NCBI GenBank assembly: GCA_021324755.1
Contig: JAJPIL010000027.1
Span: forward strand, 1,049-65,048
DNA: 64,000 nucleotides
Origin: Pseudomonadota bacterium
GTDB taxonomy: Bacteria > Desulfobacterota > Binatia > Binatales > Binataceae
Direction of reading: 5' to 3'
A program made the translations under genes and the position numbers. A model generated the notes under the pieces. That model was not told the origin of the DNA. It made no database searches and saw only the letters and a program-made list of their open reading frames with translations. How positions within the stretch are numbered: position 1 is the stretch's first letter; each line of letters begins with the position of its first letter. Positions 1 through 64,000 of the stretch are shown here, in pieces.

Positions 1-2
1 CG

Positions 3-215
3 ATCGATCTGATCGCTGAACTTCGAGCCTCGCGGCTCGAACCCAAGCGGCTTCGCTTTGTTCATCCACGAGCCGATCGAAAAGCCTCGAACGTCTTGAT
101 CCAAGCGCAAAAAGGCGCGGGCACTGAACTTGCCGTGGAGCCTCCGTTAATACTTTACGAGGCTTCCGGTGCTTATACTGCGGAAGCCAGGAAAATATTG
201 GGCCTGGACGAGTAA
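3..215 (+). CDS. 3' end of tRNA1(Val) adenine(37)-N6 methyltransferase-like protein (YfiC/YabB family), truncated by window edge
   Basis: Manual translation, not in the ORF track: IDLIAELRASRLEPKRLRFVHPRADRKASNVLIQAQKGAGTELAVEPPLILYEASGAYTAEARKILGLDE*. LEPKRLRFVHP and PPLIL..G.YT are typical C-terminal motifs of this family. Confidence 0.75.
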   Translation: MDLIAELRASRLEPKRLRFVHPRADRKASNVLIQAQKGAGTELAVEPPLILYEASGAYTAEARKILGLDE

Positions 216-354
216 AAAATCCTGTAACTCGTTCGGTAGTCAAACCCGCGACCTTGGCCAAGCAATAACGTTCAACGCCGGAGCAAATGGTAATCTCAGG
301 TGGGCCAAGTAGGAGCCTTTTGCTCTAAAGCAACGCTTTTGTGAAATGAAGCGC

Positions 355-1212
355 CTAGTCCCGGGTCAAGAATTGCAATGCTATGTGCGCCACCTCTTGC
401 GGTTTCTCCATCGGCATCAGATGGTTCTCTTCGCTCAGGTCGAGAATCTCGGCGCTGCGCGCCTCGCTTTTGAGGCGTTTCACTGCAGCGGCGCGAAGTT
501 CGTGAGCCTGACGGGTTAAAACGATTAAAAGCGGTCTTTTCGCCTTGAGTATCAGACTTAGGCCGTCGAAATCCGGCGCGCCGTCATAGAGTTTGGCCTC
601 AACTTCTGGGGCGCATTTGAGCTCGCGCTTGCCATCGGCCGTTTCTCGCATGCCATAAAGGCAATATAACCTGAGCACGTTTCTGTCCCAGGTATCGAAT
701 GGCGGCTTGCTACCTAGATGCTCCATGGCATGGTCGATACTGTCGAAGATGCGCCGTCTTTTGAGCGTGGTTTCGACCAGCCATTGTCGGCGCTGATTAA
801 GAAGCTCTCGGTCAGCTGTATCGTGCACCACCGGGTCGATCAGGACGGCGCGAGAAAGTCGCTCCGGCTCGACCGCTGCCAAGCCCCCGAGCGCCGTGGC
901 GCCAGCCGAATGGCCGAAGCCCCGAATTTTTTGAAAGCCCATAGCATTTATGAACCCTCGCAGGTCGGCAAGCGTTGCGGGCCAGTTGTACACGCCGTCG
1001 GGCGCAGCGCCACTGTCGCCATGGCCCCTTTGGTCGTACGCAAAGACGTGGCCTATCCGCGTAAGTTCACGCGCTATGGGCTCGTACACGCGGCCAAGGA
1101 AGCCCGTCGCATGGACGATCACGATCGGTTCACCGGCTCCTCCCCAGTCGAGATAGTGGAGCCGTATTCCGTTTACGGTGACGTAGTCCTCTCGAGGCTC
1201 AATTCCGCTCAA
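355..1212 (-). CDS. alpha/beta hydrolase
   Basis: HYLDWGG, HATGF oxyanion region, DQRGHGDS, nucleophile GHSAG, C-terminal HLMPMEKP. Confidence 0.9.
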   Translation of the reverse strand: MSGIEPREDYVTVNGIRLHYLDWGGAGEPIVIVHATGFLGRVYEPIARELTRIGHVFAYDQRGHGDSGAAPDGVYNWPATLADLRGFINAMGFQKIRGFGHSAGATALGGLAAVEPERLSRAVLIDPVVHDTADRELLNQRRQWLVETTLKRRRIFDSIDHAMEHLGSKPPFDTWDRNVLRLYCLYGMRETADGKRELKCAPEVEAKLYDGAPDFDGLSLILKAKRPLLIVLTRQAHELRAAAVKRLKSEARSAEILDLSEENHLMPMEKPQEVAHIALQFLTRD

Positions 1213-1742
1213 TTTTAAGACCTCACGTATTTCTGGGCGAAATTCCTATCGTTTTATAGTAAAGCACGGTTAGCGTCGCGCTGCATGGCTTTCAAGGCCA
1301 AGTTTTGGGGCGCCCAAAGCGCTTGCTCGCATAAACCGCTTTATAGGTTATAGGCAATCTAGGACAGGGTTTAAACTTTTTCTAGCTTTGCACCGAGGAA
1401 TTGGATCAGAAACGGTTTTGAAAGAAACTCGCCGCCTTAAAAAGCCTCGTGCAATTAAGCGGACTTCAAGCGGGGCTTGGCAAAAGGTTTTGCCTTCATC
1501 AAGCTTTTTGGAGCTAAGTATAGTCGAGAGTTCGGGGCAAGCGGCAGGGATAGCGCCGGTACGGTAATTTGTTAGCATAAACGTGACCCCGTAGAAGGTG
1601 TTCGTATGACATTTCCAAGAGTCAGTCACTTCTAGCTCATGATTACGTTTTCAAAGAAGGGTTGCCGGTTGGATGCTGAGAAGATGCCGATGCGCAACCC
1701 AGTATCGGCTCCGCGCAATTCTTTGCTGAGCACAACGAGGGA

Positions 1743-2360
1743 ATGATTACTATAGGCCTTACGGGTGGAATCGGCGCCGGCAAAAGCTCGGTTGCGAAAA
1801 TTTTAGCGGAGCTGGGGGCGCCAGTAATTAACGCTGACGAAATAGGACATTCCGTATACTTGCCGGGCGAGCCTGCCTACAGGGAATTAATCGACGCCTT
1901 TGGGCAGGAAATTGTAGCTTCTGATGGAACGATCGACCGCAAGCGGCTAGGCGCGATCGTATTTTCCGACGCTGAAGCTTTACGCCGATTGAATTCGATC
2001 GTTCATCCGCGAATTCATCAACGGCTGCGAGAGATGATCGCGGCGATGCGCAAGCAGGGAGAAGCGCGCCCTATCGTAATCGAGGCGGCCGTTCTGATAG
2101 AAGCGGGATGGCACGACCTGTGCCAGCAGATATGGGTAATTACCGCGCCCAGGGAAGAGATAATTCGCCGACTAGAGAGCCAGCGCGGGTTGAGACCGGA
2201 GGAGATTAGGGCGCGAATCGAAGCTCAACTCAGCGACGATGAGCGCCGAAAGCTTGCGGTCGCGGTGATCGAAAACAATCAAGGCTTCGAAGAGCTAAGG
2301 GAAAAGGTTCGCGCCTTGTGGGAGAAAACCCTTGATGAGTCGACTCGGTCATGCAACTAG
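1743..2360 (+). CDS. coaE: dephospho-CoA kinase
   Basis: IGLTGGIGAGKS P-loop, IDRKRLGAIVF, LNSIVHP; GAGGG RBS upstream. Confidence 0.97.
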   Translation: MITIGLTGGIGAGKSSVAKILAELGAPVINADEIGHSVYLPGEPAYRELIDAFGQEIVASDGTIDRKRLGAIVFSDAEALRRLNSIVHPRIHQRLREMIAAMRKQGEARPIVIEAAVLIEAGWHDLCQQIWVITAPREEIIRRLESQRGLRPEEIRARIEAQLSDDERRKLAVAVIENNQGFEELREKVRALWEKTLDESTRSCN

Positions 2361-2561
2361 TGGTTCTTGCCCGCGCACCGAAAGAATTGCATCGCTAAAT
2401 GGCTGGAGCGGCGGGTTAATCCAAGATAAGGATCGGTCCTGCCTGGGAAGTAGGGACGTCATCGATGCTTATTCGGAGAGTCGTTAAGAACTCGGCGCGA
2501 TGGCTCAAGACGGGCATACCTAAACGGAAATACGGTTTTTTGTTTCTGCCAGAGGGTTGAA

Positions 2562-3494
2562 ATGAAGATTTTAGTGATGGGTGCCGGAGCAGTGGGGGCT
2601 TATTTTGGTGCCAGGCTTCAAGCCGCGGGCGAAGAGGTCGTGTTCTGCGCTCGGGGAGAAAACCTAAAGGCTCTTAAAGAGCGCGGTCTGGAAGTCAAAA
2701 GTTATCTCGGAGACCTCGAACTTAGGGTTGTCGCGACCGAGGAACCGAGGGAGTATGCCCCATACGACCTGGTGCTTTTCTGTGTAAAGTTGTACGACAC
2801 CGAGCAGGCTGCCGACAAACTCAAGGGCACACTTGCGCCAGGCGGCGTAATTATGACTTTGCAGAACGGAATAGAGGGCGAAGCTCGGCTGGCGGAAATT
2901 TTTGGAAAAGAGTGCATGATGGCGGGCAATGCCCGCGTGGGTGTGGAATTGGTCGCGCCTGGCAAAGTGGTCCACTCGACCACGGGCACGATAGAGTTTG
3001 GCGAGTTAGACGGGCGGATAACGCAGCGCGCACAGGCTATTGCCGAGGTGTTCGAGCGCGCTGGCATCCTCGGCGAACTCACCACAGATTTGCGCGCCAA
3101 GCGCTGGGAGAAACTGATGTGGAACGCCACTTTCAACACCTTGACCACGCTGACTCGCCGGCGCGTCGGCGAGGTGCTGGCCGACTCCCAGGGACGCGAG
3201 CTCGCGCGCGCCTTGATGTACGAGGTTCAGGCCGTCGCTCGCGCCGACGGTGTCGAGCTTTCGAACGAAAGGGTCGAGGCACTGTTCACGCACTCGATCG
3301 CAAAACTGTCACCACTTAAAACCTCTACTTTTCAAGACCTCGAGCGGGGAAAGCGCCTAGAATATGATGCACTGACCGGTGCTGTCCTTCGGGTGGCCAA
3401 GCGTCATGGTGTAAGGGTGCCTATAACGGAGACCGTACACACTCTTATTAAACTGCTGGACGACGGCCTTCGAGCAGCATCTAAGCCGTCCTAA
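2562..3494 (+). CDS. panE: 2-dehydropantoate 2-reductase (ApbA/PanE family)
   Basis: GAGAVG Rossmann motif, CVKLYD, TLQNG, WEKLMWN, STFQDL..GKRLE. Confidence 0.9.
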   Translation: MKILVMGAGAVGAYFGARLQAAGEEVVFCARGENLKALKERGLEVKSYLGDLELRVVATEEPREYAPYDLVLFCVKLYDTEQAADKLKGTLAPGGVIMTLQNGIEGEARLAEIFGKECMMAGNARVGVELVAPGKVVHSTTGTIEFGELDGRITQRAQAIAEVFERAGILGELTTDLRAKRWEKLMWNATFNTLTTLTRRRVGEVLADSQGRELARALMYEVQAVARADGVELSNERVEALFTHSIAKLSPLKTSTFQDLERGKRLEYDALTGAVLRVAKRHGVRVPITETVHTLIKLLDDGLRAASKPS

Positions 3495-4025
3495 CCAAGC
3501 TCGGCGCCGTCCGAATTGGTTTGCGCTTGGCAAACGGCGCTCGATAGCCTCCTAGGCTCTGGCGCGCTGCAAAAAGTTCTTACTCGTGGGGAATCCTGAT
3601 GGGCCGATTGTTTGCGCGGCCGTCGCTCGCCTTTTATCAACGCGCTTGCGGGTGTTTTAAGTGGTATCGCTGGGCCTCCAGCTGGATCGATATTGAACCG
3701 ACTTTGGCGGCCCAAATTTTCTCGCTCGCAGCTTGCGTATTGTTACGTGGCGTGAGCACACCTGGTCCTGTTCATCCGGTCCTGGGAACGCATTGACCGC
3801 ATTGGACGATAGGAGTGAGATTCAGTCGACCTTTGTGGTTCGATTGCTTCGACCGGCTCGAGGCTTTGAGTTTTGGCGTCAGTACTCATTCGCTGGCCGC
3901 AAGCCCGGGTTTTTGCTAGGCAATAATAGTTAGCTAGTGTGGTGGCACCGCTAGGTTACGTGATACCGCGGCGGCGTTGGGCTCAGGGTTAATTTCATAC
4001 GCTTCAAGGGGGATAGGATAAAGCA

Positions 4026-5111
4026 ATGAAAGCAGCTGTCTTTCGGGAACCAGGAAAGCCTTTGACGATCGAAGACCTCCATGTAGATAAACCTCGGGGC
4101 AGAGAAGTACTAGTTAGGACCGTAGCAGCGGGCGTTTGCCACAGCGATTTGCACTTTGTTGAGGGATTGTATCCTTATCCCGCACCAGCCGTGCTTGGCC
4201 ATGAGTCAGCAGGAATAGTCGAACAAGTTGGCGAACAAGTAACTTACGTCAGCCCTGGAGACCATGTAATCGCGTGTTTGACTGTCTTTTGCGGGTCGTG
4301 CGAGCAGTGCTTGTCCGGGCGCCCCAATTTGTGCTCTAACCGCGCTGCGACCCAACGCGATCCCTCCGGCGAGCCGCGCTTGAAGCTCGGCAACGAAATG
4401 GTTCATCAGTTCATGGATATCGGCGGCTACGCCGAAAAGATGCTGCTGCACGAGAACGCCGTGGTCAAAGTTACCAAGGAGATACCGCTCGATCGCGCCG
4501 CGCTTATAGGATGTGCCGTAACAACCGGACTGGGTGCGGTGTTCAACACCGCCAAGGTTCAACCAGGCTCCTCGGTTGCGGTCTTCGGATGTGGGGGCGT
4601 GGGGCTAGCTGTGGTGCAAGGCGCAAAACTTGCCGGCGCTCGGCAAATAATTGCGGTAGACGTCTTTGAGCACAAACTTGAAACCGCGAAGAAATTTGGC
4701 GCTACCCACACGGTCGTAGCCGCTGGAGATAATCCAGTGCGTAAAATCCGCGAATTGAGCGGCGGGGGTGTGGATTACTCGTTCGAGGCGATAGGCAAGA
4801 AAGAGACGGCCGAGCAAGCGTTCTACTGTCTTGCTCCAGGCGGGACTGCTACCGTTATCGGGATGGTGCCCGGCAAGGACAAGATCGAAATTGACGGCCG
4901 CCACTTCCTGGTGGAGAAAAGAATTCAAGGCACGTTCATGGGTTCAGCCCGCCATCGGATCGATATCCCCCGCTACGTGGACTTTTATCTCCAGGGACGG
5001 CTTAACCTGGACGATATGGTGACGCGCCGGCGGCGCCTCGACGAGATAAATCAGGCTTTCGAGGCGATGAAAGCCGGCGAAGTAGTGCGCACGGTACTGA
5101 CTTTTAATTAG
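4026..5111 (+). CDS. Zn-dependent alcohol dehydrogenase (class III-like MDR)
   Basis: GVCHSD, GHE, structural Zn site CGSCEQC-x7-C, GCGGVG. Confidence 0.93.
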   Translation: MKAAVFREPGKPLTIEDLHVDKPRGREVLVRTVAAGVCHSDLHFVEGLYPYPAPAVLGHESAGIVEQVGEQVTYVSPGDHVIACLTVFCGSCEQCLSGRPNLCSNRAATQRDPSGEPRLKLGNEMVHQFMDIGGYAEKMLLHENAVVKVTKEIPLDRAALIGCAVTTGLGAVFNTAKVQPGSSVAVFGCGGVGLAVVQGAKLAGARQIIAVDVFEHKLETAKKFGATHTVVAAGDNPVRKIRELSGGGVDYSFEAIGKKETAEQAFYCLAPGGTATVIGMVPGKDKIEIDGRHFLVEKRIQGTFMGSARHRIDIPRYVDFYLQGRLNLDDMVTRRRRLDEINQAFEAMKAGEVVRTVLTFN

Positions 5112-5341
5112 GTAATCATGTAAACGCGGCCTGTTGGCTTTAGCCTGGGACGGCCTGGGGATAAGTTTAGGTTTGCCCAGATGACGTTATGGTAGTTTTG
5201 AAGCGATGGTCTTGCCGATTCGTGTTCGGATGGTAAAGCCGGTAGTATGTGGCGATAGGATCGCCAGTTTTTAGGCAGGGGCAAGCTGTCGCCGCGAGCA
5301 TATCCAATTGCCGTTGTTGGTTCAGTAAGAGGAAGAACTGA

Positions 5342-6271
5342 GTGCCATTAGATTGGCAGATTCGCGCGTTTCTTGAGCTTTTCGAGAGGGGCGAGGCGCT
5401 CGCTTTCCATGCGCTTGGGGTCGAGAAGGCTCGCCGCGCCATAGCCGAGCAAAGCATACCGCTTGGCCCGCCTCAGCCGGTTGCTGCGGTGGAGGACCGT
5501 AGTATCCCGGGGCCGGACGGAGAGGTCACCGTGCGTATTTATCGGCCTTATGACCCGGTTCCTGCTGGCGCCCTCGTGTACTTCCATGGCGGCGGATGGG
5601 TTCTGGGAAGCATCGCAACGCACGACGCAGTGTGCCGGGCCCTGACCAACGCCGCGGGATGCGTTACGGTGTCAGTGGAGTATCGCCTTGCGCCCGAGCA
5701 CAAGTTTCCCGCCGGGCTCGAAGATTGTTTCGCCGCCACAGGATGGGTGGTCGAGAACGCCGAGAATCTGGGTCTTCGCGCGCCCAAAGTCGCCGTTGGC
5801 GGAGACAGCGCGGGCGGAAACCTCGCAGCTTGCGTGGCGCTTAAAGCTCGCGAGCTTGGCGGGCCCCAAATTGCTGCTCAGCTACTAATCTATCCCGTTA
5901 TCGACGACTCGCTCGACACCCCCTCCTACGAGGCTTTTGGCCAAGGCTACTTTCTTACGCGAGCGGACATGGAATGGTTCTGGAATCTTTACGTCAAGGA
6001 TCCCTCGGATCGGGACAATCCGCTGTGCTGTCCTTCCAAGGCTAAAAGCGTAGACGGGTTACCGCCGGCGCTGATAGTTACGGCCGAGTTCGACCCGCTG
6101 CGGGACGAGGCCGAGCAATATGCGCAGCGTTTGAAAGCGGCGGGTGTGCCCGTAACTTTGAAACGCTATGACGGCATGATTCACGGTTTCTTTCGCTTGG
6201 GCCACTTGGTGGAGCGAGCTCGATGTGCCGTCAAAGAAGTCGGCGAGTTGTTGCGGCTTGCGCTGACATAA
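5342..6271 (+). CDS. HSL-family (family IV) esterase/lipase
   Basis: HGGGW, GDSAGG, DPLRDE, HGF motifs. Confidence 0.93.
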   Translation: MPLDWQIRAFLELFERGEALAFHALGVEKARRAIAEQSIPLGPPQPVAAVEDRSIPGPDGEVTVRIYRPYDPVPAGALVYFHGGGWVLGSIATHDAVCRALTNAAGCVTVSVEYRLAPEHKFPAGLEDCFAATGWVVENAENLGLRAPKVAVGGDSAGGNLAACVALKARELGGPQIAAQLLIYPVIDDSLDTPSYEAFGQGYFLTRADMEWFWNLYVKDPSDRDNPLCCPSKAKSVDGLPPALIVTAEFDPLRDEAEQYAQRLKAAGVPVTLKRYDGMIHGFFRLGHLVERARCAVKEVGELLRLALT

Positions 6272-6368
6272 GAGGAGCGCGCCGCTTCGACGCCCTCATG
6301 CGGATCTTACACCTGCGAGATTCGCTACGATGAAGTTGCGCGCAAAAGGCAGCCGCGGCGTCCCGTTT

Positions 6369-7133
6369 TTACCAGCGTTCGTACTCGACCCAACGGCGTG
6401 GATAGCCGGCGCCGCGCAGCAGGTCTCTGAGCTTTAGCACGTCGTTGCCGACTCCGCAAATGTAGAAATGACGCTCCCGTAGCGCGTCGCCTTTTACATA
6501 GCGGCGCTCGAGATCGTCCAGTAGCGCCGACAAACGGCCAGTGGCAGTGATTATAGGCTCAAAGCGAAAGCGTGGATCGCGCTGCGCCAGGGCTTCGAAT
6601 TCGCTTCGATAAAGCAGGTGTTCGCCGTCGGGGGCAGTGTAAATCAAGCTAAGCGGGGGATGGTCTGGGGTGCTAATTGCTCGCCGAAGCATCGGTCGAA
6701 TCGGGGCGATAGCTGTACCTTCCGCGATGAAAACCGTTTCGACCTGCGGCGGCTCGTTTAAAGTAAAAACTCCAAAGGGCCCGGTGAAACTTAGAGTCGA
6801 ACCCTCTTTTAGGCTAAACAGATAATTAGAGCCGACTCCTCCGTCGATTAGATTGAGGCAAATCTCGAACGGTTGGCCATCCTCGGGGCTGGATGCGAGC
6901 GAGTAAGACCGCGTAATCGGCTTATCGCCGGCGGGAATTATCACGGAAATGAATTGGCCAGGAGCGAACGAAAACTCGCTTGCGCCTGGAATTCGAATGA
7001 GCAGCGAGCGGGTATCGCTGTTATGAATCACGACCCTTTCGATCACGCCCTCGTACGGAACGCGCCGCTTTATGCCGATAAACTCTTGAGCCAAGGCTGA
7101 CGACTTCCCTTTGTCTGGAAAAGTTTCTTTCAA
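6369..7133 (-). CDS. FNR-family FAD/NAD(P)-binding oxidoreductase (start uncertain)
   Basis: PGQF, RSYSLAS, GVGSNYL, GPFG, GTAIAP, YICG, terminal ERW. Confidence 0.88.
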   Translation of the reverse strand: MKETFPDKGKSSALAQEFIGIKRRVPYEGVIERVVIHNSDTRSLLIRIPGASEFSFAPGQFISVIIPAGDKPITRSYSLASSPEDGQPFEICLNLIDGGVGSNYLFSLKEGSTLSFTGPFGVFTLNEPPQVETVFIAEGTAIAPIRPMLRRAISTPDHPPLSLIYTAPDGEHLLYRSEFEALAQRDPRFRFEPIITATGRLSALLDDLERRYVKGDALRERHFYICGVGNDVLKLRDLLRGAGYPRRWVEYERW

Positions 7134-7381
7134 GATTGACTATATCACCATCGTCGATATTTTTCTTACGCGTATCTCTTGCCCTGAAGCCCTTTGGCAC
7201 CGTGTTCGAAAGGCCATTTTGTCCGATGCTTCAGCGAAACAATCGCTTGTGCATCCAGCGTTCGGTCGCCAAACACAGTGCGCAGCGTCGTTCAAGCCGT
7301 CCGTTTTTTGACATTAGCGCGGTCGCCCGCGGTCTCTATCTGTTCGGACTTGGGACGGCCGAGGTACGGAAGGTCGCTAGC

Positions 7382-8242
7382 TTAAACGGGAATTCGTGCT
7401 GTTGCGCTAAAGCCGGCGCGCCCGCTCGATTTTATTTCAACCTGACCGTTTAAGGCGGCTAGATGGTAGCACGCCAAAAGAGATGAAAGTTGGGAGGGAC
7501 GAACCTTGTCCGGCTTTGGGTGGGTTAAAAAACCGTATGGGGAACTTAAGTTGCGTCCAGGTCGCATTGGCGAAGCTTTGTGCACTCGAAATGTCAATGC
7601 CAGGCGTTTCCCAGAACTTAACTTTCGACTGTACACGAGCTCGATTGTCAGTCGGTTAGGAGCCGCTCGCTCGGTCAGCGACGCTACAAGATTGAGCACA
7701 AAAGAGCGTACATGACGCCAGTCGGCGTGTAGCGTGGTATGGGGCGACTTGTTTTTAATCAAAAGCTTGCTGTTTTTACGTCGACACAAATGTTCCAGTA
7801 CTGGGGCAAGCTCTCTTATAAGCTCGTCGGTTTGGAACGTCTCGGCGCAGGTGTAGTCGGCGCTAGCACTTGCAAGAGCGGCATCCGCGATGTTTCCCAC
7901 AGCGTAGTCCAATCCATACAGCGCAGAGCGAAGCCGTTCGAGAAGGATTCGCTCCGTGCGGTAGTTTTTCGATACGCGCGCTCGCTCGGTCAGTATTTCG
8001 ACGAAACCCAGTGCGGGCTGAAGCCTTTCTCTCAGTTCACCGATAAGCTCGCCTAGCGAGGGTGGGGTTAGAGTTTGTCGTAGCTGATAGGCGAAATTGA
8101 TTTTCCCATTAGCAGTCGACAAAGCTTTTAGTTCGTTCGTCTGTGATGGCACCATAATCCCCGTCTCCGTTTTTCTCGCTCTCGCCTCGCGCTTCTTGAC
8201 GTTTCGTTGTGGGAATCTACGAGATGGGGAAAATGTCGCCAA
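7382..8242 (-). CDS. degenerate histidine kinase-like protein (pseudokinase; HisKA/HATPase-like fold without catalytic residues)
   Basis: IGELRERLQPALGFVEIL resembles the H-box with His replaced by Gly. DWRHVRSFVLNLV resembles the N-box. LNGQVEIKSSGRAGFSATARIP resembles the HATPase C-terminus. G1 and G2 boxes are absent. Confidence 0.6.
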   Translation of the reverse strand: MATFSPSRRFPQRNVKKREARARKTETGIMVPSQTNELKALSTANGKINFAYQLRQTLTPPSLGELIGELRERLQPALGFVEILTERARVSKNYRTERILLERLRSALYGLDYAVGNIADAALASASADYTCAETFQTDELIRELAPVLEHLCRRKNSKLLIKNKSPHTTLHADWRHVRSFVLNLVASLTERAAPNRLTIELVYSRKLSSGKRLALTFRVHKASPMRPGRNLSSPYGFLTHPKPDKVRPSQLSSLLACYHLAALNGQVEIKSSGRAGFSATARIPV

Positions 8243-9052
8243 TTGGGCAGTTTACCTATTTCGGCAAGAAAAATTACCTAGAAAGTCTACGAGTCCCGCT
8301 GATTAGGAGTTGTAAGGGCGAGGGAGATCGCGCAGCAAGCTGCTGGCGTGGGGGCTGACATCGCAAGACAAAAAACTTCATTCACGAGGGCTTGACGATT
8401 GATTGCCTTTAGGCTATTTTAAATGCACCTTCGCGATTTTAGTTGACGATTGGGCGAAGGAACGTTTTGCGGCATTTTATCAGCACCCGCGAGTGTTTGC
8501 CCTGAGAGCAAAACAGCTAGCACGCTTCAAAGATCACGCCGCCTTGTGGGTTGCTTGCTCAGCTTGTAACGGCACCGGTATTTGCGCGGCGGTCAAAGTT
8601 CCTGTTCAGACTGGTTGACTTCGCAATTCTGCGACGAATCGCGCGGTATACGATATGGTGTGCGGGAGGCTGCCGCTTGGAGGCGCGGTGGCGGGACGGC
8701 ACGGCGTTAAAACCGTCTTTAAAACTCGGGTTCGTGATGCATTAGATCGGTAGCGCCGTGCAGCTGAGCCTCTAGCGCGATTTGCGCTCGCGCTCGCACG
8801 AGACGATGGCGGCGTTTTTTTCGCGCAGGCGGACGGTTTGGCGGCTTTGGGATGCGTTTTTGGATAGAAGCACGGAACCTTCATGACTGTCCGCGGTTTT
8901 TCAAGCGTTTATTTTCAGACGATTTGATTTTGAAGCAGGTTGCAACGCAGATTGGCGCGACCAAATTCGATTACACTGCGCGGCATCGGCCTTTTTGAAT
9001 TCGGCGGAACGCACAAAGCTTAGACTTTACTCTGATTACACAAGGAGGCGGC

Positions 9053-10357
9053 ATGGTTAATAATCGCCCAGGGGCAGAGGAACTGGCTCAGGAATGGCAG
9101 ACGAATCCGCGTTGGAAGGGGATAAAGCGAGGTTACACGGCGCACGACGTGGTACGCCTGCGAGGCACGATCCATGTAGAGTATTCGCTTGCCAAGTATG
9201 GAGCAACAAAGCTTTGGCGATTGCTCGAGACGGAGCCTTTTGTTGCTGCGTTAGGCGCGATGACGGGCAATCAGGCGATGCAGCAAGTAAAGGCCGGCCT
9301 CAAGGCGATATATGTGTCAGGATGGCAGGTGGCAGCGGACGCCAACGAGGCGCTTACGATGTACCCTGACCTGTCTCTTTATCCGTCCGATAGCGTGCCG
9401 AAGGTCGTCGAACGGATTAACAACGCCCTTTTGCGGGCGGACGAGCTGAGCCACGCCGAAGGCGACGACTCGATCGATTGGCTAGTTCCGATCGTGGCTG
9501 ACGCCGAGGCGGGCTTTGGAGGAGTCCTCAACGCCTTCGAACTTACCAAGGCGATGATTCGCGCGGGCGCGGCAGCCGTGCACTTCGAGGACCAGCTCGC
9601 AGCGGCCAAAAAGTGCGGCCACATGGGTGGCAAAGTGTTGGTCTCCACACAGGAAGCGATCGCCAGGTTAATTGCCGCGCGCTTGGCAGCAGACATCATG
9701 GGAGTTCCGACTATTTTGATAGCCCGCACCGATGCCGAAGGCGCAAGCTTAGTGACGACTGATATCGACCCGAGAGACCGCCAGTTCATGACCGGCGAAC
9801 GCACCACCGAGGGCTTTTTCCGCACGCGAGCGGGGCTGGAGCAAGCGGTTGCGCGCGCGCTGGCGTATGCACCGTACGCCGACATGATCTGGTGCGAAAC
9901 CTCCACGCCCGACCTGCATTTTGCCGAACAGTTTGCGCAAGCCGTGCACAAAGAGTATCCGGGCAAGCTGCTCGCCTACAATCTGTCGCCTTCGTTCAAC
10001 TGGTCGGCGCATCTATCCGAAACGCAAATCGCAAAGTTCCAAAGCCAGCTCGCCCGCTTCGGTTACAAGTTTCAGTTCATCACCTTGGCGGGCTTTCATA
10101 CTTTGAACTACTCGATGTTCACGCTTGCCCACGGATACAAAGAGCGACACATGTCGGCCTACGCCGAATTGCAAAACGCCGAGTTTGCGGCCGAAAAACT
10201 CGGTTACACCGCAACTCGGCATCAGCGCGAGGTCGGTGCTGCATACTTCGACCTGATTGCGGAAACCGTATGGGGAGGTGAAACTTCGATCAAAGCACTT
10301 TCAGGCTCAACCGAAGAGGCTCAGTTCACCTCCAAGGTGGCGGTTGGCGAAAATTGA
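9053..10357 (+). CDS. aceA: isocitrate lyase
   Basis: KKCGHMGGK signature, [27 protein letters not shown]; AAGGAGG RBS. Confidence 0.99.
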
Positions 10358-10449
10358 TGAAAAATTAGGTTTTGCGGTTCGGACGTCCTAGGAGTTACCA
10401 GCTCACCAGAAGACAAGCTGGAACCGTCGTCCGAATCAGTAAGGAGAAG

Positions 10450-10497
10450 AGCGAGAGGGCTGTCCGCTAGCGTGCGGAAGCCCTCTCGCTTTTTTTT
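10450..10497 (+). terminator. intrinsic terminator downstream of aceA
   Basis: AGCGAGAGGGCT (10450-10461) / AGCCCTCTCGCT (10479-10490), a perfect 12-bp stem followed by a T run. Confidence 0.9.
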
Positions 10498-10915
10498 AAA
10501 TTCATGCTTGGGCCCACGATGGGATAAGGTCCAAGAAAAGCGTAGCGGAGGCGATCTAGAGAGCATACGGGGCACGGTTTTGGCCGGTGTTACCTGTCGG
10601 GTCGTCATTTTCCAGCTGATTGGCGGCAGCGTTTCCTCCTTCATCTTCACGAGAAAATCGCAAAGCTGAGCCCTGACCCGCCGATCTTCCGTGTGGCAGG
10701 GTAGGTAGGGCGAGGCCAGGGTTTCAATCGTTTTTTCGAAGACGCGTTGCGCAAAATATTGAAAAGCGTCGAGCCACCGATAGCCTCTGGCCAGCTTCGA
10801 TTTGCTCAAGGCCTTCGGCAAGCGCCGCCGACAAAAGAGATTCGTTGCCAGCTCTTGAGAGTTGCAATTTTATTAGGCGGGTTTGCGCTTCTTGTAGGCT
10901 CAGATGAGCATGACC

Positions 10916-12151
10916 TTAGGCAACAACCTCGCCCGTGGCGGGATAATCTTTAAGGCAAAGCTCGTCTTTGGGTAGAAGCGGAACGGCGGCTAGAGAAAGA
11001 ACAGTCAGACCGGCCGTGAGCCAAAGTGCAAAATGGACTCCCCATCGCGCAGCCACTGGGCCCAGACCAGCAACCGCAAGTGCGCCGAGCGCGTTGGCAA
11101 AACCGAGCGCAAGTCCCGAGCCGAGTGATTGATGCTCCGGTAAAATATCCTGTGCGAGCAATATTCTAACCGGCATCGTCGAGAACGTGGCGAGGCCAAG
11201 CGCGGCAAGAAAAAACCAGCGAACTGCCGTATGGCTTACGAGGAAAGCGCCGAGCAGTAGCGCACACAAAGCTCCCGCAGCGCCGATTAGTCGACGTCGC
11301 CCGAAACGGTCAGCCAAATAGCCACCCATTAAATTACCCAGGTTGCCCACCATCAGCAAAATCGTCACCGTGCTTGCGCCCCCGACTAGCGTGCCCCCAT
11401 GTGAACGCCACAAGATAGGTAAAAACGTGCTCAAACTGTAGACAAGCATCGCATGAAGAGCGCAGTAGAACACCAAAGCGGTCATCGCTGTGATGCTGCC
11501 CCAACTGACTGGATTTTTGGCCGACCGCTGGCTAATCGGTACGCGACGGGCCCGTGGGCATTGTCGGATCATCATGGGTAACGTGACAAACGTAGGCAAA
11601 GCCAATAACCAAAGCGCCCTTAAACCATAATTCGCTGCTACAAGACTTGCTATGAGAGGCCAGACTGCGCGACCAAGTTCGCCGCCTACTAGGAAAATCG
11701 ACATGGCGAGGGCAAAATGGTGCGCCGTTGTATGACGGACGCACGACAAGGCCTGGGGATGGAACGCAGCATTAGCCATCCCGACCACCAGCAGGGTCAT
11801 GATAAGGGCCCAATAATTTGGAACAAAACCAACAAAGGCACCAGCCAGAGAGCCAAAGCCTAGAGCGCCGATCACAAACATCCGGCCACCAAGCCTATCG
11901 GCAGCCCATCCAAAGAGCGGCTGCATCCCCTGGCATACCAATATCGCCGCCATCAGTGAGCCTACAAGCGTTAGCCTTATATGCAACGAATGAAGCACCG
12001 CCGGCAGTACGCCAGGCAAAAAATTTGCCATGCCATCGTTTAAGAAGTGCGCCCACGAAAGCATAAGCAGGCGTGCGTTGATGACCCCCGTATGCGAGGG
12101 CTCGAACCCCTCTGATTGCGCCGAAGAGGCTTTTGGCTGAACGAAAACCAC
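10916..12151 (-). CDS. MFS transporter, Fsr (fosmidomycin resistance)-like
   Basis: AHFLND, QPLFGWAADRLG, FHPQA, GGYLADRFGRR; about 12 hydrophobic segments. Confidence 0.9.
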   Translation of the reverse strand: MVFVQPKASSAQSEGFEPSHTGVINARLLMLSWAHFLNDGMANFLPGVLPAVLHSLHIRLTLVGSLMAAILVCQGMQPLFGWAADRLGGRMFVIGALGFGSLAGAFVGFVPNYWALIMTLLVVGMANAAFHPQALSCVRHTTAHHFALAMSIFLVGGELGRAVWPLIASLVAANYGLRALWLLALPTFVTLPMMIRQCPRARRVPISQRSAKNPVSWGSITAMTALVFYCALHAMLVYSLSTFLPILWRSHGGTLVGGASTVTILLMVGNLGNLMGGYLADRFGRRRLIGAAGALCALLLGAFLVSHTAVRWFFLAALGLATFSTMPVRILLAQDILPEHQSLGSGLALGFANALGALAVAGLGPVAARWGVHFALWLTAGLTVLSLAAVPLLPKDELCLKDYPATGEVVA

Positions 12152-12496
12152 GCTCGCTTTTGCCCCAGTCGACTTTCCTAAATAGCCGTTTATTTTGACG
12201 TAACGAGCGTCGAATATTATGGCGCGAGTATTGTCGGTAGCGCTAGGCGAATGTGTGACAAAAACCGCCCGAACAAAGTAGCGAGACGGCGCTTTGGGCG
12301 TTTACGCGTTTAGCGCGTAACTTAAAGCTAAAACCAAATTTAGAGTAACCGGCGCTTCGGTGCCCCAAGCGAATTAGAGCGAAGCTTTTGCGCTCGAATT
12401 ATAGTCGGCAGTTGGGTTTACCCGCGTCTTAACCTATTCTGGTAACAGGAGCATCGGCTTTCTGCTAACAGGAGCGTCGCCAAACAAAGTCGTTGT

Positions 12497-13510
12497 TTGA
12501 GCCTTGTCATGGACGGTAAACCGTTGCCTAATCTTTCGTCTGTAGCGCTCGTAGAGCGCGAGGAAGCACCGTGCGCGGTGGAGGCGCGCGACCTGCGCTT
12601 TAGTTACGGGCGCAAGGAAGTGTTGCGCGGAATAAGTTTCACTATAGGCGCTGGAGAAGTCTTTGCGTTTCTGGGTCCGAACGCCAGCGGTAAGACCACG
12701 CTCTTCAAGATTCTTTCGACCTTGTTACCCGCTCCGCAGGGAAGCCTTACGATCCTCGGTTACGATGTCGCTCGAAGCTCAGCTACATTGCGCCGCTCGT
12801 TGGGGGTTGTGTTCCAGAATTCTGCCGTCGACACGAAGCTTAGCGTGGTGGAAAACCTCCGTTACCACGGAAACTTATATGGTTTGTGGGGCGTCGAGCT
12901 TAGAGAACGAATCAAGGTGATGCTCGATCTACTTGGGCTTTCGGAGTCGGCCGATGCTCGGGTCGAAACGCTCTCCGGCGGCTATCGCAGACGGGTGGAA
13001 CTAGCAAAAGCGCTTTTGCACGAACCGGCGATCTTGATCCTGGATGAGCCGAGTAGTGGCCTCGATCCGGAAGCGCGGCGAGATTTTTTCAACTATCTCC
13101 TGAGACTTCGCGCAAGCAAGAGCGTGACCGTCGTCTTGACCACTCACGATATGGAAGAGGCGGAGCGCTGCGATCGGGTTGGAGTCCTCCATCAGGGTCA
13201 ACTGGTGGCCGTAGGCACCGCGGGCGATCTGAAGCGCAGCGTAGGTGGCGATGTCGTCGTTATCAAGGCGCAGCGCCCCGAAATGCTGCAAATGAAGCTT
13301 CAGCAGCGCTTTGGCCTCCATGTAGCAATAGTTGACGGAAGGCTCAGAATCGAGGCACCTAAAGGCCACTTGTTGGTTGCCGAGATCGTCGAAGCGTTCG
13401 GCTCGGAAGTCGAGTCGATAAGTTTCGGCCGTCCCACGCTGGAAGACGTGTTCACTCATCTTACGGGCCAGCGTTTTTCCGCAAGCAGCGATGATGACTG
13501 GAGTCTATGA
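12497..13510 (+). CDS. ABC-2 type exporter ATP-binding protein
   Basis: GPNASGKT Walker A, LSGGY signature, ILILDEP Walker B, TTH switch, PTLEDVF tail. Start may be ATG 12509. Confidence 0.93.
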   Translation: MSLVMDGKPLPNLSSVALVEREEAPCAVEARDLRFSYGRKEVLRGISFTIGAGEVFAFLGPNASGKTTLFKILSTLLPAPQGSLTILGYDVARSSATLRRSLGVVFQNSAVDTKLSVVENLRYHGNLYGLWGVELRERIKVMLDLLGLSESADARVETLSGGYRRRVELAKALLHEPAILILDEPSSGLDPEARRDFFNYLLRLRASKSVTVVLTTHDMEEAERCDRVGVLHQGQLVAVGTAGDLKRSVGGDVVVIKAQRPEMLQMKLQQRFGLHVAIVDGRLRIEAPKGHLLVAEIVEAFGSEVESISFGRPTLEDVFTHLTGQRFSASSDDDWSL

Positions 13511-14313
13511 TTAGGACCGTAGTTCTGCAGGTTTGGAGCCTTTGGTGGCGCGAGATGAAGCGCTTTTGGCGCCAACCTAGTCGAGTAGTAGGCGCCGTGT
13601 TGCAACCGATCGTTTTTTGGTTGCTGTTGGGTATGGGTCTTAACGGCTCGTTTCGTCCGCCTGGAGCGTTTCCGACGATGACGTACATGGAGTACTTTTA
13701 TCCAGGCGTTGTTCTGCTGGTGCTTTTATTTACAGCAATCTTTTCGACCATTTCTACCATCGAAGACCGCAGGCAGGGCTTCCTTCAAGGCGTGCTCGTT
13801 GCGCCGATTTCGCCGTTGGTGATCGTACTTGGACAATGTCTCGGCAGCACTACGCTGGCTCTACTGGAGGGAGCGGTCTTTCTGTTGCTCGCGGGAACGG
13901 CTGGAATAAAGCTGAATCTCGTTGCAGCTTTGTCGACGCTCGGGGTAATGGCGATAATAGGGATGGGTTTGTCGGGACTCGGGCTGACTATCGCCTGGCG
14001 CATGGAATCGACTCAGGGTTTTCACGCAATCATGAATCTCATTTTGATCCCGAGCTGGCTGCTTTCGGGCGCGTTTTTTCCAGTGGCCGGCGTACCCTCC
14101 TGGTTTCGGTGGATTATGCAGGGCAATCCTCTAACCTACGACATGGGACTTTTGCGCTCGGCTCTTTATATGGGTAGTTCGAAGATGGTATCGGCGTCGA
14201 GCGGGCCAGAAAATATCACCGTTTCGATCATTGTAGCGGCGATTTTTACGCTTTTCGCGTTTGCTTGTGCGGTGACTATGGCGCGCCGTGAAGCCTCAGG
14301 CGTGCGCGCCTGA
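13507..14313 (+). CDS. ABC-2 type exporter permease
   Basis: WWRE..RF, multiple TM helices, LLSGAFFP, NPLTY; ATGA overlap with the ATPase. Confidence 0.92.
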   Translation: MIRTVVLQVWSLWWREMKRFWRQPSRVVGAVLQPIVFWLLLGMGLNGSFRPPGAFPTMTYMEYFYPGVVLLVLLFTAIFSTISTIEDRRQGFLQGVLVAPISPLVIVLGQCLGSTTLALLEGAVFLLLAGTAGIKLNLVAALSTLGVMAIIGMGLSGLGLTIAWRMESTQGFHAIMNLILIPSWLLSGAFFPVAGVPSWFRWIMQGNPLTYDMGLLRSALYMGSSKMVSASSGPENITVSIIVAAIFTLFAFACAVTMARREASGVRA

Positions 14314-14718
14314 AGCGGTATAAACTCCCACAACTTACGCCTTGGCGTTTTACACTAGCCGAGACGCGTATCCGAGCATCCCACCGTTCGTTTTCGGAAA
14401 TTGCCTGGGTAATTGTGTCGGAAGCGTGACCGAGCGCGATCGAAGACGGTCAACTTCCGGCGAGGTCTGGCGGTTGCAGGTCGCTCTGCTAGCTGAATCT
14501 AGCTTGGGGTTGAGCGCGCCATCGGCGAGTACTCTCTACGACGAGATTCAATACGGCTACGGTCGCAATAGCAAGTAGTACAAAAAGCGCAAGTAAGATC
14601 AAAGTCCAGAGCAAAGCGAAAAATAATCCAACTAGTGCAAATCCGATGTCTACTAGAGCCTTCATATAGCTTGTATAGCTTGAAAATACACTTTATACCT
14701 CTTGTAATTGTTTAAGCC

Positions 14719-17265
14719 CTATTGTTGGGTCGAGCCTGGAAGAGGAGGTGGCGGTGGTTGGGCAAAAAGGCGTGGATTGTAAATGGCGAAGGGGTTGTTC
14801 GGGATTGGGCTGCTTCCTACCGAGCCGATACCACCTAAAGTGAGCATAATTTGAAAACGATACTCCAAGGGGTTGACCGACTGCACGACTCCAAAATCGA
14901 GAATCCAACAGTTACACGTTGATTTGATCCGCCCGCCATATTCGGCCGATAAAAGATTGCTGGTTGCAAGGTCGTAACCCGGCCCAATGTAGAAGCCCCA
15001 TCGGCTGGTCTCGTAGTAAATGTTAGCCGTTATCTGGTTAGTTTCGTTCTCAAGAGTGAGAGCCTTGTTTGTGGAGGCCGAAGTCGTAGGCGCAACATAG
15101 TTGTAGCCCAGCTGTAAAAAGGTGCCACCGATGGCGGCCTTGCCGAGACGCGATTGATATTGGTACCACGTCTCGGGCGGTCGCAACGTAAGATAGTCGA
15201 AGGAGTAATCGATGCGGCCAGTGCCGGGATCGATACCCGTCTCGGAACTGGCGATTACGATGTTAGTCGGTAAGAGGTTAAGCGTTATATCGGTGTCCGA
15301 GTAGTGACGACCTACGCCCTCGAGCGGATAGAGAGTGTCATAGATTTGGGTGATGTTGAATTCGAGAAGCTCTTGAACTCTAGTGGCAGGGGGCGCAGCA
15401 GTTGTCTGTCCTTCCGACACTTCCTGCGAAGCGCTCGAACTGCTCGAAGGCGGAGGAGCCTTATACTTGGCAAATACCCTCGAGGCAAGTCCCACGCTAA
15501 ACATGCTGCGCGGATCAATTCGGTCTATTGCGTCCCACAGGGGTAGATTACTTTGGTTGACGTTAGGGACGTAGTAATACGTCACGATCGGCTCAATTGT
15601 ATGTTTGATCTTCTCGATCCCGGCGAAATCAACCGTGTATATTCGTTCAAGCACGGTTGAGGTCCCCACTTCACCATAGGGAAGTTCGCGGAAGTAATCG
15701 CCGCCAGGCGCTGGCTGTCCTAGGACCAGGCCATTATTATACTGCCTTCCGTCGGTGCCGACAGGTATGACGTCTACGTTATCGCCGCCGTAATTGTAGG
15801 CGGTCGAACGCAGGGTCACCGAAGCGTGAGCGTTGAGATAGTCTTTCCAGAGCAACGGCAAAGTGAAGGTGGGCTTGAAGTCGAGGCGCTGCCCGTTAGT
15901 TCCCTGTTCGCGCCAGTATTCAACTGCTGACGTCGTGTAATCGACGTAGCCGAGGCCATTCAGAACGTCGCTGCGGCCCTCGTATAGAAGTTGCGGTAGT
16001 TGCTGGAGCGCGAACTGCTGAGGCTGGATAAGATCTTGCTCCCATGTTCCCTGGAATCGTAAAAACGAGTTGTCCCAGTTGTTCAGCAAGCCGAAATGAG
16101 AAATCGCCTGGCGATTGTACATGAAGTTGAAGCCGTAACCGGGAGACAGAACCGGAACGTTTATATCGCGCAAAAAGTAGTCGTCGCTGACCAACTGTGT
16201 GTCGCCGTAAACCTGCAGGTTGGGCGTAAGATGCTGGCGGCCTAGGCCTATCAAACCGTATCGTTGTGTGGGAATATACGGATTGGCGACTTGGAGATCG
16301 GCTTCCGGCGCCAGGCGTTCAGCTTCAGGTATAATCTCCTGATAAATGCTGCCAGTGACTTGGATGTAATCGTCGGCCGAACTTTGCCGACGAAATTCGG
16401 CCAGAAGGCCCAGCCGCTGCGACGTTTCGACATCGGACGCTATCGTTACGTCCTCGCTTTTGCCCAGGTCGATAAAATAAGGCTGAAGCCACTGAAAGCC
16501 TCGTAATGTCGACTCGCCTGTGTAAGGGCTGATGAAGCCGCTTTGACGTTGAGAATTGGCGGGGAAAGTCGCGTATGGCAACGTTAGCAAAGGATATCCG
16601 AGGACGTGGAAGGTTGCGTCTTTGACTTCCGCTTGCCCTCCGATATGACAGTTGATCTCTTTACCGCTTATGCTCCATGACGGAGTGCCCTTTTCACAGC
16701 CGCACGTGGTAAAAAAACCGTCCTCGATGTGAAAACGGGCGCCGCTCAGTTTATCGATGATGCGTCCCGCGATCGTGTAGCTTCCCGTTCGCGGCGCGAT
16801 GACAGCGTTTTTCAGCTCTCCGGTTTCGGAGTCAAGGTCGAGCGAGGCGCTGGAGGCGCGAATCTTGAGTTCAGGATTTACCAGGCGAACGTCGCCGAAA
16901 GCACTAGCTTTCTGACTTTTTCGCTCGTAGCGAAGCTCTTTTCCGGTCAGCAGGGTTGGGCCTCTTCGAAGTCGCGCGTTCTCGCGCACTACGAAGGTGT
17001 CAGTCTTGGGGTCGTAGATGAAAGAGGTTCCTGAAATGTTGGTTGGAGTCGGGCTGCCAAAGGTGCTTTCGAGTTCGGCTCGCAATTGGGCGCAGGTCTG
17101 AGCTGGACTTAAAAGTTCAGCGCAGAGCATAGCTGAGAGGAGAATTGTCCAAACTATGTTAGGCCGCCGCGTCGGGAAACAACCCGCTACGGCCTTGCCG
17201 AGCCAGGAAATATGAGTAGACCTCCCCAACCAGGTAGATGGAACCGGTAACCAGAATAATTTCAT
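14719..17265 (-). CDS. lptD: LPS assembly protein LptD (true start probably about 17130-17172)
   Basis: N-terminal OstA-like region, FTTC..P.W, RQSGF, KHTIEP, C-terminal CNCW; beta-barrel composition. Confidence 0.88.
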   Translation of the reverse strand: MKLFWLPVPSTWLGRSTHISWLGKAVAGCFPTRRPNIVWTILLSAMLCAELLSPAQTCAQLRAELESTFGSPTPTNISGTSFIYDPKTDTFVVRENARLRRGPTLLTGKELRYERKSQKASAFGDVRLVNPELKIRASSASLDLDSETGELKNAVIAPRTGSYTIAGRIIDKLSGARFHIEDGFFTTCGCEKGTPSWSISGKEINCHIGGQAEVKDATFHVLGYPLLTLPYATFPANSQRQSGFISPYTGESTLRGFQWLQPYFIDLGKSEDVTIASDVETSQRLGLLAEFRRQSSADDYIQVTGSIYQEIIPEAERLAPEADLQVANPYIPTQRYGLIGLGRQHLTPNLQVYGDTQLVSDDYFLRDINVPVLSPGYGFNFMYNRQAISHFGLLNNWDNSFLRFQGTWEQDLIQPQQFALQQLPQLLYEGRSDVLNGLGYVDYTTSAVEYWREQGTNGQRLDFKPTFTLPLLWKDYLNAHASVTLRSTAYNYGGDNVDVIPVGTDGRQYNNGLVLGQPAPGGDYFRELPYGEVGTSTVLERIYTVDFAGIEKIKHTIEPIVTYYYVPNVNQSNLPLWDAIDRIDPRSMFSVGLASRVFAKYKAPPPSSSSSASQEVSEGQTTAAPPATRVQELLEFNITQIYDTLYPLEGVGRHYSDTDITLNLLPTNIVIASSETGIDPGTGRIDYSFDYLTLRPPETWYQYQSRLGKAAIGGTFLQLGYNYVAPTTSASTNKALTLENETNQITANIYYETSRWGFYIGPGYDLATSNLLSAEYGGRIKSTCNCWILDFGVVQSVNPLEYRFQIMLTLGGIGSVGSSPIPNNPFAIYNPRLFAQPPPPPLPGSTQQ

Positions 17266-18469
17266 CCTTGGCGCTGTTTTTTAGCGCTAATTCTATAGCT
17301 TGTCGTGGATCGCGGATTACCTTGGTAGGGGTTAGCGGCGAGAAAGCTTCGGCTAACCGTTGCGGGTCAACTGGTTGCTTCGGCGCGGCACGTGTAAGAA
17401 TCGCGTCACTAACGCGAGGTGCTAACAGCTCCGCCATTTTTTTCCAGTCCTTGTCAACCTGGCAACCAAATATCAGGTGCGGTTTGACGTCGCAGCCCAA
17501 CTCTACCTCGAGTGCCTCTACTAGAGCGCGAACGCTCATCTCGTTGTGGGCACAATCCAAGATTACTCGGGGTCGTTCGTGGACCGTGTCCAGTCGCCCA
17601 GGCCAAACCACTTGAGCGAGGCCACAGCGAATTGCACGTTCACTGACCGTATATCCCATAGCCGAAATCATCTCCGACGCGGCCAACGCGATCGCGGCGT
17701 TCTCGTGCTGAAACCGCCCTGGCAGCCTAACTTCCACCTCATCCAGGGAAAGATTTACGCCCCTGTACTTTAGACATCGTGGGTTTGAAGCCCCTTCAAA
17801 AAAGAAATCGCGATCCAACATAACAGTCGGGCTCCGACGTTCTTGCGCGATGGTTTCGAGAAGCTGGCGCGCTTCGGGTTGATGGACACCGATGACGGCC
17901 GGAGTGTACGGTTTGATGATACCGCCTTTTTCGCGCGCGATACTTTCGATTGTCGAACCCAGATATTCCGTATGATCGAAGCCCAAGGGAGTTATCACGC
18001 TTAGAATAGGTCTGACAACATTGGTCGAGTCGAGCCTCCCTCCCATCCCGGTCTCGATTATGGCTATATCGACGTCTTGCTCAGCGAAATAAAGAAACAT
18101 CATCGCCACGGTAAATTCAAAAAACGTAAGCTCAACGTTCGAGCTCTCGAAAGTATCGCGCAAGCGCCCGATATATTGCGTCAAGACTGGCATAGGTATC
18201 TGCGAGCCGTCGATCCTAAAGCGCTCGCACAAACTGACTAGATGGGGTTTCGTATAAAGGCCGCAACGATAGCCGGCAGCCCGCAGAATACTGTCGAGCA
18301 TCGCGGCCACCGAACCCTTGCCTTTTGTGCCCGCGATGTGAACGGCGGTAAGCGCCAGATGCGGATCTCCAAGCAGAGCCAAAGCGCGCTCCATACGCTC
18401 AAGCTTGTAAACGATGCCGCGACGTTCGAGCGAGTACAGCCAATCGATCGCTTGTTGGGTGGTGTGCAT
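17159..18469 (-). CDS. folC: folylpolyglutamate/dihydrofolate synthase
   Basis: HIAGTKGKGS, ETGMGGRLDSTNV, DHTEYLG, WPGR, DCAHN, TGSIYLVG. Confidence 0.97.
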   Translation of the reverse strand: MHTTQQAIDWLYSLERRGIVYKLERMERALALLGDPHLALTAVHIAGTKGKGSVAAMLDSILRAAGYRCGLYTKPHLVSLCERFRIDGSQIPMPVLTQYIGRLRDTFESSNVELTFFEFTVAMMFLYFAEQDVDIAIIETGMGGRLDSTNVVRPILSVITPLGFDHTEYLGSTIESIAREKGGIIKPYTPAVIGVHQPEARQLLETIAQERRSPTVMLDRDFFFEGASNPRCLKYRGVNLSLDEVEVRLPGRFQHENAAIALAASEMISAMGYTVSERAIRCGLAQVVWPGRLDTVHERPRVILDCAHNEMSVRALVEALEVELGCDVKPHLIFGCQVDKDWKKMAELLAPRVSDAILTRAAPKQPVDPQRLAEAFSPLTPTKVIRDPRQAIELALKNSAKDEIILVTGSIYLVGEVYSYFLARQGRSGLFPDAAA

Positions 18470-18818
18470 AGGCTTGAACCCGTTCAGCTAATTGGTCTTC
18501 GGTTTTTAAAGTCCGGGCTTGCCAGCCCAACGGCACGCCTTAAATCGAACCACTCTTGTTTGGCAACTTGCGTGCGCGCTGCCGACCGGTGGTTGGACTT
18601 GGCTAAGTCCCCTTGGTGACTATCGGGACTTACGCAGAAGCCTTGGTCGCGTTTTCAAAGGCCTTTAGCTGCAGTCGTCGCGTAGCCAAGTCCGCTTTTG
18701 CAAAGCTTCGCTTCATACGCGCCTCAACACCGGCCGGCGACAGTTCAAGACTCCTGCGCTGTGGCAAACGTTGGCGCAAACGCAGCTACTAAAAGCGCGT
18801 TGAGAATTGGATCGAAAC

Positions 18819-19655
18819 TCAAGAATCATGCCTAGGCGAGTTTTTCAGCAGACGTAGGACGTTTGCCAGAGTAGAGCGAAGCTTGCGGCGCGGAACTATA
18901 GCGTCGACCATTCCGTGCTCGAGCAGAAATTCTGCCCGCTGAAAGCGAGGAGGTAGACGTTCCCCGGTGGTTTGCTCGATCACGCGGCGCCCAGCGAACC
19001 CGATCAATGCTCCGGGCTCGGCCAGATTTAGGTCACCGAGCATCGCGAAGGAAGCTGCCACACCGCCCGTGGTTGGGTAACACAGAACGGCGACATAGGG
19101 CAGGCGTAGGTCGCGATAACGCGCAACGGCCGTACAGGTCTTAGCCATCTGCATGAGCGATAAAATTCCTTCTTGCATGCGCGCGCCACCCGAAGCGCAG
19201 AACAGTACTACGGGTAGACGATTACGGCGTGCGTGCGCGAACAGTCGAGCAACTTTTTCGCCCACCACAACACCCATGCTGCCGCCCATAAATCTGAAAT
19301 CCATCACGCCAAGCGCAATTGGCTCGTGTTCGATCTCGCACGTTCCGGTGACGATAGCGTCGTTGCGCCCGGTCTGAGCGCGCGCCTCTTCAAGCCGTTT
19401 CCAGTACGGCTTGGAGTCGACGAATCCCAGGGGGTCGCTCGCTTTTAACTCGCTGTCGATCTGCCGCCATGTGCCGCGGTCGGCTACAATAGCCAATCGC
19501 TGTTCGACTGTCAGCGGGAAATGGTACCCGCATTTCAAGCAAACATTGAGATTCCGTTCGACTTCCTTGCGAAACGCTAGTGTGGCGCACTCCGGGCACT
19601 TAACCCACATCTCGGCCGCCTGAGTAGTTGCCGCCCGCTCAACCACTTCCGCCAT
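18819..19655 (-). CDS. accD: acetyl-CoA carboxylase carboxyltransferase beta subunit
   Basis: WVKCPEC..CLKCGYH Zn finger, FMGGSMG, SGGARMQEG, FAGRRVIEQT. Start moved to ATG 19655, just after the trpA stop. Confidence 0.97.
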   Translation of the reverse strand: MAEVVERAATTQAAEMWVKCPECATLAFRKEVERNLNVCLKCGYHFPLTVEQRLAIVADRGTWRQIDSELKASDPLGFVDSKPYWKRLEEARAQTGRNDAIVTGTCEIEHEPIALGVMDFRFMGGSMGVVVGEKVARLFAHARRNRLPVVLFCASGGARMQEGILSLMQMAKTCTAVARYRDLRLPYVAVLCYPTTGGVAASFAMLGDLNLAEPGALIGFAGRRVIEQTTGERLPPRFQRAEFLLEHGMVDAIVPRRKLRSTLANVLRLLKNSPRHDS

Positions 19656-19657
19656 CG

Positions 19658-20509
19658 CTATTGCTTTTCGTTCAGAGCTGACGTTTGCAGGGCGCACCGA
19701 GCTGACACCATCGCGCGCTTCATCTGACTGGCTAGCTCTACGACTTTACCGATACCGTCGGGCGCACGGCCGAAATTTTCCAGAATCAGCGAAAAAGCAC
19801 TGCCTACGACTACCGCGTCGGCAAACGATGCGACCTCGGCTGCTTGCTCGGGCGTAGAAATGCCGAACCCTACGCCGACCGGAAGCGGCGTAATCTTTCG
19901 CACTTCCTCGACTCGCGGCTTTAGATCGGTAGGCAAAACTTCGCGTGTGCCGGTAACACCGGTTACCGAGACGTAGTACAAAAACCCACTCGCAGCCCGC
20001 GCTATCTCTTGGCAACGCTTAAGTGGCGTGGTCGGCGCCAGAAGGCGAATGACATCGAGGCCGAAATGGCGTGCGGGTTCGTCTAGTTCAGCGCTCTCCT
20101 CCGGTGGTAGGTCAACCACTAGAATGCCGTCGACTCCTGCTCGAGCGCTGTCCTGGCATAAACGCTGGCAGCCGTATCGGTAGAAGGGGTTATAGTATCC
20201 GAACAGAATAATCGGTATCTCGCTCACTCGGCGAAGCTCGCGCACGAGCTCGAGAATTGCAGGCAATGAAGCCCCGGCAGCCAAACCACGGGCAAGCGCT
20301 CTTTGGTTGGCGGGACCGTCAGCCATCGGATCCGAGAAAGGGACGCCCAGCTCAATAAGGTCGGCTCCGTTCGCTTCGAGCTCGACGACCAATCGCTTGG
20401 TAGACTCGAGGTCAGGGTCGCCGGCCACGATAAACGGAATCAACGCAGCCTCCCCTCGGGCGCGCAACTCGTCGAATTTGCGCTCGATTCTGTTGCCTTT
20501 GACCATCAC
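19658..20509 (-). CDS. trpA: tryptophan synthase alpha subunit
   Basis: [31 protein letters not shown]. Confidence 0.99.
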
Positions 20510-21702
20510 CGCAAACTCACGCCGCGCTCGCGAGCTACCGTTTCCATGTCCTTGTCGCCCCGTCCCGACAGGTTTACGACTATTATGCGCGAGCGGTCCA
20601 TTGTGGGCGCAATCGATATGGTATAGGCGAGCGCATGGGCGCTCTCCAGCGCTGGAATAATCCCTTCGGTGCGGGCTAGAAGCTCGAGCGCCTCGAGTGC
20701 CTGTTCATCGGTAACTGTCGTGTACGTCGCTCGGCCGATATCCTTAAGGTAGCTGTGTTCCGGCCCTACGCCTGGGTAGTCGAGCCCTGCGGCGATCGAA
20801 TGGGTTTCGCGGATCTGACCCATCTCGTCCTGAAGAAGATACGTTCGATTGCCGTGGAGCACGCCGATCTGCCCGGCAGTGAGCGAAGCCGAATGCTTTC
20901 CGCTTGCCAGGCCAAGGCCAGCTGCCTCAACTCCTACCAGCCGTACGTTGCGGTCTTTGATAAAAGGGTAAAACAGTCCGATAGCGTTGGAGCCGCCGTT
21001 GACGCACGCCACTAGAACGTCGGGCAAGCGCCCCTCACGGGCTAGAATCTGCCGGCGCGTTTCACGACCTATCACGGACTGGAAGTCGCGCACGATTACG
21101 GGGTAGGGATGCGGGCCGGCGGCAGTGCCGATCAGATAGTACGTCGTGCGCACGTTGGCTATCCAGTCGCGCAAAGCCTCGTTTAGTGCGTCTTTGAGGC
21201 TCTTGCTGCCCGAGTCGACGGGAGTAACTTTTGCCCCGAGAAGCTTCATCCTAAAGACGTTAAGCGCCTGGCGCTGCACGTCCAGCGCGCCCATGAAAAT
21301 TTCACACTCCCGTCCGAAGCGTGCAGCCATTGTCGCGGTCGCCACGCCATGCTGCCCGGCACCCGTCTCGGCGGTGATCCGGCTTTTGTTCATGCGCAGC
21401 GCGAGCAGAGCCTGACCAAGCGTATTGTTTACTTTATGGGCGCCCGTGTGGCACAGGTCTTCGCGCTTTAGGTAGATCTTCGCGCCTCCGAGACGAGCCG
21501 AAAGGTTTTCTGCGAAGTAAAGCGGGGTCGGTCGGCCAACGAACTCGCGCGCGTAGGCGTTCAACTGGGCTTTGAAAGCCGGGTCGCGTCGGGCCTCACG
21601 GTACGCCTGCTCGAGTTCGAGTAGCGCAGGCATCAGCGTCTCGGCCACGTAACGGCCGCCATAAACCCCGAAATGACCTTGACTGTCAGGCGCTCTTTGC
21701 AT
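20506..21702 (-). CDS. trpB: tryptophan synthase beta subunit
   Basis: [12 protein letters not shown] lysine, [28 protein letters not shown]; start at ATG 21702. Confidence 0.99.
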
Positions 21703-22294
21703 TGAGTATAAAATCCCTGATCTTGGCGTAGTCCTTAATTCCTGGAGCCCTCTCGACCCCACTTGCGACGTCGACCGCCCAGGGCCCGAGCGCAGCCGCG
21801 CTGGCTACCGTCTCGACTCGCAGACCGCCAGAGATAATCGTTCGGTCGAGCTCGAAGCCACGCAAGTCAAGCTTGGGCAGAGCGCGACCTGTTCCTCCGA
21901 AAAGGCGCTCGTCGTAACTATCTAACAGCACGTAGTCTGCCTTGGGTCTGCTCTCCCAGGCAACACGCATGCCCGGGCGGATGCGCCAGGCTCTAATCAC
22001 CGGCACGGGCCACCCCGCAAGCGCGCTTTCACCCTCATCACCGTGAAACTGCAGCATGTCGAGCCCAAGCTCGTGCTGGAGCTTTTCGACCTCCTCCCTG
22101 GGCGCGTTCACAAAGACGCCGACCAGTATCACTCGCCCGCGCACGGCGGTGCCGATCGCGCGTGCCGTCTCAAGCTCGACGAAACGCGGACTTCGGCGAT
22201 AAAAGTTGAGGCCGATAAGGTCCGCTCCCAGTTCAGCTGCCGCAATGGCGTCATCGACGCGCGTAATTCCACAGATTTTTACCTTAACTGCCAC
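21686..22294 (-). CDS. trpF: phosphoribosylanthranilate isomerase
   Basis: [30 protein letters not shown]. Confidence 0.97.
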
Positions 22295-23096
22295 TGGCTG
22301 TCGGTCTCAGAACCTCTCTAAACCCCGCAATTAGTGTGCGCAGCTCGCGACCTGGATGGTGATTCCTCAGCAGCCCCTCGCCCACGAGCACTGCGCACGC
22401 ACCCGCCTCAACGACTCGTTGAATATCCCGCGCATTATTGATACCGCTTTCTGACACAACTGGCTGGCTGGGACGATAATCTCTCAAAAGCCTTTCGGTC
22501 ACCGAAAGATTCGTCTCGAAGGTATGCAGATTGCGGTTATTTATACCGATCAGGCGTGCTCCGATTCGCTGCGCGACTTGCAGCTCTTCAGCCGTGTGAA
22601 CCTCGACAAGAGCAGTCATTCCAAGCTCGTGCGTCTGCTCGACCAGCGACTTGAGTTTTGCTTCGTCCAACATCGCGACGATCAGTAGCACACAATCCGC
22701 GCCCGCGGCCCGCGCTTCGAGCAGCTGGTAGTAATCGAAGATGAAGTCTTTACGCAAAATCGGCAGCTCCGTTGTTTCGCGTACCCGACGCAAGTCGTCG
22801 AGCGAACCCTTGAAGTGGCGATCGGTCAGAACAGAGATCGCCGCGGCTCCAGCCTCAGCGTACTCGCGCGCCACGGCAGCAGGGTCGAGCGTTGCGAAGA
22901 TATCGCCTTTGCTCGGCGAAGCGCGCTTTATTTCCGCGATAATCGCGGGCTTGTGCGCCTTCAACGAAGCGATAAAGTCGCGCGGCGAGGAAGCTTTGAG
23001 CACTTGAGACTCGAGTGCACGAAGCGGAACTTCGCGTTGACGCTCCTGTAGCTCGATTTTCTTGGCGGCGAAAATTCTCTCAAGAACCGAGTTCAT
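22284..23096 (-). CDS. trpC: indole-3-glycerol phosphate synthase
   Basis: IAEIKRASPSKG, LRKDFI, GINNRNL, SESGI. Confidence 0.98.
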   Translation of the reverse strand: MNSVLERIFAAKKIELQERQREVPLRALESQVLKASSPRDFIASLKAHKPAIIAEIKRASPSKGDIFATLDPAAVAREYAEAGAAAISVLTDRHFKGSLDDLRRVRETTELPILRKDFIFDYYQLLEARAAGADCVLLIVAMLDEAKLKSLVEQTHELGMTALVEVHTAEELQVAQRIGARLIGINNRNLHTFETNLSVTERLLRDYRPSQPVVSESGINNARDIQRVVEAGACAVLVGEGLLRNHHPGRELRTLIAGFREVLRPTASGS

Positions 23097-24132
23097 GTCC
23101 CCCTCGAAGCTGGCCGCTCACTTGTTTAAGGCTCTGTAGGACGTAAAGCGCGCGTCCCGACTTGAGTATCTCCATCGCTTGTTCGACCCCGTCTTCCAAC
23201 GAGACGCTTTTTCCGCTGACGTAAATGGCCGCGCCTGCGTTAAGCGCCACCACCTCGATTGGCGCGTCGGGTTGGCCGCTCAATGTTCGCACAAGAAGCT
23301 CGGCGGCATGATCGGCGTCCGAAACGCGCATCGGTACGTTGTGCCTCGGCGTATCGCCTAAAAGCCTGGTTGGCTCGATTCTGATTTCCCTTACCACCTC
23401 TCCATGACGGACTTCAATTGCGCTGGTTGGGCTGTGAGGCGATATTTCGTCCAGACCGTCGTCGCTGTGAACCACAAGCGCGTGCTCTCTGCCGAGAGCA
23501 GCCAAGGCCTGCGCCATCGGAAGCATCCGCTCTCTTTCTGACACGCCGGTAAGCTGTCGGCTAGGCATCGCTGGATTCGTCAACGGACCGAGCAGGTTGA
23601 ACAGCGTGCGAATACCTAGCTCGCGCCGCACGTGAGCAAAGCGCGCCATCAGCGGATGGTAGGCAGGCGCAAAGACGAAGCAAAAATTGCACCGGGTCAG
23701 ATACTCCCGCAGCGCGGCCGGCCCAGGATCGAGCATCACGCCGAGTCGTTCCAAAACGTCCGCCCCTCCGCATTTTCCGCTAACCGCGCGGTTGCCGTGT
23801 TTAGCCACGCGCGCGCCCGCAGCGGCGGCCACCAAGGCTGCAGCCGTAGATATGTTCAGTGTTGCTGCTCCGTCCCCACCCGTGCCAGCGGTATCCAGAA
23901 GGGGCTGTTCTCCCAGGTCGAGTTTTCGCGCAACAGCCAGCATCGCTCGGGCGGCGCCCGTAAGCTCGGGCCCCGACTCGCCTTTTAATCTCAAGGCCAC
24001 CAAAAAACCAGCCAAGAGAGCCTCGGACGGTGACTCGTCAAAAAGCTCGCGCCACGTGGCGAGCATGCGCACTTCATCAAGGTCGCGCCCGGATAGCACG
24101 TCTTGAAAAGCTGCTCTTAAAGCCTCCCCCAC
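23080..24132 (-). CDS. trpD: anthranilate phosphoribosyltransferase
   Basis: [38 protein letters not shown]. Confidence 0.98.
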
Positions 24133-24707
24133 TCGGCCACCTCTTTGAGAAAGTTCGCTAGCAGTTCTTTGCCATGCTCTGTAAGGATTGATTCGGGATG
24201 AAATTGCGTACCCTCTACGAGGTACTGGCGATGGCGTAGACCCATCACCTCGCCCTCTTTGGTCCAGGCGCTAATTTCGAGGCATTCGGGAACTGTTCCT
24301 TTTTGCACGACTAGCGAATGATAACGTGTCGCGTCAAAGGGATTCGGTATGCCCTGGAAGATTCCACGGCCGTCGTGCAGAATCGGCGAGGTCTTGCCGT
24401 GCATCAAACGGTCTGCCCGCACTATTTGAGCACCGAAGGCTTCCCCGATGCACTGATGGCCCAGGCATACGCCGAGAATCGGTATCTGGCCGCTGAACTC
24501 GCGGACGACGGCTACGGAAATTCCGGCTTGCCGGGGCGTGCACGGACCGGGCGAAATCACGATAGCCTGCGGACTTAACGAGCGGATAGCCTCCAGCGTG
24601 ATAGCATCGTTGCGTTTGACGATAACCTGCGCCCCAAGTTCGCCGAGATACTGTACAAGGTTGTAGGTGAACGAGTCATAATTGTCGATCATCAAAATAG
24701 TAGTCAT
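24117..24707 (-). CDS. trpG: anthranilate synthase component II (glutamine amidotransferase)
   Basis: [33 protein letters not shown]. Confidence 0.97.
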
Positions 24708-26218
24708 GCCTTGTAACCTTGAGCTCCGCTCTCGAAGTCCTTTGCCATTGCCAACGCGCGCAGCATCGCCTTGGCTTTGTTGACCGTTTCTTCGTACTCG
24801 GCCTCGGGCTGGGAGTCGGCTACTACACCGCCTCCGGCCTGGATATATACCCGATCGTTTTTGACGAGCAATGTTCGAAGCGCGATAGCTGTGTCCATGT
24901 TGCCCGTAAAACTGAAGTAACCGACCGCCCCCGCGTAAACGCCGCGCCGAGTCGGCTCGAGCTCGTCAATAATTTCCATCGCCCTAATTTTTGGGGCTCC
25001 GGAAACTGTACCTTGGGGGAACGTGGCGCGAAACGCGTCGAATGCGTCACAATCGTCGCGCAGCTCTCCTTTGACGTTCGACACGATATGCATCACGTGG
25101 GAATAACGCTCGACGACCATGAACTCTGTTACCTTGACCGAGCCTATCTTGGCCACCCGCCCGACGTCGTTGCGTCCAAGGTCAACGAGCATTACGTGTT
25201 CAGCTCGCTCTTTAGGGTCGCTTAACAATTCGCGCTCAAGAGCCTGGTCCTCTTCTTCTGTAATCCCCCGCCGTCGGGTGCCGGCGATCGGTCGCACGGT
25301 TATGTCGCGTCCTTCCAGCCGCACCATCACCTCGGGTGATGCTCCGACCAACGTATGGTCATCCATGCGCAAGTAAAACATGTAGGGCGAAGGGTTGATG
25401 GTGCGCAGGCTGCGGTAAAGATTGAACGGATGGACGGTCAGGGGCGCCTCGAAGCGTTGAGATGGCACGACCTGGATGATGTCGCCAGCGGCGATATATT
25501 CTTTGGCCCGCAATACCATCGCGATATAGCTTTCGCGCGTGAAGTTGGAGACCACCTTGGGCTCGAGCGTCGCATTGGGATGGTCAGGCGCCAAGCGAGG
25601 AAGCTTGGGCGGCTGGGCTAGCTTGGCAATCAACCGATCGATCTTGGCCGCGGCGTTATGATAAGCGCGAGCAGGTGAGTCGAATTCGTCCAGCGCGGCG
25701 TTCGCGATTATTCGAAGCCGTTGGCGCAGATTGTCGAACACGAGCATAGTGTCAGTAAACATCATAAATAGGTCCGGAACCTGAAGCTCATCGGGCGGAG
25801 GCTTCGGTAGCCGCTCAAAGTGCCGAACGATGTCGTAGGCGAGAAAGCCGACCGCCCCGCCTGAAAAAGGCGGTAAGCCATTGAGCAGCGGGGCGCGATA
25901 GCGCCGTAGCTCGTCGCGCAGCGCCACCAGCGGATCTGTAACTTCGGATACCTCTAGCGAACGGCCGGGACGAATGAGTTCTTTGCGTAGGTCCTTGATG
26001 CGCACGACCAGCGCTGGGTCAGAGCCTAAAAAGGTGTAGCGAGCCCATTTTTCGCCCCCTTGTACGCTCTCCAAAAGAAAAGCGTAGCTGTCAGAGGCGA
26101 TTTTCAAAAACGCTGAGACGGGTGTTTCGAGGTCAGCTGGTATTTCGCAAAAAACTGGGATTAAGTTAAAACCCGATGCGGCCAGCGCGCTAAATTCTTT
26201 TTCTGTCGGATAAAGCAT
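24704..26218 (-). CDS. trpE: anthranilate synthase component I
   Basis: LLES Trp-feedback motif, [33 protein letters not shown]. Confidence 0.98.
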
Positions 26219-26291
26219 CGCGTCGCCTCAACTCGACAACATTTTTACCCGCACAATCTTTGGGCGTTGAGCCTCTCGTTTTTGGTCTCGG

Positions 26292-26332
26292 AAAACTAAA
26301 AGGGCCGCCGGAAGTTTATTCCCGCGGCCCTT
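26292..26332 (-). terminator. trp attenuator terminator hairpin
   Basis: Minus strand AAGGGCCGCGGGAA-TAAAC-TTCCGGCGGCCCTT followed by TTAGTTTT, between the leader peptide and trpE. Confidence 0.85.
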
Positions 26333-26356
26333 AAACGTTCCTGCTACGCAACTAAC

Positions 26357-26434
26357 CTAGAAGAACAAGGCGCGGGCATGGCAACTCTTCGGCCAGCACC
26401 ACCATCGAGTCTTGCTCTGGCCCCGGTTTTCCAT
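26357..26434 (-). CDS. trpL: trp operon leader peptide MENRGQSKTRWWCWPKSCHARALFF (25 aa)
   Basis: Manual translation; three Trp codons (TGG TGG TGC TGG); GAGGTG RBS 7 nt upstream; followed by a terminator hairpin. Confidence 0.88.
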   Translation of the reverse strand: MENRGQSKTRWWCWPKSCHARALFF

Positions 26435-26456
26435 GCTCGCTCACCTCGACATTAAC

Positions 26457-26485
26457 TAGCTAATCGACAGTCGCTCGGCTGTCAA
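26457..26485 (-). promoter_or_regulatory. putative sigma70 promoter of the trp operon
   Basis: Perfect TTGACA -35 (26480-26485). The -10 is weak (TTAGCT at a 16-nt spacer or TAGCTA at 17). Confidence 0.45.
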
Positions 26486-26576
26486 CAGAGCCGGGATTAC
26501 CGCGCTATCTCGTAACGCTCAGGCAGAACCTGCCGCCGTTGGTCCGCTCCTCGTGCGGATAAGCATGAGCGTTTCT

Positions 26577-27026
26577 CTATTTGTCGCTTGGCCCGGCGAT
26601 TTCGACCGGAATCTTGCGTGCAGCCAAGCGCTGCGGCACAGGAATCGACAGCTCTAGTACGCCGTTCTGGAACGATGCTTTCACTTCCTCGGCTTTGACC
26701 CCCTCGGGCAACGTCAGCGAGCGCTCAAAGGTGCCATAGCTGACTTCACGATGTAGGTAGTCTCGGTTCTTTGTCTCCTTTTCGGATTTTCGACTGCCCC
26801 TGATCGTGAGAATGTTGCCTGTCACGGTAACTTCTACGTCTTTCGGATCTACCCCAGGCAGGTCAGCCCGCACAACAAGTCGATCATCCTCGACGTACGA
26901 CTCGATTGCGGGTCGCGTCAACGCGGGCTGCGCAGAACCAAAGAAACGATCGAATAACTCGTCAAAGTCGCGTCGAAACCGTTCAAGCTCCCGAAACGGC
27001 GACCATGCCTGTAGCTCCCACGCCAT
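26577..27026 (-). CDS. Hsp20/alpha-crystallin small heat-shock protein
   Basis: WSPF, ADLPGV, ERSLTLP, ASFQNGVL, C-terminal IPV; GGGAGGTG RBS before ATG 27026. Confidence 0.95.
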   Translation of the reverse strand: MAWELQAWSPFRELERFRRDFDELFDRFFGSAQPALTRPAIESYVEDDRLVVRADLPGVDPKDVEVTVTGNILTIRGSRKSEKETKNRDYLHREVSYGTFERSLTLPEGVKAEEVKASFQNGVLELSIPVPQRLAARKIPVEIAGPSDK

Positions 27027-27235
27027 AGTTGACTCACCTCCCATCCCGATTTTGCTTGGGCCCCCTGTCCGGCCTAACCTTAAGTTAAGCACTGAAAAGC
27101 AGACGACAAGGCGCCATGAAAAGCGCTCACGCCCTCAGCGCACCGCGAACAGGAGGTTTTTAGTTAGGGCAAGTTGCTAGGCGCCTGCAGAAGCACGGTA
27201 AGCGACAGAGCAGACGCTTCGACTACGGGAATCAA

Positions 27236-28012
27236 TCACTCGGTGTCGTTATCTTCTTGTTCTTCGTTCGTATTTTCTTCTGACGCTGAAGGCTTGGCGC
27301 GGTGCGAGCGTGCGGCTTGCGTTGCTTTAGCATGGGGCAGCTTTTGTTCGGCGCTCGTTGAAGCCGACACCGAAGGTGCGGAGCTGGGCTGACTTGCTAC
27401 GGGTTGGGCTTCTTCGACGGGTGTAGCGACAGCGCTCTGGCCAAAAACCGGCGGTGAAGATTGCGCGGCGGGCGAAGGGGCCGAGGGCACAACTACTTCG
27501 GTAGCCGTACCCACCGAGGGTACTGTTTGCGGGGTGGTTACGCTTTTACTTGGATTCGGTATAGACTGCTCGCGATAGTAACTTCGCCCCAGCCTTCCGA
27601 GCGCTATGGCGACTAAGGCTACCAGGGCTGCTGCAATCCAAGCAGCTCGGCCGTTGCGGCGTTTTTGGCCGAGCGTAAAACCTTCGGGTGCTCTTGCGGC
27701 TTCGCTTTCCAGACGCTGAAGCTCGCGCACAAAACGCATCGCGAGGTCCTCACCGTCGAGACCCAGCGTAGCCGCATAACGACGCAAAAACGGTACTAAG
27801 TAGATCTGGTCAGAAATTTTGCCGGAGCTCTCGCCTTCGAGCATTTCAACGTAGCTCAAAGGTATATGAGCCCGTCTTGCCGCTTCTTCTCGGTCGAGGC
27901 CGAGTTTTTCGCGTGTGGCGATTAAGATTTGTGCCAATTTACGCGCCTCGCCGTGCTCTTCGGTTACCCACGGCTGGGCGGAAGGGGCAACTTCGTTATC
28001 CACAGCTATCAA
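27236..28012 (-). CDS. RodZ-like HTH_25 membrane protein with low-complexity periplasmic tail
   Basis: REKLGL...I..LE.E...YLVPFLRRYAATLGLD HTH, single TM helix, Ser/Pro/Ala-rich tail; no recognisable C-terminal beta domain. Confidence 0.75.
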   Translation of the reverse strand: MIAVDNEVAPSAQPWVTEEHGEARKLAQILIATREKLGLDREEAARRAHIPLSYVEMLEGESSGKISDQIYLVPFLRRYAATLGLDGEDLAMRFVRELQRLESEAARAPEGFTLGQKRRNGRAAWIAAALVALVAIALGRLGRSYYREQSIPNPSKSVTTPQTVPSVGTATEVVVPSAPSPAAQSSPPVFGQSAVATPVEEAQPVASQPSSAPSVSASTSAEQKLPHAKATQAARSHRAKPSASEENTNEEQEDNDTE

Positions 28013-28089
28013 GTTTTCCTAAGCTATTTGACTACGATGCTCAATAATAAGTCGCAAATTTCACTTGAGCGGGAGCTTTCAATCTTCGA

Positions 28090-28608
28090 CTAGTGCGTTG
28101 TCGGGCTCTCGACAGTTTTGCTTGAAGCGTTTTGGCGGTCTGGACGAAGTGAAGCTCCACCGTTTTTAATCTTATCTAATTCCTGTCGCGCCTGCTCAAC
28201 CCAAGGCGGATCAGGCCTGCCTTCGAGCATCGAGGCATGAGTGCCCAAGTCGACCGCATTTTGCCAATCGTGCTTCCAAAAAGCGATCATCCCGAGGTAA
28301 TCATACGCCGGGCCGTACATCGGGTCGTACTGCGTAGCTGTTTGAAAGTCGTTTGCAGCTGCTAACATCTCATGGTTGTTGTAGTGCTGGATACCTCGGC
28401 GAGTGAAAACCTCTGCGGCAAAATGGCGCAACTGCAAATTGCCTGGGTCGGCGTTGACCGCAGCGGTAACCTGCCGCACGGCATCGTCCAGGCGCCCCTG
28501 AGCCAAAGCTGTCTGGCCCTCGTCTGAAAACGTTTGTGAACACGCATAAAAGCTCACAAACGCAATCATCAAAGCTAAAGGCAGCGCCACGCGCTCCATC
28601 GCTTCCAA
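28090..28608 (-). CDS. TPR-repeat putative lipoprotein
   Basis: Signal peptide ending FYAC (lipobox-like); TPR-like helices (A..YDP..GPAYDYLG). Confidence 0.7.
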   Translation of the reverse strand: MEAMERVALPLALMIAFVSFYACSQTFSDEGQTALAQGRLDDAVRQVTAAVNADPGNLQLRHFAAEVFTRRGIQHYNNHEMLAAANDFQTATQYDPMYGPAYDYLGMIAFWKHDWQNAVDLGTHASMLEGRPDPPWVEQARQELDKIKNGGASLRPDRQNASSKTVESPTTH

Positions 28609-28894
28609 ATCTTAGCCATGCGCACAAGCGAAGCCAACTAGCAAGCTATTTCGAAGCCGTGCCGAGCAGCAGAAAATTAAAGTTACAGCGTCAAAGTAAG
28701 TGCCCGCTTTGCTACCATAGTCGCGCCGAGCTCTTCTGGCGGCGGCGAACTCGCTATTCGGCATACCTGCGAGTCGGCAAGTCTCGGCGTCTTCGGCCAT
28801 CTGTTTTTACTCAACGGCCTAAGTTTGTCGGCTTCGGTCGGATCGCTTTGCAAAGGTCAAGCTACAAGGCTGTTCGAGCGGGCAGCCGGAAGTT

Positions 28895-30337
28895 TCAATG
28901 AGCCTTTGTCAAACGTGCTGACCCGAAACTTGTTGCAGAGGGGTGGGCGGTGCGTGATTCGAGGAAGGCGACGATATCGTCGAGCTCTTCTGGCTTGAGA
29001 ATTCCTGCAAAACTCGGCATGTTGTAGCCGCCGTTGAGGATACGGATTGTGATTTCGTTTGGGGTAAGTCGGTCACCGACAGTGGTCAGGTCGGGGCCTC
29101 GCTGACCGCCGTAGCCCGAGATTTCGTGGCAGAATTCGCATCCCTTGTCGTGGAACAAAGCAGCCCCTCGGAAAATCGGTCCGTTGCTCGCTCCGACCAC
29201 GCTTGATGGAAGCGGCTTTGCCTCGAAGCGCGGCGACCAGGGAGCTCTGATGCCTTCGATCCAGAGCGCGCCGACCGTAAGCCACACCATGATTGTCGCG
29301 GCGACGGCCCAAGGCCGGTTGCGCGGGTGGCGCTCGCCAGTATTCCAGATTGGCGGCACCAGCAGAACAATTAGAATACCCAACAACGGCGCCAGCACGA
29401 TAAACGCGCTAGACAACTCGTTCGGAACAAGAGCGAGCGCTGCGTAGTACCACAACAGGTACCAATCGGGAGCCGGGTCCTTGGCAAGAAGACTGGGGTT
29501 TGGGGGCGCGCCAAGTCGCGGAGGGCCAACTATCAGTGCCAAGGCCGCGATCGCTACTACGACGGCGAATCCGAACACTACGTCACGCCAAGCCGCGTCG
29601 GGCCAGAAAGGGACACCTCTTTCTTCAAGAAGCTTGCGATATCGTTCGCGGTAAGTTTTGGGATCGACTCGCTCGCCGGGCACCGGCGGCTCGGAAATGC
29701 CGTCGTGAAGTACCAGCAATAGATGGAGACCCACAAAGGCAAAGAGCAGGGCAGGAATGAAGAATACGTGGAAGGCGAAGAAACGACTGAGAGTCTGCGC
29801 ACCCAAAGTTTTGCCACCAAGAATGAAGCGCGCTAGTGCGGATCCGATCAAGGGTATTCTCCCGGCCTGCTGCGCGGCTACCACGACAGCCCATACCGCC
29901 GTCTGATCCCAGCGCAAAAGTTGGCCAGTAAAGCCAAGCGCCACAACGAGAACCAGAAGAATTACGCCAGTGATCCAGTTGAGTTCGCGCGGGTACTTGT
30001 AGCATCCCATCAAAAACACCTGAGTCATGTGCGCTCCAACGAGCAGCACCATCGCCGAGGCGCCAAAGAAATGAAGCCCGCGCAAAAAGCTCCCCATAAA
30101 GGCGTCGTTCGTAATAAACTGCAACGCCTGGTACGCGTCTCCCGCGGCCGAGACGTAGCCCATGGCTAACGCTGTGCCGGTTACGACCTGGATGATTAGC
30201 GCGAGTAGCGCCGCACTGCCGAAAACGTAAGACCAGCCCGTATCTGGGGGGACTGGATGAAGTGCCACGTTCTTCAAGGCACTGATAAGGCCAGTGCGTT
30301 CTTCGAATGCCGCTATTAGGCGCTTGACAAGCTTCAT
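28895..30337 (-). CDS. cytochrome b (N- and C-terminal parts fused) with C-terminal cytochrome c domain, quinol:cytochrome c oxidoreductase subunit
   Basis: Heme b His pairs LRGLH-x13-H and FFAFH-x14-H, PDWY Qo motif, CEFCH heme c motif with distal MP. Confidence 0.93.
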   Translation of the reverse strand: MKLVKRLIAAFEERTGLISALKNVALHPVPPDTGWSYVFGSAALLALIIQVVTGTALAMGYVSAAGDAYQALQFITNDAFMGSFLRGLHFFGASAMVLLVGAHMTQVFLMGCYKYPRELNWITGVILLVLVVALGFTGQLLRWDQTAVWAVVVAAQQAGRIPLIGSALARFILGGKTLGAQTLSRFFAFHVFFIPALLFAFVGLHLLLVLHDGISEPPVPGERVDPKTYRERYRKLLEERGVPFWPDAAWRDVVFGFAVVVAIAALALIVGPPRLGAPPNPSLLAKDPAPDWYLLWYYAALALVPNELSSAFIVLAPLLGILIVLLVPPIWNTGERHPRNRPWAVAATIMVWLTVGALWIEGIRAPWSPRFEAKPLPSSVVGASNGPIFRGAALFHDKGCEFCHEISGYGGQRGPDLTTVGDRLTPNEITIRILNGGYNMPSFAGILKPEELDDIVAFLESRTAHPSATSFGSARLTKAH

Positions 30338-30364
30338 CGACCGCGCGTCAGAAATTCGCTTTAA

Positions 30365-30904
30365 TTAACGAGCGTAGCCAGCGATGGGGATCGCGCTGGC
30401 TAAGACCTCTACCTGACCGTCCTTCACCCTTACAGGCAGCCGCACCAGTGGACGTTGCGGTGGGCCGGCCGCTACCGTTCCGTCGGCGTAAAAGACGCCA
30501 CCGTGGCAGGGACAGAGAAACATCTGGGCGCTCGCGATCCAGTGCACCGGACAGCCCAGATGGGTACAGTTCAGAGCAAACGCGATAAAATTGTTCACGT
30601 CGACTCGCCTTAGCCATGCCGCAGTCTGCGCCGTCACGCCGGCCCAGGCCAGCGGTGAAGGGTCGAGAAAGTCGACTTTGACGGTCTCTCCCACTTTGAA
30701 ATCATCGACGCGACCGACCTTTCTCCATACTCGGGGAAACTTCTGAATAAGTGGGCCGAGCACAAAACCGACCACCGGAATCGCGATGATCGCCGCGCTC
30801 AGCCCAGCTAGCGCGAGGCTCAGGCGCGCCAGGAAAATCCGCCGCCCGCAGTCCGCCTCGCGCGACCGATTCGGAACGCTTTGAGGATGGCTGTCATCGG
30901 TCAT
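30365..30904 (-). CDS. Rieske iron-sulfur subunit of the bc complex
   Basis: Tat-like GRRIFL plus TM helix; CTHLGC and CPCHGG motifs. Confidence 0.94.
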   Translation of the reverse strand: MTDDSHPQSVPNRSREADCGRRIFLARLSLALAGLSAAIIAIPVVGFVLGPLIQKFPRVWRKVGRVDDFKVGETVKVDFLDPSPLAWAGVTAQTAAWLRRVDVNNFIAFALNCTHLGCPVHWIASAQMFLCPCHGGVFYADGTVAAGPPQRPLVRLPVRVKDGQVEVLASAIPIAGYAR

Positions 30905-31121
30905 GGACCATCTCTCCAATCCAGTTTTTCAGTGCCACCACTGAGATTACAAAACCCGCCGCCGAGAAAACCCAAGAAGCAACGACACCCCACATCAACA
31001 GCGTCACGCCCATCGCGAGCATTGCCGGCGCGTAGGTGGGCTTGGGTATTGCCTGCTCCGGTGGCAAACTCCATTCCCCGAGTGTTTTGCTTGCGTTGTG
31101 GAGCGTCTGCTCCGCCGCCAT
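30894..31121 (-). CDS. small 2-TM protein, cytochrome c oxidase subunit IV (CtaF)-like
   Basis: 75 aa, IPKPTYAP followed by two hydrophobic helices ending W..E; GGAGG RBS; embedded in the cox/bc operon. Confidence 0.65.
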   Translation of the reverse strand: MAAEQTLHNASKTLGEWSLPPEQAIPKPTYAPAMLAMGVTLLMWGVVASWVFSAAGFVISVVALKNWIGEMVHDR

Positions 31122-31140
31122 CTCACTACCTCCTGCCGAA

Positions 31141-31938
31141 CTACTTGTTCGCGCTGGCCGAAGCTTGAAACTGATACTCGCTATACCATCGGTGAAGAAC
31201 TACGAGTATCGCGCCAAGAAAGACGAAGCCGCCAGCGACCCACATGATTAGGCCCCCGAGTTGCTGATCGGTGGCGGGATCGAGCTCCCAGGAGTTCCGT
31301 ATTAGCGCCAAGATTCCAAAACTGTCGGTCGGGTTTGAGTACGCCGAGTAGAGCCCGGGCCGAGCAAAGGTAATTAGGATACCGAGCAAACTGCTCGAAA
31401 GAGCAGCCGTAAACAAATAAACGACCGACGGTGCTGTATTCAAACGAGAAGGCTCATGGGGCGTTACGAGCGGCCACCAAAATATAGTTGCAGTGGTAAG
31501 GAAAACCAGGTGCTCCAAAATGTGTATCCACTCGGCGGTCAGAGTAGCGTCGTAAAGCGCTGGGAGGTGCCAAACCCATAACGCCAGATTAAAACCGGTC
31601 CACGCCACTGGGGCCGAGCTCAAAAATTTCTCGAGCTGCGCGATTGGGCGCGCGCGAAGCAACGTGTTGACAAAGCTTTCGGAAACTCCCATGAGCAAAA
31701 GCGGCGGAACAACCAGTACCAGCAGAAGGTGCTGGACCATGTGCGCCGAAAAGAGATAATGGTCGGCCAGCACATCTATTGGTGAGACCAGCGCCAACAG
31801 CAGGAAAGCGTCACCGGCCAGGAAAAACGCGGCGCGCGTGGAATTCCATCCGTTGGTTGCTACGTATGCCGCAAACAGGAGCGTGCAACCGACTATCACC
31901 GAGGGCTCGAAGTCCCACTGAACGATAACCTTTTCCAT
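31141..31938 (-). CDS. ctaG: caa3-type cytochrome c oxidase assembly factor CtaG
   Basis: LFSAHMVQHLLL, WVWHLPALY, EH, DQQLGGLIMW. Confidence 0.92.
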   Translation of the reverse strand: MEKVIVQWDFEPSVIVGCTLLFAAYVATNGWNSTRAAFFLAGDAFLLLALVSPIDVLADHYLFSAHMVQHLLLVLVVPPLLLMGVSESFVNTLLRARPIAQLEKFLSSAPVAWTGFNLALWVWHLPALYDATLTAEWIHILEHLVFLTTATIFWWPLVTPHEPSRLNTAPSVVYLFTAALSSSLLGILITFARPGLYSAYSNPTDSFGILALIRNSWELDPATDQQLGGLIMWVAGGFVFLGAILVVLHRWYSEYQFQASASANK

Positions 31939-31941
31939 CGA

Positions 31942-32496
31942 CTAGACAAGCGAACCTAGGTATACAATCCCGAAAATCACAACCCACACTGCGTCGACGA
32001 AATGCCAATACATGCCGACCGCTTCGACCGCCTCCGCCTGTCGTTCTCGAACTAGGCCGCGCAGCACGAGTCCCGCCACTACCGCAAGCGCGCACAGTCC
32101 GACAAGAACGTGCAAGCCGTGAAAACCGGTCAACGTGAAGAACGTGGTGCCGAAAAGATTTCGGCTGATCGTCACGTCGTTGTGAAAAAGCCTTAGGTAC
32201 TCTCGTCCCTGACCGTATAAGAAAATCGCGCCGAGACCGATCGTTGCCACTAGCCAGGCAATTACTCGGTCGTATTGGCCGCGGCGCAGGTTCCGCTCGC
32301 TAAGCCAGAGAGTCGCGCTGCTGCTGAACAGACACAGCGAGTAGAAGGTCGTGGTAGGAATATCAAGACTGTCAGCAGCGTTAGGGCCGTTTTGGGGCTG
32401 CCCGTGATAGAACACGTAGGCGACGATCAGCAGCGCGAAAAAACTCGCCTCAGAAGCTATAAACAAGGCCATCGCGAGCTTTGCCTTGGAATACAT
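31942..32496 (-). CDS. ctaE: heme-copper oxidase subunit III (short form)
   Basis: FIASE, FFTLTGFHGLHV, YWHFVDAVW. Confidence 0.93.
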   Translation of the reverse strand: MYSKAKLAMALFIASEASFFALLIVAYVFYHGQPQNGPNAADSLDIPTTTFYSLCLFSSSATLWLSERNLRRGQYDRVIAWLVATIGLGAIFLYGQGREYLRLFHNDVTISRNLFGTTFFTLTGFHGLHVLVGLCALAVVAGLVLRGLVRERQAEAVEAVGMYWHFVDAVWVVIFGIVYLGSLV

Positions 32497-32507
32497 CGCA
32501 GCTCTTC

Positions 32508-34187
32508 CTACGCGTCTACTTTGCCAAGTTCATCGGCGAGCTCGGGATGCGCCAGATCCCATAACGGTCGGCGACCATGAATCGGCGGTATTCGCACGAA
32601 ATTCTCGACGGGCGGTGGCGACGTAGTGGCCCATTCCAAGGTCCACGCATCCCACGGATTATCGCCAGCTGTTTCGCCGTAGCGAAGACTCATAACGACG
32701 TTGTAGAGAAAAACCAGCATCGCAATTAAGAGCACGAATGCTCCTATGGTCGAAAGCATGTTGAAAGCGGCCCAGTACGGAAGGGCTGGATAAGTAAACA
32801 CCCGCCGCGGCATCCCCATCATTCCCAGAATGTGCTGGATGAAGAAGGTAAGATTGAGACCGACGAAGGTCAGCCAAAAATGCCACGAACCAAGCCTTTC
32901 GGATAACAGTCGGCCAGAAAACTTGGGGAACCAGTAGTAAATTCCCGCAAACGAGGCGAGAACGGTGCCACCAAAAAGAACGTAATGCATGTGTGCGACG
33001 AGGTAATAGGTGTCGGTCAGTTGCCAGTCGATAGGCACCACCGCGAAGCTCACGCCGGAGAGGCCACCGATCGTGAACATCACGATGAAAGCTACGGCAA
33101 ACTTCATCGCGGTGGTGAACCTCAGCTGTCCACCGTACATCGTGGCGGTCCAGTTGAAGATTTTTACGCCTGTCGGGACCGCGATCGACATGCTGGCGAC
33201 CGCGAAAAACAGGTTTGCTATATGTCCGAGCCCCACGGCGAACATGTGATGCGCCCATACGGTAAAGCTCAGAAACGCGATTGCCACGGTCGAGGCCGCG
33301 ACGAATTCGTAGCCGAAAATAGGTTTGCGCGAAAAGACTGGAATTATTTCCGAGATCATGCCGAACGCGGGCAGGATTACGATGTAAACTTCCGGATGGC
33401 CGAAGGCCCAGAAGTAATGCTGCCAAAGCAGTGCTGAACCGCCGCTTGCAGGCGTGAAGAAGTGAGCATGAAGTTGCCGGTCGATAAGCAGCATCACTAG
33501 CGCCGCGTTCAGGACAGGCAGGGCAAACAGCATGAGAAAAGCGTTAACGAAATTCATCCAGACAAATAGCGGCAGACGCTTCATCGTCATACCTTCGGCC
33601 CGGAGCGTGACGACGGTGACGATAATGTTGATCGCTCCCGCTACTGTGCCGATTCCAGCCACGATGAGGCTCAGGATCCAGTAGTCCTGGCCGCTTCGCA
33701 GCGAAAAGGCCGCCTCGCTAAGTGGCGTGTAGCTGAACCATCCCGCGCTGGGTGCTCCACCCGCGAAAAAGCTAAAGTAAAGCATAAGCCCGGCGAACAG
33801 GGTCAGCCAGAAGCTCATCGCATTGAGGCGCGGAAAGGCTACGTCGCGGGCCCCGATCATCAGCGGCACCAGATACACGGTGAATCCCGTCAGTAGCGGC
33901 ATCGCCACGAAAAAAATCATCGTCGTCCCATGCATCGTAAACAGAGCATTGAACGTTTCGGGCGACAGAAAGTGGTTGTTCGGTACCGCCAACTGAATTC
34001 TCATTAGCAAAGCCTCGATCCCGCCCAGGCCAAAAAAGACAAACGCGGCCACGATGTACATCAACCCCACCTGCTTGTGATCGACCGAGGCGACCCATCC
34101 AAGCAAACCTTCGTGCGAAAACCACCCCACGCGCTCGCGTTCACCTACCAGGCCGGCTATGCCTTCGGTAAACTCATGTCCTTTCAT
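32508..34187 (-). CDS. ctaD: cytochrome c oxidase subunit I, A1 type
   Basis: FTMHGT, GHPEVY, WAHH, VAHMHYV, GMPRR. Confidence 0.98.
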   Translation of the reverse strand: MKGHEFTEGIAGLVGERERVGWFSHEGLLGWVASVDHKQVGLMYIVAAFVFFGLGGIEALLMRIQLAVPNNHFLSPETFNALFTMHGTTMIFFVAMPLLTGFTVYLVPLMIGARDVAFPRLNAMSFWLTLFAGLMLYFSFFAGGAPSAGWFSYTPLSEAAFSLRSGQDYWILSLIVAGIGTVAGAINIIVTVVTLRAEGMTMKRLPLFVWMNFVNAFLMLFALPVLNAALVMLLIDRQLHAHFFTPASGGSALLWQHYFWAFGHPEVYIVILPAFGMISEIIPVFSRKPIFGYEFVAASTVAIAFLSFTVWAHHMFAVGLGHIANLFFAVASMSIAVPTGVKIFNWTATMYGGQLRFTTAMKFAVAFIVMFTIGGLSGVSFAVVPIDWQLTDTYYLVAHMHYVLFGGTVLASFAGIYYWFPKFSGRLLSERLGSWHFWLTFVGLNLTFFIQHILGMMGMPRRVFTYPALPYWAAFNMLSTIGAFVLLIAMLVFLYNVVMSLRYGETAGDNPWDAWTLEWATTSPPPVENFVRIPPIHGRRPLWDLAHPELADELGKVDA

Positions 34188-35218
34188 TTCGTGGTCTCCA
34201 GATATGCCACCAACGCGCGTACCTGCGCGTCGCTAAGATGAAAGTTGGGCATGTTGCTGCCCGGCTTGATTCGATCTGGGTCCTTAAGCCACTCGGCCAG
34301 TGTTTGGGGATTATTGACCGCTGCGCCACCGGCAAGCATCCGTCGTTGCGCCAGATGGGTCAGATCGGGTCCCGCGGTTTGATTCGCTCGCGTTCCGGCT
34401 AGGCGATGGCAGTTGACGCACGTGAGCTCATTGAAAAGCTTCATACCGGCGAGCGCTTCCGGCTCGCTCGGAGGCTGGGGAATTTTGAGCTGAGCTTGTT
34501 CCCAAGCCGTGAACTCTTCGGGAGACTGAACCACTACTTCAAAACGCATCCAAGCATGTTCTGTGCCGCAGAACTCGGCGCATATGCCGGAATAAACTCC
34601 GGGCCGGTCAGCTCTGAGCCACAAGTAGTTGGTGTGCCCAGGGATGGCGTCGATTTTGCGCCCTAATTGAGGCACCCAGAAGTCATGTATCACGTCTGCG
34701 GCCTCGAGCTGGATGAGCACAGCCTTACCCACTGGCAGATGAATCTCGTTCGCCGTGATTACGCCAGATTTGAGGTACTTTACTTCCCACCACCATTGAT
34801 GGCCGACTACGAGAAGATCGGCAGGACGCGTTCCTTTCTTTGGATTGGCCGCGCGCATAGTTTTGGCGGTGAAGACGAAAACCGTTGCCAGCAGACCGAT
34901 CGGAACTGCGGTCCACAAAAACTCGAGCTTACGCGAACCCGCCAACTGGCGCGGCATGGAACTTCCGGGGCGCTCGCGATAGCGGACAATAGCGTAAACC
35001 ACAAGACCGCTAACGAGCACAAAGATGACGGCAAGAATCACTAGGACTCCCAAAAAGAGCCTTGTGATCGCCGCGGCCTGGGGTGATACCGGATTTAGGG
35101 TATCTATGGAACTCAAATTGAAAACTTCAATCGCGCCGACGAAATCGAACAGCAGACGCAGTGCTGTTCGAGTCGGATGAGTTGTCAATATGCAAGTTCG
35201 CGAACAACCTTCGCTCAA
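34184..35218 (-). CDS. ctaC: cytochrome c oxidase subunit II with fused cytochrome c (caa3 type); true start probably about 100 nt downstream of the ORF start
   Basis: HQWWW, DVIHDFWVP, CuA ligands CAEFCGTEHAWM, CVNCH heme c and PGSNMP. Confidence 0.95.
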   Translation of the reverse strand: MSEGCSRTCILTTHPTRTALRLLFDFVGAIEVFNLSSIDTLNPVSPQAAAITRLFLGVLVILAVIFVLVSGLVVYAIVRYRERPGSSMPRQLAGSRKLEFLWTAVPIGLLATVFVFTAKTMRAANPKKGTRPADLLVVGHQWWWEVKYLKSGVITANEIHLPVGKAVLIQLEAADVIHDFWVPQLGRKIDAIPGHTNYLWLRADRPGVYSGICAEFCGTEHAWMRFEVVVQSPEEFTAWEQAQLKIPQPPSEPEALAGMKLFNELTCVNCHRLAGTRANQTAGPDLTHLAQRRMLAGGAAVNNPQTLAEWLKDPDRIKPGSNMPNFHLSDAQVRALVAYLETTK

Positions 35219-35223
35219 TCATC

Positions 35224-36024
35224 TTATTTCACGGGCGCAGCGTCAAGCCTTACGACCATACCACGCAGTCGCTCTTCTGCCGGCGGATATAATTCCATCA
35301 CGAGCGGGTCGTGTCCTGGGATGATATGATCAACGGAGTCGGCTAGCTGTTCTAGCTTTTGGTAGCCTTCGAGCATTTTCCCCACGTCGAGCACGATCGG
35401 GAACGGCCGTCTTTGTTGCAAGTTGGCGAAGAAATGGGTTGCGTCGGACGCCACCACGACCCATCCGCGCCGCGTCCTGACGCGCACGGCCTGCAGCCCC
35501 ATCGTATGCCCTCCTATCAGGTGGACGCTTATCCCTGGGGCAATTTCCGCGTCGCCCGAATAAAACTCCACGCGTCGCGCAAAGACCGCTCTGACAACTC
35601 CTACGACGTCGTCTACTTCGTAAGCAGCGGAGGTAAAATCGTACTTCATGTACCGGCCGGTCGCAAAGGCAATCTCGTGCTCTTGCAGATGGAAACGGGC
35701 GTTCGGAAAAAGATCACAATTGCCTGCGTGATCGTAGTGTAGATGAGTCAGGATTACGTCTACTTGGCGCGTTGCGTCGACCCCCAGTTCGCTAAGAGTC
35801 CGCACGGGGCAGCGCAGAAACTCTCTGCCGCGTTTAGCAGCCCTCGCTACGTTAAAACCGGTGTCGATTACAAAAGTACGCTCGTTATTTGTGGCGACCC
35901 AAACAAAGTAATCCATCGGCATCGGATAGTCGTGAGGATCGCCTCCGATGAAGTTCTCTGAGGCTTTGCGCTTATGGGTTGCGTATCGAACGGCGAATAA
36001 CTCATACACATCTGTTTGCGTCAT
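35224..36024 (-). CDS. metallo-beta-lactamase-fold N-acyl homoserine lactonase family protein
   Basis: DTGF, THLHYDHAG, GGHTMG, SDATH, PGHD. Confidence 0.88.
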   Translation of the reverse strand: MTQTDVYELFAVRYATHKRKASENFIGGDPHDYPMPMDYFVWVATNNERTFVIDTGFNVARAAKRGREFLRCPVRTLSELGVDATRQVDVILTHLHYDHAGNCDLFPNARFHLQEHEIAFATGRYMKYDFTSAAYEVDDVVGVVRAVFARRVEFYSGDAEIAPGISVHLIGGHTMGLQAVRVRTRRGWVVVASDATHFFANLQQRRPFPIVLDVGKMLEGYQKLEQLADSVDHIIPGHDPLVMELYPPAEERLRGMVVRLDAAPVK

Positions 36025-36442
36025 GTTTGCTCAATCCTCCCCACGCCGATTCCCGTTAAATCGCGCAAAACGGTGTAGGCTAAGTGGTTTGGCACGGACG
36101 ACCTTCGGGAAAGCAGGATTGTTACGACTTGCCTAGCTGGTGCAACCGCAGCATTTTTGACCGGGACCTCATTTAGACTGTCCGGATGAAAAGGATCGCT
36201 AAATTTGGGTTGTAATCATGGCCGCGCTATGCGACTAGCTCGCTCGATAAAGGTGTTAAAGCCCTTGGGTTTCGTAGGCGCCTGGGAGCAGACCGGCGAA
36301 TTGGCCGATTCGCTGCTGGCAGAACCTCTCAGCTAATAGAGCGCGCCGTTGCGGCTTGAACCGAGGAAGAAAGGCGTGGCAAAAACGCGCTGCTGAAGCT
36401 GGCACAAAAGCGCTCTTGAGCCACCCGCCACCGGTAAATCGC

Positions 36443-36838
36443 CTATCCGCCACCGCTTTGCTTTCGAGCTTCTTCCGCAAATACTTCGCGCGCGATTCGA
36501 AAACTATCGACCGCAGCCGGCACACCGCAATAAATCGCGGCCTGAAGAAAAATTTCCCTAATTTCCTCTTTGGTAACGCCGTTGTTGAGCGCGCCTCGCA
36601 CGTGAATCTTAATCTCGTGCGGGCGATTCAAAGCGGTGAGCATCGCAAGATTAAGCATACTTCGCACTTTGCGCGAAAGCCCCGGTCGATTCCAAATCTT
36701 GCCCCAGCAATATTCGGTTACCAACTCTTGCAGCGGCTGTGAGAACTCGTCTGCTTCGGCTATCGCTCGATCCACGTATTCCGCGCCCAACACTTCTCTG
36801 CGAGTTGCAAGTCCTTGTCGGTATAGTTCCTGTTCCAT
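36443..36838 (-). CDS. carboxymuconolactone decarboxylase (PcaC) family protein
   Basis: G..TRREVLG.EYV, YCWG.IW.RPGL, HVRGALNNG, AIYCGVPA. Confidence 0.92.
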   Translation of the reverse strand: MEQELYRQGLATRREVLGAEYVDRAIAEADEFSQPLQELVTEYCWGKIWNRPGLSRKVRSMLNLAMLTALNRPHEIKIHVRGALNNGVTKEEIREIFLQAAIYCGVPAAVDSFRIAREVFAEEARKQSGGG

Positions 36839-37077
36839 ATCGTACCCCCGAATCGTCGTCTAATGCGGCTAATTTAGGTTAGCTTAGCAAGTGATTCGCT
36901 GCCACACCTCGGATGGATGTTAGTTCTAGGATATCGTGATAAATGAGCGATGGAAGAGGTGACTGCGACCGCTCGGCAATGGCTTGGGCGCTGTCGCTTA
37001 AAAATGCGCGGGCTGAAAAGATAGGAAAAAAAACAGCTCCCAGCCCGCGCAATCAACCACAAGCTCTTTTAGCTAGA

Positions 37078-38823
37078 CTACTTGCGCAGCGCAAAAACCC
37101 AAACCACTCCTCCTTGGGGCACGTCTTTACGGTACTGTGGGTAGTCTTTGTTAAAGATATCTTGCACCCTCTGAGGATCGACTCCCCATCCTGACTGAAC
37201 CGCGATGTACTCGGTGCCGTCGACCTCGTAGGCGACTGGGGGAGCGATGATGCCAGAGTTGGTGGGATACTCCCACAACACGTCTCCGGTTTCGGCGTCA
37301 AACGCGCGGAACATTCGATCGTTGGTCCCGCCCATAAAGACCACGTTTCCCGCGGTCGCAAGGACGCCGCCAAAGTTATGTGAATTAGTGAATTTATGTA
37401 CCCAAACTTTTTTATTGTTCTTGATATCCCAGGCTTGGAGCTCGCCGATGTGGTCCGCGCCTTCGCGCACGTACGCCAAGTTGCGATCGATATCGACTCC
37501 GATAAATAGTTGCCCTGGCTCGTACGGACTAAGCTTGCCCACTAAATGGCTGCATAGGTTTTCGTTGGCTGGCACGTACAGTAGCCCGGTCTTCGGGCTA
37601 TAGGCTTCCAAAGCCCAGTCATCACCGCCCCATAGCGATGGGCAGAAGGAAGCCTCGCTCGTGCTTGACACGATATGCTTCGGGTCATACTGAGGTCGAC
37701 CGGTTTCGGGATCAAGGCTTGTAAAGACGTTTTGATAAACGAAGGGCTGAGCCGAGATGTAATTGATCTTGTCTGGGGCGCGTTCAAATTGCCACAGATA
37801 GCCGTCTCGTCCCGCGTGGACAAGTTCCTTGATCGTGCGCCCGTTCTTCTCGATATCGATCAGCAGTGGCGGTCGAACCTCGTCCCAGTCCCATCCGTCG
37901 TTCCATTGATACTGATGGTAGGCTTTGATAGCGCCGGTATCCGGATCGATGGCGAGCAACGAAGTGGCATAGAGGTTGTCGCCTTTGCGCACGTCAGGCG
38001 GCCATGGTCCCGGATTGCCCGTTCCCCAGTACACCAGATTGAGTTCCGGGTCGTAGTTCCCGCTCATCCAAGCGGGTGCGCCGCCGTGTTGCCAAGAGTC
38101 GCCGGCCCATGACTCGTGGCCCGGCTCACCTGGTCCAGGGATCGTATATGTTTTCCACAAGGGTTTGCCGTCTTTGGCGTCGAAAGCAGCGATGAAGCCG
38201 CGGATGCCGTATTCACCACCCGAACTCCCCACTATTACCTTACCCTTGACGATAAGTGGCGCGCAGGTCATGTAGTAGCCTTTTTTGTAATCTTCAACCG
38301 CGCGGTCCCAAACCACCTTGCCCGTTTTGGCATCCAAAGCGATCAGGTGCGCGTCGGTAGTGGTGAAGTAAACCTTGTCGTCGTAAAGCGCGACGCCGCG
38401 ATTGGTCGGATGCAGCTGAAACAGGTCTTCTGGCAGTTGCTTGCGATAGCGCCAGAGGGCGTTGCCCGTTTTAGCGTCAAGCGCGATCACTTGAGCCTGA
38501 GGAGTGGAGACGAACATTATGCCGTTGTTGACGATGGGTGGCGATTCGTGGCCCTCGGTGACGCCCGTGGAGAATAACCATACAGGCACCAAGTTCTTGA
38601 CGTTGTCGCGGTTAATCTGGTCGAGCGGACTGTAGCCCCATCCGTTGTATGTGCGTCTTATAAGCAGCCAGTTCTCCGGTTCAGGATTCGAAAGGCGCGA
38701 ATCGGTGACGGGAGTGTAATTCGAAAGATCGGCGGCCAATCCGGCAAGCGCAAAAGTACCGAGAATCCCGATCGTCGCGCAAATAGCTAAAAGTGCAAGC
38801 CGACCGCGTTTCATTGGTTCCAT
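37078..38823 (-). CDS. PQQ-dependent dehydrogenase, methanol/ethanol-family fold, atypical active site
   Basis: Sec signal, repeated ALDAKTG..W propeller motifs, SPLDQIN, GGEYG, WGTGNPGPW, WDWDE. HPTNRG occupies the position of CCDxVNRG. Confidence 0.93.
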   Translation of the reverse strand: MEPMKRGRLALLAICATIGILGTFALAGLAADLSNYTPVTDSRLSNPEPENWLLIRRTYNGWGYSPLDQINRDNVKNLVPVWLFSTGVTEGHESPPIVNNGIMFVSTPQAQVIALDAKTGNALWRYRKQLPEDLFQLHPTNRGVALYDDKVYFTTTDAHLIALDAKTGKVVWDRAVEDYKKGYYMTCAPLIVKGKVIVGSSGGEYGIRGFIAAFDAKDGKPLWKTYTIPGPGEPGHESWAGDSWQHGGAPAWMSGNYDPELNLVYWGTGNPGPWPPDVRKGDNLYATSLLAIDPDTGAIKAYHQYQWNDGWDWDEVRPPLLIDIEKNGRTIKELVHAGRDGYLWQFERAPDKINYISAQPFVYQNVFTSLDPETGRPQYDPKHIVSSTSEASFCPSLWGGDDWALEAYSPKTGLLYVPANENLCSHLVGKLSPYEPGQLFIGVDIDRNLAYVREGADHIGELQAWDIKNNKKVWVHKFTNSHNFGGVLATAGNVVFMGGTNDRMFRAFDAETGDVLWEYPTNSGIIAPPVAYEVDGTEYIAVQSGWGVDPQRVQDIFNKDYPQYRKDVPQGGVVWVFALRK

Positions 38824-38914
38824 TCCTCCCCCTTTTTAGTCGTTTCGTTCGCCTAGAATAGGCGGTGGCGTAGCCTTGGATGGCTGTTGTTAGCCGAGTT
38901 TCGCGCGCTTGTGT

Positions 38915-39520
38915 TCAGCTTCCCTGCGCGCCCAGTCGACCAATGAATTTGCCTGCCACGACCAGCGTGCCATCGACTGACTTAAGCGGAAGAATTGCCA
39001 GTCTGAAATGAGTCGGACCTCTAAGCACTTCGGCCTGATTGGCCGCGTCGTACTGCGAGCCATGGCATGGGCATTGAAGAACATTGCGCTCCGGGAACCA
39101 TTCCGTCACCGGACACCCTTCATGAGTACACACTGCCGAATACGCTACGACGCCCTGTGCAGAACACTCGCGAGTGGTCGGTGAAAGACGTTGCGGGTCG
39201 AGCTTCAGCAAAAGCAGCCGATTAAGCCGAGTTCCGTCGCGCACAAGCTTTGACTTGGGCTCCATCGGCCAAGCAAAGACAATAGGACCACCAAACGGCA
39301 GCGCTGAGACCTCAACCAGCTTGCCAGCGCGCGGCCCCGCCGCAAAAACAAGCAAGTCTCCAGGCTGAGGATGGAGACTTCGTGGGTCGCTTTCTCCCGC
39401 AAGCAGATTGTCGGTTACAGATACGCAGATCGCCCCAACTAGCAGTTTAAGGGCTGTGCGGCGAGCTAGCTTCGGGCTCCAGTCCCGACGCTGAAGATCC
39501 GAGTCGTCCGCTGGCGGCAC
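38915..39520 (-). CDS. Tat-exported Rieske [2Fe-2S] protein (standalone)
   Basis: GTG start with GAAGGGGG RBS, ARRTALK twin-arginine signal, CTHEGC and CPCHGSQY. Confidence 0.88.
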   Translation of the reverse strand: MPPADDSDLQRRDWSPKLARRTALKLLVGAICVSVTDNLLAGESDPRSLHPQPGDLLVFAAGPRAGKLVEVSALPFGGPIVFAWPMEPKSKLVRDGTRLNRLLLLKLDPQRLSPTTRECSAQGVVAYSAVCTHEGCPVTEWFPERNVLQCPCHGSQYDAANQAEVLRGPTHFRLAILPLKSVDGTLVVAGKFIGRLGAQGS

Positions 39521-39885
39521 GTTCAGCACCCCCCTTCGGTCGATAACTCGGAAAATAAGCCCCGTAACCCCCAAGAAGCGGGACGCTTTAATGCTATAGC
39601 CAAAAAGTGAGCAAATCAAGGCAGGGTCAAAATTGCCGCTCAAAGGCGCTTTCGTGCTATGTTTGTGGCAACGCTTGAGCGAGCTCGTGCGAAAACGTGG
39701 CTAACGAGCAGTAAACGTTCATGTTTTTCGGTGCTCAAAACTAGCGCGGTGCCCGTCGCTTGTTTCGTCGTTTGCGCAAGCTTGCTACGAAATAGATAAA
39801 ATGCGAGTTTCTCCTGCAAAATTAGGGTTTCAGCTGCTCGGTCTGAGGGGCGTTTCCAGCAGCACTTTGCTCGGGAGGGATTCAT

Positions 39886-41097
39886 ATGCCAGGTCCGCTT
39901 AGTGGGATTCGCGTGGTCGAAGTCGCGATGTGGGTGGCTGGACCTTCGGCTGCGGTTGTGCTGGCTGACTGGGGCGCGGAGGTAATTAAGCTCGAGAATC
40001 CAAAGGGAGGTGACCCGTATCGCGGCTTGAGGATTCACTCCGTTGGCTCAAAGAACCAGGAGATCAGCGCGGGCTATGAACTTGACAACCGCAATAAGCG
40101 TTCTGTCGCAGTGGATCTAAAGCACCCGCAGGGATACGAATTTGCCCTGCGGCTGATTGAGCGGGCCGACGTTTTTATAACCAATTTAAGGCTTGACGCG
40201 CTCGAACAGATGAAGCTTACCTACGCGGCTTTGTCGCAGCGCAACCCACGACTGGTTTACGCCAGTTTGAATGCTTACGGACACTTCGGCCCCGACCGAC
40301 TGCGGCCCGGTTTCGACTACGCGGCTGGCTGGGCGCGGTCAGGCTTGATGGCGTCGGTCGCCGAGCCAGGCTTTCCGCCTCCAGCGCAACGTCCAGGGAT
40401 GATCGATCATGCCGCGGGTCTGGGTCTGGCGGGAGCGATTTGCGCTGCGTTGCTCGGCCGTGAACGTTCAGGTAAAGGATGCGAAGTAAATCTGTCGCTG
40501 TTCTCCATGGCGCTGTGGATGAATGCCACCGACCTCACGATAGGTTTGATCAGCGGCGAGGCTCCGGGGCCCGAAAGCAGAAGCGACCGACCGAATCCTT
40601 TGTGGAATTCCTACCAGTGCAAAGACGGCCGTTGGATATATTTCGTGATGATCCAGGATAGCCGCCATTGGCAAGATTTCTGCGCCGCACTGGGCCAGCC
40701 TCAATGGGTCGAAGATCCTCGCTTTCGCGACTCGCGGGCGCGCCACAACCATAGACGAGAGCTCATCAGGGCAATCGAGGAGGTCATCGCTACGCGCACA
40801 AGAGATGAGTGGGCGCCAATCTTTGACCGGCACGGGCTTTTTTGGGCACCGGTGCAAAGCAATGCAGAGGTTTTGGCTGATCCGCAAGCCAATGCGATCG
40901 GCACGTTTGTTCCCGTAATCGAAGATAACGCCACCCGTTGCCGCGTAGTTAATAGCCCTGTGCGATTCAGTTCAGGCAGTAATGAGCCTTATCGAGCTGC
41001 TCCCCACTTGGGACAGCATACGGAAGAGGTGGCCCTCGAACTCGGGCTTACGTGGAAGGACATAGCGCGCCTAAAGGAAGAGGGCGTATTTGGCTAG
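39886..41097 (+). CDS. family III CoA-transferase (CaiB/BaiF)
   Basis: PLSGIRVVE, LADWGAEVIKLE, NRNKRS, catalytic Asp in GMID, APHLGQHT. Confidence 0.95.
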   Translation: MPGPLSGIRVVEVAMWVAGPSAAVVLADWGAEVIKLENPKGGDPYRGLRIHSVGSKNQEISAGYELDNRNKRSVAVDLKHPQGYEFALRLIERADVFITNLRLDALEQMKLTYAALSQRNPRLVYASLNAYGHFGPDRLRPGFDYAAGWARSGLMASVAEPGFPPPAQRPGMIDHAAGLGLAGAICAALLGRERSGKGCEVNLSLFSMALWMNATDLTIGLISGEAPGPESRSDRPNPLWNSYQCKDGRWIYFVMIQDSRHWQDFCAALGQPQWVEDPRFRDSRARHNHRRELIRAIEEVIATRTRDEWAPIFDRHGLFWAPVQSNAEVLADPQANAIGTFVPVIEDNATRCRVVNSPVRFSSGSNEPYRAAPHLGQHTEEVALELGLTWKDIARLKEEGVFG

Positions 41098-41983
41098 AAG
41101 CCTGACGGCTAAAAAGCAAGAATTGCTTCTGTTTCCGCTCGTCAGGTCCAGAGCTCGCGGAAAAGTTTCCATCACGCACAATAAGCCTTTCTGCACAGCG
41201 CTGTCAGAAGCAGCCGGTTGGCCTCGCAAGGTTTTAACGGCCACAGAGTCGGTCAAGCAGTCGCTATGTTGAGCTTTATGTTATCCCATCGCCCTAGTCC
41301 CACACTGACTTTGTTCGTGTGCTACTTTTGAGTAGCTAATTGGTTCTGTCAGCTTCCAGGTTTTTTGATTGGAGAGCGAAATCTGCTTTACTTGCATCCT
41401 CGGTCGAAGCTGGCGTGGGAGCATTCGTCTAACACAAAGGCTCTGAGTTCCAGATCCCCGGTGCCGGCACTGAGAAGCCCAATTCGATCGCAAGTTTATA
41501 AACTTTTTAAGCTTTACGAGCTTGGTATCGTGCGCTTTCAAATAAGGAAAGATTAAGCCTCAGTGGTGTTGTGGCTGAGACTATGCCTTGCCTAATTGCC
41601 AAAGGAAGTCGCTACGCTTCGATTAATGCTTGGTTCGATTTCGGGAAGTGAATTTTGCTTTGTGAGATTGCCGCCCTTTAATAGGGCGGGATAAGACGAT
41701 TGCACAGAGACCAAAGAACGAAACGGGCGGGAACGCTCAGGCGTGGCTAAAAGACCGGTAGAGAAACGCACGTTTTGATGAGCAACGTTATATCTGCGGG
41801 CGGAACTGTAATTGGAAGAAGTGCGCTCAACTTCACGGAGCGCTTGCGAAATTAGTAAGATTGATAGCGCTATGCTGGGCAAATTTATGTAGTGAAAAAG
41901 AAAAAGTAAAATTGGCAATTGACTCCGGTAGGGTGTGGGAACACTGGAAGTTGAACACGATGGGGAGTCCGCAACGCCGAGCG

Positions 41984-43147
41984 ATGGATAACAAGCAAAG
42001 CATCTTCAAGACCTTAGTGAGCGTCGCCGCGTTGGCCGCTTTTTGCATAATCGGCGCGCCCGGTGCCTCAACGCAAACGAGCTGGAAGGTTTTGGCTTAC
42101 TACGGCGGAAAAGACGATTCTTCCGCGTACGCCGACGCGGAGAATCCGGCAGTCAGGGAAGAGACGTGGGTTTCGCCCGCACCAGTTGGGGATTACGCTA
42201 TCGGGGCGATAATGCCTCAACTTTTCAATGATCCTTACTGGCTGGCGGTCACGTACGGAATCGTCGAAGAAGGGCGACGGCTTGGCCTTGACGTCAGCCT
42301 GTCGGCCGAGGGAGAGATCGGGAAGATCTCGCTGCAAATCAGAAGGGTAGAAGAGCGAATGAATCGACTACTGGACGGGGCAATTCTCGCTGCGGCCAAT
42401 TACCCAGCCACTAATGAGGTGGTGGCTAAAGTGACCGCTCAAGGAATCCCAGTCCTTGCTTTAGTAAAGGGGCGTAATCCCTCGAAAATTTTAGCCAAGG
42501 TTGAGGTCTCTCCCCGTCGCAGAGGTTATCTGGCGGGAACTTTCGTCGCGCATCAAGCGACCAGTAGGACTGCGCCTGTCGATGTAGTTATTTTGGCGGG
42601 GCCAGCCGGCTCCGATTGGGCCCCATCTATAGCGGAAGGTTTTAGACGAGCTGTAAATAAATTGGCTCCCGGCAAGATTCGCATATTGGACGAAAGATGG
42701 GGCGACATGGACAAATACATACAGCTCGAACTGGTAGAGAGCGCGCTGGCTGCTTTTAAGCACATCGACTACCTTATCTGCAATGCTGTTGCCGCCGAGG
42801 TCGCTCCCGCAGCGATAGAAGCCGCAGGTAGAACTAAAGAAGTGAAAGTGATTTCCGCGTACATTACACCGACAGTCTGGAAACAGGTGGCGTTCGGCAA
42901 GATAGCGGCCGCGATAGTCGGTTTTCCGGTACTTCAGGGCAAGATGGCGGTGGACATGCTCGCGATGTTGCTCCAGGGCAAACAGGTCGGCAAGCAGGTT
43001 CCCCTGTGCGCGGGTCCGAAGCTTGCCCTGTTAACGCCCGATAATTATATGGTTTTTCCGACCGATGGACTTTTTGCGCCGCAGCACTGGCGGCCAGTGT
43101 TCGCTTTGAATGCGGGCACGGAAAGTACAGAGCCAACCATTCCGTAA
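41984..43147 (+). CDS. TorT-like periplasmic solute-binding protein (type I PBP)
   Basis: Signal peptide after ATG 41984; DPYWLAVTYG..EE..RLG resembles TorT DSYWLS.NYG; GPAGSDW, WGD..K..Q..LVE, NAVAAE. Confidence 0.75.
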   Translation: MDNKQSIFKTLVSVAALAAFCIIGAPGASTQTSWKVLAYYGGKDDSSAYADAENPAVREETWVSPAPVGDYAIGAIMPQLFNDPYWLAVTYGIVEEGRRLGLDVSLSAEGEIGKISLQIRRVEERMNRLLDGAILAAANYPATNEVVAKVTAQGIPVLALVKGRNPSKILAKVEVSPRRRGYLAGTFVAHQATSRTAPVDVVILAGPAGSDWAPSIAEGFRRAVNKLAPGKIRILDERWGDMDKYIQLELVESALAAFKHIDYLICNAVAAEVAPAAIEAAGRTKEVKVISAYITPTVWKQVAFGKIAAAIVGFPVLQGKMAVDMLAMLLQGKQVGKQVPLCAGPKLALLTPDNYMVFPTDGLFAPQHWRPVFALNAGTESTEPTIP

Positions 43148-43317
43148 AGCGCAAGGGTCATCTCACCCCCGAAGCAGATCGGCTAAATCGACGAATTTGT
43201 GAACCACGAAAGCGCCCGACATTGCCGCGTAATTAAACGCGAAAATTCGCTCCACGAAACTCGGGCGGCGCAAGTTCGGGGTGTACCTCGCGCACCGGTT
43301 AAAGCGGCTCGTTCGAC

Positions 43318-44850
43318 TTAACGCCTCTCCAAGTGCTTGAGAAGTCTAAGCTGACCGCTATCGCCCGGAAGCAGGTGGGCTTTGCGCAGCGATTCGCCCG
43401 TGGCCTCCTCGTATGCGGCCCTGGCTACCTCGTAAGCGTACAGTGAATTGATATACCGCACGGAGTCTGCCACAAAACGCTGCTCGGCCACCTGTACGTC
43501 CACGGTATTACCGAGCTGGCGCCGGTAACGTACTTGAGCGAGCTCGTACTCGAGTTGGGAGGCGTCACGAGCTGCCTTCGCGGCGCGAATCTCGTCCAGC
43601 GAAGCCTGCCAGTTGAGCAAGGCCGTCTGAGTCTCTAGGATGATTCGCTGCTCGGTGTCTTCGAGGGCGTGACGAAAAGCCTCCTTGCGATATTTTGCTT
43701 CTGCCACCTGGCTTACCGTTTCGAAGCCGTTGAAAATCGGCCAGTTAGCGACCAGACCGACCGCATAATTAGGCACCGAACTCATCCCTGGACCAGGCTG
43801 GCCACCATAGCCGACCTGCATGTAGTTGCCATAAGCGTAAAGCGTGGGGAAGAAATCGCTACGCGCTTGCACTATCTGCCGGTCAGCAGCCTGGATAAGA
43901 TCCTCCAACATAGTGATATCAGGTCTAAGTTTAAAGGCGAGCTTTACCGCATCCTCCACCTTTTGCGTTATAGGGCGGTCGCTCCATACGGCCCGAAGCC
44001 GATAGGGCGGCGCCGCGCCGCTGAGCCCCATCGCGTTATCCAGCGCGACTTTGGCGTCAGCCTCGGCGTTAAGCGCCTCCACCAGATGAAATCGCGCGCG
44101 CTCGAGGTCCGACTTGAAAACGTAGACGTCAAGCTTGGGTCGAAGGTCAGTTCGTGCGAGGATCTCGGCCAAGCGCATCTCTTCGTTACGCGCGTTGACC
44201 GCCTCCTGGTAGACGCGCACGATCTCGTGGGTTGCCAAAAGCCACCAGTATCGCTTTTCGACCTCGAAGATTATCTCGAGCTCAGTAAAAGCGAGCTTGG
44301 CCACGGCTGCGTCATGCTCGTACTTGCGCTGGTCGATAAAGCCGCGTACTCGGCCGAAGTCGTAAAGCCATTGAGAAAAGTTAATCCCCGAGAAATATGT
44401 CGACTGGATCCGGGAAAGGCTCCACGATGGACTGGTAGGTTGGTTGATTTCGCCGGTCCCCCGAGGATTAAACCCAAAGGGCACTGTGCTGAGCAAAACA
44501 TTAGCCGCGCCGACGCTGTTTGCAGTGCCATTCAAGTTTTGCAGCGTGCCGTACACTTGGGTGAGCGCCGCTGATCTCGCCTCTCCTACCTTTGCTGTTG
44601 CCACTCCCACTTCCGAGCGTCTTTGAAGTATTCGCGGGTGGTAATGCAGCGCAATCTGGATAGCGCGCTCGAGCGTAAGTTCGGAATTCGGCTTTATCGG
44701 CATCTCAGCCGGTTGCATCGGCACTTTGTCGGACTTTATCGCAAGCTGGTTAGGTGTAACGGGCAAACGGCGCGGTTCGATCGGAACTTCCTGGGCGGTG
44801 GCCACCCCAGCAGAAAGGGCGACCAGCGTGATTATTATAAGTATCAGCAT
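43318..44850 (-). CDS. TolC-family outer membrane efflux protein
   Basis: Signal peptide, LTLERAIQIAL, LYDFG, RPD, PIFNG, two OEP repeats. Confidence 0.92.
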   Translation of the reverse strand: MLILIIITLVALSAGVATAQEVPIEPRRLPVTPNQLAIKSDKVPMQPAEMPIKPNSELTLERAIQIALHYHPRILQRRSEVGVATAKVGEARSAALTQVYGTLQNLNGTANSVGAANVLLSTVPFGFNPRGTGEINQPTSPSWSLSRIQSTYFSGINFSQWLYDFGRVRGFIDQRKYEHDAAVAKLAFTELEIIFEVEKRYWWLLATHEIVRVYQEAVNARNEEMRLAEILARTDLRPKLDVYVFKSDLERARFHLVEALNAEADAKVALDNAMGLSGAAPPYRLRAVWSDRPITQKVEDAVKLAFKLRPDITMLEDLIQAADRQIVQARSDFFPTLYAYGNYMQVGYGGQPGPGMSSVPNYAVGLVANWPIFNGFETVSQVAEAKYRKEAFRHALEDTEQRIILETQTALLNWQASLDEIRAAKAARDASQLEYELAQVRYRRQLGNTVDVQVAEQRFVADSVRYINSLYAYEVARAAYEEATGESLRKAHLLPGDSGQLRLLKHLERR

Positions 44851-44889
44851 GGCTGATAGCGCTCTACTTTCGTGTTTTTTGCGTCGTGT

Positions 44890-46095
44890 CTACCTAGTTG
44901 GCGCGGTCGTCGTTGGCCGTGAAGACCCACCATCCTCGATACCCCATACGCGCACCTTGATCGGTACAGGCTTGACGACAGTGCCGTCAGCAAGGGATTC
45001 GTCAAGAGGGTAGGCGACCATTTGGTCGTCCCTAAGACCGGACGTAATCTCGATCATCCGTCCGTCGCTATATCCGGTTTTCACTGGCACTCTACGGATA
45101 CGGTTGTTCTCCACGACCTGAACGTAGGCGTTCGTGACCGTGACGCCAAGGGTGCCAGCAAGTCCGCCCACAGACTTTATTGGGAGTTGGATGGCGTGCG
45201 GATGGCGGTCGAGCTCGAGCGTTACATCAGCGTACATACGCGGATAGTATTTGTGTTCGGGGTTTTTGATATCGATTTCGGTTAACATCGTGCGCGTGGC
45301 TAGGTCTAAAGCTGTTTGGATTCGGGTGACATTTGCGTAAATCGGTTGTTGCGGCATGGCACGCAACACAATACGGGCGGGAGTTCCCGGATGCACGAAA
45401 TAACTTTCTTGCTCTGGCGTGTATACGTATACGCGCATTGTGTCGATGATCGCCTCCGACAGTATCACTCGGGCTCCACCTAGATGACCTCCCGCTCCTT
45501 CGAGAGCTCCGGTGCTAACTTCAGCGCCCGTGTGCGCGATGCCGAAGTCTCCGCCGCCAGCCCTGATGAGCGTCCCTGGGTCGACGTACCGACCGGTGAT
45601 TACCCCGTCGAAGGGCGCGTAAATTTTAGTGTAGCCAACCATCGCTTCGAGCTCGTGCACATTGGCTTTGGAAATCTCTTCTTTCGCGTAGGCGATGTCA
45701 ACGGTCTCTTTGGCAATTAGACGGTCGTCAAAGTCACGCGCCTCCTTGAGCCGGATCCAGGTGAGCCAGTCGATCTGGTGTCTTGCTCGCGCGCGCTGGA
45801 GGTTAGCTTCCAGCTCTGGTACCCAGATTTTAGCCAACAGTTGGCCTTTCTTGACCCAGTCGCCTTTGTCGACACGCAGGTCCTCCAGATAGCCTGTGAC
45901 CTTGGCATAAATTGGGGCTTCGTAGTATCCGACGAGGTCACCTGGCAGCGTAATCGTGCGGACCGCGTCACGACGAACCGGGTGAATGACCGCCACTTCG
46001 AACGTCTTCTTGCTGGTCGTTTCGGTCTTGGTGCATCCCGCAAGGATGAGCGTCACCAACAATCCTAGTGTGATTGCGAGTCTAGAGCGCCTCAT
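44890..46095 (-). CDS. RND membrane fusion protein (lipoprotein)
   Basis: LAGC lipobox, AKVTGYL..VDKGDWVKKGQLL, IYAPFDGVIT. Confidence 0.93.
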   Translation of the reverse strand: MRRSRLAITLGLLVTLILAGCTKTETTSKKTFEVAVIHPVRRDAVRTITLPGDLVGYYEAPIYAKVTGYLEDLRVDKGDWVKKGQLLAKIWVPELEANLQRARARHQIDWLTWIRLKEARDFDDRLIAKETVDIAYAKEEISKANVHELEAMVGYTKIYAPFDGVITGRYVDPGTLIRAGGGDFGIAHTGAEVSTGALEGAGGHLGGARVILSEAIIDTMRVYVYTPEQESYFVHPGTPARIVLRAMPQQPIYANVTRIQTALDLATRTMLTEIDIKNPEHKYYPRMYADVTLELDRHPHAIQLPIKSVGGLAGTLGVTVTNAYVQVVENNRIRRVPVKTGYSDGRMIEITSGLRDDQMVAYPLDESLADGTVVKPVPIKVRVWGIEDGGSSRPTTTAPTR

Positions 46096-49000
46096 TTTTT
46101 GCCCTCCCGACGCGCGTGAAAGAACTCATAAACCGCAGGCACTAAAAACAGCGTAAAGATCGTCGATACCAGAAGCCCGCCGGCTGCCGCTCGCGCCAGC
46201 GGCGCCGACGCCTCCGAGCCCCTCTCCAGCGCTAGAGCCATCGGGATGAGGCCCATGATGGTGGCCAAAGCGGTCATCAGTATCGGACGCATTCTGATAC
46301 GCGCCGCTTCGACCACGGCCTGGCGCAACGGATGGCCGGCACGCAGACGGACGTTGGCAAAATCGACAAAAAGAATGGAGTTCGATACGACAATTCCTAT
46401 CATGAAGATGATGCCCATGAACGACTCGATATTGAGCGTGGTATGGGTGAGAAAGAGCGTCCAGACAACGCCAACCAGACCCATCGGCACGGCGAACATG
46501 ATAATGAACGGGTCGAGAAACGACCTAAACTGCGCCACCATAACTAAGTAAAGCAGCACAGTTGCCAGTATCATTCCGTAGCCGAAGCTGACAAGCGATT
46601 TCTGCATCGATTCTACCGAACCGCGGTACTCGATGCTGATGTCGCGAGGCAGCTTCAAGGGAGCGAGACGCTTTTTTACGGCACTTAGGGTGCCGCCCAG
46701 ATCCTCCGTAGTAGGATCGACCAGAACATCTACCACCCGCTGAATATTGTAGTGATCAGCTTCGGCTGGCATGCTTGTAGACTCGACATCCGCCACCATT
46801 CGAAGCGTTATCGATTGTTCGTGACCACTGCCAGTGCCCCAGGGCCGGTTGAGCGTTCCATGTCCCACAGGGATGTCGAGCAGCGAATCGAGAGAGTTGA
46901 TGTCCTGTTCCCGGTACTGCGACGAAAGAAAGTAGAGCTGGCCGAAGTCAGGGTTAATCCACACGTTGCGAGCGATCATCATGTTGTTGTTGATCGCGGT
47001 AATGAGGTTGTTGACCACGTCCAAGGCGCTGACACCAAGCCGCGCCGCCCGGACTCTGTCGATTTTGACGTGAAGCGTAGGATAGCCACCCACCTGTTGA
47101 AGAAACGCATCTTTGACTTCTGGTACCGTGCTAAGCAGATTGCGCACTTGCTGACCGATCTTGAATATGTAGTCCCAGCTGTAGTTCATGGGAGCTATGA
47201 TCTGGGCGTCGATCGCGGCCAAGCTGCCGAAATTCAACACCGCGTCGACTATGCTGGCCGAGCTGAAGAAAATTTTTACTTCTGGCATCTCCTTACGGAT
47301 CGCCTCGCGTACCTGGTCCATGTATTTGAAGGTCGAGCCTTTATGCTCATGTGTAAGCCCGACAAATATTTGTCCCGTGTCTTCGGTCGAGTTGACCATG
47401 TACATGGCGGTCATCGTGGGAGGTACGCCAAGGTTGGCGACGACCGTATCGAGGTCTTCTGGCGGAATAATCCGGCGGATTATTTTGTCGATATGTTGAG
47501 CAGCTTCCGTGGTGAGCTCGAGCCGCGTTCCAGTAGGCATCCTTAAGTTGATGATGAACTTCCCGGCGTCTACGCGCGGGAAATACTGCGTCCCTAGACG
47601 TGGCACAAGCATCATCGAGGCCACGAAAATCAAAGCGATAGTGCCGATAAGCAAAAGTTTGTGATCGAGCGCCTTGGTGAGTGCTCGCTCGTAGGCGTGA
47701 GCAAATCGCGCGTAATAACGGTTGAAGATAACAAAGACGTTTCGGCTCCCTTCTCCTGCTGCGCCGCCGTGAGCCATCGCTTCGAGCCTTTGCGCTTCTT
47801 CGGTTCGCAAAAAGCGGCGACTGTAGATAGGAACTAGCGTCATTGCTACTCCGTAGGAGGCGAACATCGCCAGCGTCAGCGCCAGCGCCAAAGCGCTGAA
47901 CATGTACTTTGCAAGGCCATAAAGAAATATCACGGGGAAGAAAACTATTACGGTGGTGACGGTGGCGGCCAAAACGGCTAGCGACACTTCGTTTGCGCCC
48001 TCGAGCGCCGCTTTCTCGGGTGTTGCGCCCTCGGCAAGATGGCGGTTGATGTTTTCGATGACCACGACCGAGTTATCGATTAGGCGGCCGACCGCCAAGG
48101 TGAAGCCACCCAGGGTCATGATATTGAGCGTTGCCCCTAGCATGTAGATTATGAACCCGGCGGCGAGAATCGAGATGGGGATCGAGAGCGTCATCACAAA
48201 GGTCGACCTGAAGCTGCCGAGAAAAAGCAAAATCATGAGGGCGGCGAGAATCGTTCCCGAGCCCGCCTCGCGCTCGAGCGAATTGAGCGCGTCGAGGATT
48301 ACGTCGATCTGGCTAAAAATCGCCTTGAGTTTCATTCCTGCGGGCATCCCCGTGATATGGGGTAACAACTCTTCGACGCCTCTTACCACTGCCACGGTAT
48401 TGGCTCCAGGCTGCTTGAGTACGCCTACGTATACGCCGGGCTGGCCGTCGATCAGCACCTTGTTGTATTGAAGCTCTGCGTCCAGCTCGCCACTGCCCAC
48501 ATCACCGTAATACAGCGGCGCCTGATTGGCTCCGATCTTTACCGGCACAGGGTTGAGTTGACGAGGATGAGGAATCTTGAGGTCGGTGGTCACAAAATAG
48601 TCGAGATTGCCAATTTTGGCGTCGCCGGATGGATAGACCTGACTTTGCCCGTTGAGCGCATTGACCACGTCCCAAGGTGTTATTCCCCGGGCCTGGAGAT
48701 CTGGACGTGTGATATAGGTCATGACCTGGGGGATCTTGCCGCCGAACGGATAGGGCGCCTCGGCCCCCTCGACAGTGCCTAAAAAGTTGCGGACGTTAAA
48801 GCGCGCCTGGTCCATGAGCTGTGTTTCATTGAACGGTCCAGAGACGGCGACCAGCAGAACCGGAATAGCGGTCTCCGGTCCATACTCAAGCACTATCGGT
48901 GGTTGGGCATGTGGGGGCAGAAAAAATAGGTCAGACATCGCCAGGACCGCGATGTCCGCGGTCGCACCGTCGAGCTGAACGTCGTCGTGGAAGTAAACGT

Positions 49001-49268
49001 TTATGATGCTGTTGCCGTAAAGGGAGCGCGAAGTAATGTACTTTATGCCGGTGCCGAGCGTAAAAAAGCGCTCATCTACCGAGGTAATCGCATATTCGAT
49101 GTCGACCGGAGAGTAGCCAGGGAAGATGGTGTCTACTGCGCATGCCTTGATGTTGAGGTTCGGAAAGATGTCAATCGGGATGCGAGCAAAAGCGGTGGCG
49201 CCAAGAATACTGGCGATCAACAAGACCACAATAATAAAGTGCGGATTGCGAAGGGCAAAACCAGGCAT
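46092..49268 (-). CDS. RND efflux permease (AcrB/CusA/NolG-like)
   Basis: 1058 aa, IPIDIFP, LNIMTLGG..AVG.L.D....ENI, RMRPILMT, TLFLVP. Confidence 0.95.
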   Translation of the reverse strand: MPGFALRNPHFIIVVLLIASILGATAFARIPIDIFPNLNIKACAVDTIFPGYSPVDIEYAITSVDERFFTLGTGIKYITSRSLYGNSIINVYFHDDVQLDGATADIAVLAMSDLFFLPPHAQPPIVLEYGPETAIPVLLVAVSGPFNETQLMDQARFNVRNFLGTVEGAEAPYPFGGKIPQVMTYITRPDLQARGITPWDVVNALNGQSQVYPSGDAKIGNLDYFVTTDLKIPHPRQLNPVPVKIGANQAPLYYGDVGSGELDAELQYNKVLIDGQPGVYVGVLKQPGANTVAVVRGVEELLPHITGMPAGMKLKAIFSQIDVILDALNSLEREAGSGTILAALMILLFLGSFRSTFVMTLSIPISILAAGFIIYMLGATLNIMTLGGFTLAVGRLIDNSVVVIENINRHLAEGATPEKAALEGANEVSLAVLAATVTTVIVFFPVIFLYGLAKYMFSALALALTLAMFASYGVAMTLVPIYSRRFLRTEEAQRLEAMAHGGAAGEGSRNVFVIFNRYYARFAHAYERALTKALDHKLLLIGTIALIFVASMMLVPRLGTQYFPRVDAGKFIINLRMPTGTRLELTTEAAQHIDKIIRRIIPPEDLDTVVANLGVPPTMTAMYMVNSTEDTGQIFVGLTHEHKGSTFKYMDQVREAIRKEMPEVKIFFSSASIVDAVLNFGSLAAIDAQIIAPMNYSWDYIFKIGQQVRNLLSTVPEVKDAFLQQVGGYPTLHVKIDRVRAARLGVSALDVVNNLITAINNNMMIARNVWINPDFGQLYFLSSQYREQDINSLDSLLDIPVGHGTLNRPWGTGSGHEQSITLRMVADVESTSMPAEADHYNIQRVVDVLVDPTTEDLGGTLSAVKKRLAPLKLPRDISIEYRGSVESMQKSLVSFGYGMILATVLLYLVMVAQFRSFLDPFIIMFAVPMGLVGVVWTLFLTHTTLNIESFMGIIFMIGIVVSNSILFVDFANVRLRAGHPLRQAVVEAARIRMRPILMTALATIMGLIPMALALERGSEASAPLARAAAGGLLVSTIFTLFLVPAVYEFFHARREGKK

Positions 49269-50731
49269 GACTAGTGATCCTCCCTTGTCGACGCAAGCGA
49301 CTTCTTTCGGCTGGCGCTGAAGACGGTGTTGCTTCTAGGTTGATCTTCCACTTTCGCGCGATTGTGCCCCTAATATGAGGCACACAATCTAGTTAACATG
49401 AGCGGACACCGCCGAGCTTCATCGCTAAGCCCTAAAGCGAAAGCTTCAAAGTCGCTCAAAAATGCACACGTGCGTTGGTTGTTGCCGGAGTCCACTCTTG
49501 TGCCTGCAGTCTTTGATGCGCCGGCAAATCGAAAGCTTTTTGAGCATCAGGGTTCGCGATTGCCGCTGCGTACGTAATCTACGTACGTAATCAATCTACC
49601 GCAGACTCATCCTACGTTAAAAACTTGTTCCTATTTTGCCATTCAGCGTGCATGTTTTGCAGCTCGTAGAGCGAACTCGTGAACGTGCGACGAGCTTGAG
49701 ATTTCAACTATTCATGCTCGTGTGATGGCGCTCGGATTTAGCGTAATCCGGACTATGCTTAAGCAAAAGTTTGAACTTCGTCGCCTGCGATTTGTGGAGC
49801 TTTCGATCTTCAAACAAAGGCTTCCCCAATCCCATTGAGGCCAGTTGTTCGAGAACTAGCTTTTCGGATAGGAGTCCACACCAAGACGATAGACGCACAC
49901 CACACGCCGTGAGCCTGCAACCGAGAAAAGCGTTGTGCGCCAGATCGACAGCGGCGACTGAGTCTTTAACGAAAGCTTTACGTGCGAGGTCAGCTACCGC
50001 AAGGCCAGATACCAAAGTAACGCCCCGGACTACGTTTCGAAGGGTTGCTCTTGGAGGTGGCTCATTAAACATGGCTTGGTATGACCCATAAGCCCGCGTT
50101 TTTTAAGTTGCATTCCTCGACATTTGCGGCCGTGTACCTATTCTTCCAGCGACAAGGTTGGGGCTTGGCTCTGCGCTCAGAGCGCGCAATTGGCGCTTGC
50201 AAAATGCCTCTTTGGTTGGCTTCAGCCCTTGATTATCTTTTTGGCCCGTTTTTTACATTTTTTGTAGCTCGCGCACTTAGCTACGATTGTTCGTAGTTTT
50301 TTCGGAGAAAGGCGTTCAGTGAATCACCTAGCGTGAGCAGTGTCAGGCACAATCTAACCGCGACAATGCCGTGGCTTTGCGACAGACGCTTGGCTTCTGC
50401 TGTGGCCGAATACGCACACAGTTTATGAAACCGGTACCAAAGCTTTCAGCGCCCTTGGAGCTCAGCTCAAAGCTTGTCGCGCGCTGTAAGCTGAGGCCCT
50501 TTGAAAAGGTCGCCCAAGCACGTGAAAGGCAAGCTTCTGTTAATACTGCGGACTTGAGCTGGGCGCAAGTCTTTATGCGGCTTTAAGCGCCGTGCAATTC
50601 ACGAAACTGCTGGGAGTAGAAATCGCTACGCCCGGCACCGTGCAGCTAGTCGATGCAACATTCGGTGGAAACGGGAAGACAATTTGGGGCACAGTTATCG
50701 GAGGCAACGGTCGAACGCCGTTTTGCCGTTC

Positions 50732-50764
50732 CCGAAAAAGCCCTGCATTGGCGAGGTTTTTCGG
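50732..50764 (-). terminator. hairpin immediately downstream of tRNA-Arg
   Basis: CCGAAAAA...TTTTTCGG inverted repeat abutting the tRNA 3' end. Confidence 0.5.
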
Positions 50765-50841
50765 TGGCGCGCCAGGCGGGATTCGAACCCACGACCCGCG
50801 GCTTAGAAGGCCGCTGCTCTATCCTGCTGAGCTACTGGCGC
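50765..50841 (-). tRNA. tRNA-Arg(TCT)
   Basis: Minus strand GCGCCAG TA GCTC..GAGC A GCGGC CTTCTAA GCCGC..GTGGG TTCGAAT CCCGC CTGGCGC G CCA. Confidence 0.97.
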
Positions 50842-50844
50842 GAA

Positions 50845-50918
50845 TCGGGGCGAGCCGATTTGAACGGCCGACCCCCTGCTCCCAAGGCAGGTGCGCTACC
50901 AGGCTGCGCTACGCCCCG
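50845..50918 (-). tRNA. tRNA-Pro(TGG), CCA not encoded
   Basis: Minus strand CGGGGCG TA GCGC..GCGC A CCTGC CTTGGGA GCAGG..GGCCG TTCAAAT CGGCT CGCCCCG A. Confidence 0.96.
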
Positions 50919-51135
50919 GCTAGTTGCAAACTGAAACTACGTGAACTTACGATAACCGCTCCCGGCGCAAAAGCGCAAGCCGAAAACAAACCTCGTCGCT
51001 CCGAGTCTCCATCGGCCGGACTAACGCTGACCTTTGCCCGTGCCTTACGTCAAAAGGCATCGCGCAGGCAAACCAAAAATAAGCTTTTACGGCGACGACG
51101 GTGTCTTGAGCGCTTTCACCAGTGGCCGAACGCAC

Positions 51136-51321
51136 TCATTCTTCGATTTTCAAGGCACCCGATGGGCACGCTGCGACCGTAGCTCTAACCTCGTCGTCGG
51201 GCGCGGCGCTCGGTTCGATGACGAATTTACCATTTTCAATGCGAAAGACACGCGGCAGCGTTTTAACGCAGTTAGCCGAATGGATACACACTTTTGAGTC
51301 CCAACTGACTTTTAAAGCCAT
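51136..51321 (-). CDS. small divergent 4Fe-4S cluster protein (YjdI/Fer4_19-like)
   Basis: VSWD..VCIHSANCV..LP.VF...CPSGAL; ATG 51321 with GGGAG RBS. Confidence 0.85.
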   Translation of the reverse strand: MALKVSWDSKVCIHSANCVKTLPRVFRIENGKFVIEPSAAPDDEVRATVAACPSGALKIEE

Positions 51322-51698
51322 GACGATACTTTCTCCCAATCGAAGACTTACGCCCGCGACACTTTCGGTTAAGACGCAACTTCGTTGCTTGCCTCAAGCG
51401 AACGTGACAAGGTCGCTATTAGCTAGTTATTCTGGCGCTTTTGGCAAACTTACTTCAACCAAAGTCGAAGCACTTGTGCGTTGCGTCAGCGTCACGGAAA
51501 GTAAAAGCGTTAGCAGAGCTATCGTGCAAGCGATGGTAACCAATGCCACGGCGCAACCGTTCTGCGCCACGAGCCGGTGCGTATTGCGTAACACGTTCTA
51601 GAACGCCTGAATTAGAGACGCCATGAAAAGCGGAGGCTGGCGTCGATTGTCTTGGGCGAATGGCGCTAGTGTCGAGCCAGGGGCTTTGGTGTGCCGCC

Positions 51699-52184
51699 AT
51701 GATGCACCATCGTAGACTCGTACTCGTCGGATTGGTCGTTTTGCTTCTTCAGGCTGGCCTTATCTGGTATGGGCGCACACGCAATTTAATTTCGGCTCAT
51801 ACGAACATCGCTTTTCCGTCGAACGACAGTCTCGAAGCCAGTGCGATCGAGCTTGAAACAAGGGCAAAGGAAGAGGCTCGGCAATTATTTGCCTCGGAAT
51901 GTGAAACGGTGCCGCAAAACGGCTTGCACTTCGATTGCCATCTCAGTTATCGGCCCGCTTATGGGCCTGGGGGGAAAGTGGCGGTTCAGATCATTGTGGA
52001 GCAAAGGCTAAAGCGCGACGACGGTAAGCACGAAAGAAAGGTGCGCGCCTTGCCACAGGAATTAAGACGCTTGGTGCTGACTTACGCAGCGGTAGATGGT
52101 CGGTGGGTCGAGGTGGAAAAACCCCGATGGGAGGTGCGAGATAAATCACCAACGACGCAAACACAAGTTAGCGCTCGTCGTTAG
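51699..52184 (+). CDS. hypothetical membrane-anchored protein
   Basis: Basic N-terminus plus one TM helix and a soluble domain with two Cys; no recognised motif. Confidence 0.5.
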   Translation: MMHHRRLVLVGLVVLLLQAGLIWYGRTRNLISAHTNIAFPSNDSLEASAIELETRAKEEARQLFASECETVPQNGLHFDCHLSYRPAYGPGGKVAVQIIVEQRLKRDDGKHERKVRALPQELRRLVLTYAAVDGRWVEVEKPRWEVRDKSPTTQTQVSARR

Positions 52185-52389
52185 ACCTCGGGTCGGGAAA
52201 ATGAGACGTTAGCGTTTTTCCGTCTGATACGCGCCCACGCTTTGCTCCTAAGAGCTTGGTTCGGGGCAAGTTTTGGCCTATCTCAGGACGCGATCCTGGC
52301 CCGAAGCCAGACCATCGCCAGCAATTAAAAACGTCTTTTAACTAATCTTTTTGAAGAACGGAGAGGCCGTAGCAATAACTTGACGTGGG

Positions 52390-53814
52390 TTATTCGGCTG
52401 CCTTAAGTTGGTTTTGCGCATTCAGCTTGCTGTGCTTGCGCCCGTAGAGGAAGTAGACGATCAATCCGACAAAAAGCCAAATGAGAAAGCGCACCCATGT
52501 GAGTGGCTTTAGGCTGACCATCAAGATACCGCAGAACACGACGCCCAAAAGGGGAACCCACGGTACAAATGGGACGGTAAAGGGGCGCGGCGCTGTCGGC
52601 TCGAGTACACGCAGCACCCAAACGCCAAGGCATACCAGCACGAAAGCGAAAAGAGTTCCGATATTGGTAAGCTCAGCCACGAGATCGATCGGCAGGAGCC
52701 CTGCCATAGCAGCCACAGCGATTCCCGTCAGTATCGTCGGAATAGTCGGCGTGCGAAAGCGGGGATGGACCCGCGAAAAGGCCTTCGGAAGTAATCCGTC
52801 GCGCGACATCGCGAAAAAAATCCTACTCTGTCCCAACATCAAAACGAGTTGAACCGACGTCAGACCAGCGACCGCGCCAATTGAGATTATGCCGGAGATA
52901 AAAGAAAGGCCGCGTTCGAAAAAGGCCGACGCCAACGGGGCGTTTAGGTCCAGCGTACGATAGGACTGCATCCCCGTGACCACGCACGCAACCAACATGT
53001 AGAGAACCGTACAAATCGACAGCGAACCGAGGATGCCTATCGGAAGGTCTCGGTTGGGATTTTTCGCTTCCTCGGCGACGGTCGACAAAGCGTCAAAGCC
53101 GATAAAGGCAAAAAACATGTATCCCGCACCGCGCGTGATTCCGAGCAATCCGTAAGGAGCAAAGGGACTCCAATTGCGTTTTTCGACAAAAAAAGCCCCC
53201 ACCACTATGACTATCGCGATTGAAAGGAGTTTGATTCCTACGATGAAGGAATTTACGCGTGCGCTTTCGGATATCCCAACGTAGAGAATCGCCGACATCA
53301 CGAGAACTACCAGGACCGCTGGAAGGTTGATTATCGCCCCGGGCCTGGTGAATGGAGCGTGAGTCAAGGCGTCCGGCAGGCGCAAACCCAGGCCTTTAAG
53401 AATCAGCGTAAAGTAGCCCGACCAGCCGACCGCAACCGTGGCAGCCCCGACCGCGTATTCCAGTACCAAGTCCCATCCGATTATCCACGCAACCAGCTCG
53501 CCCATCGTGGCGTAACAGTAGGTGTAGGCGCTGCCCGCCAAGGGCACCATCGTAGCAAGTTCGGCATAGCATAGGGCGGCCATGCTGCAAGCTATCCCAT
53601 CGAGGACTAGCGACAGGATTATCGCCGGGCCAGCGATCTGGGAGGCGGCTACTCCGGTTAGAACGAAGATGCCAGCCCCGATAATCGCGCCTATGCCAAG
53701 CGCGGTTAAGTCCAATGGGCCCAGCGCCCGCTTAAGCCCGGTGTGCACCTGATACAGGTCAGCCATAACGGCGGCGGGCGGCTTGCGCCGCAGTATCTGG
53801 GCATAAATGTTCAT
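52390..53814 (-). CDS. APC-family amino acid permease (cationic amino acid transporter-like)
   Basis: GIGAIIGAGIF, CYAELA, GSAYTY, FFAFIGFD, AMSRDGLLP; GAGGTG RBS before ATG 53814. Confidence 0.95.
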   Translation of the reverse strand: MNIYAQILRRKPPAAVMADLYQVHTGLKRALGPLDLTALGIGAIIGAGIFVLTGVAASQIAGPAIILSLVLDGIACSMAALCYAELATMVPLAGSAYTYCYATMGELVAWIIGWDLVLEYAVGAATVAVGWSGYFTLILKGLGLRLPDALTHAPFTRPGAIINLPAVLVVLVMSAILYVGISESARVNSFIVGIKLLSIAIVIVVGAFFVEKRNWSPFAPYGLLGITRGAGYMFFAFIGFDALSTVAEEAKNPNRDLPIGILGSLSICTVLYMLVACVVTGMQSYRTLDLNAPLASAFFERGLSFISGIISIGAVAGLTSVQLVLMLGQSRIFFAMSRDGLLPKAFSRVHPRFRTPTIPTILTGIAVAAMAGLLPIDLVAELTNIGTLFAFVLVCLGVWVLRVLEPTAPRPFTVPFVPWVPLLGVVFCGILMVSLKPLTWVRFLIWLFVGLIVYFLYGRKHSKLNAQNQLKAAE

Positions 53815-54164
53815 TTGGGAGTCGGCACCTCGCATATTGAAGCAATATATAGTGAGGCGCGAATCACTTAGCAACGACGCCGGCGCGGCGCAAGCCTGGG
53901 TTATTTCAATCCGCCTTCAAACCAGGTCGATGCAGACAGACGATCTTATGCCGATTGTCCGCTAGGCTTGCGCTCTTAAGTAGAAACTTGACTTCTTGCT
54001 GGCCCGCTCAGATAGCGTCGATCTGCGATAACCAACTGCGTTCGGCTACGTCATTTTGGCAACAGCAGTGTTCACTCCGCAGCTACGCTTTTGCGTTCTC
54101 TTGATCTGCTGCACCGCTGTCCAAGCTGAGTCCAAACTGCCCGGAGCGCTAGCGGACCTATCCG

Positions 54165-54947
54165 CTACCAAGCAAGATATCCGCCGTCGACGTGGATTAC
54201 CGTTCCGGTGACGTAGCTTGCCGCGTCGCTGGCCAAATAAATCACAGCCGCGCGGAGCTCTTCTGGTCTTCCCAGTCGACCCATCGGGATGAAACTCTCG
54301 ATGCGCGCGCGGTTGTCGCCTTTTTCGAGCCCTTCGATGTTCATCTCGGTCGGCACCCATCCAGGCGCGATAGCGTTCACGGTTATCCCGTAACGGCACC
54401 ATTCTATAGCCAGTTGGCGCGTCAGATTTGCCAGGGCCGCCTTGCTTGCGACGTAACACGCCATTCGATAAATGCCGGTGCCGACGTAACCGTAGACAGA
54501 GGTGATATTGATGATACGTCCCGGACGCTTGTGTTCGATCAACGCGCGCGCCACCCGCTGCGAGAGCATCAGCGGCGCCGTTACGTTGATCGCAAACGTG
54601 CTGTCCCAAACTTCTCGCTTGATATTCTCGGCGCGTCCGGTGGGAGCAACGCCCGCGTTATTGACGAGGATGTCGATTATTCCCAACTGGGCGTTAGCCT
54701 CGGCCACAGCGCGATCAACTTCCGCCTCGACCGTGACGTCGGCAGGGATAGCCGCGGCGTTTACTTTGTAACGCTCTTTGAGCTCCGCGGCAAGCCGTTC
54801 CAGACGGTCGGCCCGTCTGGCGACCAGCGCGACGTCCGCGCCAGCCAAAGCCAGCGCGCGGGCAAACTCAACGCCCAAGCCCGACGAAGCGCCCGTTACC
54901 AAGGCCACGTGACCTTTGAGCGAAAAAAGCGAACTAAGCGATTCCAT
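54165..54947 (-). CDS. short-chain dehydrogenase/reductase
   Basis: TGASSGLG, NNAG, YVASK, VNAIAPG, VDGG. Confidence 0.95.
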   Translation of the reverse strand: MESLSSLFSLKGHVALVTGASSGLGVEFARALALAGADVALVARRADRLERLAAELKERYKVNAAAIPADVTVEAEVDRAVAEANAQLGIIDILVNNAGVAPTGRAENIKREVWDSTFAINVTAPLMLSQRVARALIEHKRPGRIINITSVYGYVGTGIYRMACYVASKAALANLTRQLAIEWCRYGITVNAIAPGWVPTEMNIEGLEKGDNRARIESFIPMGRLGRPEELRAAVIYLASDAASYVTGTVIHVDGGYLAW

Positions 54948-55141
54948 CCCGGATACTTCCTACAGTTCAACCCTCAAAAGACTGGCGCACGTTTTACAGA
55001 AGGCATAGTATAACGCCGCTTTCGGGCGCCCCGAAAGCCCTAGAGGGACTTTACGAAACTTAGCCGGTCAGCTTTTGCTTCGATGTCTTTCGCACAAGTG
55101 CATGCGGCGGAACGGAACGCTGCGGTGGTCGAGCGCGCCGA

Positions 55142-56215
55142 CTAAGATGCGCTCGTCGCAACACGCATCGCGAGCGCGGCCGCATCGAGCGCTCGTTCGA
55201 TATGTTCGGCCGTGATTCCGTAGTGGGTAACCGCCCGAAAGCGTGTCGAGTCGCGCGGGATAATCAGTACACCGCGGTTCTTTAGCTCCGAGTAGAACCG
55301 GCTTGCAGTCTCGGGGCCGCGCGTCACCCGGAAAAAGACCATGTTGGTGCGTCGTTGCTGAGGCTCGACGAAAAGACCCTCTATGTTGCTCAATCCTTCG
55401 GCAAGGCGGCGGGCATTTTCATGGTCTTCCGCGAGTCGGTCGATCATCGTCCGCAGAGCGACAAGTCCCGCGGCGGCGATAATTCCTGCCTGGCGCATCC
55501 CGCCACCGAGTACCTTGCGCACTCGCCTGGCTTCTTCGATGAACGCGCGCGGTCCGCAAATTAGCGAGCCTACTGGGCATGCCAAACCTTTCGACAAGCA
55601 GAACGAAGCGGTGTCGGCAAGCTGAGCAATTTTGTCGGCAGTGGTTTCTAGAGCAATGGCGGCATTGAAAATTCGCGCGCCGTCAAGATGGACCGGCAAA
55701 CCGTGCGCATGGGCGAGATGTCTTACTTCGGCCATGTGGTTAAGGCTTACTGCCGCGCCTCCGCACAAATTGTGCGTGTTCTCGATAACGACTAGAGCTG
55801 GCCTTGCGAAATGGGGATTTGACGAGGGCATGCTTAGCTCGTTTCGCAGCTCGTCTAAATCGAGCTCGCCGTTGTCAAGGTTGCGCACCGGCGAAATAAT
55901 TACGCCGCCAACTGCCGAGGCTCCGCCAGCTTCATAAAGATTACTGTGCGCCTTGGCGCCCATAATCGCCTTTGAGCCCCTTGGACAGTGGACAAGAATC
56001 GAAACCAGGTTAGCCATCGTTCCGCTTGGCACAAGCAGGGCGGCTTCCTTGCCCAGCATCTGCGCAGCAACTTCCTGAAGCTTATTTACGGTCGGGTCTT
56101 CGCCGTACACGTCGTCGCCAAGCTCGGCCTCGGCGATGGCCTTTCGCATCTCCGGCGTCGGCAAGGTTACCGTGTCGCTGCGCAAATCTATCACGTCCAT
56201 CGCACCATACCTCAT
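55142..56215 (-). CDS. ltaE: low-specificity L-threonine aldolase
   Basis: [47 protein letters not shown]. Confidence 0.96.
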
Positions 56216-56359
56216 AAGACCACTATGGGCTCATCCCCGCCGCCCAGTGCAACAGCTCGCTCGCAACAAAGCGCTGGCTGTACCAATGAAGCTATTCTAG
56301 CCCCGCTCGGGCTACCGCCGGAGAGCGCTTATTGTGTGTTCCTCGGTCTTGACCCAACG

Positions 56360-57241
56360 CTACGGAAAGATAGCTTTGACGACCTCGTCTATGGCCGCCT
56401 TGGCTTCGGGTTCGTCCGTAAGGGACCAGGTGACGGCGACTGTGGCGGCGCGGCGCGGCGCGATGCCGTTTCTTATGAGCTCGCCGGCATAAATAAGCAG
56501 TCTCGTCGAAACGCCTTCCTCCAAGCCTGCGCCCTTAAGATTACGAACTTTTGCACCGAGCAGCGCTAGTTGCTCGGCGATCTCATAACTAACCTTTGCT
56601 TCGTGCGCGATAATCTCAGCTTCCTTCTCCGGCGGCGGATAGTTGAACTCGATCGTGATGAAGCGCTGGCGTGTGGAGTGTTTGAGGTTTTTCTGAATAC
56701 TCTGGTAGCCGGGGTTATAGGAGATGACGAGAAGAAAAGACGGATGGGCTTGCAGGAGTTCGGCCCGCTTTTCAATCGGCAGAAGCCGCCGATGGTCGGA
56801 TAGCGGATGGATCAGCACCGTGGTATCCTTGCGCGCCTCGACGATTTCGTCCAGATAACACAGCGCGCCGTTTCGGACCGCCTGCGTCAAAGGTCCGTCG
56901 ATCCACACCGTTTCGTCAGCCTGGATCAAGTAGCGTCCGACTAGGTCGCTTCCGGTCAGGTCTTCGTGGCAGGCGACAGTTATTAGCCCTGTGGGACCGT
57001 CTTCGGCAACGGCTAGGCGATGTGCCATGTGTTCCACGAACCGTGTCTTTCCGCATCCAGTCGGTCCTTTCAGTAGGACCGGCAGACGTGCGCGATAGGC
57101 AGCCTCGAAGATTTCTATTTCGTCCGCGATCGGCAAGTAGTAGGGCGTGCGCGTTGGGTCCAAGCGCTTTATTTCGGACGTATACGCTTTAACCCTGGCG
57201 CTGGTAATGCTTGGAGCGCTTCTATCCATCGGCTCGTCCAT
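56360..57241 (-). CDS. CbbQ/NirQ/NorQ-family MoxR AAA+ ATPase
   Basis: LKGPTGCGKTRFVEHMA, CHEDL..SDLVG, YLDEIVEARKDT, SYNPGYQ, STRQRF, STRLL. Confidence 0.95.
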   Translation of the reverse strand: MDEPMDRSAPSITSARVKAYTSEIKRLDPTRTPYYLPIADEIEIFEAAYRARLPVLLKGPTGCGKTRFVEHMAHRLAVAEDGPTGLITVACHEDLTGSDLVGRYLIQADETVWIDGPLTQAVRNGALCYLDEIVEARKDTTVLIHPLSDHRRLLPIEKRAELLQAHPSFLLVISYNPGYQSIQKNLKHSTRQRFITIEFNYPPPEKEAEIIAHEAKVSYEIAEQLALLGAKVRNLKGAGLEEGVSTRLLIYAGELIRNGIAPRRAATVAVTWSLTDEPEAKAAIDEVVKAIFP

Positions 57242-57288
57242 GGCTCGTAACCGGCTCAACAAATTCTATGGGAGAGTTGTCTAGCACT

Positions 57289-58713
57289 TCAACTTGCGCC
57301 CCATCGACGCTTGATGCGGTAACCCTCAGGCGTGTCTTCCACCGCGTAACCCATACTTAGCAGTTTTGCTCTAAGCGCGTCGCTGAGCGCGTAATTTTTC
57401 GCACGCCTGGCTTCAAGGCGCTGCTCGGCAAGCTGCGTGACTTCTTCGGGCAGCGGCGCGCGCGACTCGGCGCGTATCTGCTCCAAACCGATTCCGAAAA
57501 CGCTGTCAAAACGCGTCAGGGTTCGCCAAATGCGCCGGTCGTTTCGGCGGTAAGCCTCCGCTACCATCTCGAGCGCCACTGCCAAAGCCTGGGGCGTGTT
57601 AAGGTCGTTGTTTATCGCCTCGTGAAAGCGCTGCTCGAACGGCTCCACCCATTCGGCATCACTCTCGGTCTCTTCGTCCGAGACGGTCGAGGCAAAATTG
57701 TAGAGGTAGACCAAATTGCGCTCGGCTCCTCTGATGGCATCGAGACTGAACGCAAGTTCAGAGCGGTACTTCGCTCCCAAACAGAACAGACGAAATGCCA
57801 AAGGATGGAGCCCTAGCGCCTGAAGGTCGCTCAGCACGGGAAACTGGCCGGCGCTTTTGCTGATCTTTGCTCCCTCGGCTCCGACTAGGAAAGCGTGATG
57901 CACAAAATAGCGTACAAACGGCTTTCCTGTAGCGCTTTCGGATTGAGCGATTTCGTTCTCGTGGTGAATTGGTATGTGGTCGATGCCCCCGGAGTGTATA
58001 TCGATCGTCTCGCCCAAGTACTTCATAGCCATCGCCGAGCACTCGATATGCCACCCAGGGTACCCGCGCCCCCACGGACTGTCCCATTGCATAATATGGT
58101 TTGGCTGATTGAGCACCCAGAGTGCAAAGTCGTGGGGGCTTTTCTTGTCCGGCGCGTGCTCGATCCTTTGTCCCGCGTACTGTTCGTCTAAGCTTTGACG
58201 CGACAAGCGACCTACACGATTGGTGCCCCGGTACTTTTCGACGTCGAAGTAGACGCCGCTTTGGGCAACGTAGGCGTATCCGCGCGCCAAGATCTTCTCG
58301 ATCAGAGCGATCATGTCTGCGATGTGGTCGGTTGCGCGGCACAAAACGTCGGGCATCTGAACGTTCAGCTTCCTTAAATCTTCGAGAAACAAATTGGTAT
58401 AAAAATCGGCCACCTCGCGTGGACTTCGCCCCTCGGCGCGCGCGGTTTTTTCGACCTTGTCCTCGCCGCCATCGGCGTCGGACGTCATGTGCCCTACGTC
58501 GGTGATGTTCATCACGTGACGGACCTTGTAACCGTTATAGGTCAGCGCCCGCTTGAGCGTATCCGCGAAGATGTAGCTTCGCATATTACCTAGATGCTGG
58601 CGCAAATAAACGGTCGGCCCACACGAATAGTACGTTACGACAGGCGGGTTGAGAGGGCTGAACTCTTCAACCGCTCGGGACAGGGTGTTGTATATGAAAA
58701 AAGGAGTCTTCAG
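57289..58713 (-). CDS. cysS: cysteinyl-tRNA synthetase (extended upstream to a probable CTG start)
   Basis: The frame stays open upstream of 58605 through IYNTLSR..EEF.P...YSCGPTVY..HLGN. PGWHIECSAM, HHENEIAQS, KISKS, DLNTPQA and the anticodon domain are present. Confidence 0.93.
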   Translation of the reverse strand: MKTPFFIYNTLSRAVEEFSPLNPPVVTYYSCGPTVYLRQHLGNMRSYIFADTLKRALTYNGYKVRHVMNITDVGHMTSDADGGEDKVEKTARAEGRSPREVADFYTNLFLEDLRKLNVQMPDVLCRATDHIADMIALIEKILARGYAYVAQSGVYFDVEKYRGTNRVGRLSRQSLDEQYAGQRIEHAPDKKSPHDFALWVLNQPNHIMQWDSPWGRGYPGWHIECSAMAMKYLGETIDIHSGGIDHIPIHHENEIAQSESATGKPFVRYFVHHAFLVGAEGAKISKSAGQFPVLSDLQALGLHPLAFRLFCLGAKYRSELAFSLDAIRGAERNLVYLYNFASTVSDEETESDAEWVEPFEQRFHEAINNDLNTPQALAVALEMVAEAYRRNDRRIWRTLTRFDSVFGIGLEQIRAESRAPLPEEVTQLAEQRLEARRAKNYALSDALRAKLLSMGYAVEDTPEGYRIKRRWGAS

Positions 58714-59004
58714 ACCGATTCTTTCCTAGGCGGAAATTGTGGTTTCCGGATGAGTTGCGGCTTGCCCAAACGCGGGCTCAACTGCCGCTGCCGGCAAAAC
58801 CGGCAATTTAAGCCTTTGTACCAAGCTTCTAACTACTTCAGAACGAAGCCTCGCCATAGCTTGAGTCGCTACTCACCTCTCTATTTTATCCGGCACAACG
58901 GTAAAATCGAAGTAAGGCGAGATGCAAGATTGGCGGCCTGTATTTGGACAGGAGTTTACTTCGCCATTTGAAAGCTAGCGCAAGCGCCGCTTGGTCAGGC
59001 AACG

Positions 59005-60936
59005 ATGGAGGCCAAAGTTAGACATTCAATCATCGGCACGGCCGGGCATATCGACCACGGCAAGACCGCACTGGTCAAAGCACTAACGGGGCAGGATACC
59101 GACCGGCTGAAAGAAGAGAAAGAGCGAGGTATATCTATCGAGCTCGGCTTTGCCTACTTGACTCTGCCTACCGGCGAACGGGTAGGGCTGGTGGACGTCC
59201 CGGGCCATGAGCGATTTATCCGCAATATGCTCGCAGGCGCCCATGGGATAGATCTTGCGCTGATTGTGGTGGCCGCCGACGATGGCGTGATGCCGCAAAG
59301 CGAGGAGCATCTCGACATTCTGCATCTTCTCGGCGTCGAGCGCGGCATATTCGTTATCACCAAGGCCGACTTGGTCGACCAAAAGCGAGTTGCGGAAGTC
59401 AGGGAAGAAATCGAGTTGCTAGCCGAGGGTACCCGGTTTCAGGGGGCGCCGGTCGTTGTGGTCTCGAGCCTTACGGGTTACGGTGTCGAGGAACTCAAGG
59501 CCGAAATCGTGCGCCAGCTCGAGGGCCTCGAGCGCAGGCGTGGTGCGGAGCTTTTTCGTCTGCCCGTGGACCGGGCTTTTGTAATCAAGGGACATGGCAC
59601 GGTCGTGACGGGCACCGCGTTAGGAGGTGAGGTGCGTGTAGGACAAAAGCTTAAAGTTTTGCCTGCCGACGAAGCGGTGCGCGTGCGGTCGATCCAAGTG
59701 CATTCGGCTTCGGTGGAGGTAGCGGGTTTCGGTCAGCGAGTTGCGTTAAACCTGGTGGGAGCTGAGCGGGTCGGAATAAAACGCGGGGACGTCGTCGCCG
59801 ACGAGCGGCTGGAAATAACCTCCTCACGGTTAGACGCTCTCTTCGAAGTGCGCTCGATGACCAAGCGGCCGCTCAAAACCAATGACCGTATTCGACTCTT
59901 TATCGGCACCGCCGAGTCGCTCGGCCGCGCAATCGTACTAGAGGAAGGCGGCGAGATTCAACCTAAGCGCTCGGGCCTGGTGCAGCTGGTGCTTCGCGAC
60001 CCGGTCGTGGCGCTCAGGGGCGACAGGTTTATCGTAAGAGATGCTTCGAACCAACGCACATTGGGCGGCGGCGTGGTCGTCAACCCAGTTGCCCATCGCC
60101 CGGGAAGCCGGTTGCAGCGCTATCGGGAGCTGTTGGCCGCTTTGAACGGAAGCGCAGGAGAGGCGGCTGTGGCGGCGATGCTCGAGTTGCAAGACACGCT
60201 CCTGCTCGATGCTCAGCGTATCTCCCAGTTGCTCAACGTCCCTCTGACGGAGGTCGAGGCGGCACTCAAGACGCCGACTTTCACGAAAGTTAGCGCGGGT
60301 GACGAAACTGGCTTCATGCCCGTGAGCAGATGGAACGAGTTTAAGCGCTTCGTGCTCGAGGCCGTCCAAGCGCATCACAAGGCTGACCCGCTGGCTGTCG
60401 GTCTTGAGATGGAGGCGCTCAGGTCGCGCATGCCGGGCGAAATTTCGCCGCGCTTGTTCCGAGCGTTGGTCGAAAGACTGGTTGATGAAACGGAGCTCGA
60501 GCGCGAGGAAAGCGTTTTGCGTCTGCGCTCGCATCGAATCGAACTGTCGTCGGAGGATAAAGCGCTGGTGGCTCAAATCGAACGTATCCTTGACCAAGCT
60601 GGATTTCAGCCGCCCGATGTGCGTCAGCTGGGAGCGACGACGGGTCTAGCTGCGCAAGCAGAGGCACGGTTGATACGCCTCCTCAATATTTTGGAGCGAG
60701 AGGGAAAGGCAGTAAAAGTTACCAAGGACCTCTATTTCTCTGCGGCACGGGTCGCGCAGGCGCAAGCGGTTTTGGCCGACTATCTTAAAGCACACAGCGA
60801 AATAAGCGCCGCGACTTTTCGCGATTTGCTTCAAACCTCGCGCAAGTTTGCAATAGCCCTCTTGGACTATTTCGACCGAAGCGGCGTGACTTTGCGCGTC
60901 GGTGACTTGAGGAGACTTAGACAAGCTGTCTCGTAA
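59005..60936 (+). CDS. selB: selenocysteine-specific elongation factor
   Basis: [37 protein letters not shown]-terminal [13 protein letters not shown]...R.GD.R SECIS-binding winged helix. Confidence 0.98.
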
Positions 60937-61032
60937 CGGCGCGCGTAAAAAAGGGAACAAAACGTAGAGGCGGCGCGCGGGATACTTTGCAAGCGCACGC
61001 GGGTGCGATAAGAACTTGGACATAGGCTCCAT

Positions 61033-62097
61033 ATGGCGGAAAGCGATCGGATTCGCAATGAGCTGATAAGGCTTACTGCCCGATGCAAGGCGGCGGGTTG
61101 AGCCGGAAAATTGGGTCCGGCGGACCTTAAATCAGCCTTATCGAAGCTCGACTTGGACCATGATCCGAATTTGTTGGTCGGCGCCGCAACTGCCGACGAC
61201 GCCGGAGTGTATCTGTTGCGCGATGACCTGGCGCTGGTGAGCACGGTCGACTTTTTTACGCCGATCGTGGACGACCCTTTCATGTTCGGACAGATCGCAG
61301 CGGCTAATGCGTTGTCGGACGTTTATGCGATGGGTGGTACGCCAAAAGTCGCCCTTAACATCGTATGTTGGCCGCAGTCGGGGTTGCCGCTCGAAATGCT
61401 CGTCGAGATCATGCGCGGCGGTCTGGAAAAGGCACGTGAAGCCGGCGTAGCAGTTGTCGGAGGCCATTCAGTGGCCGACGAAGAGGTCAAATTTGGGATG
61501 GCGGTCACGGGAATTATCGATCCGCGCCGGATCGTGCAAAACTCCGGTGCCCGGCCTGGGGACCGCTTGGTGCTGACCAAGCCCCTGGGCACGGGAATTT
61601 TGATGACCGCTTTTAAACGAGGGCAGCTGCCTCAAGACCAGTACAGTGCTGCGGTGACAACGATGGCGACGCTTAACGCCGCCTCGTCCAGGGCGATGCT
61701 CGAGCATAACGCCCACGCGGCTACGGATATAACAGGCTTTGGACTTTTGGGACACGCCTGCCAAATGGCGGAGGCAAGCGGCGTCTGCCTGGTGATAGAG
61801 GAATGGTATCTGCCACTGCTTGCGGGCGCGGTGGAATGGTGCAGAGCTGGGATGCTGCCCGGCGGGGGGCGGCGTAACCGCGAGTTCTTCGGCCCAAAAG
61901 TGGCAATAGGCGAAGAAGTGGGGGAGGAGATGATAGAAATCGGCTTTGACCCTCAGACTTCCGGCGGACTGCTAATCGCGCTTGCCGAAAATGACGCTCA
62001 GGCGCTCGTGGAGGAACTGCACAGGCAAGGCAATACCGATGCCGTGATCGTGGGTCGAGTCGAAGAGGCCGGCCAGTTCCCAGTAAGATATATCTAG
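61033..62097 (+). CDS. selD: selenide, water dikinase; selenoprotein with in-frame UGA (Sec23) at 61099-61101
   Basis: ATG 61033 gives MAESDRIRNELIRLTARCKAAG-U-AGKLGP in frame with the 61111 ORF; DDAGVY, TVDFFTPIVDDP, ANALSDVYAMGG, DPQTSGGLL. Confidence 0.95.
61111..61130 (+). promoter_or_regulatory. bacterial SECIS hairpin of selD
   Basis: GGTCC-GGC-GGACC stem starting 12 nt after the UGA, G-rich apical loop, extendable by G-U and TT/AA pairs. Confidence 0.7.
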
Positions 62098-62205
62098 TCG
62101 GATATGTCTAGGTCGCGAGCTTGAGGTCGCGAGCTCGACCGTGCGCTCAAACGCTTGCTTGCGTGTGGCTACACGATGCCCGCGACCACGCAAGTTAGCT
62201 TAGGC

Positions 62206-62502
62206 CTAATGGCTTGAAGAAGAAGACCCGCTTGACGAGCTCGCCCCCGTGGAAGAGGAGGGTGATGTTTCAGACTTTTTTGCCTGCGCGCGAGCACGCT
62301 TTCGACAACGATAGACCGAGGCGCGCGATATGTGCAGGTCGCTTGCAACCTCGCGAGGTTTTTTGCCCGCGTTTAGTTCCTCCATCACCTTATCACAATC
62401 CACCTTGCTTCTACCTGCCGCGCTGGCCTTGATCGGCGTGGCGGCAAGAAAGCTCATCATCGTAACCGACGCTACTACCACGGCGAGGCTTTTCGACATC
62501 AT
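62206..62502 (-). CDS. small putatively exported protein with an HTH-like domain flanked by two Cys
   Basis: Signal peptide MMSKSLAVVVASVTMMSFLAATPIKASA, then VDCDKVMEELNAGKKPREVASDLHISRASVYRC and a Ser-rich tail; GGAG RBS. Confidence 0.75.
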   Translation of the reverse strand: MMSKSLAVVVASVTMMSFLAATPIKASAAGRSKVDCDKVMEELNAGKKPREVASDLHISRASVYRCRKRARAQAKKSETSPSSSTGASSSSGSSSSSH

Positions 62503-62649
62503 GTTCACGGCTCCAGAACCTCCGTCTACCTTCAGGCTTATGCACTCCAACGAAATAACATAAACCGTAGTGATACCGAAAAACAATTGCTTACGCGACC
62601 TTTGTCCGGCCCATTCAGGCTTTCGACAAAGCTTATCGCTTTAAACGAA

Positions 62650-63477
62650 CTAATTGCGCTTGTCCTTACCGCTCGAAGACCTACGCGCGCTCGGAAAACT
62701 GGGCTCGCGCCGCTCTCGAATCGCGCTGATTCCTTCAGAGATGTCCTCGCCGAAAAAGTTGAGCATTTCATAGGCCAGTGAGGCATCGAAGGCAGGGCCG
62801 GCGACGCGAAGCCAATTGTTAAGCGCGCGCTTGGTGAAGCGCAAAGCCGACTGCGGGCCGCGTGCAAGCTTGCGGGCTATCTCCAAAGCTCGGTCCATGA
62901 GTTGCTCATGCGGCACACATAAGCTCACCAGCCCGATTCGTTCGGCTTCTTTTCCATCGATAAAGTCTGCGGTCAAAAGGTAGTATTTGGCTTTGGCCAT
63001 TCCACACAAAAGCGGCCAGATTATCACCGCGTGGTCGCCCGCAGCCACGCCCAAGCGGATATGACCGTCGGTAATTCTCATTCGGTCGGAGGCGATACTG
63101 ATGTCGGCCATCAGAGCGACTGCGAGCCCCGCACCCACGGCGACGCCATTGATGGCCGAGATGATTGGCTTGTCAAGGTTGATCATGTTGTAGACGATAT
63201 CGGCTGCCTCGCGCAAAGAGCCTGCCACTCGCGCTGGGTTGCCTTTGGTGGCGGCGATCATGTCTAGGTCGCCGCCGGCAGAGAAAGCCTTGCCTGCGCC
63301 GGTCACGACCACGACTCGGGTTTCCTCGTCCTCGTCGATGTCTTTCCAGACGCGACTGAGTTCCCAGTGTAGCCGCTCGTCGGTTGCGTTAAGCACGTCC
63401 GGCCGATTGATCGTGATAAGTAGAATTCCGTCGTCGGGACGGTCAAAAAGTAGCCCTTTGTAGTCGCTGTAGTTCAT
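62650..63477 (-). CDS. enoyl-CoA hydratase/isomerase family protein
   Basis: INRPDVLNA, AFSAGGDL, AINGVAVGAG, LGVAAGDH, REPSF; GGAGGG RBS. Confidence 0.94.
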   Translation of the reverse strand: MNYSDYKGLLFDRPDDGILLITINRPDVLNATDERLHWELSRVWKDIDEDEETRVVVVTGAGKAFSAGGDLDMIAATKGNPARVAGSLREAADIVYNMINLDKPIISAINGVAVGAGLAVALMADISIASDRMRITDGHIRLGVAAGDHAVIIWPLLCGMAKAKYYLLTADFIDGKEAERIGLVSLCVPHEQLMDRALEIARKLARGPQSALRFTKRALNNWLRVAGPAFDASLAYEMLNFFGEDISEGISAIRERREPSFPSARRSSSGKDKRN

Positions 63478-63517
63478 TTTCCCTCCTCGAGCAGGTTTAA
63501 GCCTTTGGCGTGTCTAA

Positions 63518-64000
63518 TCAAAGCGAGTATCTTGCATAGATATCCGCAATTTTAGCTAGCAGCTCCAGAGCCTTGCCGCGAGGCCGTTGGAAGGAGTTGC
63601 GTCCTATTATGGAGCCGAAGCCGCCGCCTTCTGCGATCGCGCGCACCTCTTCGAGAAGCGAGGCGTCGTCATGCTTGGGCCCGCCTGAAAAAATCACTAT
63701 TCTTCGCCCGTCGAAAGCGCTTTGCACGACATGACGCACGCGCGCCGATAAAGGCTCGAGCGGGATCTTTTCAGCCTCGTAGACCTTGCGCGCTTCGGGC
63801 TGTTCGATATAGGCAGTGGGCAGCTTGACTTTGATTATATGCGCGCCTAGTTGAGCCGCGATCTGTGCTGCATATGCTACAACGTCCAGCGCCGTTTCAC
63901 CTTGCTTGCTAAGGCCCGACCCTCGTGGGTATGACCACACCACCACCGCAAGTCCGTGCGCCTTTGCCTCTTCAGCGATCTGGTGCAGCTGCTCGTACAT
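63518..64000 (-). CDS. class I fructose-bisphosphate aldolase (FbaB/DhnA type), C-terminal part, truncated by window edge
   Basis: VWSYPRG, LGAHIIKVKLP Schiff-base Lys, FSGG, GSIIGRNSFQR. Confidence 0.9.
   Translation of the reverse strand: MYEQLHQIAEEAKAHGLAVVVWSYPRGSGLSKQGETALDVVAYAAQIAAQLGAHIIKVKLPTAYIEQPEARKVYEAEKIPLEPLSARVRHVVQSAFDGRRIVIFSGGPKHDDASLLEEVRAIAEGGGFGSIIGRNSFQRPRGKALELLAKIADIYARYSL

Follow-up and report, generated by a model that had tools for sequence, protein, structure and literature searches.

To our knowledge, all characterized periplasmic PQQ-dependent alcohol and methanol dehydrogenases donate electrons to a c-type heme, and membrane glucose dehydrogenases donate to ubiquinone. 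The closest described systems include PedH/ExaF (structures 6zcv and 6zcw) with its cytochrome c550, PedF/ExaB, and, in the same family, XoxF-XoxJ-XoxG and MxaFI with cytochrome cL. Among Rieske [2Fe-2S] proteins, that of the Thermus thermophilus menaquinol:cytochrome c bc complex is membrane-anchored and encoded beside cytochrome b. AioB is a Tat-exported, bc-like Rieske protein that serves a periplasmic dehydrogenase, AioA, and passes electrons on to cytochrome c or azurin, a precedent for an exported Rieske protein working with a periplasmic dehydrogenase. The 64,000-nucleotide stretch of Binataceae DNA analyzed here (the window) contains a PQQ dehydrogenase gene next to a Rieske gene. The two probably form a two-gene periplasmic redox module in which the Rieske protein, in place of a cytochrome c, is the dedicated electron acceptor of the dehydrogenase.

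Both genes lie on the minus strand. The Rieske gene (38915..39520; Pfam PF00355; gene call P0125, 201 amino acids, GTG start at 39520) is upstream, and the dehydrogenase gene (37078..38823; open reading frame of 581 amino acids, gene call P0005 of 578 amino acids from the ATG at 38814) follows. The 91-nucleotide gap given in the initial annotation is correct for the first ATG; the called start is 100 nucleotides away. The intergenic spacer (38824..38914, minus strand) carries a ribosome-binding site for the dehydrogenase gene, GGGGGAGG, and no terminator-like site, and a promoter and terminator scan returned no more sites than shuffled sequence. The Rieske motifs (CTHEGCPV...CPCHGSQY) fall in an open reading frame spanning 38915-39643 on the minus strand, with a mechanical start at a TTG (39643); a Shine-Dalgarno-like stretch, GAAGGGGGG, precedes the GTG at 39520. 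The neighbors of the pair encode a family III CoA-transferase (divergent), a PcaC-like CMD protein and a metallo-beta-lactamase-fold protein. The last was considered as a quinoprotein relay hydrolase and set aside, its match to TIGR04559 being weak (E 0.0013, 18.2 versus 280 bits); by eye it has no obvious signal peptide. The initial annotation had reported neither a cytochrome c nor an MxaJ/XoxJ-like gene beside the pair, and this holds: no open reading frame of at least 60 amino acids within 35201-44000 contains CxxCH, and no MoxJ/XoxJ-like gene occurs among the annotated neighbors.

The dehydrogenase belongs to the methanol/ethanol family of PQQ-dependent enzymes and has a Sec signal. It scores 614.9 bits against TIGR03075 (cut-off 480.05) and 267.5 bits against PF01011, and among proteins of solved structure PedH comes closest to it (6zcv, 376.8 bits over residues 21-580). 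It resembles PedH/ExaF in its periplasmic propeller and in its GGE, GNP, Asp-x-Asp and Arg ligands, but it lacks the vicinal Cys-Cys, having QLH there, and is accompanied by a Rieske gene instead of a cytochrome c or MoxJ-like gene. The usual Cys-Cys-Asp-x-x-Asn-Arg-Gly loop is replaced by LFQLHPTNRG (residues 134-143; 38395..38424, minus strand), in which His138, Thr140, Arg142 and Gly143 are invariant within the clade of this dehydrogenase. Alignments with PedH (6zcv), a type II alcohol dehydrogenase (1kv9) and four paralogues from the same genome bear out the earlier report that Cys-Cys is missing, and the dehydrogenase protein contains no CxxCH motif.

The ligand residues E204 (GGE), N270 (GNP), D312, R142 and R339 align with those of PedH and the four paralogues, and across 90 clade sequences each of them is either invariant or at least 90% conserved; we take their roles to be those of their counterparts in the MxaF and PedH structures. 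Asp312-Trp-Asp314 (37882..37890, minus strand) comprises the invariant catalytic Asp and a lanthanide-type extra Asp that is at least 90% conserved. Its context, WDWDE, aligns with WDFDG of PedH, which would place the enzyme in the lanthanide subgroup; a branch comprising Methylobacterium, Chenggangzhangella, Paracoccus and Alteromonas has Ala at the position of D314. The presence of pqq genes, a point raised in the initial annotation, was established by pqqC and pqqE, both above their profile cut-offs on contig C29 of the same genome. With these genes, a profile score above cut-off and the PQQ and metal ligands kept, the dehydrogenase looks active. Lanthanide use and the nature of the substrate are features that we infer. 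An 'empty' quinoprotein lacking PQQ was considered and rejected, given a TIGR04528 score of 387.6 (cut-off 650) and the pqq genes in the genome.

The Rieske protein carries the bc-type motifs CxHxGC and CxCHxS with two disulfide Cys, and the six Cys and His residues concerned are invariant in 128 sequences. Box I, CTHEGC (39113..39130, minus strand), supplies the cluster ligands Cys131 and His133 and the disulfide Cys136; box II, CPCHGSQY (39050..39073, minus strand), supplies the disulfide Cys150 and the ligands Cys152 and His153, followed by Ser155, which is at least 90% conserved, and Tyr157, a position occupied by Tyr or Phe. The closest solved match is the Thermus thermophilus Rieske protein (1NYK/3FOU, 141 bits, about 50% identity over 151 residues), to which the resemblance covers the entire soluble domain, N-terminal subdomain included, with both boxes and the disulfide Cys. 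It differs in having CPCHGGVY, with Gly for Ser, and the window protein adjoins a PQQ dehydrogenase. The initial annotation had set CPCHGSQY against the GGVF of a bc Rieske protein 8 kb away, and the second copy (30365-30919) indeed reads CPCHGGVFY. It adjoins a cytochrome b/c fusion (28895-30337), so that the cytochrome b of the genome has its own Rieske protein, and the Rieske gene beside the dehydrogenase has, as noted earlier, no cytochrome b gene of its own next to it. The further proposal of a high potential fared differently at two levels. Ser of CxCHxS is present in all 22 tabulated family members, but the Tyr position is evenly divided, with Tyr in 11 members and Phe in the other 11; thus, the argument is valid for the window copy and not for the family as a whole.

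The N-terminal residues 1-41 (39398..39520, minus strand) form a Tat-type signal region with a possible cleavage site after L-L-A. Its twin-arginine motif, A-R-R-T-A-L-K (twin Arg at 39458-39463), is in line with the Tat export predicted earlier, R20 and R21 each being at least 90% conserved in 128 homologues. The maximal 19-residue hydropathy of this region is 1.64, compared with a family median of 1.47 and with 2.43 for the anchor of the bc Rieske protein in the window; in most family members the signal region is weakly hydrophobic and often followed by Ala-x-Ala. The window protein would thus depart from Rieske proteins that are encoded with cytochrome b and anchored in a complex, both in this hydropathy and in having no adjacent cytochrome b. 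Sequence kinship to AioB is distant (33.8 bits), and the score against the AioB profile TIGR02694 (35.5 bits) stays below the cut-off of 95.65; the catalytic partner of AioB is the molybdopterin enzyme AioA, whereas that of the window protein would be a quinoprotein. Together, motifs and signal support the assignment of the window protein as a predicted Tat-exported, disulfide-bearing, bc-type Rieske protein. A quinol-oxidizing lineage is indicated by the 141-bit match to the Thermus bc-complex protein and by the next relative within the phylum (G028), which is encoded between a multiheme cytochrome c and a cytochrome b.

Four other PQQ dehydrogenase paralogues are encoded in the same genome, and all retain Cys-Cys. 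Three of them have an adjacent c-type cytochrome gene of their own, accompanied in two cases by a MoxJ-like protein. The cluster on contig C29 that adjoins the pqq genes has the order XoxF-like, MoxJ-like, cytochrome c, and the window enzyme differs from this XoxF-type paralogue in sequence (35% identity), in lacking Cys-Cys and in the type of its partner. The Cys-Cys-less dehydrogenase, by contrast, has a Rieske gene and neither a cytochrome c nor a MoxJ-like gene.

The pairing extends well beyond this genome. A scan of genome contigs with the dehydrogenase yielded 59 loci, 25 of which encode a member of the clade (49-81% identity, loop [LF]-H-x-[TV]-[NS]-R-G). A Rieske gene lies immediately upstream on the same strand in 21 of these 25, and in none of the 34 loci outside the clade (at most 48% identity, mostly with Cys-Cys). 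Among the four exceptions, L016 lacks the gene and L019, L020 and L049 end at a contig edge. A Rieske query over the whole assemblies containing L016, L019 and L049, whose completeness is unstated, gave no match; thus, clade members can do without the Rieske protein. In the reverse direction, the best 80 of 569 metagenome loci selected by the Rieske protein were inspected: in 64 of them the dehydrogenase gene comes next in the downstream direction, on the same strand, 7 have less than 250 nucleotides of downstream sequence, and 9 of the 73 testable loci have no dehydrogenase in the flank. The gap between the genes is 25-175 nucleotides in most loci. Clustering of open reading frames from 23 sources places a Rieske cluster in 22, and Rieske and dehydrogenase sequences co-diverge (Mantel r 0.882 over 63 non-identical pairs, reached by 0 of 2000 permutations). 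Co-divergence of this kind is expected for any two genes that are inherited or transferred together. The forward counts, the reverse counts and the co-divergence rule out chance adjacency, and the adjacency that the initial annotation had proposed to follow across genomes is thereby upheld. These results support a conserved two-gene module of a Rieske protein and a Cys-Cys-less dehydrogenase across phyla.

Besides soil metagenomes, the clade is represented among cultured bacteria, namely Methylobacterium, Azoarcus, Roseomonas, Paracoccus, Alteromonas and Deinococcus. Pairs annotated in RefSeq isolates are found in Roseomonas marmotae, Azoarcus sp. KH32C, Alteromonas macleodii Te101, Paracoccus yeei and Deinococcus aetherius, and two more are located on plasmid pMaq22A_1p of Methylobacterium aquaticum 22A. 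The gene order is inverted in the Paracoccus and Alteromonas pairs. Within the phylum, the Rieske query matches 2 of 301 sampled genomes, the source genome and one other (G028), whose match is a bc-complex Rieske protein; the module is rare among these 301 genomes. The initial annotation had coupled the Rieske protein to the loss of the disulfide. The module itself is conserved, but the plasmid-borne Deinococcus aetherius pair has a dehydrogenase that keeps Cys-Cys (SCCDVVNRG), and three clade genomes are without a matching Rieske protein. The Deinococcus pair means that a missing disulfide is not what requires the Rieske protein; Cys-Cys loss and Rieske partnership are not strictly linked.

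The clade is probably the uncharacterized "PQQ-ADH type 6a" of the Keltjens 2014 classification. The link is indirect and runs through Methylobacterium aquaticum 22A, whose adh4 and adh6 (1p30675, 1p32165) are described as type 6a and uncharacterized in the accessible passages of PMC7356819. The two clade copies on pMaq22A_1p, with 50% and 55% identity to the window dehydrogenase, are located where 1p30675 and 1p32165 are expected. In the same passages, the strains reported as growing on methanol or ethanol do not include those left with adh4 alone or adh6 alone (PMC7356819). The word Rieske is absent from the accessible passages on type 6a or on Adh4 and Adh6 in papers including PMC7356819, and no description of a Rieske-PQQ dehydrogenase pairing was found in the searchable full-text literature. 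To that extent, the pairing seems to be undescribed, as had been surmised.

In the proposed route, the dehydrogenase would be a Sec-exported, eight-bladed-propeller PQQ enzyme with lanthanide-type metal ligands, acting in the periplasm and most likely converting an alcohol, though neither methanol nor ethanol, to the aldehyde. In several lineages the pair is followed by genes for aldehyde oxidation: aldA in Azoarcus and Paracoccus, a 2Fe-2S plus molybdopterin enzyme in Roseomonas, and a MoCoBD protein in 10 of 87 sources. The co-encoded Rieske protein, exported by the Tat route, would reoxidize enzyme-bound PQQH2 one electron at a time, in two steps, and would fill the role that cytochrome cL, XoxG or c550 plays in Cys-Cys-bearing relatives. 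Both the direction and the partners of this transfer are what we infer. The reduced Rieske protein may then pass electrons to a c-type heme, for which the best candidate here is the cytochrome c domain of the neighboring caa3-type oxidase or else a soluble cytochrome c. The oxidase (31141-35218) has a COX2 with a cytochrome c domain, and it is the C-terminal domain of this subunit II (34184..35218, minus strand) that is the putative acceptor, as in the initial annotation. However, synteny of the caa3 genes with the pair is common only to the window and three close relatives (L008, L009 and L071) and is not seen in the other loci; it is lineage-specific. A bolder extension, conceivable though somewhat doubtful, is that a bc-derived Rieske head has been released into the periplasm, where it may oxidize protein-bound PQQH2 directly by a Qo-site-like, proton-coupled transfer via its exposed His ligands. 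It would then represent a third class of quinoprotein acceptor, in a widespread and mostly lanthanide-type alcohol route corresponding to type 6a.

Complex prediction for the two proteins, an approach already suggested in the initial annotation, returned a score of 0.32 (runs 0.32, 0.55 and 0.18), compared with 0.11 for the best of three controls. At least 78% of contacts agree between runs, and partner pLDDT is at least 89. Of 80 solved complexes, 58 attain the mark for this score, as do 2 of 110 mismatched pairs; at scores of 0.60 or below, it is attained by only 7 of the 80 and by both passing mismatches. These counts hold roughly because our own alignments were used. The predicted complex scores above its controls and varies between runs; it gives weak support to an association and specifies no interface.

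The same prediction bears on a different arrangement, in which the Rieske protein would be a tightly bound subunit of an AioAB-like heteromer rather than a free shuttle, and the holoenzyme would reduce an external cytochrome c or cupredoxin. The same-strand adjacency with short gaps in most loci, the co-divergence of the two proteins, and the high pLDDT and shared contacts of the three runs (weak, at 0.32 against 0.11) are all compatible with such a subunit. However, the interface score is low and run-dependent, the two genes stand in the opposite order in Paracoccus and Alteromonas, part of the clade does without a Rieske protein, and a search of longer proteins turned up no Rieske-dehydrogenase fusion, a weak piece of evidence in itself. 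A tightly bound subunit is considered unlikely.

Two further readings dispense with the Rieske protein as acceptor. It could be an alternative iron-sulfur subunit of a membrane Rieske/cytochrome b complex that is merely co-regulated with the dehydrogenase, the latter using another carrier. Its nearest characterized relative is the Thermus bc-complex protein, the related G028 protein is encoded between genes for a multiheme cytochrome c and cytochrome b in an operon, the hydropathy of the window signal region (1.64) is borderline, and a bc complex lies 8 kb from the pair. That complex, however, has its own adjacent and strongly anchored Rieske protein (2.43), and the signal regions of most family members are weakly hydrophobic and often followed by Ala-x-Ala. 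No cytochrome b occurs among the annotated neighbors of Rieske- or dehydrogenase-selected loci, and the dehydrogenase is present in 64 of the 73 testable ones, leaving this reading very improbable. Electrons could also flow in reverse, the Rieske protein reducing or reactivating the PQQ protein, either to support a reductive reaction or as part of cofactor or metal handling. No sequence feature sets the direction, and the accessible text of PMC7356819 does not name the single-gene M. aquaticum strains as growing on methanol or ethanol. Nevertheless, the disulfide, Ser155 and Tyr157 are high-potential features that would make the window Rieske protein a poor reductant for PQQ, and the catalytic residues of alcohol-oxidizing relatives are all kept. 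Moreover, the aldehyde-oxidizing genes found after the pair in several lineages speak against it. Reverse flow is the most far-fetched of the three alternatives.

If the Rieske cluster is indeed the dedicated acceptor, quinoproteins would be wired in a way not seen with cytochromes c or ubiquinone, and a large, uncharacterized and mostly lanthanide-type dehydrogenase clade would gain a function. Such an acceptor would also be relevant to the debate over what the vicinal disulfide contributes to electron transfer, and could serve as a small, soluble, high-potential [2Fe-2S] partner in bioelectrochemical applications of PQQ enzymes. The idea is directly testable, since several hosts are culturable and deletion strains of M. 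aquaticum 22A exist, according to the accessible text of PMC7356819.

A third component of the module was considered and rejected. Clustering of open reading frames (23 and 87 sources) revealed no other real gene cluster spanning lineages, and the small downstream open reading frames, most of which give nothing in Pfam, are mutually unrelated. The sole kinship among them is a Cys-rich secreted protein encoded downstream of the pair in both Paracoccus and Alteromonas.

The minus-strand Rieske gene (38915-39520) encodes 201 amino acids in the database gene call (P0125), which starts at a GTG at 39520 preceded by a GAAGGGGGG stretch; the mechanical open reading frame extends to 39643. A 91-nt spacer containing a GGGGGAGG ribosome-binding site separates it from the PQQ dehydrogenase gene on the same strand (37078-38823, 581 amino acids; gene call P0005 has 578 amino acids from an ATG at 38814). 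No CxxCH open reading frame was found between 35201 and 44000, and the initial annotation of a Rieske gene beside a PQQ dehydrogenase lacking Cys-Cys, with no cytochrome c gene beside them, is confirmed. Upstream of the pair is a divergent gene for a family III CoA-transferase. Downstream, all on the minus strand, are a PcaC-like gene of the carboxymuconolactone decarboxylase (CMD) family (36443-36838), a metallo-beta-lactamase-fold gene (35224-36024) and a caa3-type oxidase operon (31141-35218) encoding, in order, subunit II with a cytochrome c domain (COX2, 34184-35218), COX1, COX3 and CtaG. The metallo-beta-lactamase-fold gene stops 5 nt short of the subunit II start and is therefore probably co-transcribed with the oxidase; this lactonase-like protein has weak lactonase-family matches only and no obvious signal peptide by eye. 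The CMD-family protein (131 amino acids) scores above the PcaC equivalog cut-off (165.2 versus 155.7 bits); no other pca genes lie near it, and a CMD-family gene is also found near the pair at one compared locus (L018). Directly downstream of the caa3 operon is a bc Rieske/cytochrome b complex (28895-30919, minus strand), in which a second Rieske gene (30365-30919) adjoins that of a 480-amino-acid cytochrome b/cytochrome c fusion with a C-terminal cytochrome c domain (28895-30337). An ordinary-looking RND efflux operon (43318-49268, minus strand) encodes an AcrB-like protein of 1058 amino acids, a membrane-fusion protein and an outer-membrane factor. There is no GC anomaly across the window.

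The dehydrogenase scores above the TIGR03075 cut-off (614.9 versus 480.05 bits), and the best match among solved structures is to PedH, a lanthanide enzyme (6zcv, 376.8 bits). It retains E204 (GGE), N270 (GNP), Asp312, Asp314, Arg142 and Arg339, each of them either invariant or conserved to at least 90% among 90 sequences of its clade. Their roles, including those of a catalytic Asp312 and a lanthanide-type Asp314, are those assigned to the equivalent residues of MxaF and PedH. The lanthanide-type Asp lies in WDWDE, which corresponds to WDFDG in PedH. A branch comprising Methylobacterium, Chenggangzhangella, Paracoccus and Alteromonas has Asp-x-Ala instead; thus, the clade is not uniformly lanthanide-type. 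The Cys-Cys is missing, the loop reading LFQLHPTNRG versus xCCDxxNRG in relatives. His138 is invariant across the clade, and its register against Cys-Cys-Asp depends on the aligner, with a one-residue gap in HMMER and a three-residue gap in MAFFT (against the paralogues of the same genome).

Five members of the PQQ dehydrogenase family were identified in the source genome by tblastn. The other four all have both Cys-Cys and Asp-x-Asp, and three of them have their own c-type cytochrome next door. The XoxF-like paralogue on contig C29 (715 bits) is followed by a MoxJ-like protein above cut-off and then by a cytochrome c, and this cluster lies next to the pqq genes; pqqC and pqqE, whose presence the initial annotation left to be checked, both score above their cut-offs on this contig. 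The partner gene is a MoxJ-like/cytochrome c fusion on contig C19 and a small cytochrome c for one copy on contig C24; no partner gene was found within 4 kb of the second C24 copy. The C19 fusion (329633-330907, minus strand; 633-1907 of locus L157), directly 3' of its Cys-Cys-type dehydrogenase, has 424 amino acids and combines a MoxJ-like periplasmic binding domain with a C-terminal c-type cytochrome. The sole paralogue without Cys-Cys is also the sole one with a Rieske. However, on plasmid pDAETH-2 of Deinococcus aetherius (NZ_AP026562.1, 271112-279770; locus positions 2871-5165), a dehydrogenase that retains Cys-Cys (SCCDVVNRG, with WDYDGV) has a Rieske of the same family (36% identical) upstream. 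A Cys-Cys enzyme can therefore have a Rieske partner, which shows that the partnership does not need disulfide loss; this pair may be an intermediate form.

Collecting relatives showed that the adjacency is conserved. A scan of genome contigs with the dehydrogenase gave 59 loci, of which 25 belong to the clade (49 to 81% identity, loop [LF]-H-x-[TV]-[NS]-R-G). The Rieske lies immediately upstream on the same strand at 21 of these 25 and at none of the 34 non-clade loci (at most 48% identity, the majority with Cys-Cys). Three clade loci (L019, L020 and L049) are truncated at a contig end; at L016, from a Gemmatimonadota metagenome-assembled genome, no Rieske occurs within 5.6 kb on the upstream side or 4 kb on the downstream side. 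The Rieske query had no match in the assemblies holding L016, L019 and L049, which are of unknown completeness. In the reverse direction, a metagenome scan with a Rieske alignment gave 569 relatives; among the best 80, a clade dehydrogenase lies directly downstream on the same strand at 64, while seven loci have less than 250 nt downstream and nine testable loci, from about five lineages, have no dehydrogenase (five of the nine being near-identical contigs). Dehydrogenase and Rieske distances are correlated over 63 non-identical pairs (Mantel r 0.882; 0 of 2000 permutations as high; at least 520 and 145 aligned residues per pair, two exact duplicates left out). Co-inheritance alone would suffice for this correlation, which shows that the pair moves as a unit and is not proof of contact. 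RefSeq annotation also places the two genes together in Roseomonas marmotae (Rieske, dehydrogenase, 2Fe-2S protein, molybdopterin protein), Azoarcus sp. KH32C (Rieske, dehydrogenase, aldA) and D. aetherius, and in inverted order, dehydrogenase first, in Alteromonas macleodii Te101 and Paracoccus yeei. Clustering of open reading frames revealed no further real gene common across lineages. In the inverted, Asp-x-Ala branch, a Cys-rich small secreted protein of about 150 amino acids lies 3' of the Rieske on plasmids of P. yeei (L068, 7247-7687) and A. macleodii (L153, 6045-6506); the two are 34% identical, and the protein is absent at the other loci.

The window Rieske has the boxes CTHEGC and CPCHGSQY, with both disulfide cysteines, Ser155 and Tyr157, whereas the bc Rieske of the window, 8 kb distant, carries CPCHGGVFY, a low-potential type without the Ser. 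Among 22 family members tabulated, box II reads C-x-C-H-x-S-x-[Y/F], with Ser in all 22 and Tyr and Phe in 11 each. The respiratory Rieske of Thermus thermophilus (1NYK, 3FOU) matches at 141 bits (about 50% identity over 151 residues), including the N-terminal subdomain; scores for the remaining solved Rieske proteins are much lower (QcrA 49, AioB 34 bits). Only one other genome (G028) among 301 sampled from the same phylum was matched by the Rieske query. At its locus (L070, G028:C109:9501-12932; 217-3130, minus strand), genes for a multihaem cytochrome c, a Rieske and a cytochrome b form an operon in that order; this bc-type Rieske (CHCHTGLYD) is 35% identical to the window protein by tblastn. 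The Thermus match and this Rieske between cytochromes indicate that the family either derives from the iron-sulfur subunits of Rieske/cytochrome b complexes or is their sister group. Family N-termini carry a twin-arginine motif, a weakly hydrophobic stretch and then often Ala-x-Ala, and the maximum 19-residue hydropathy of the signal region has a median of 1.47 (117 sequences scored, 38 reaching 1.6). Thus, most family members look like cleaved, soluble periplasmic proteins; the window protein, at 1.64 versus 2.43 for the anchor of the bc Rieske, appears borderline in this respect.

From the observed parts list and its conservation, we infer that the Rieske is fairly likely to be the electron acceptor of the dehydrogenase: substrate oxidation would yield PQQH2, which the Rieske cluster would reoxidise one electron at a time, and the reduced Rieske would pass electrons to a c-type haem. 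Comparative genomics supports the proposed Rieske-coupled module well; the causal role given to the missing disulfide and the caa3 link are weaker, the putative onward step to that oxidase being suggested by gene neighbourhood. The CoA-transferase/pair/caa3 layout recurs among genome loci at L008 and L009 only (80 to 81% identical), and one metagenome locus, L071 (80% identical), has flanking gene clusters in common with the window. A predicted dehydrogenase-Rieske complex scored 0.32 (runs 0.32, 0.55 and 0.18) versus 0.11 for the best control, with no interface reported, at least 78% of contacts in common between runs and partner pLDDT of at least 89. Of 80 solved complexes, 58 attained the mark, as did 2 of 110 mismatched pairs; at 0.60 or below, only 7 of the 80 and both passing mismatches did so. 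These counts apply only roughly to a prediction from custom alignments. The modelled complex lends weak support to the pairing.

In the main texts searched in full for co-occurrence of Rieske and any of PQQ, XoxF, quinoprotein, lanthanide and Tat, Keltjens et al. 2014 not among them, the pairing was not found; such mentions of Rieske as did occur were reference-list entries or referred to the bc1 subunit. In the passages covered, the Binatota genome paper describes xoxFJG and no Rieske partner. Plasmid pMaq22A_1p of Methylobacterium aquaticum 22A carries clade copies at 144162-145828 and 449314-451089, both with a Rieske upstream, whose positions fit Maq22A_1p30675 (adh6) and Maq22A_1p32165 (adh4). 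In PMC7356819 these are "PQQ-ADH type 6a", a family that "has not been characterized", and growth on methanol or ethanol is reported only for strains retaining xoxF1 or exaF (section 3.2). Excerpts of two further papers note that Cys-Cys is absent in some minor members of groups 7 (type 6a), 8 and 9 (PMC8561711) and mention type 6a in Methyloversatilis (PMC6028718); by term counts, the word Rieske is absent from the text covered of all three. As for the substrate, aldA lies 3' of the pair in Azoarcus and Paracoccus, 2Fe-2S and molybdopterin genes do so in Roseomonas, and a molybdopterin-binding large subunit occurs in 10 of 87 sources. Such aldehyde-oxidising genes after the pair fit an alcohol-to-aldehyde reaction.
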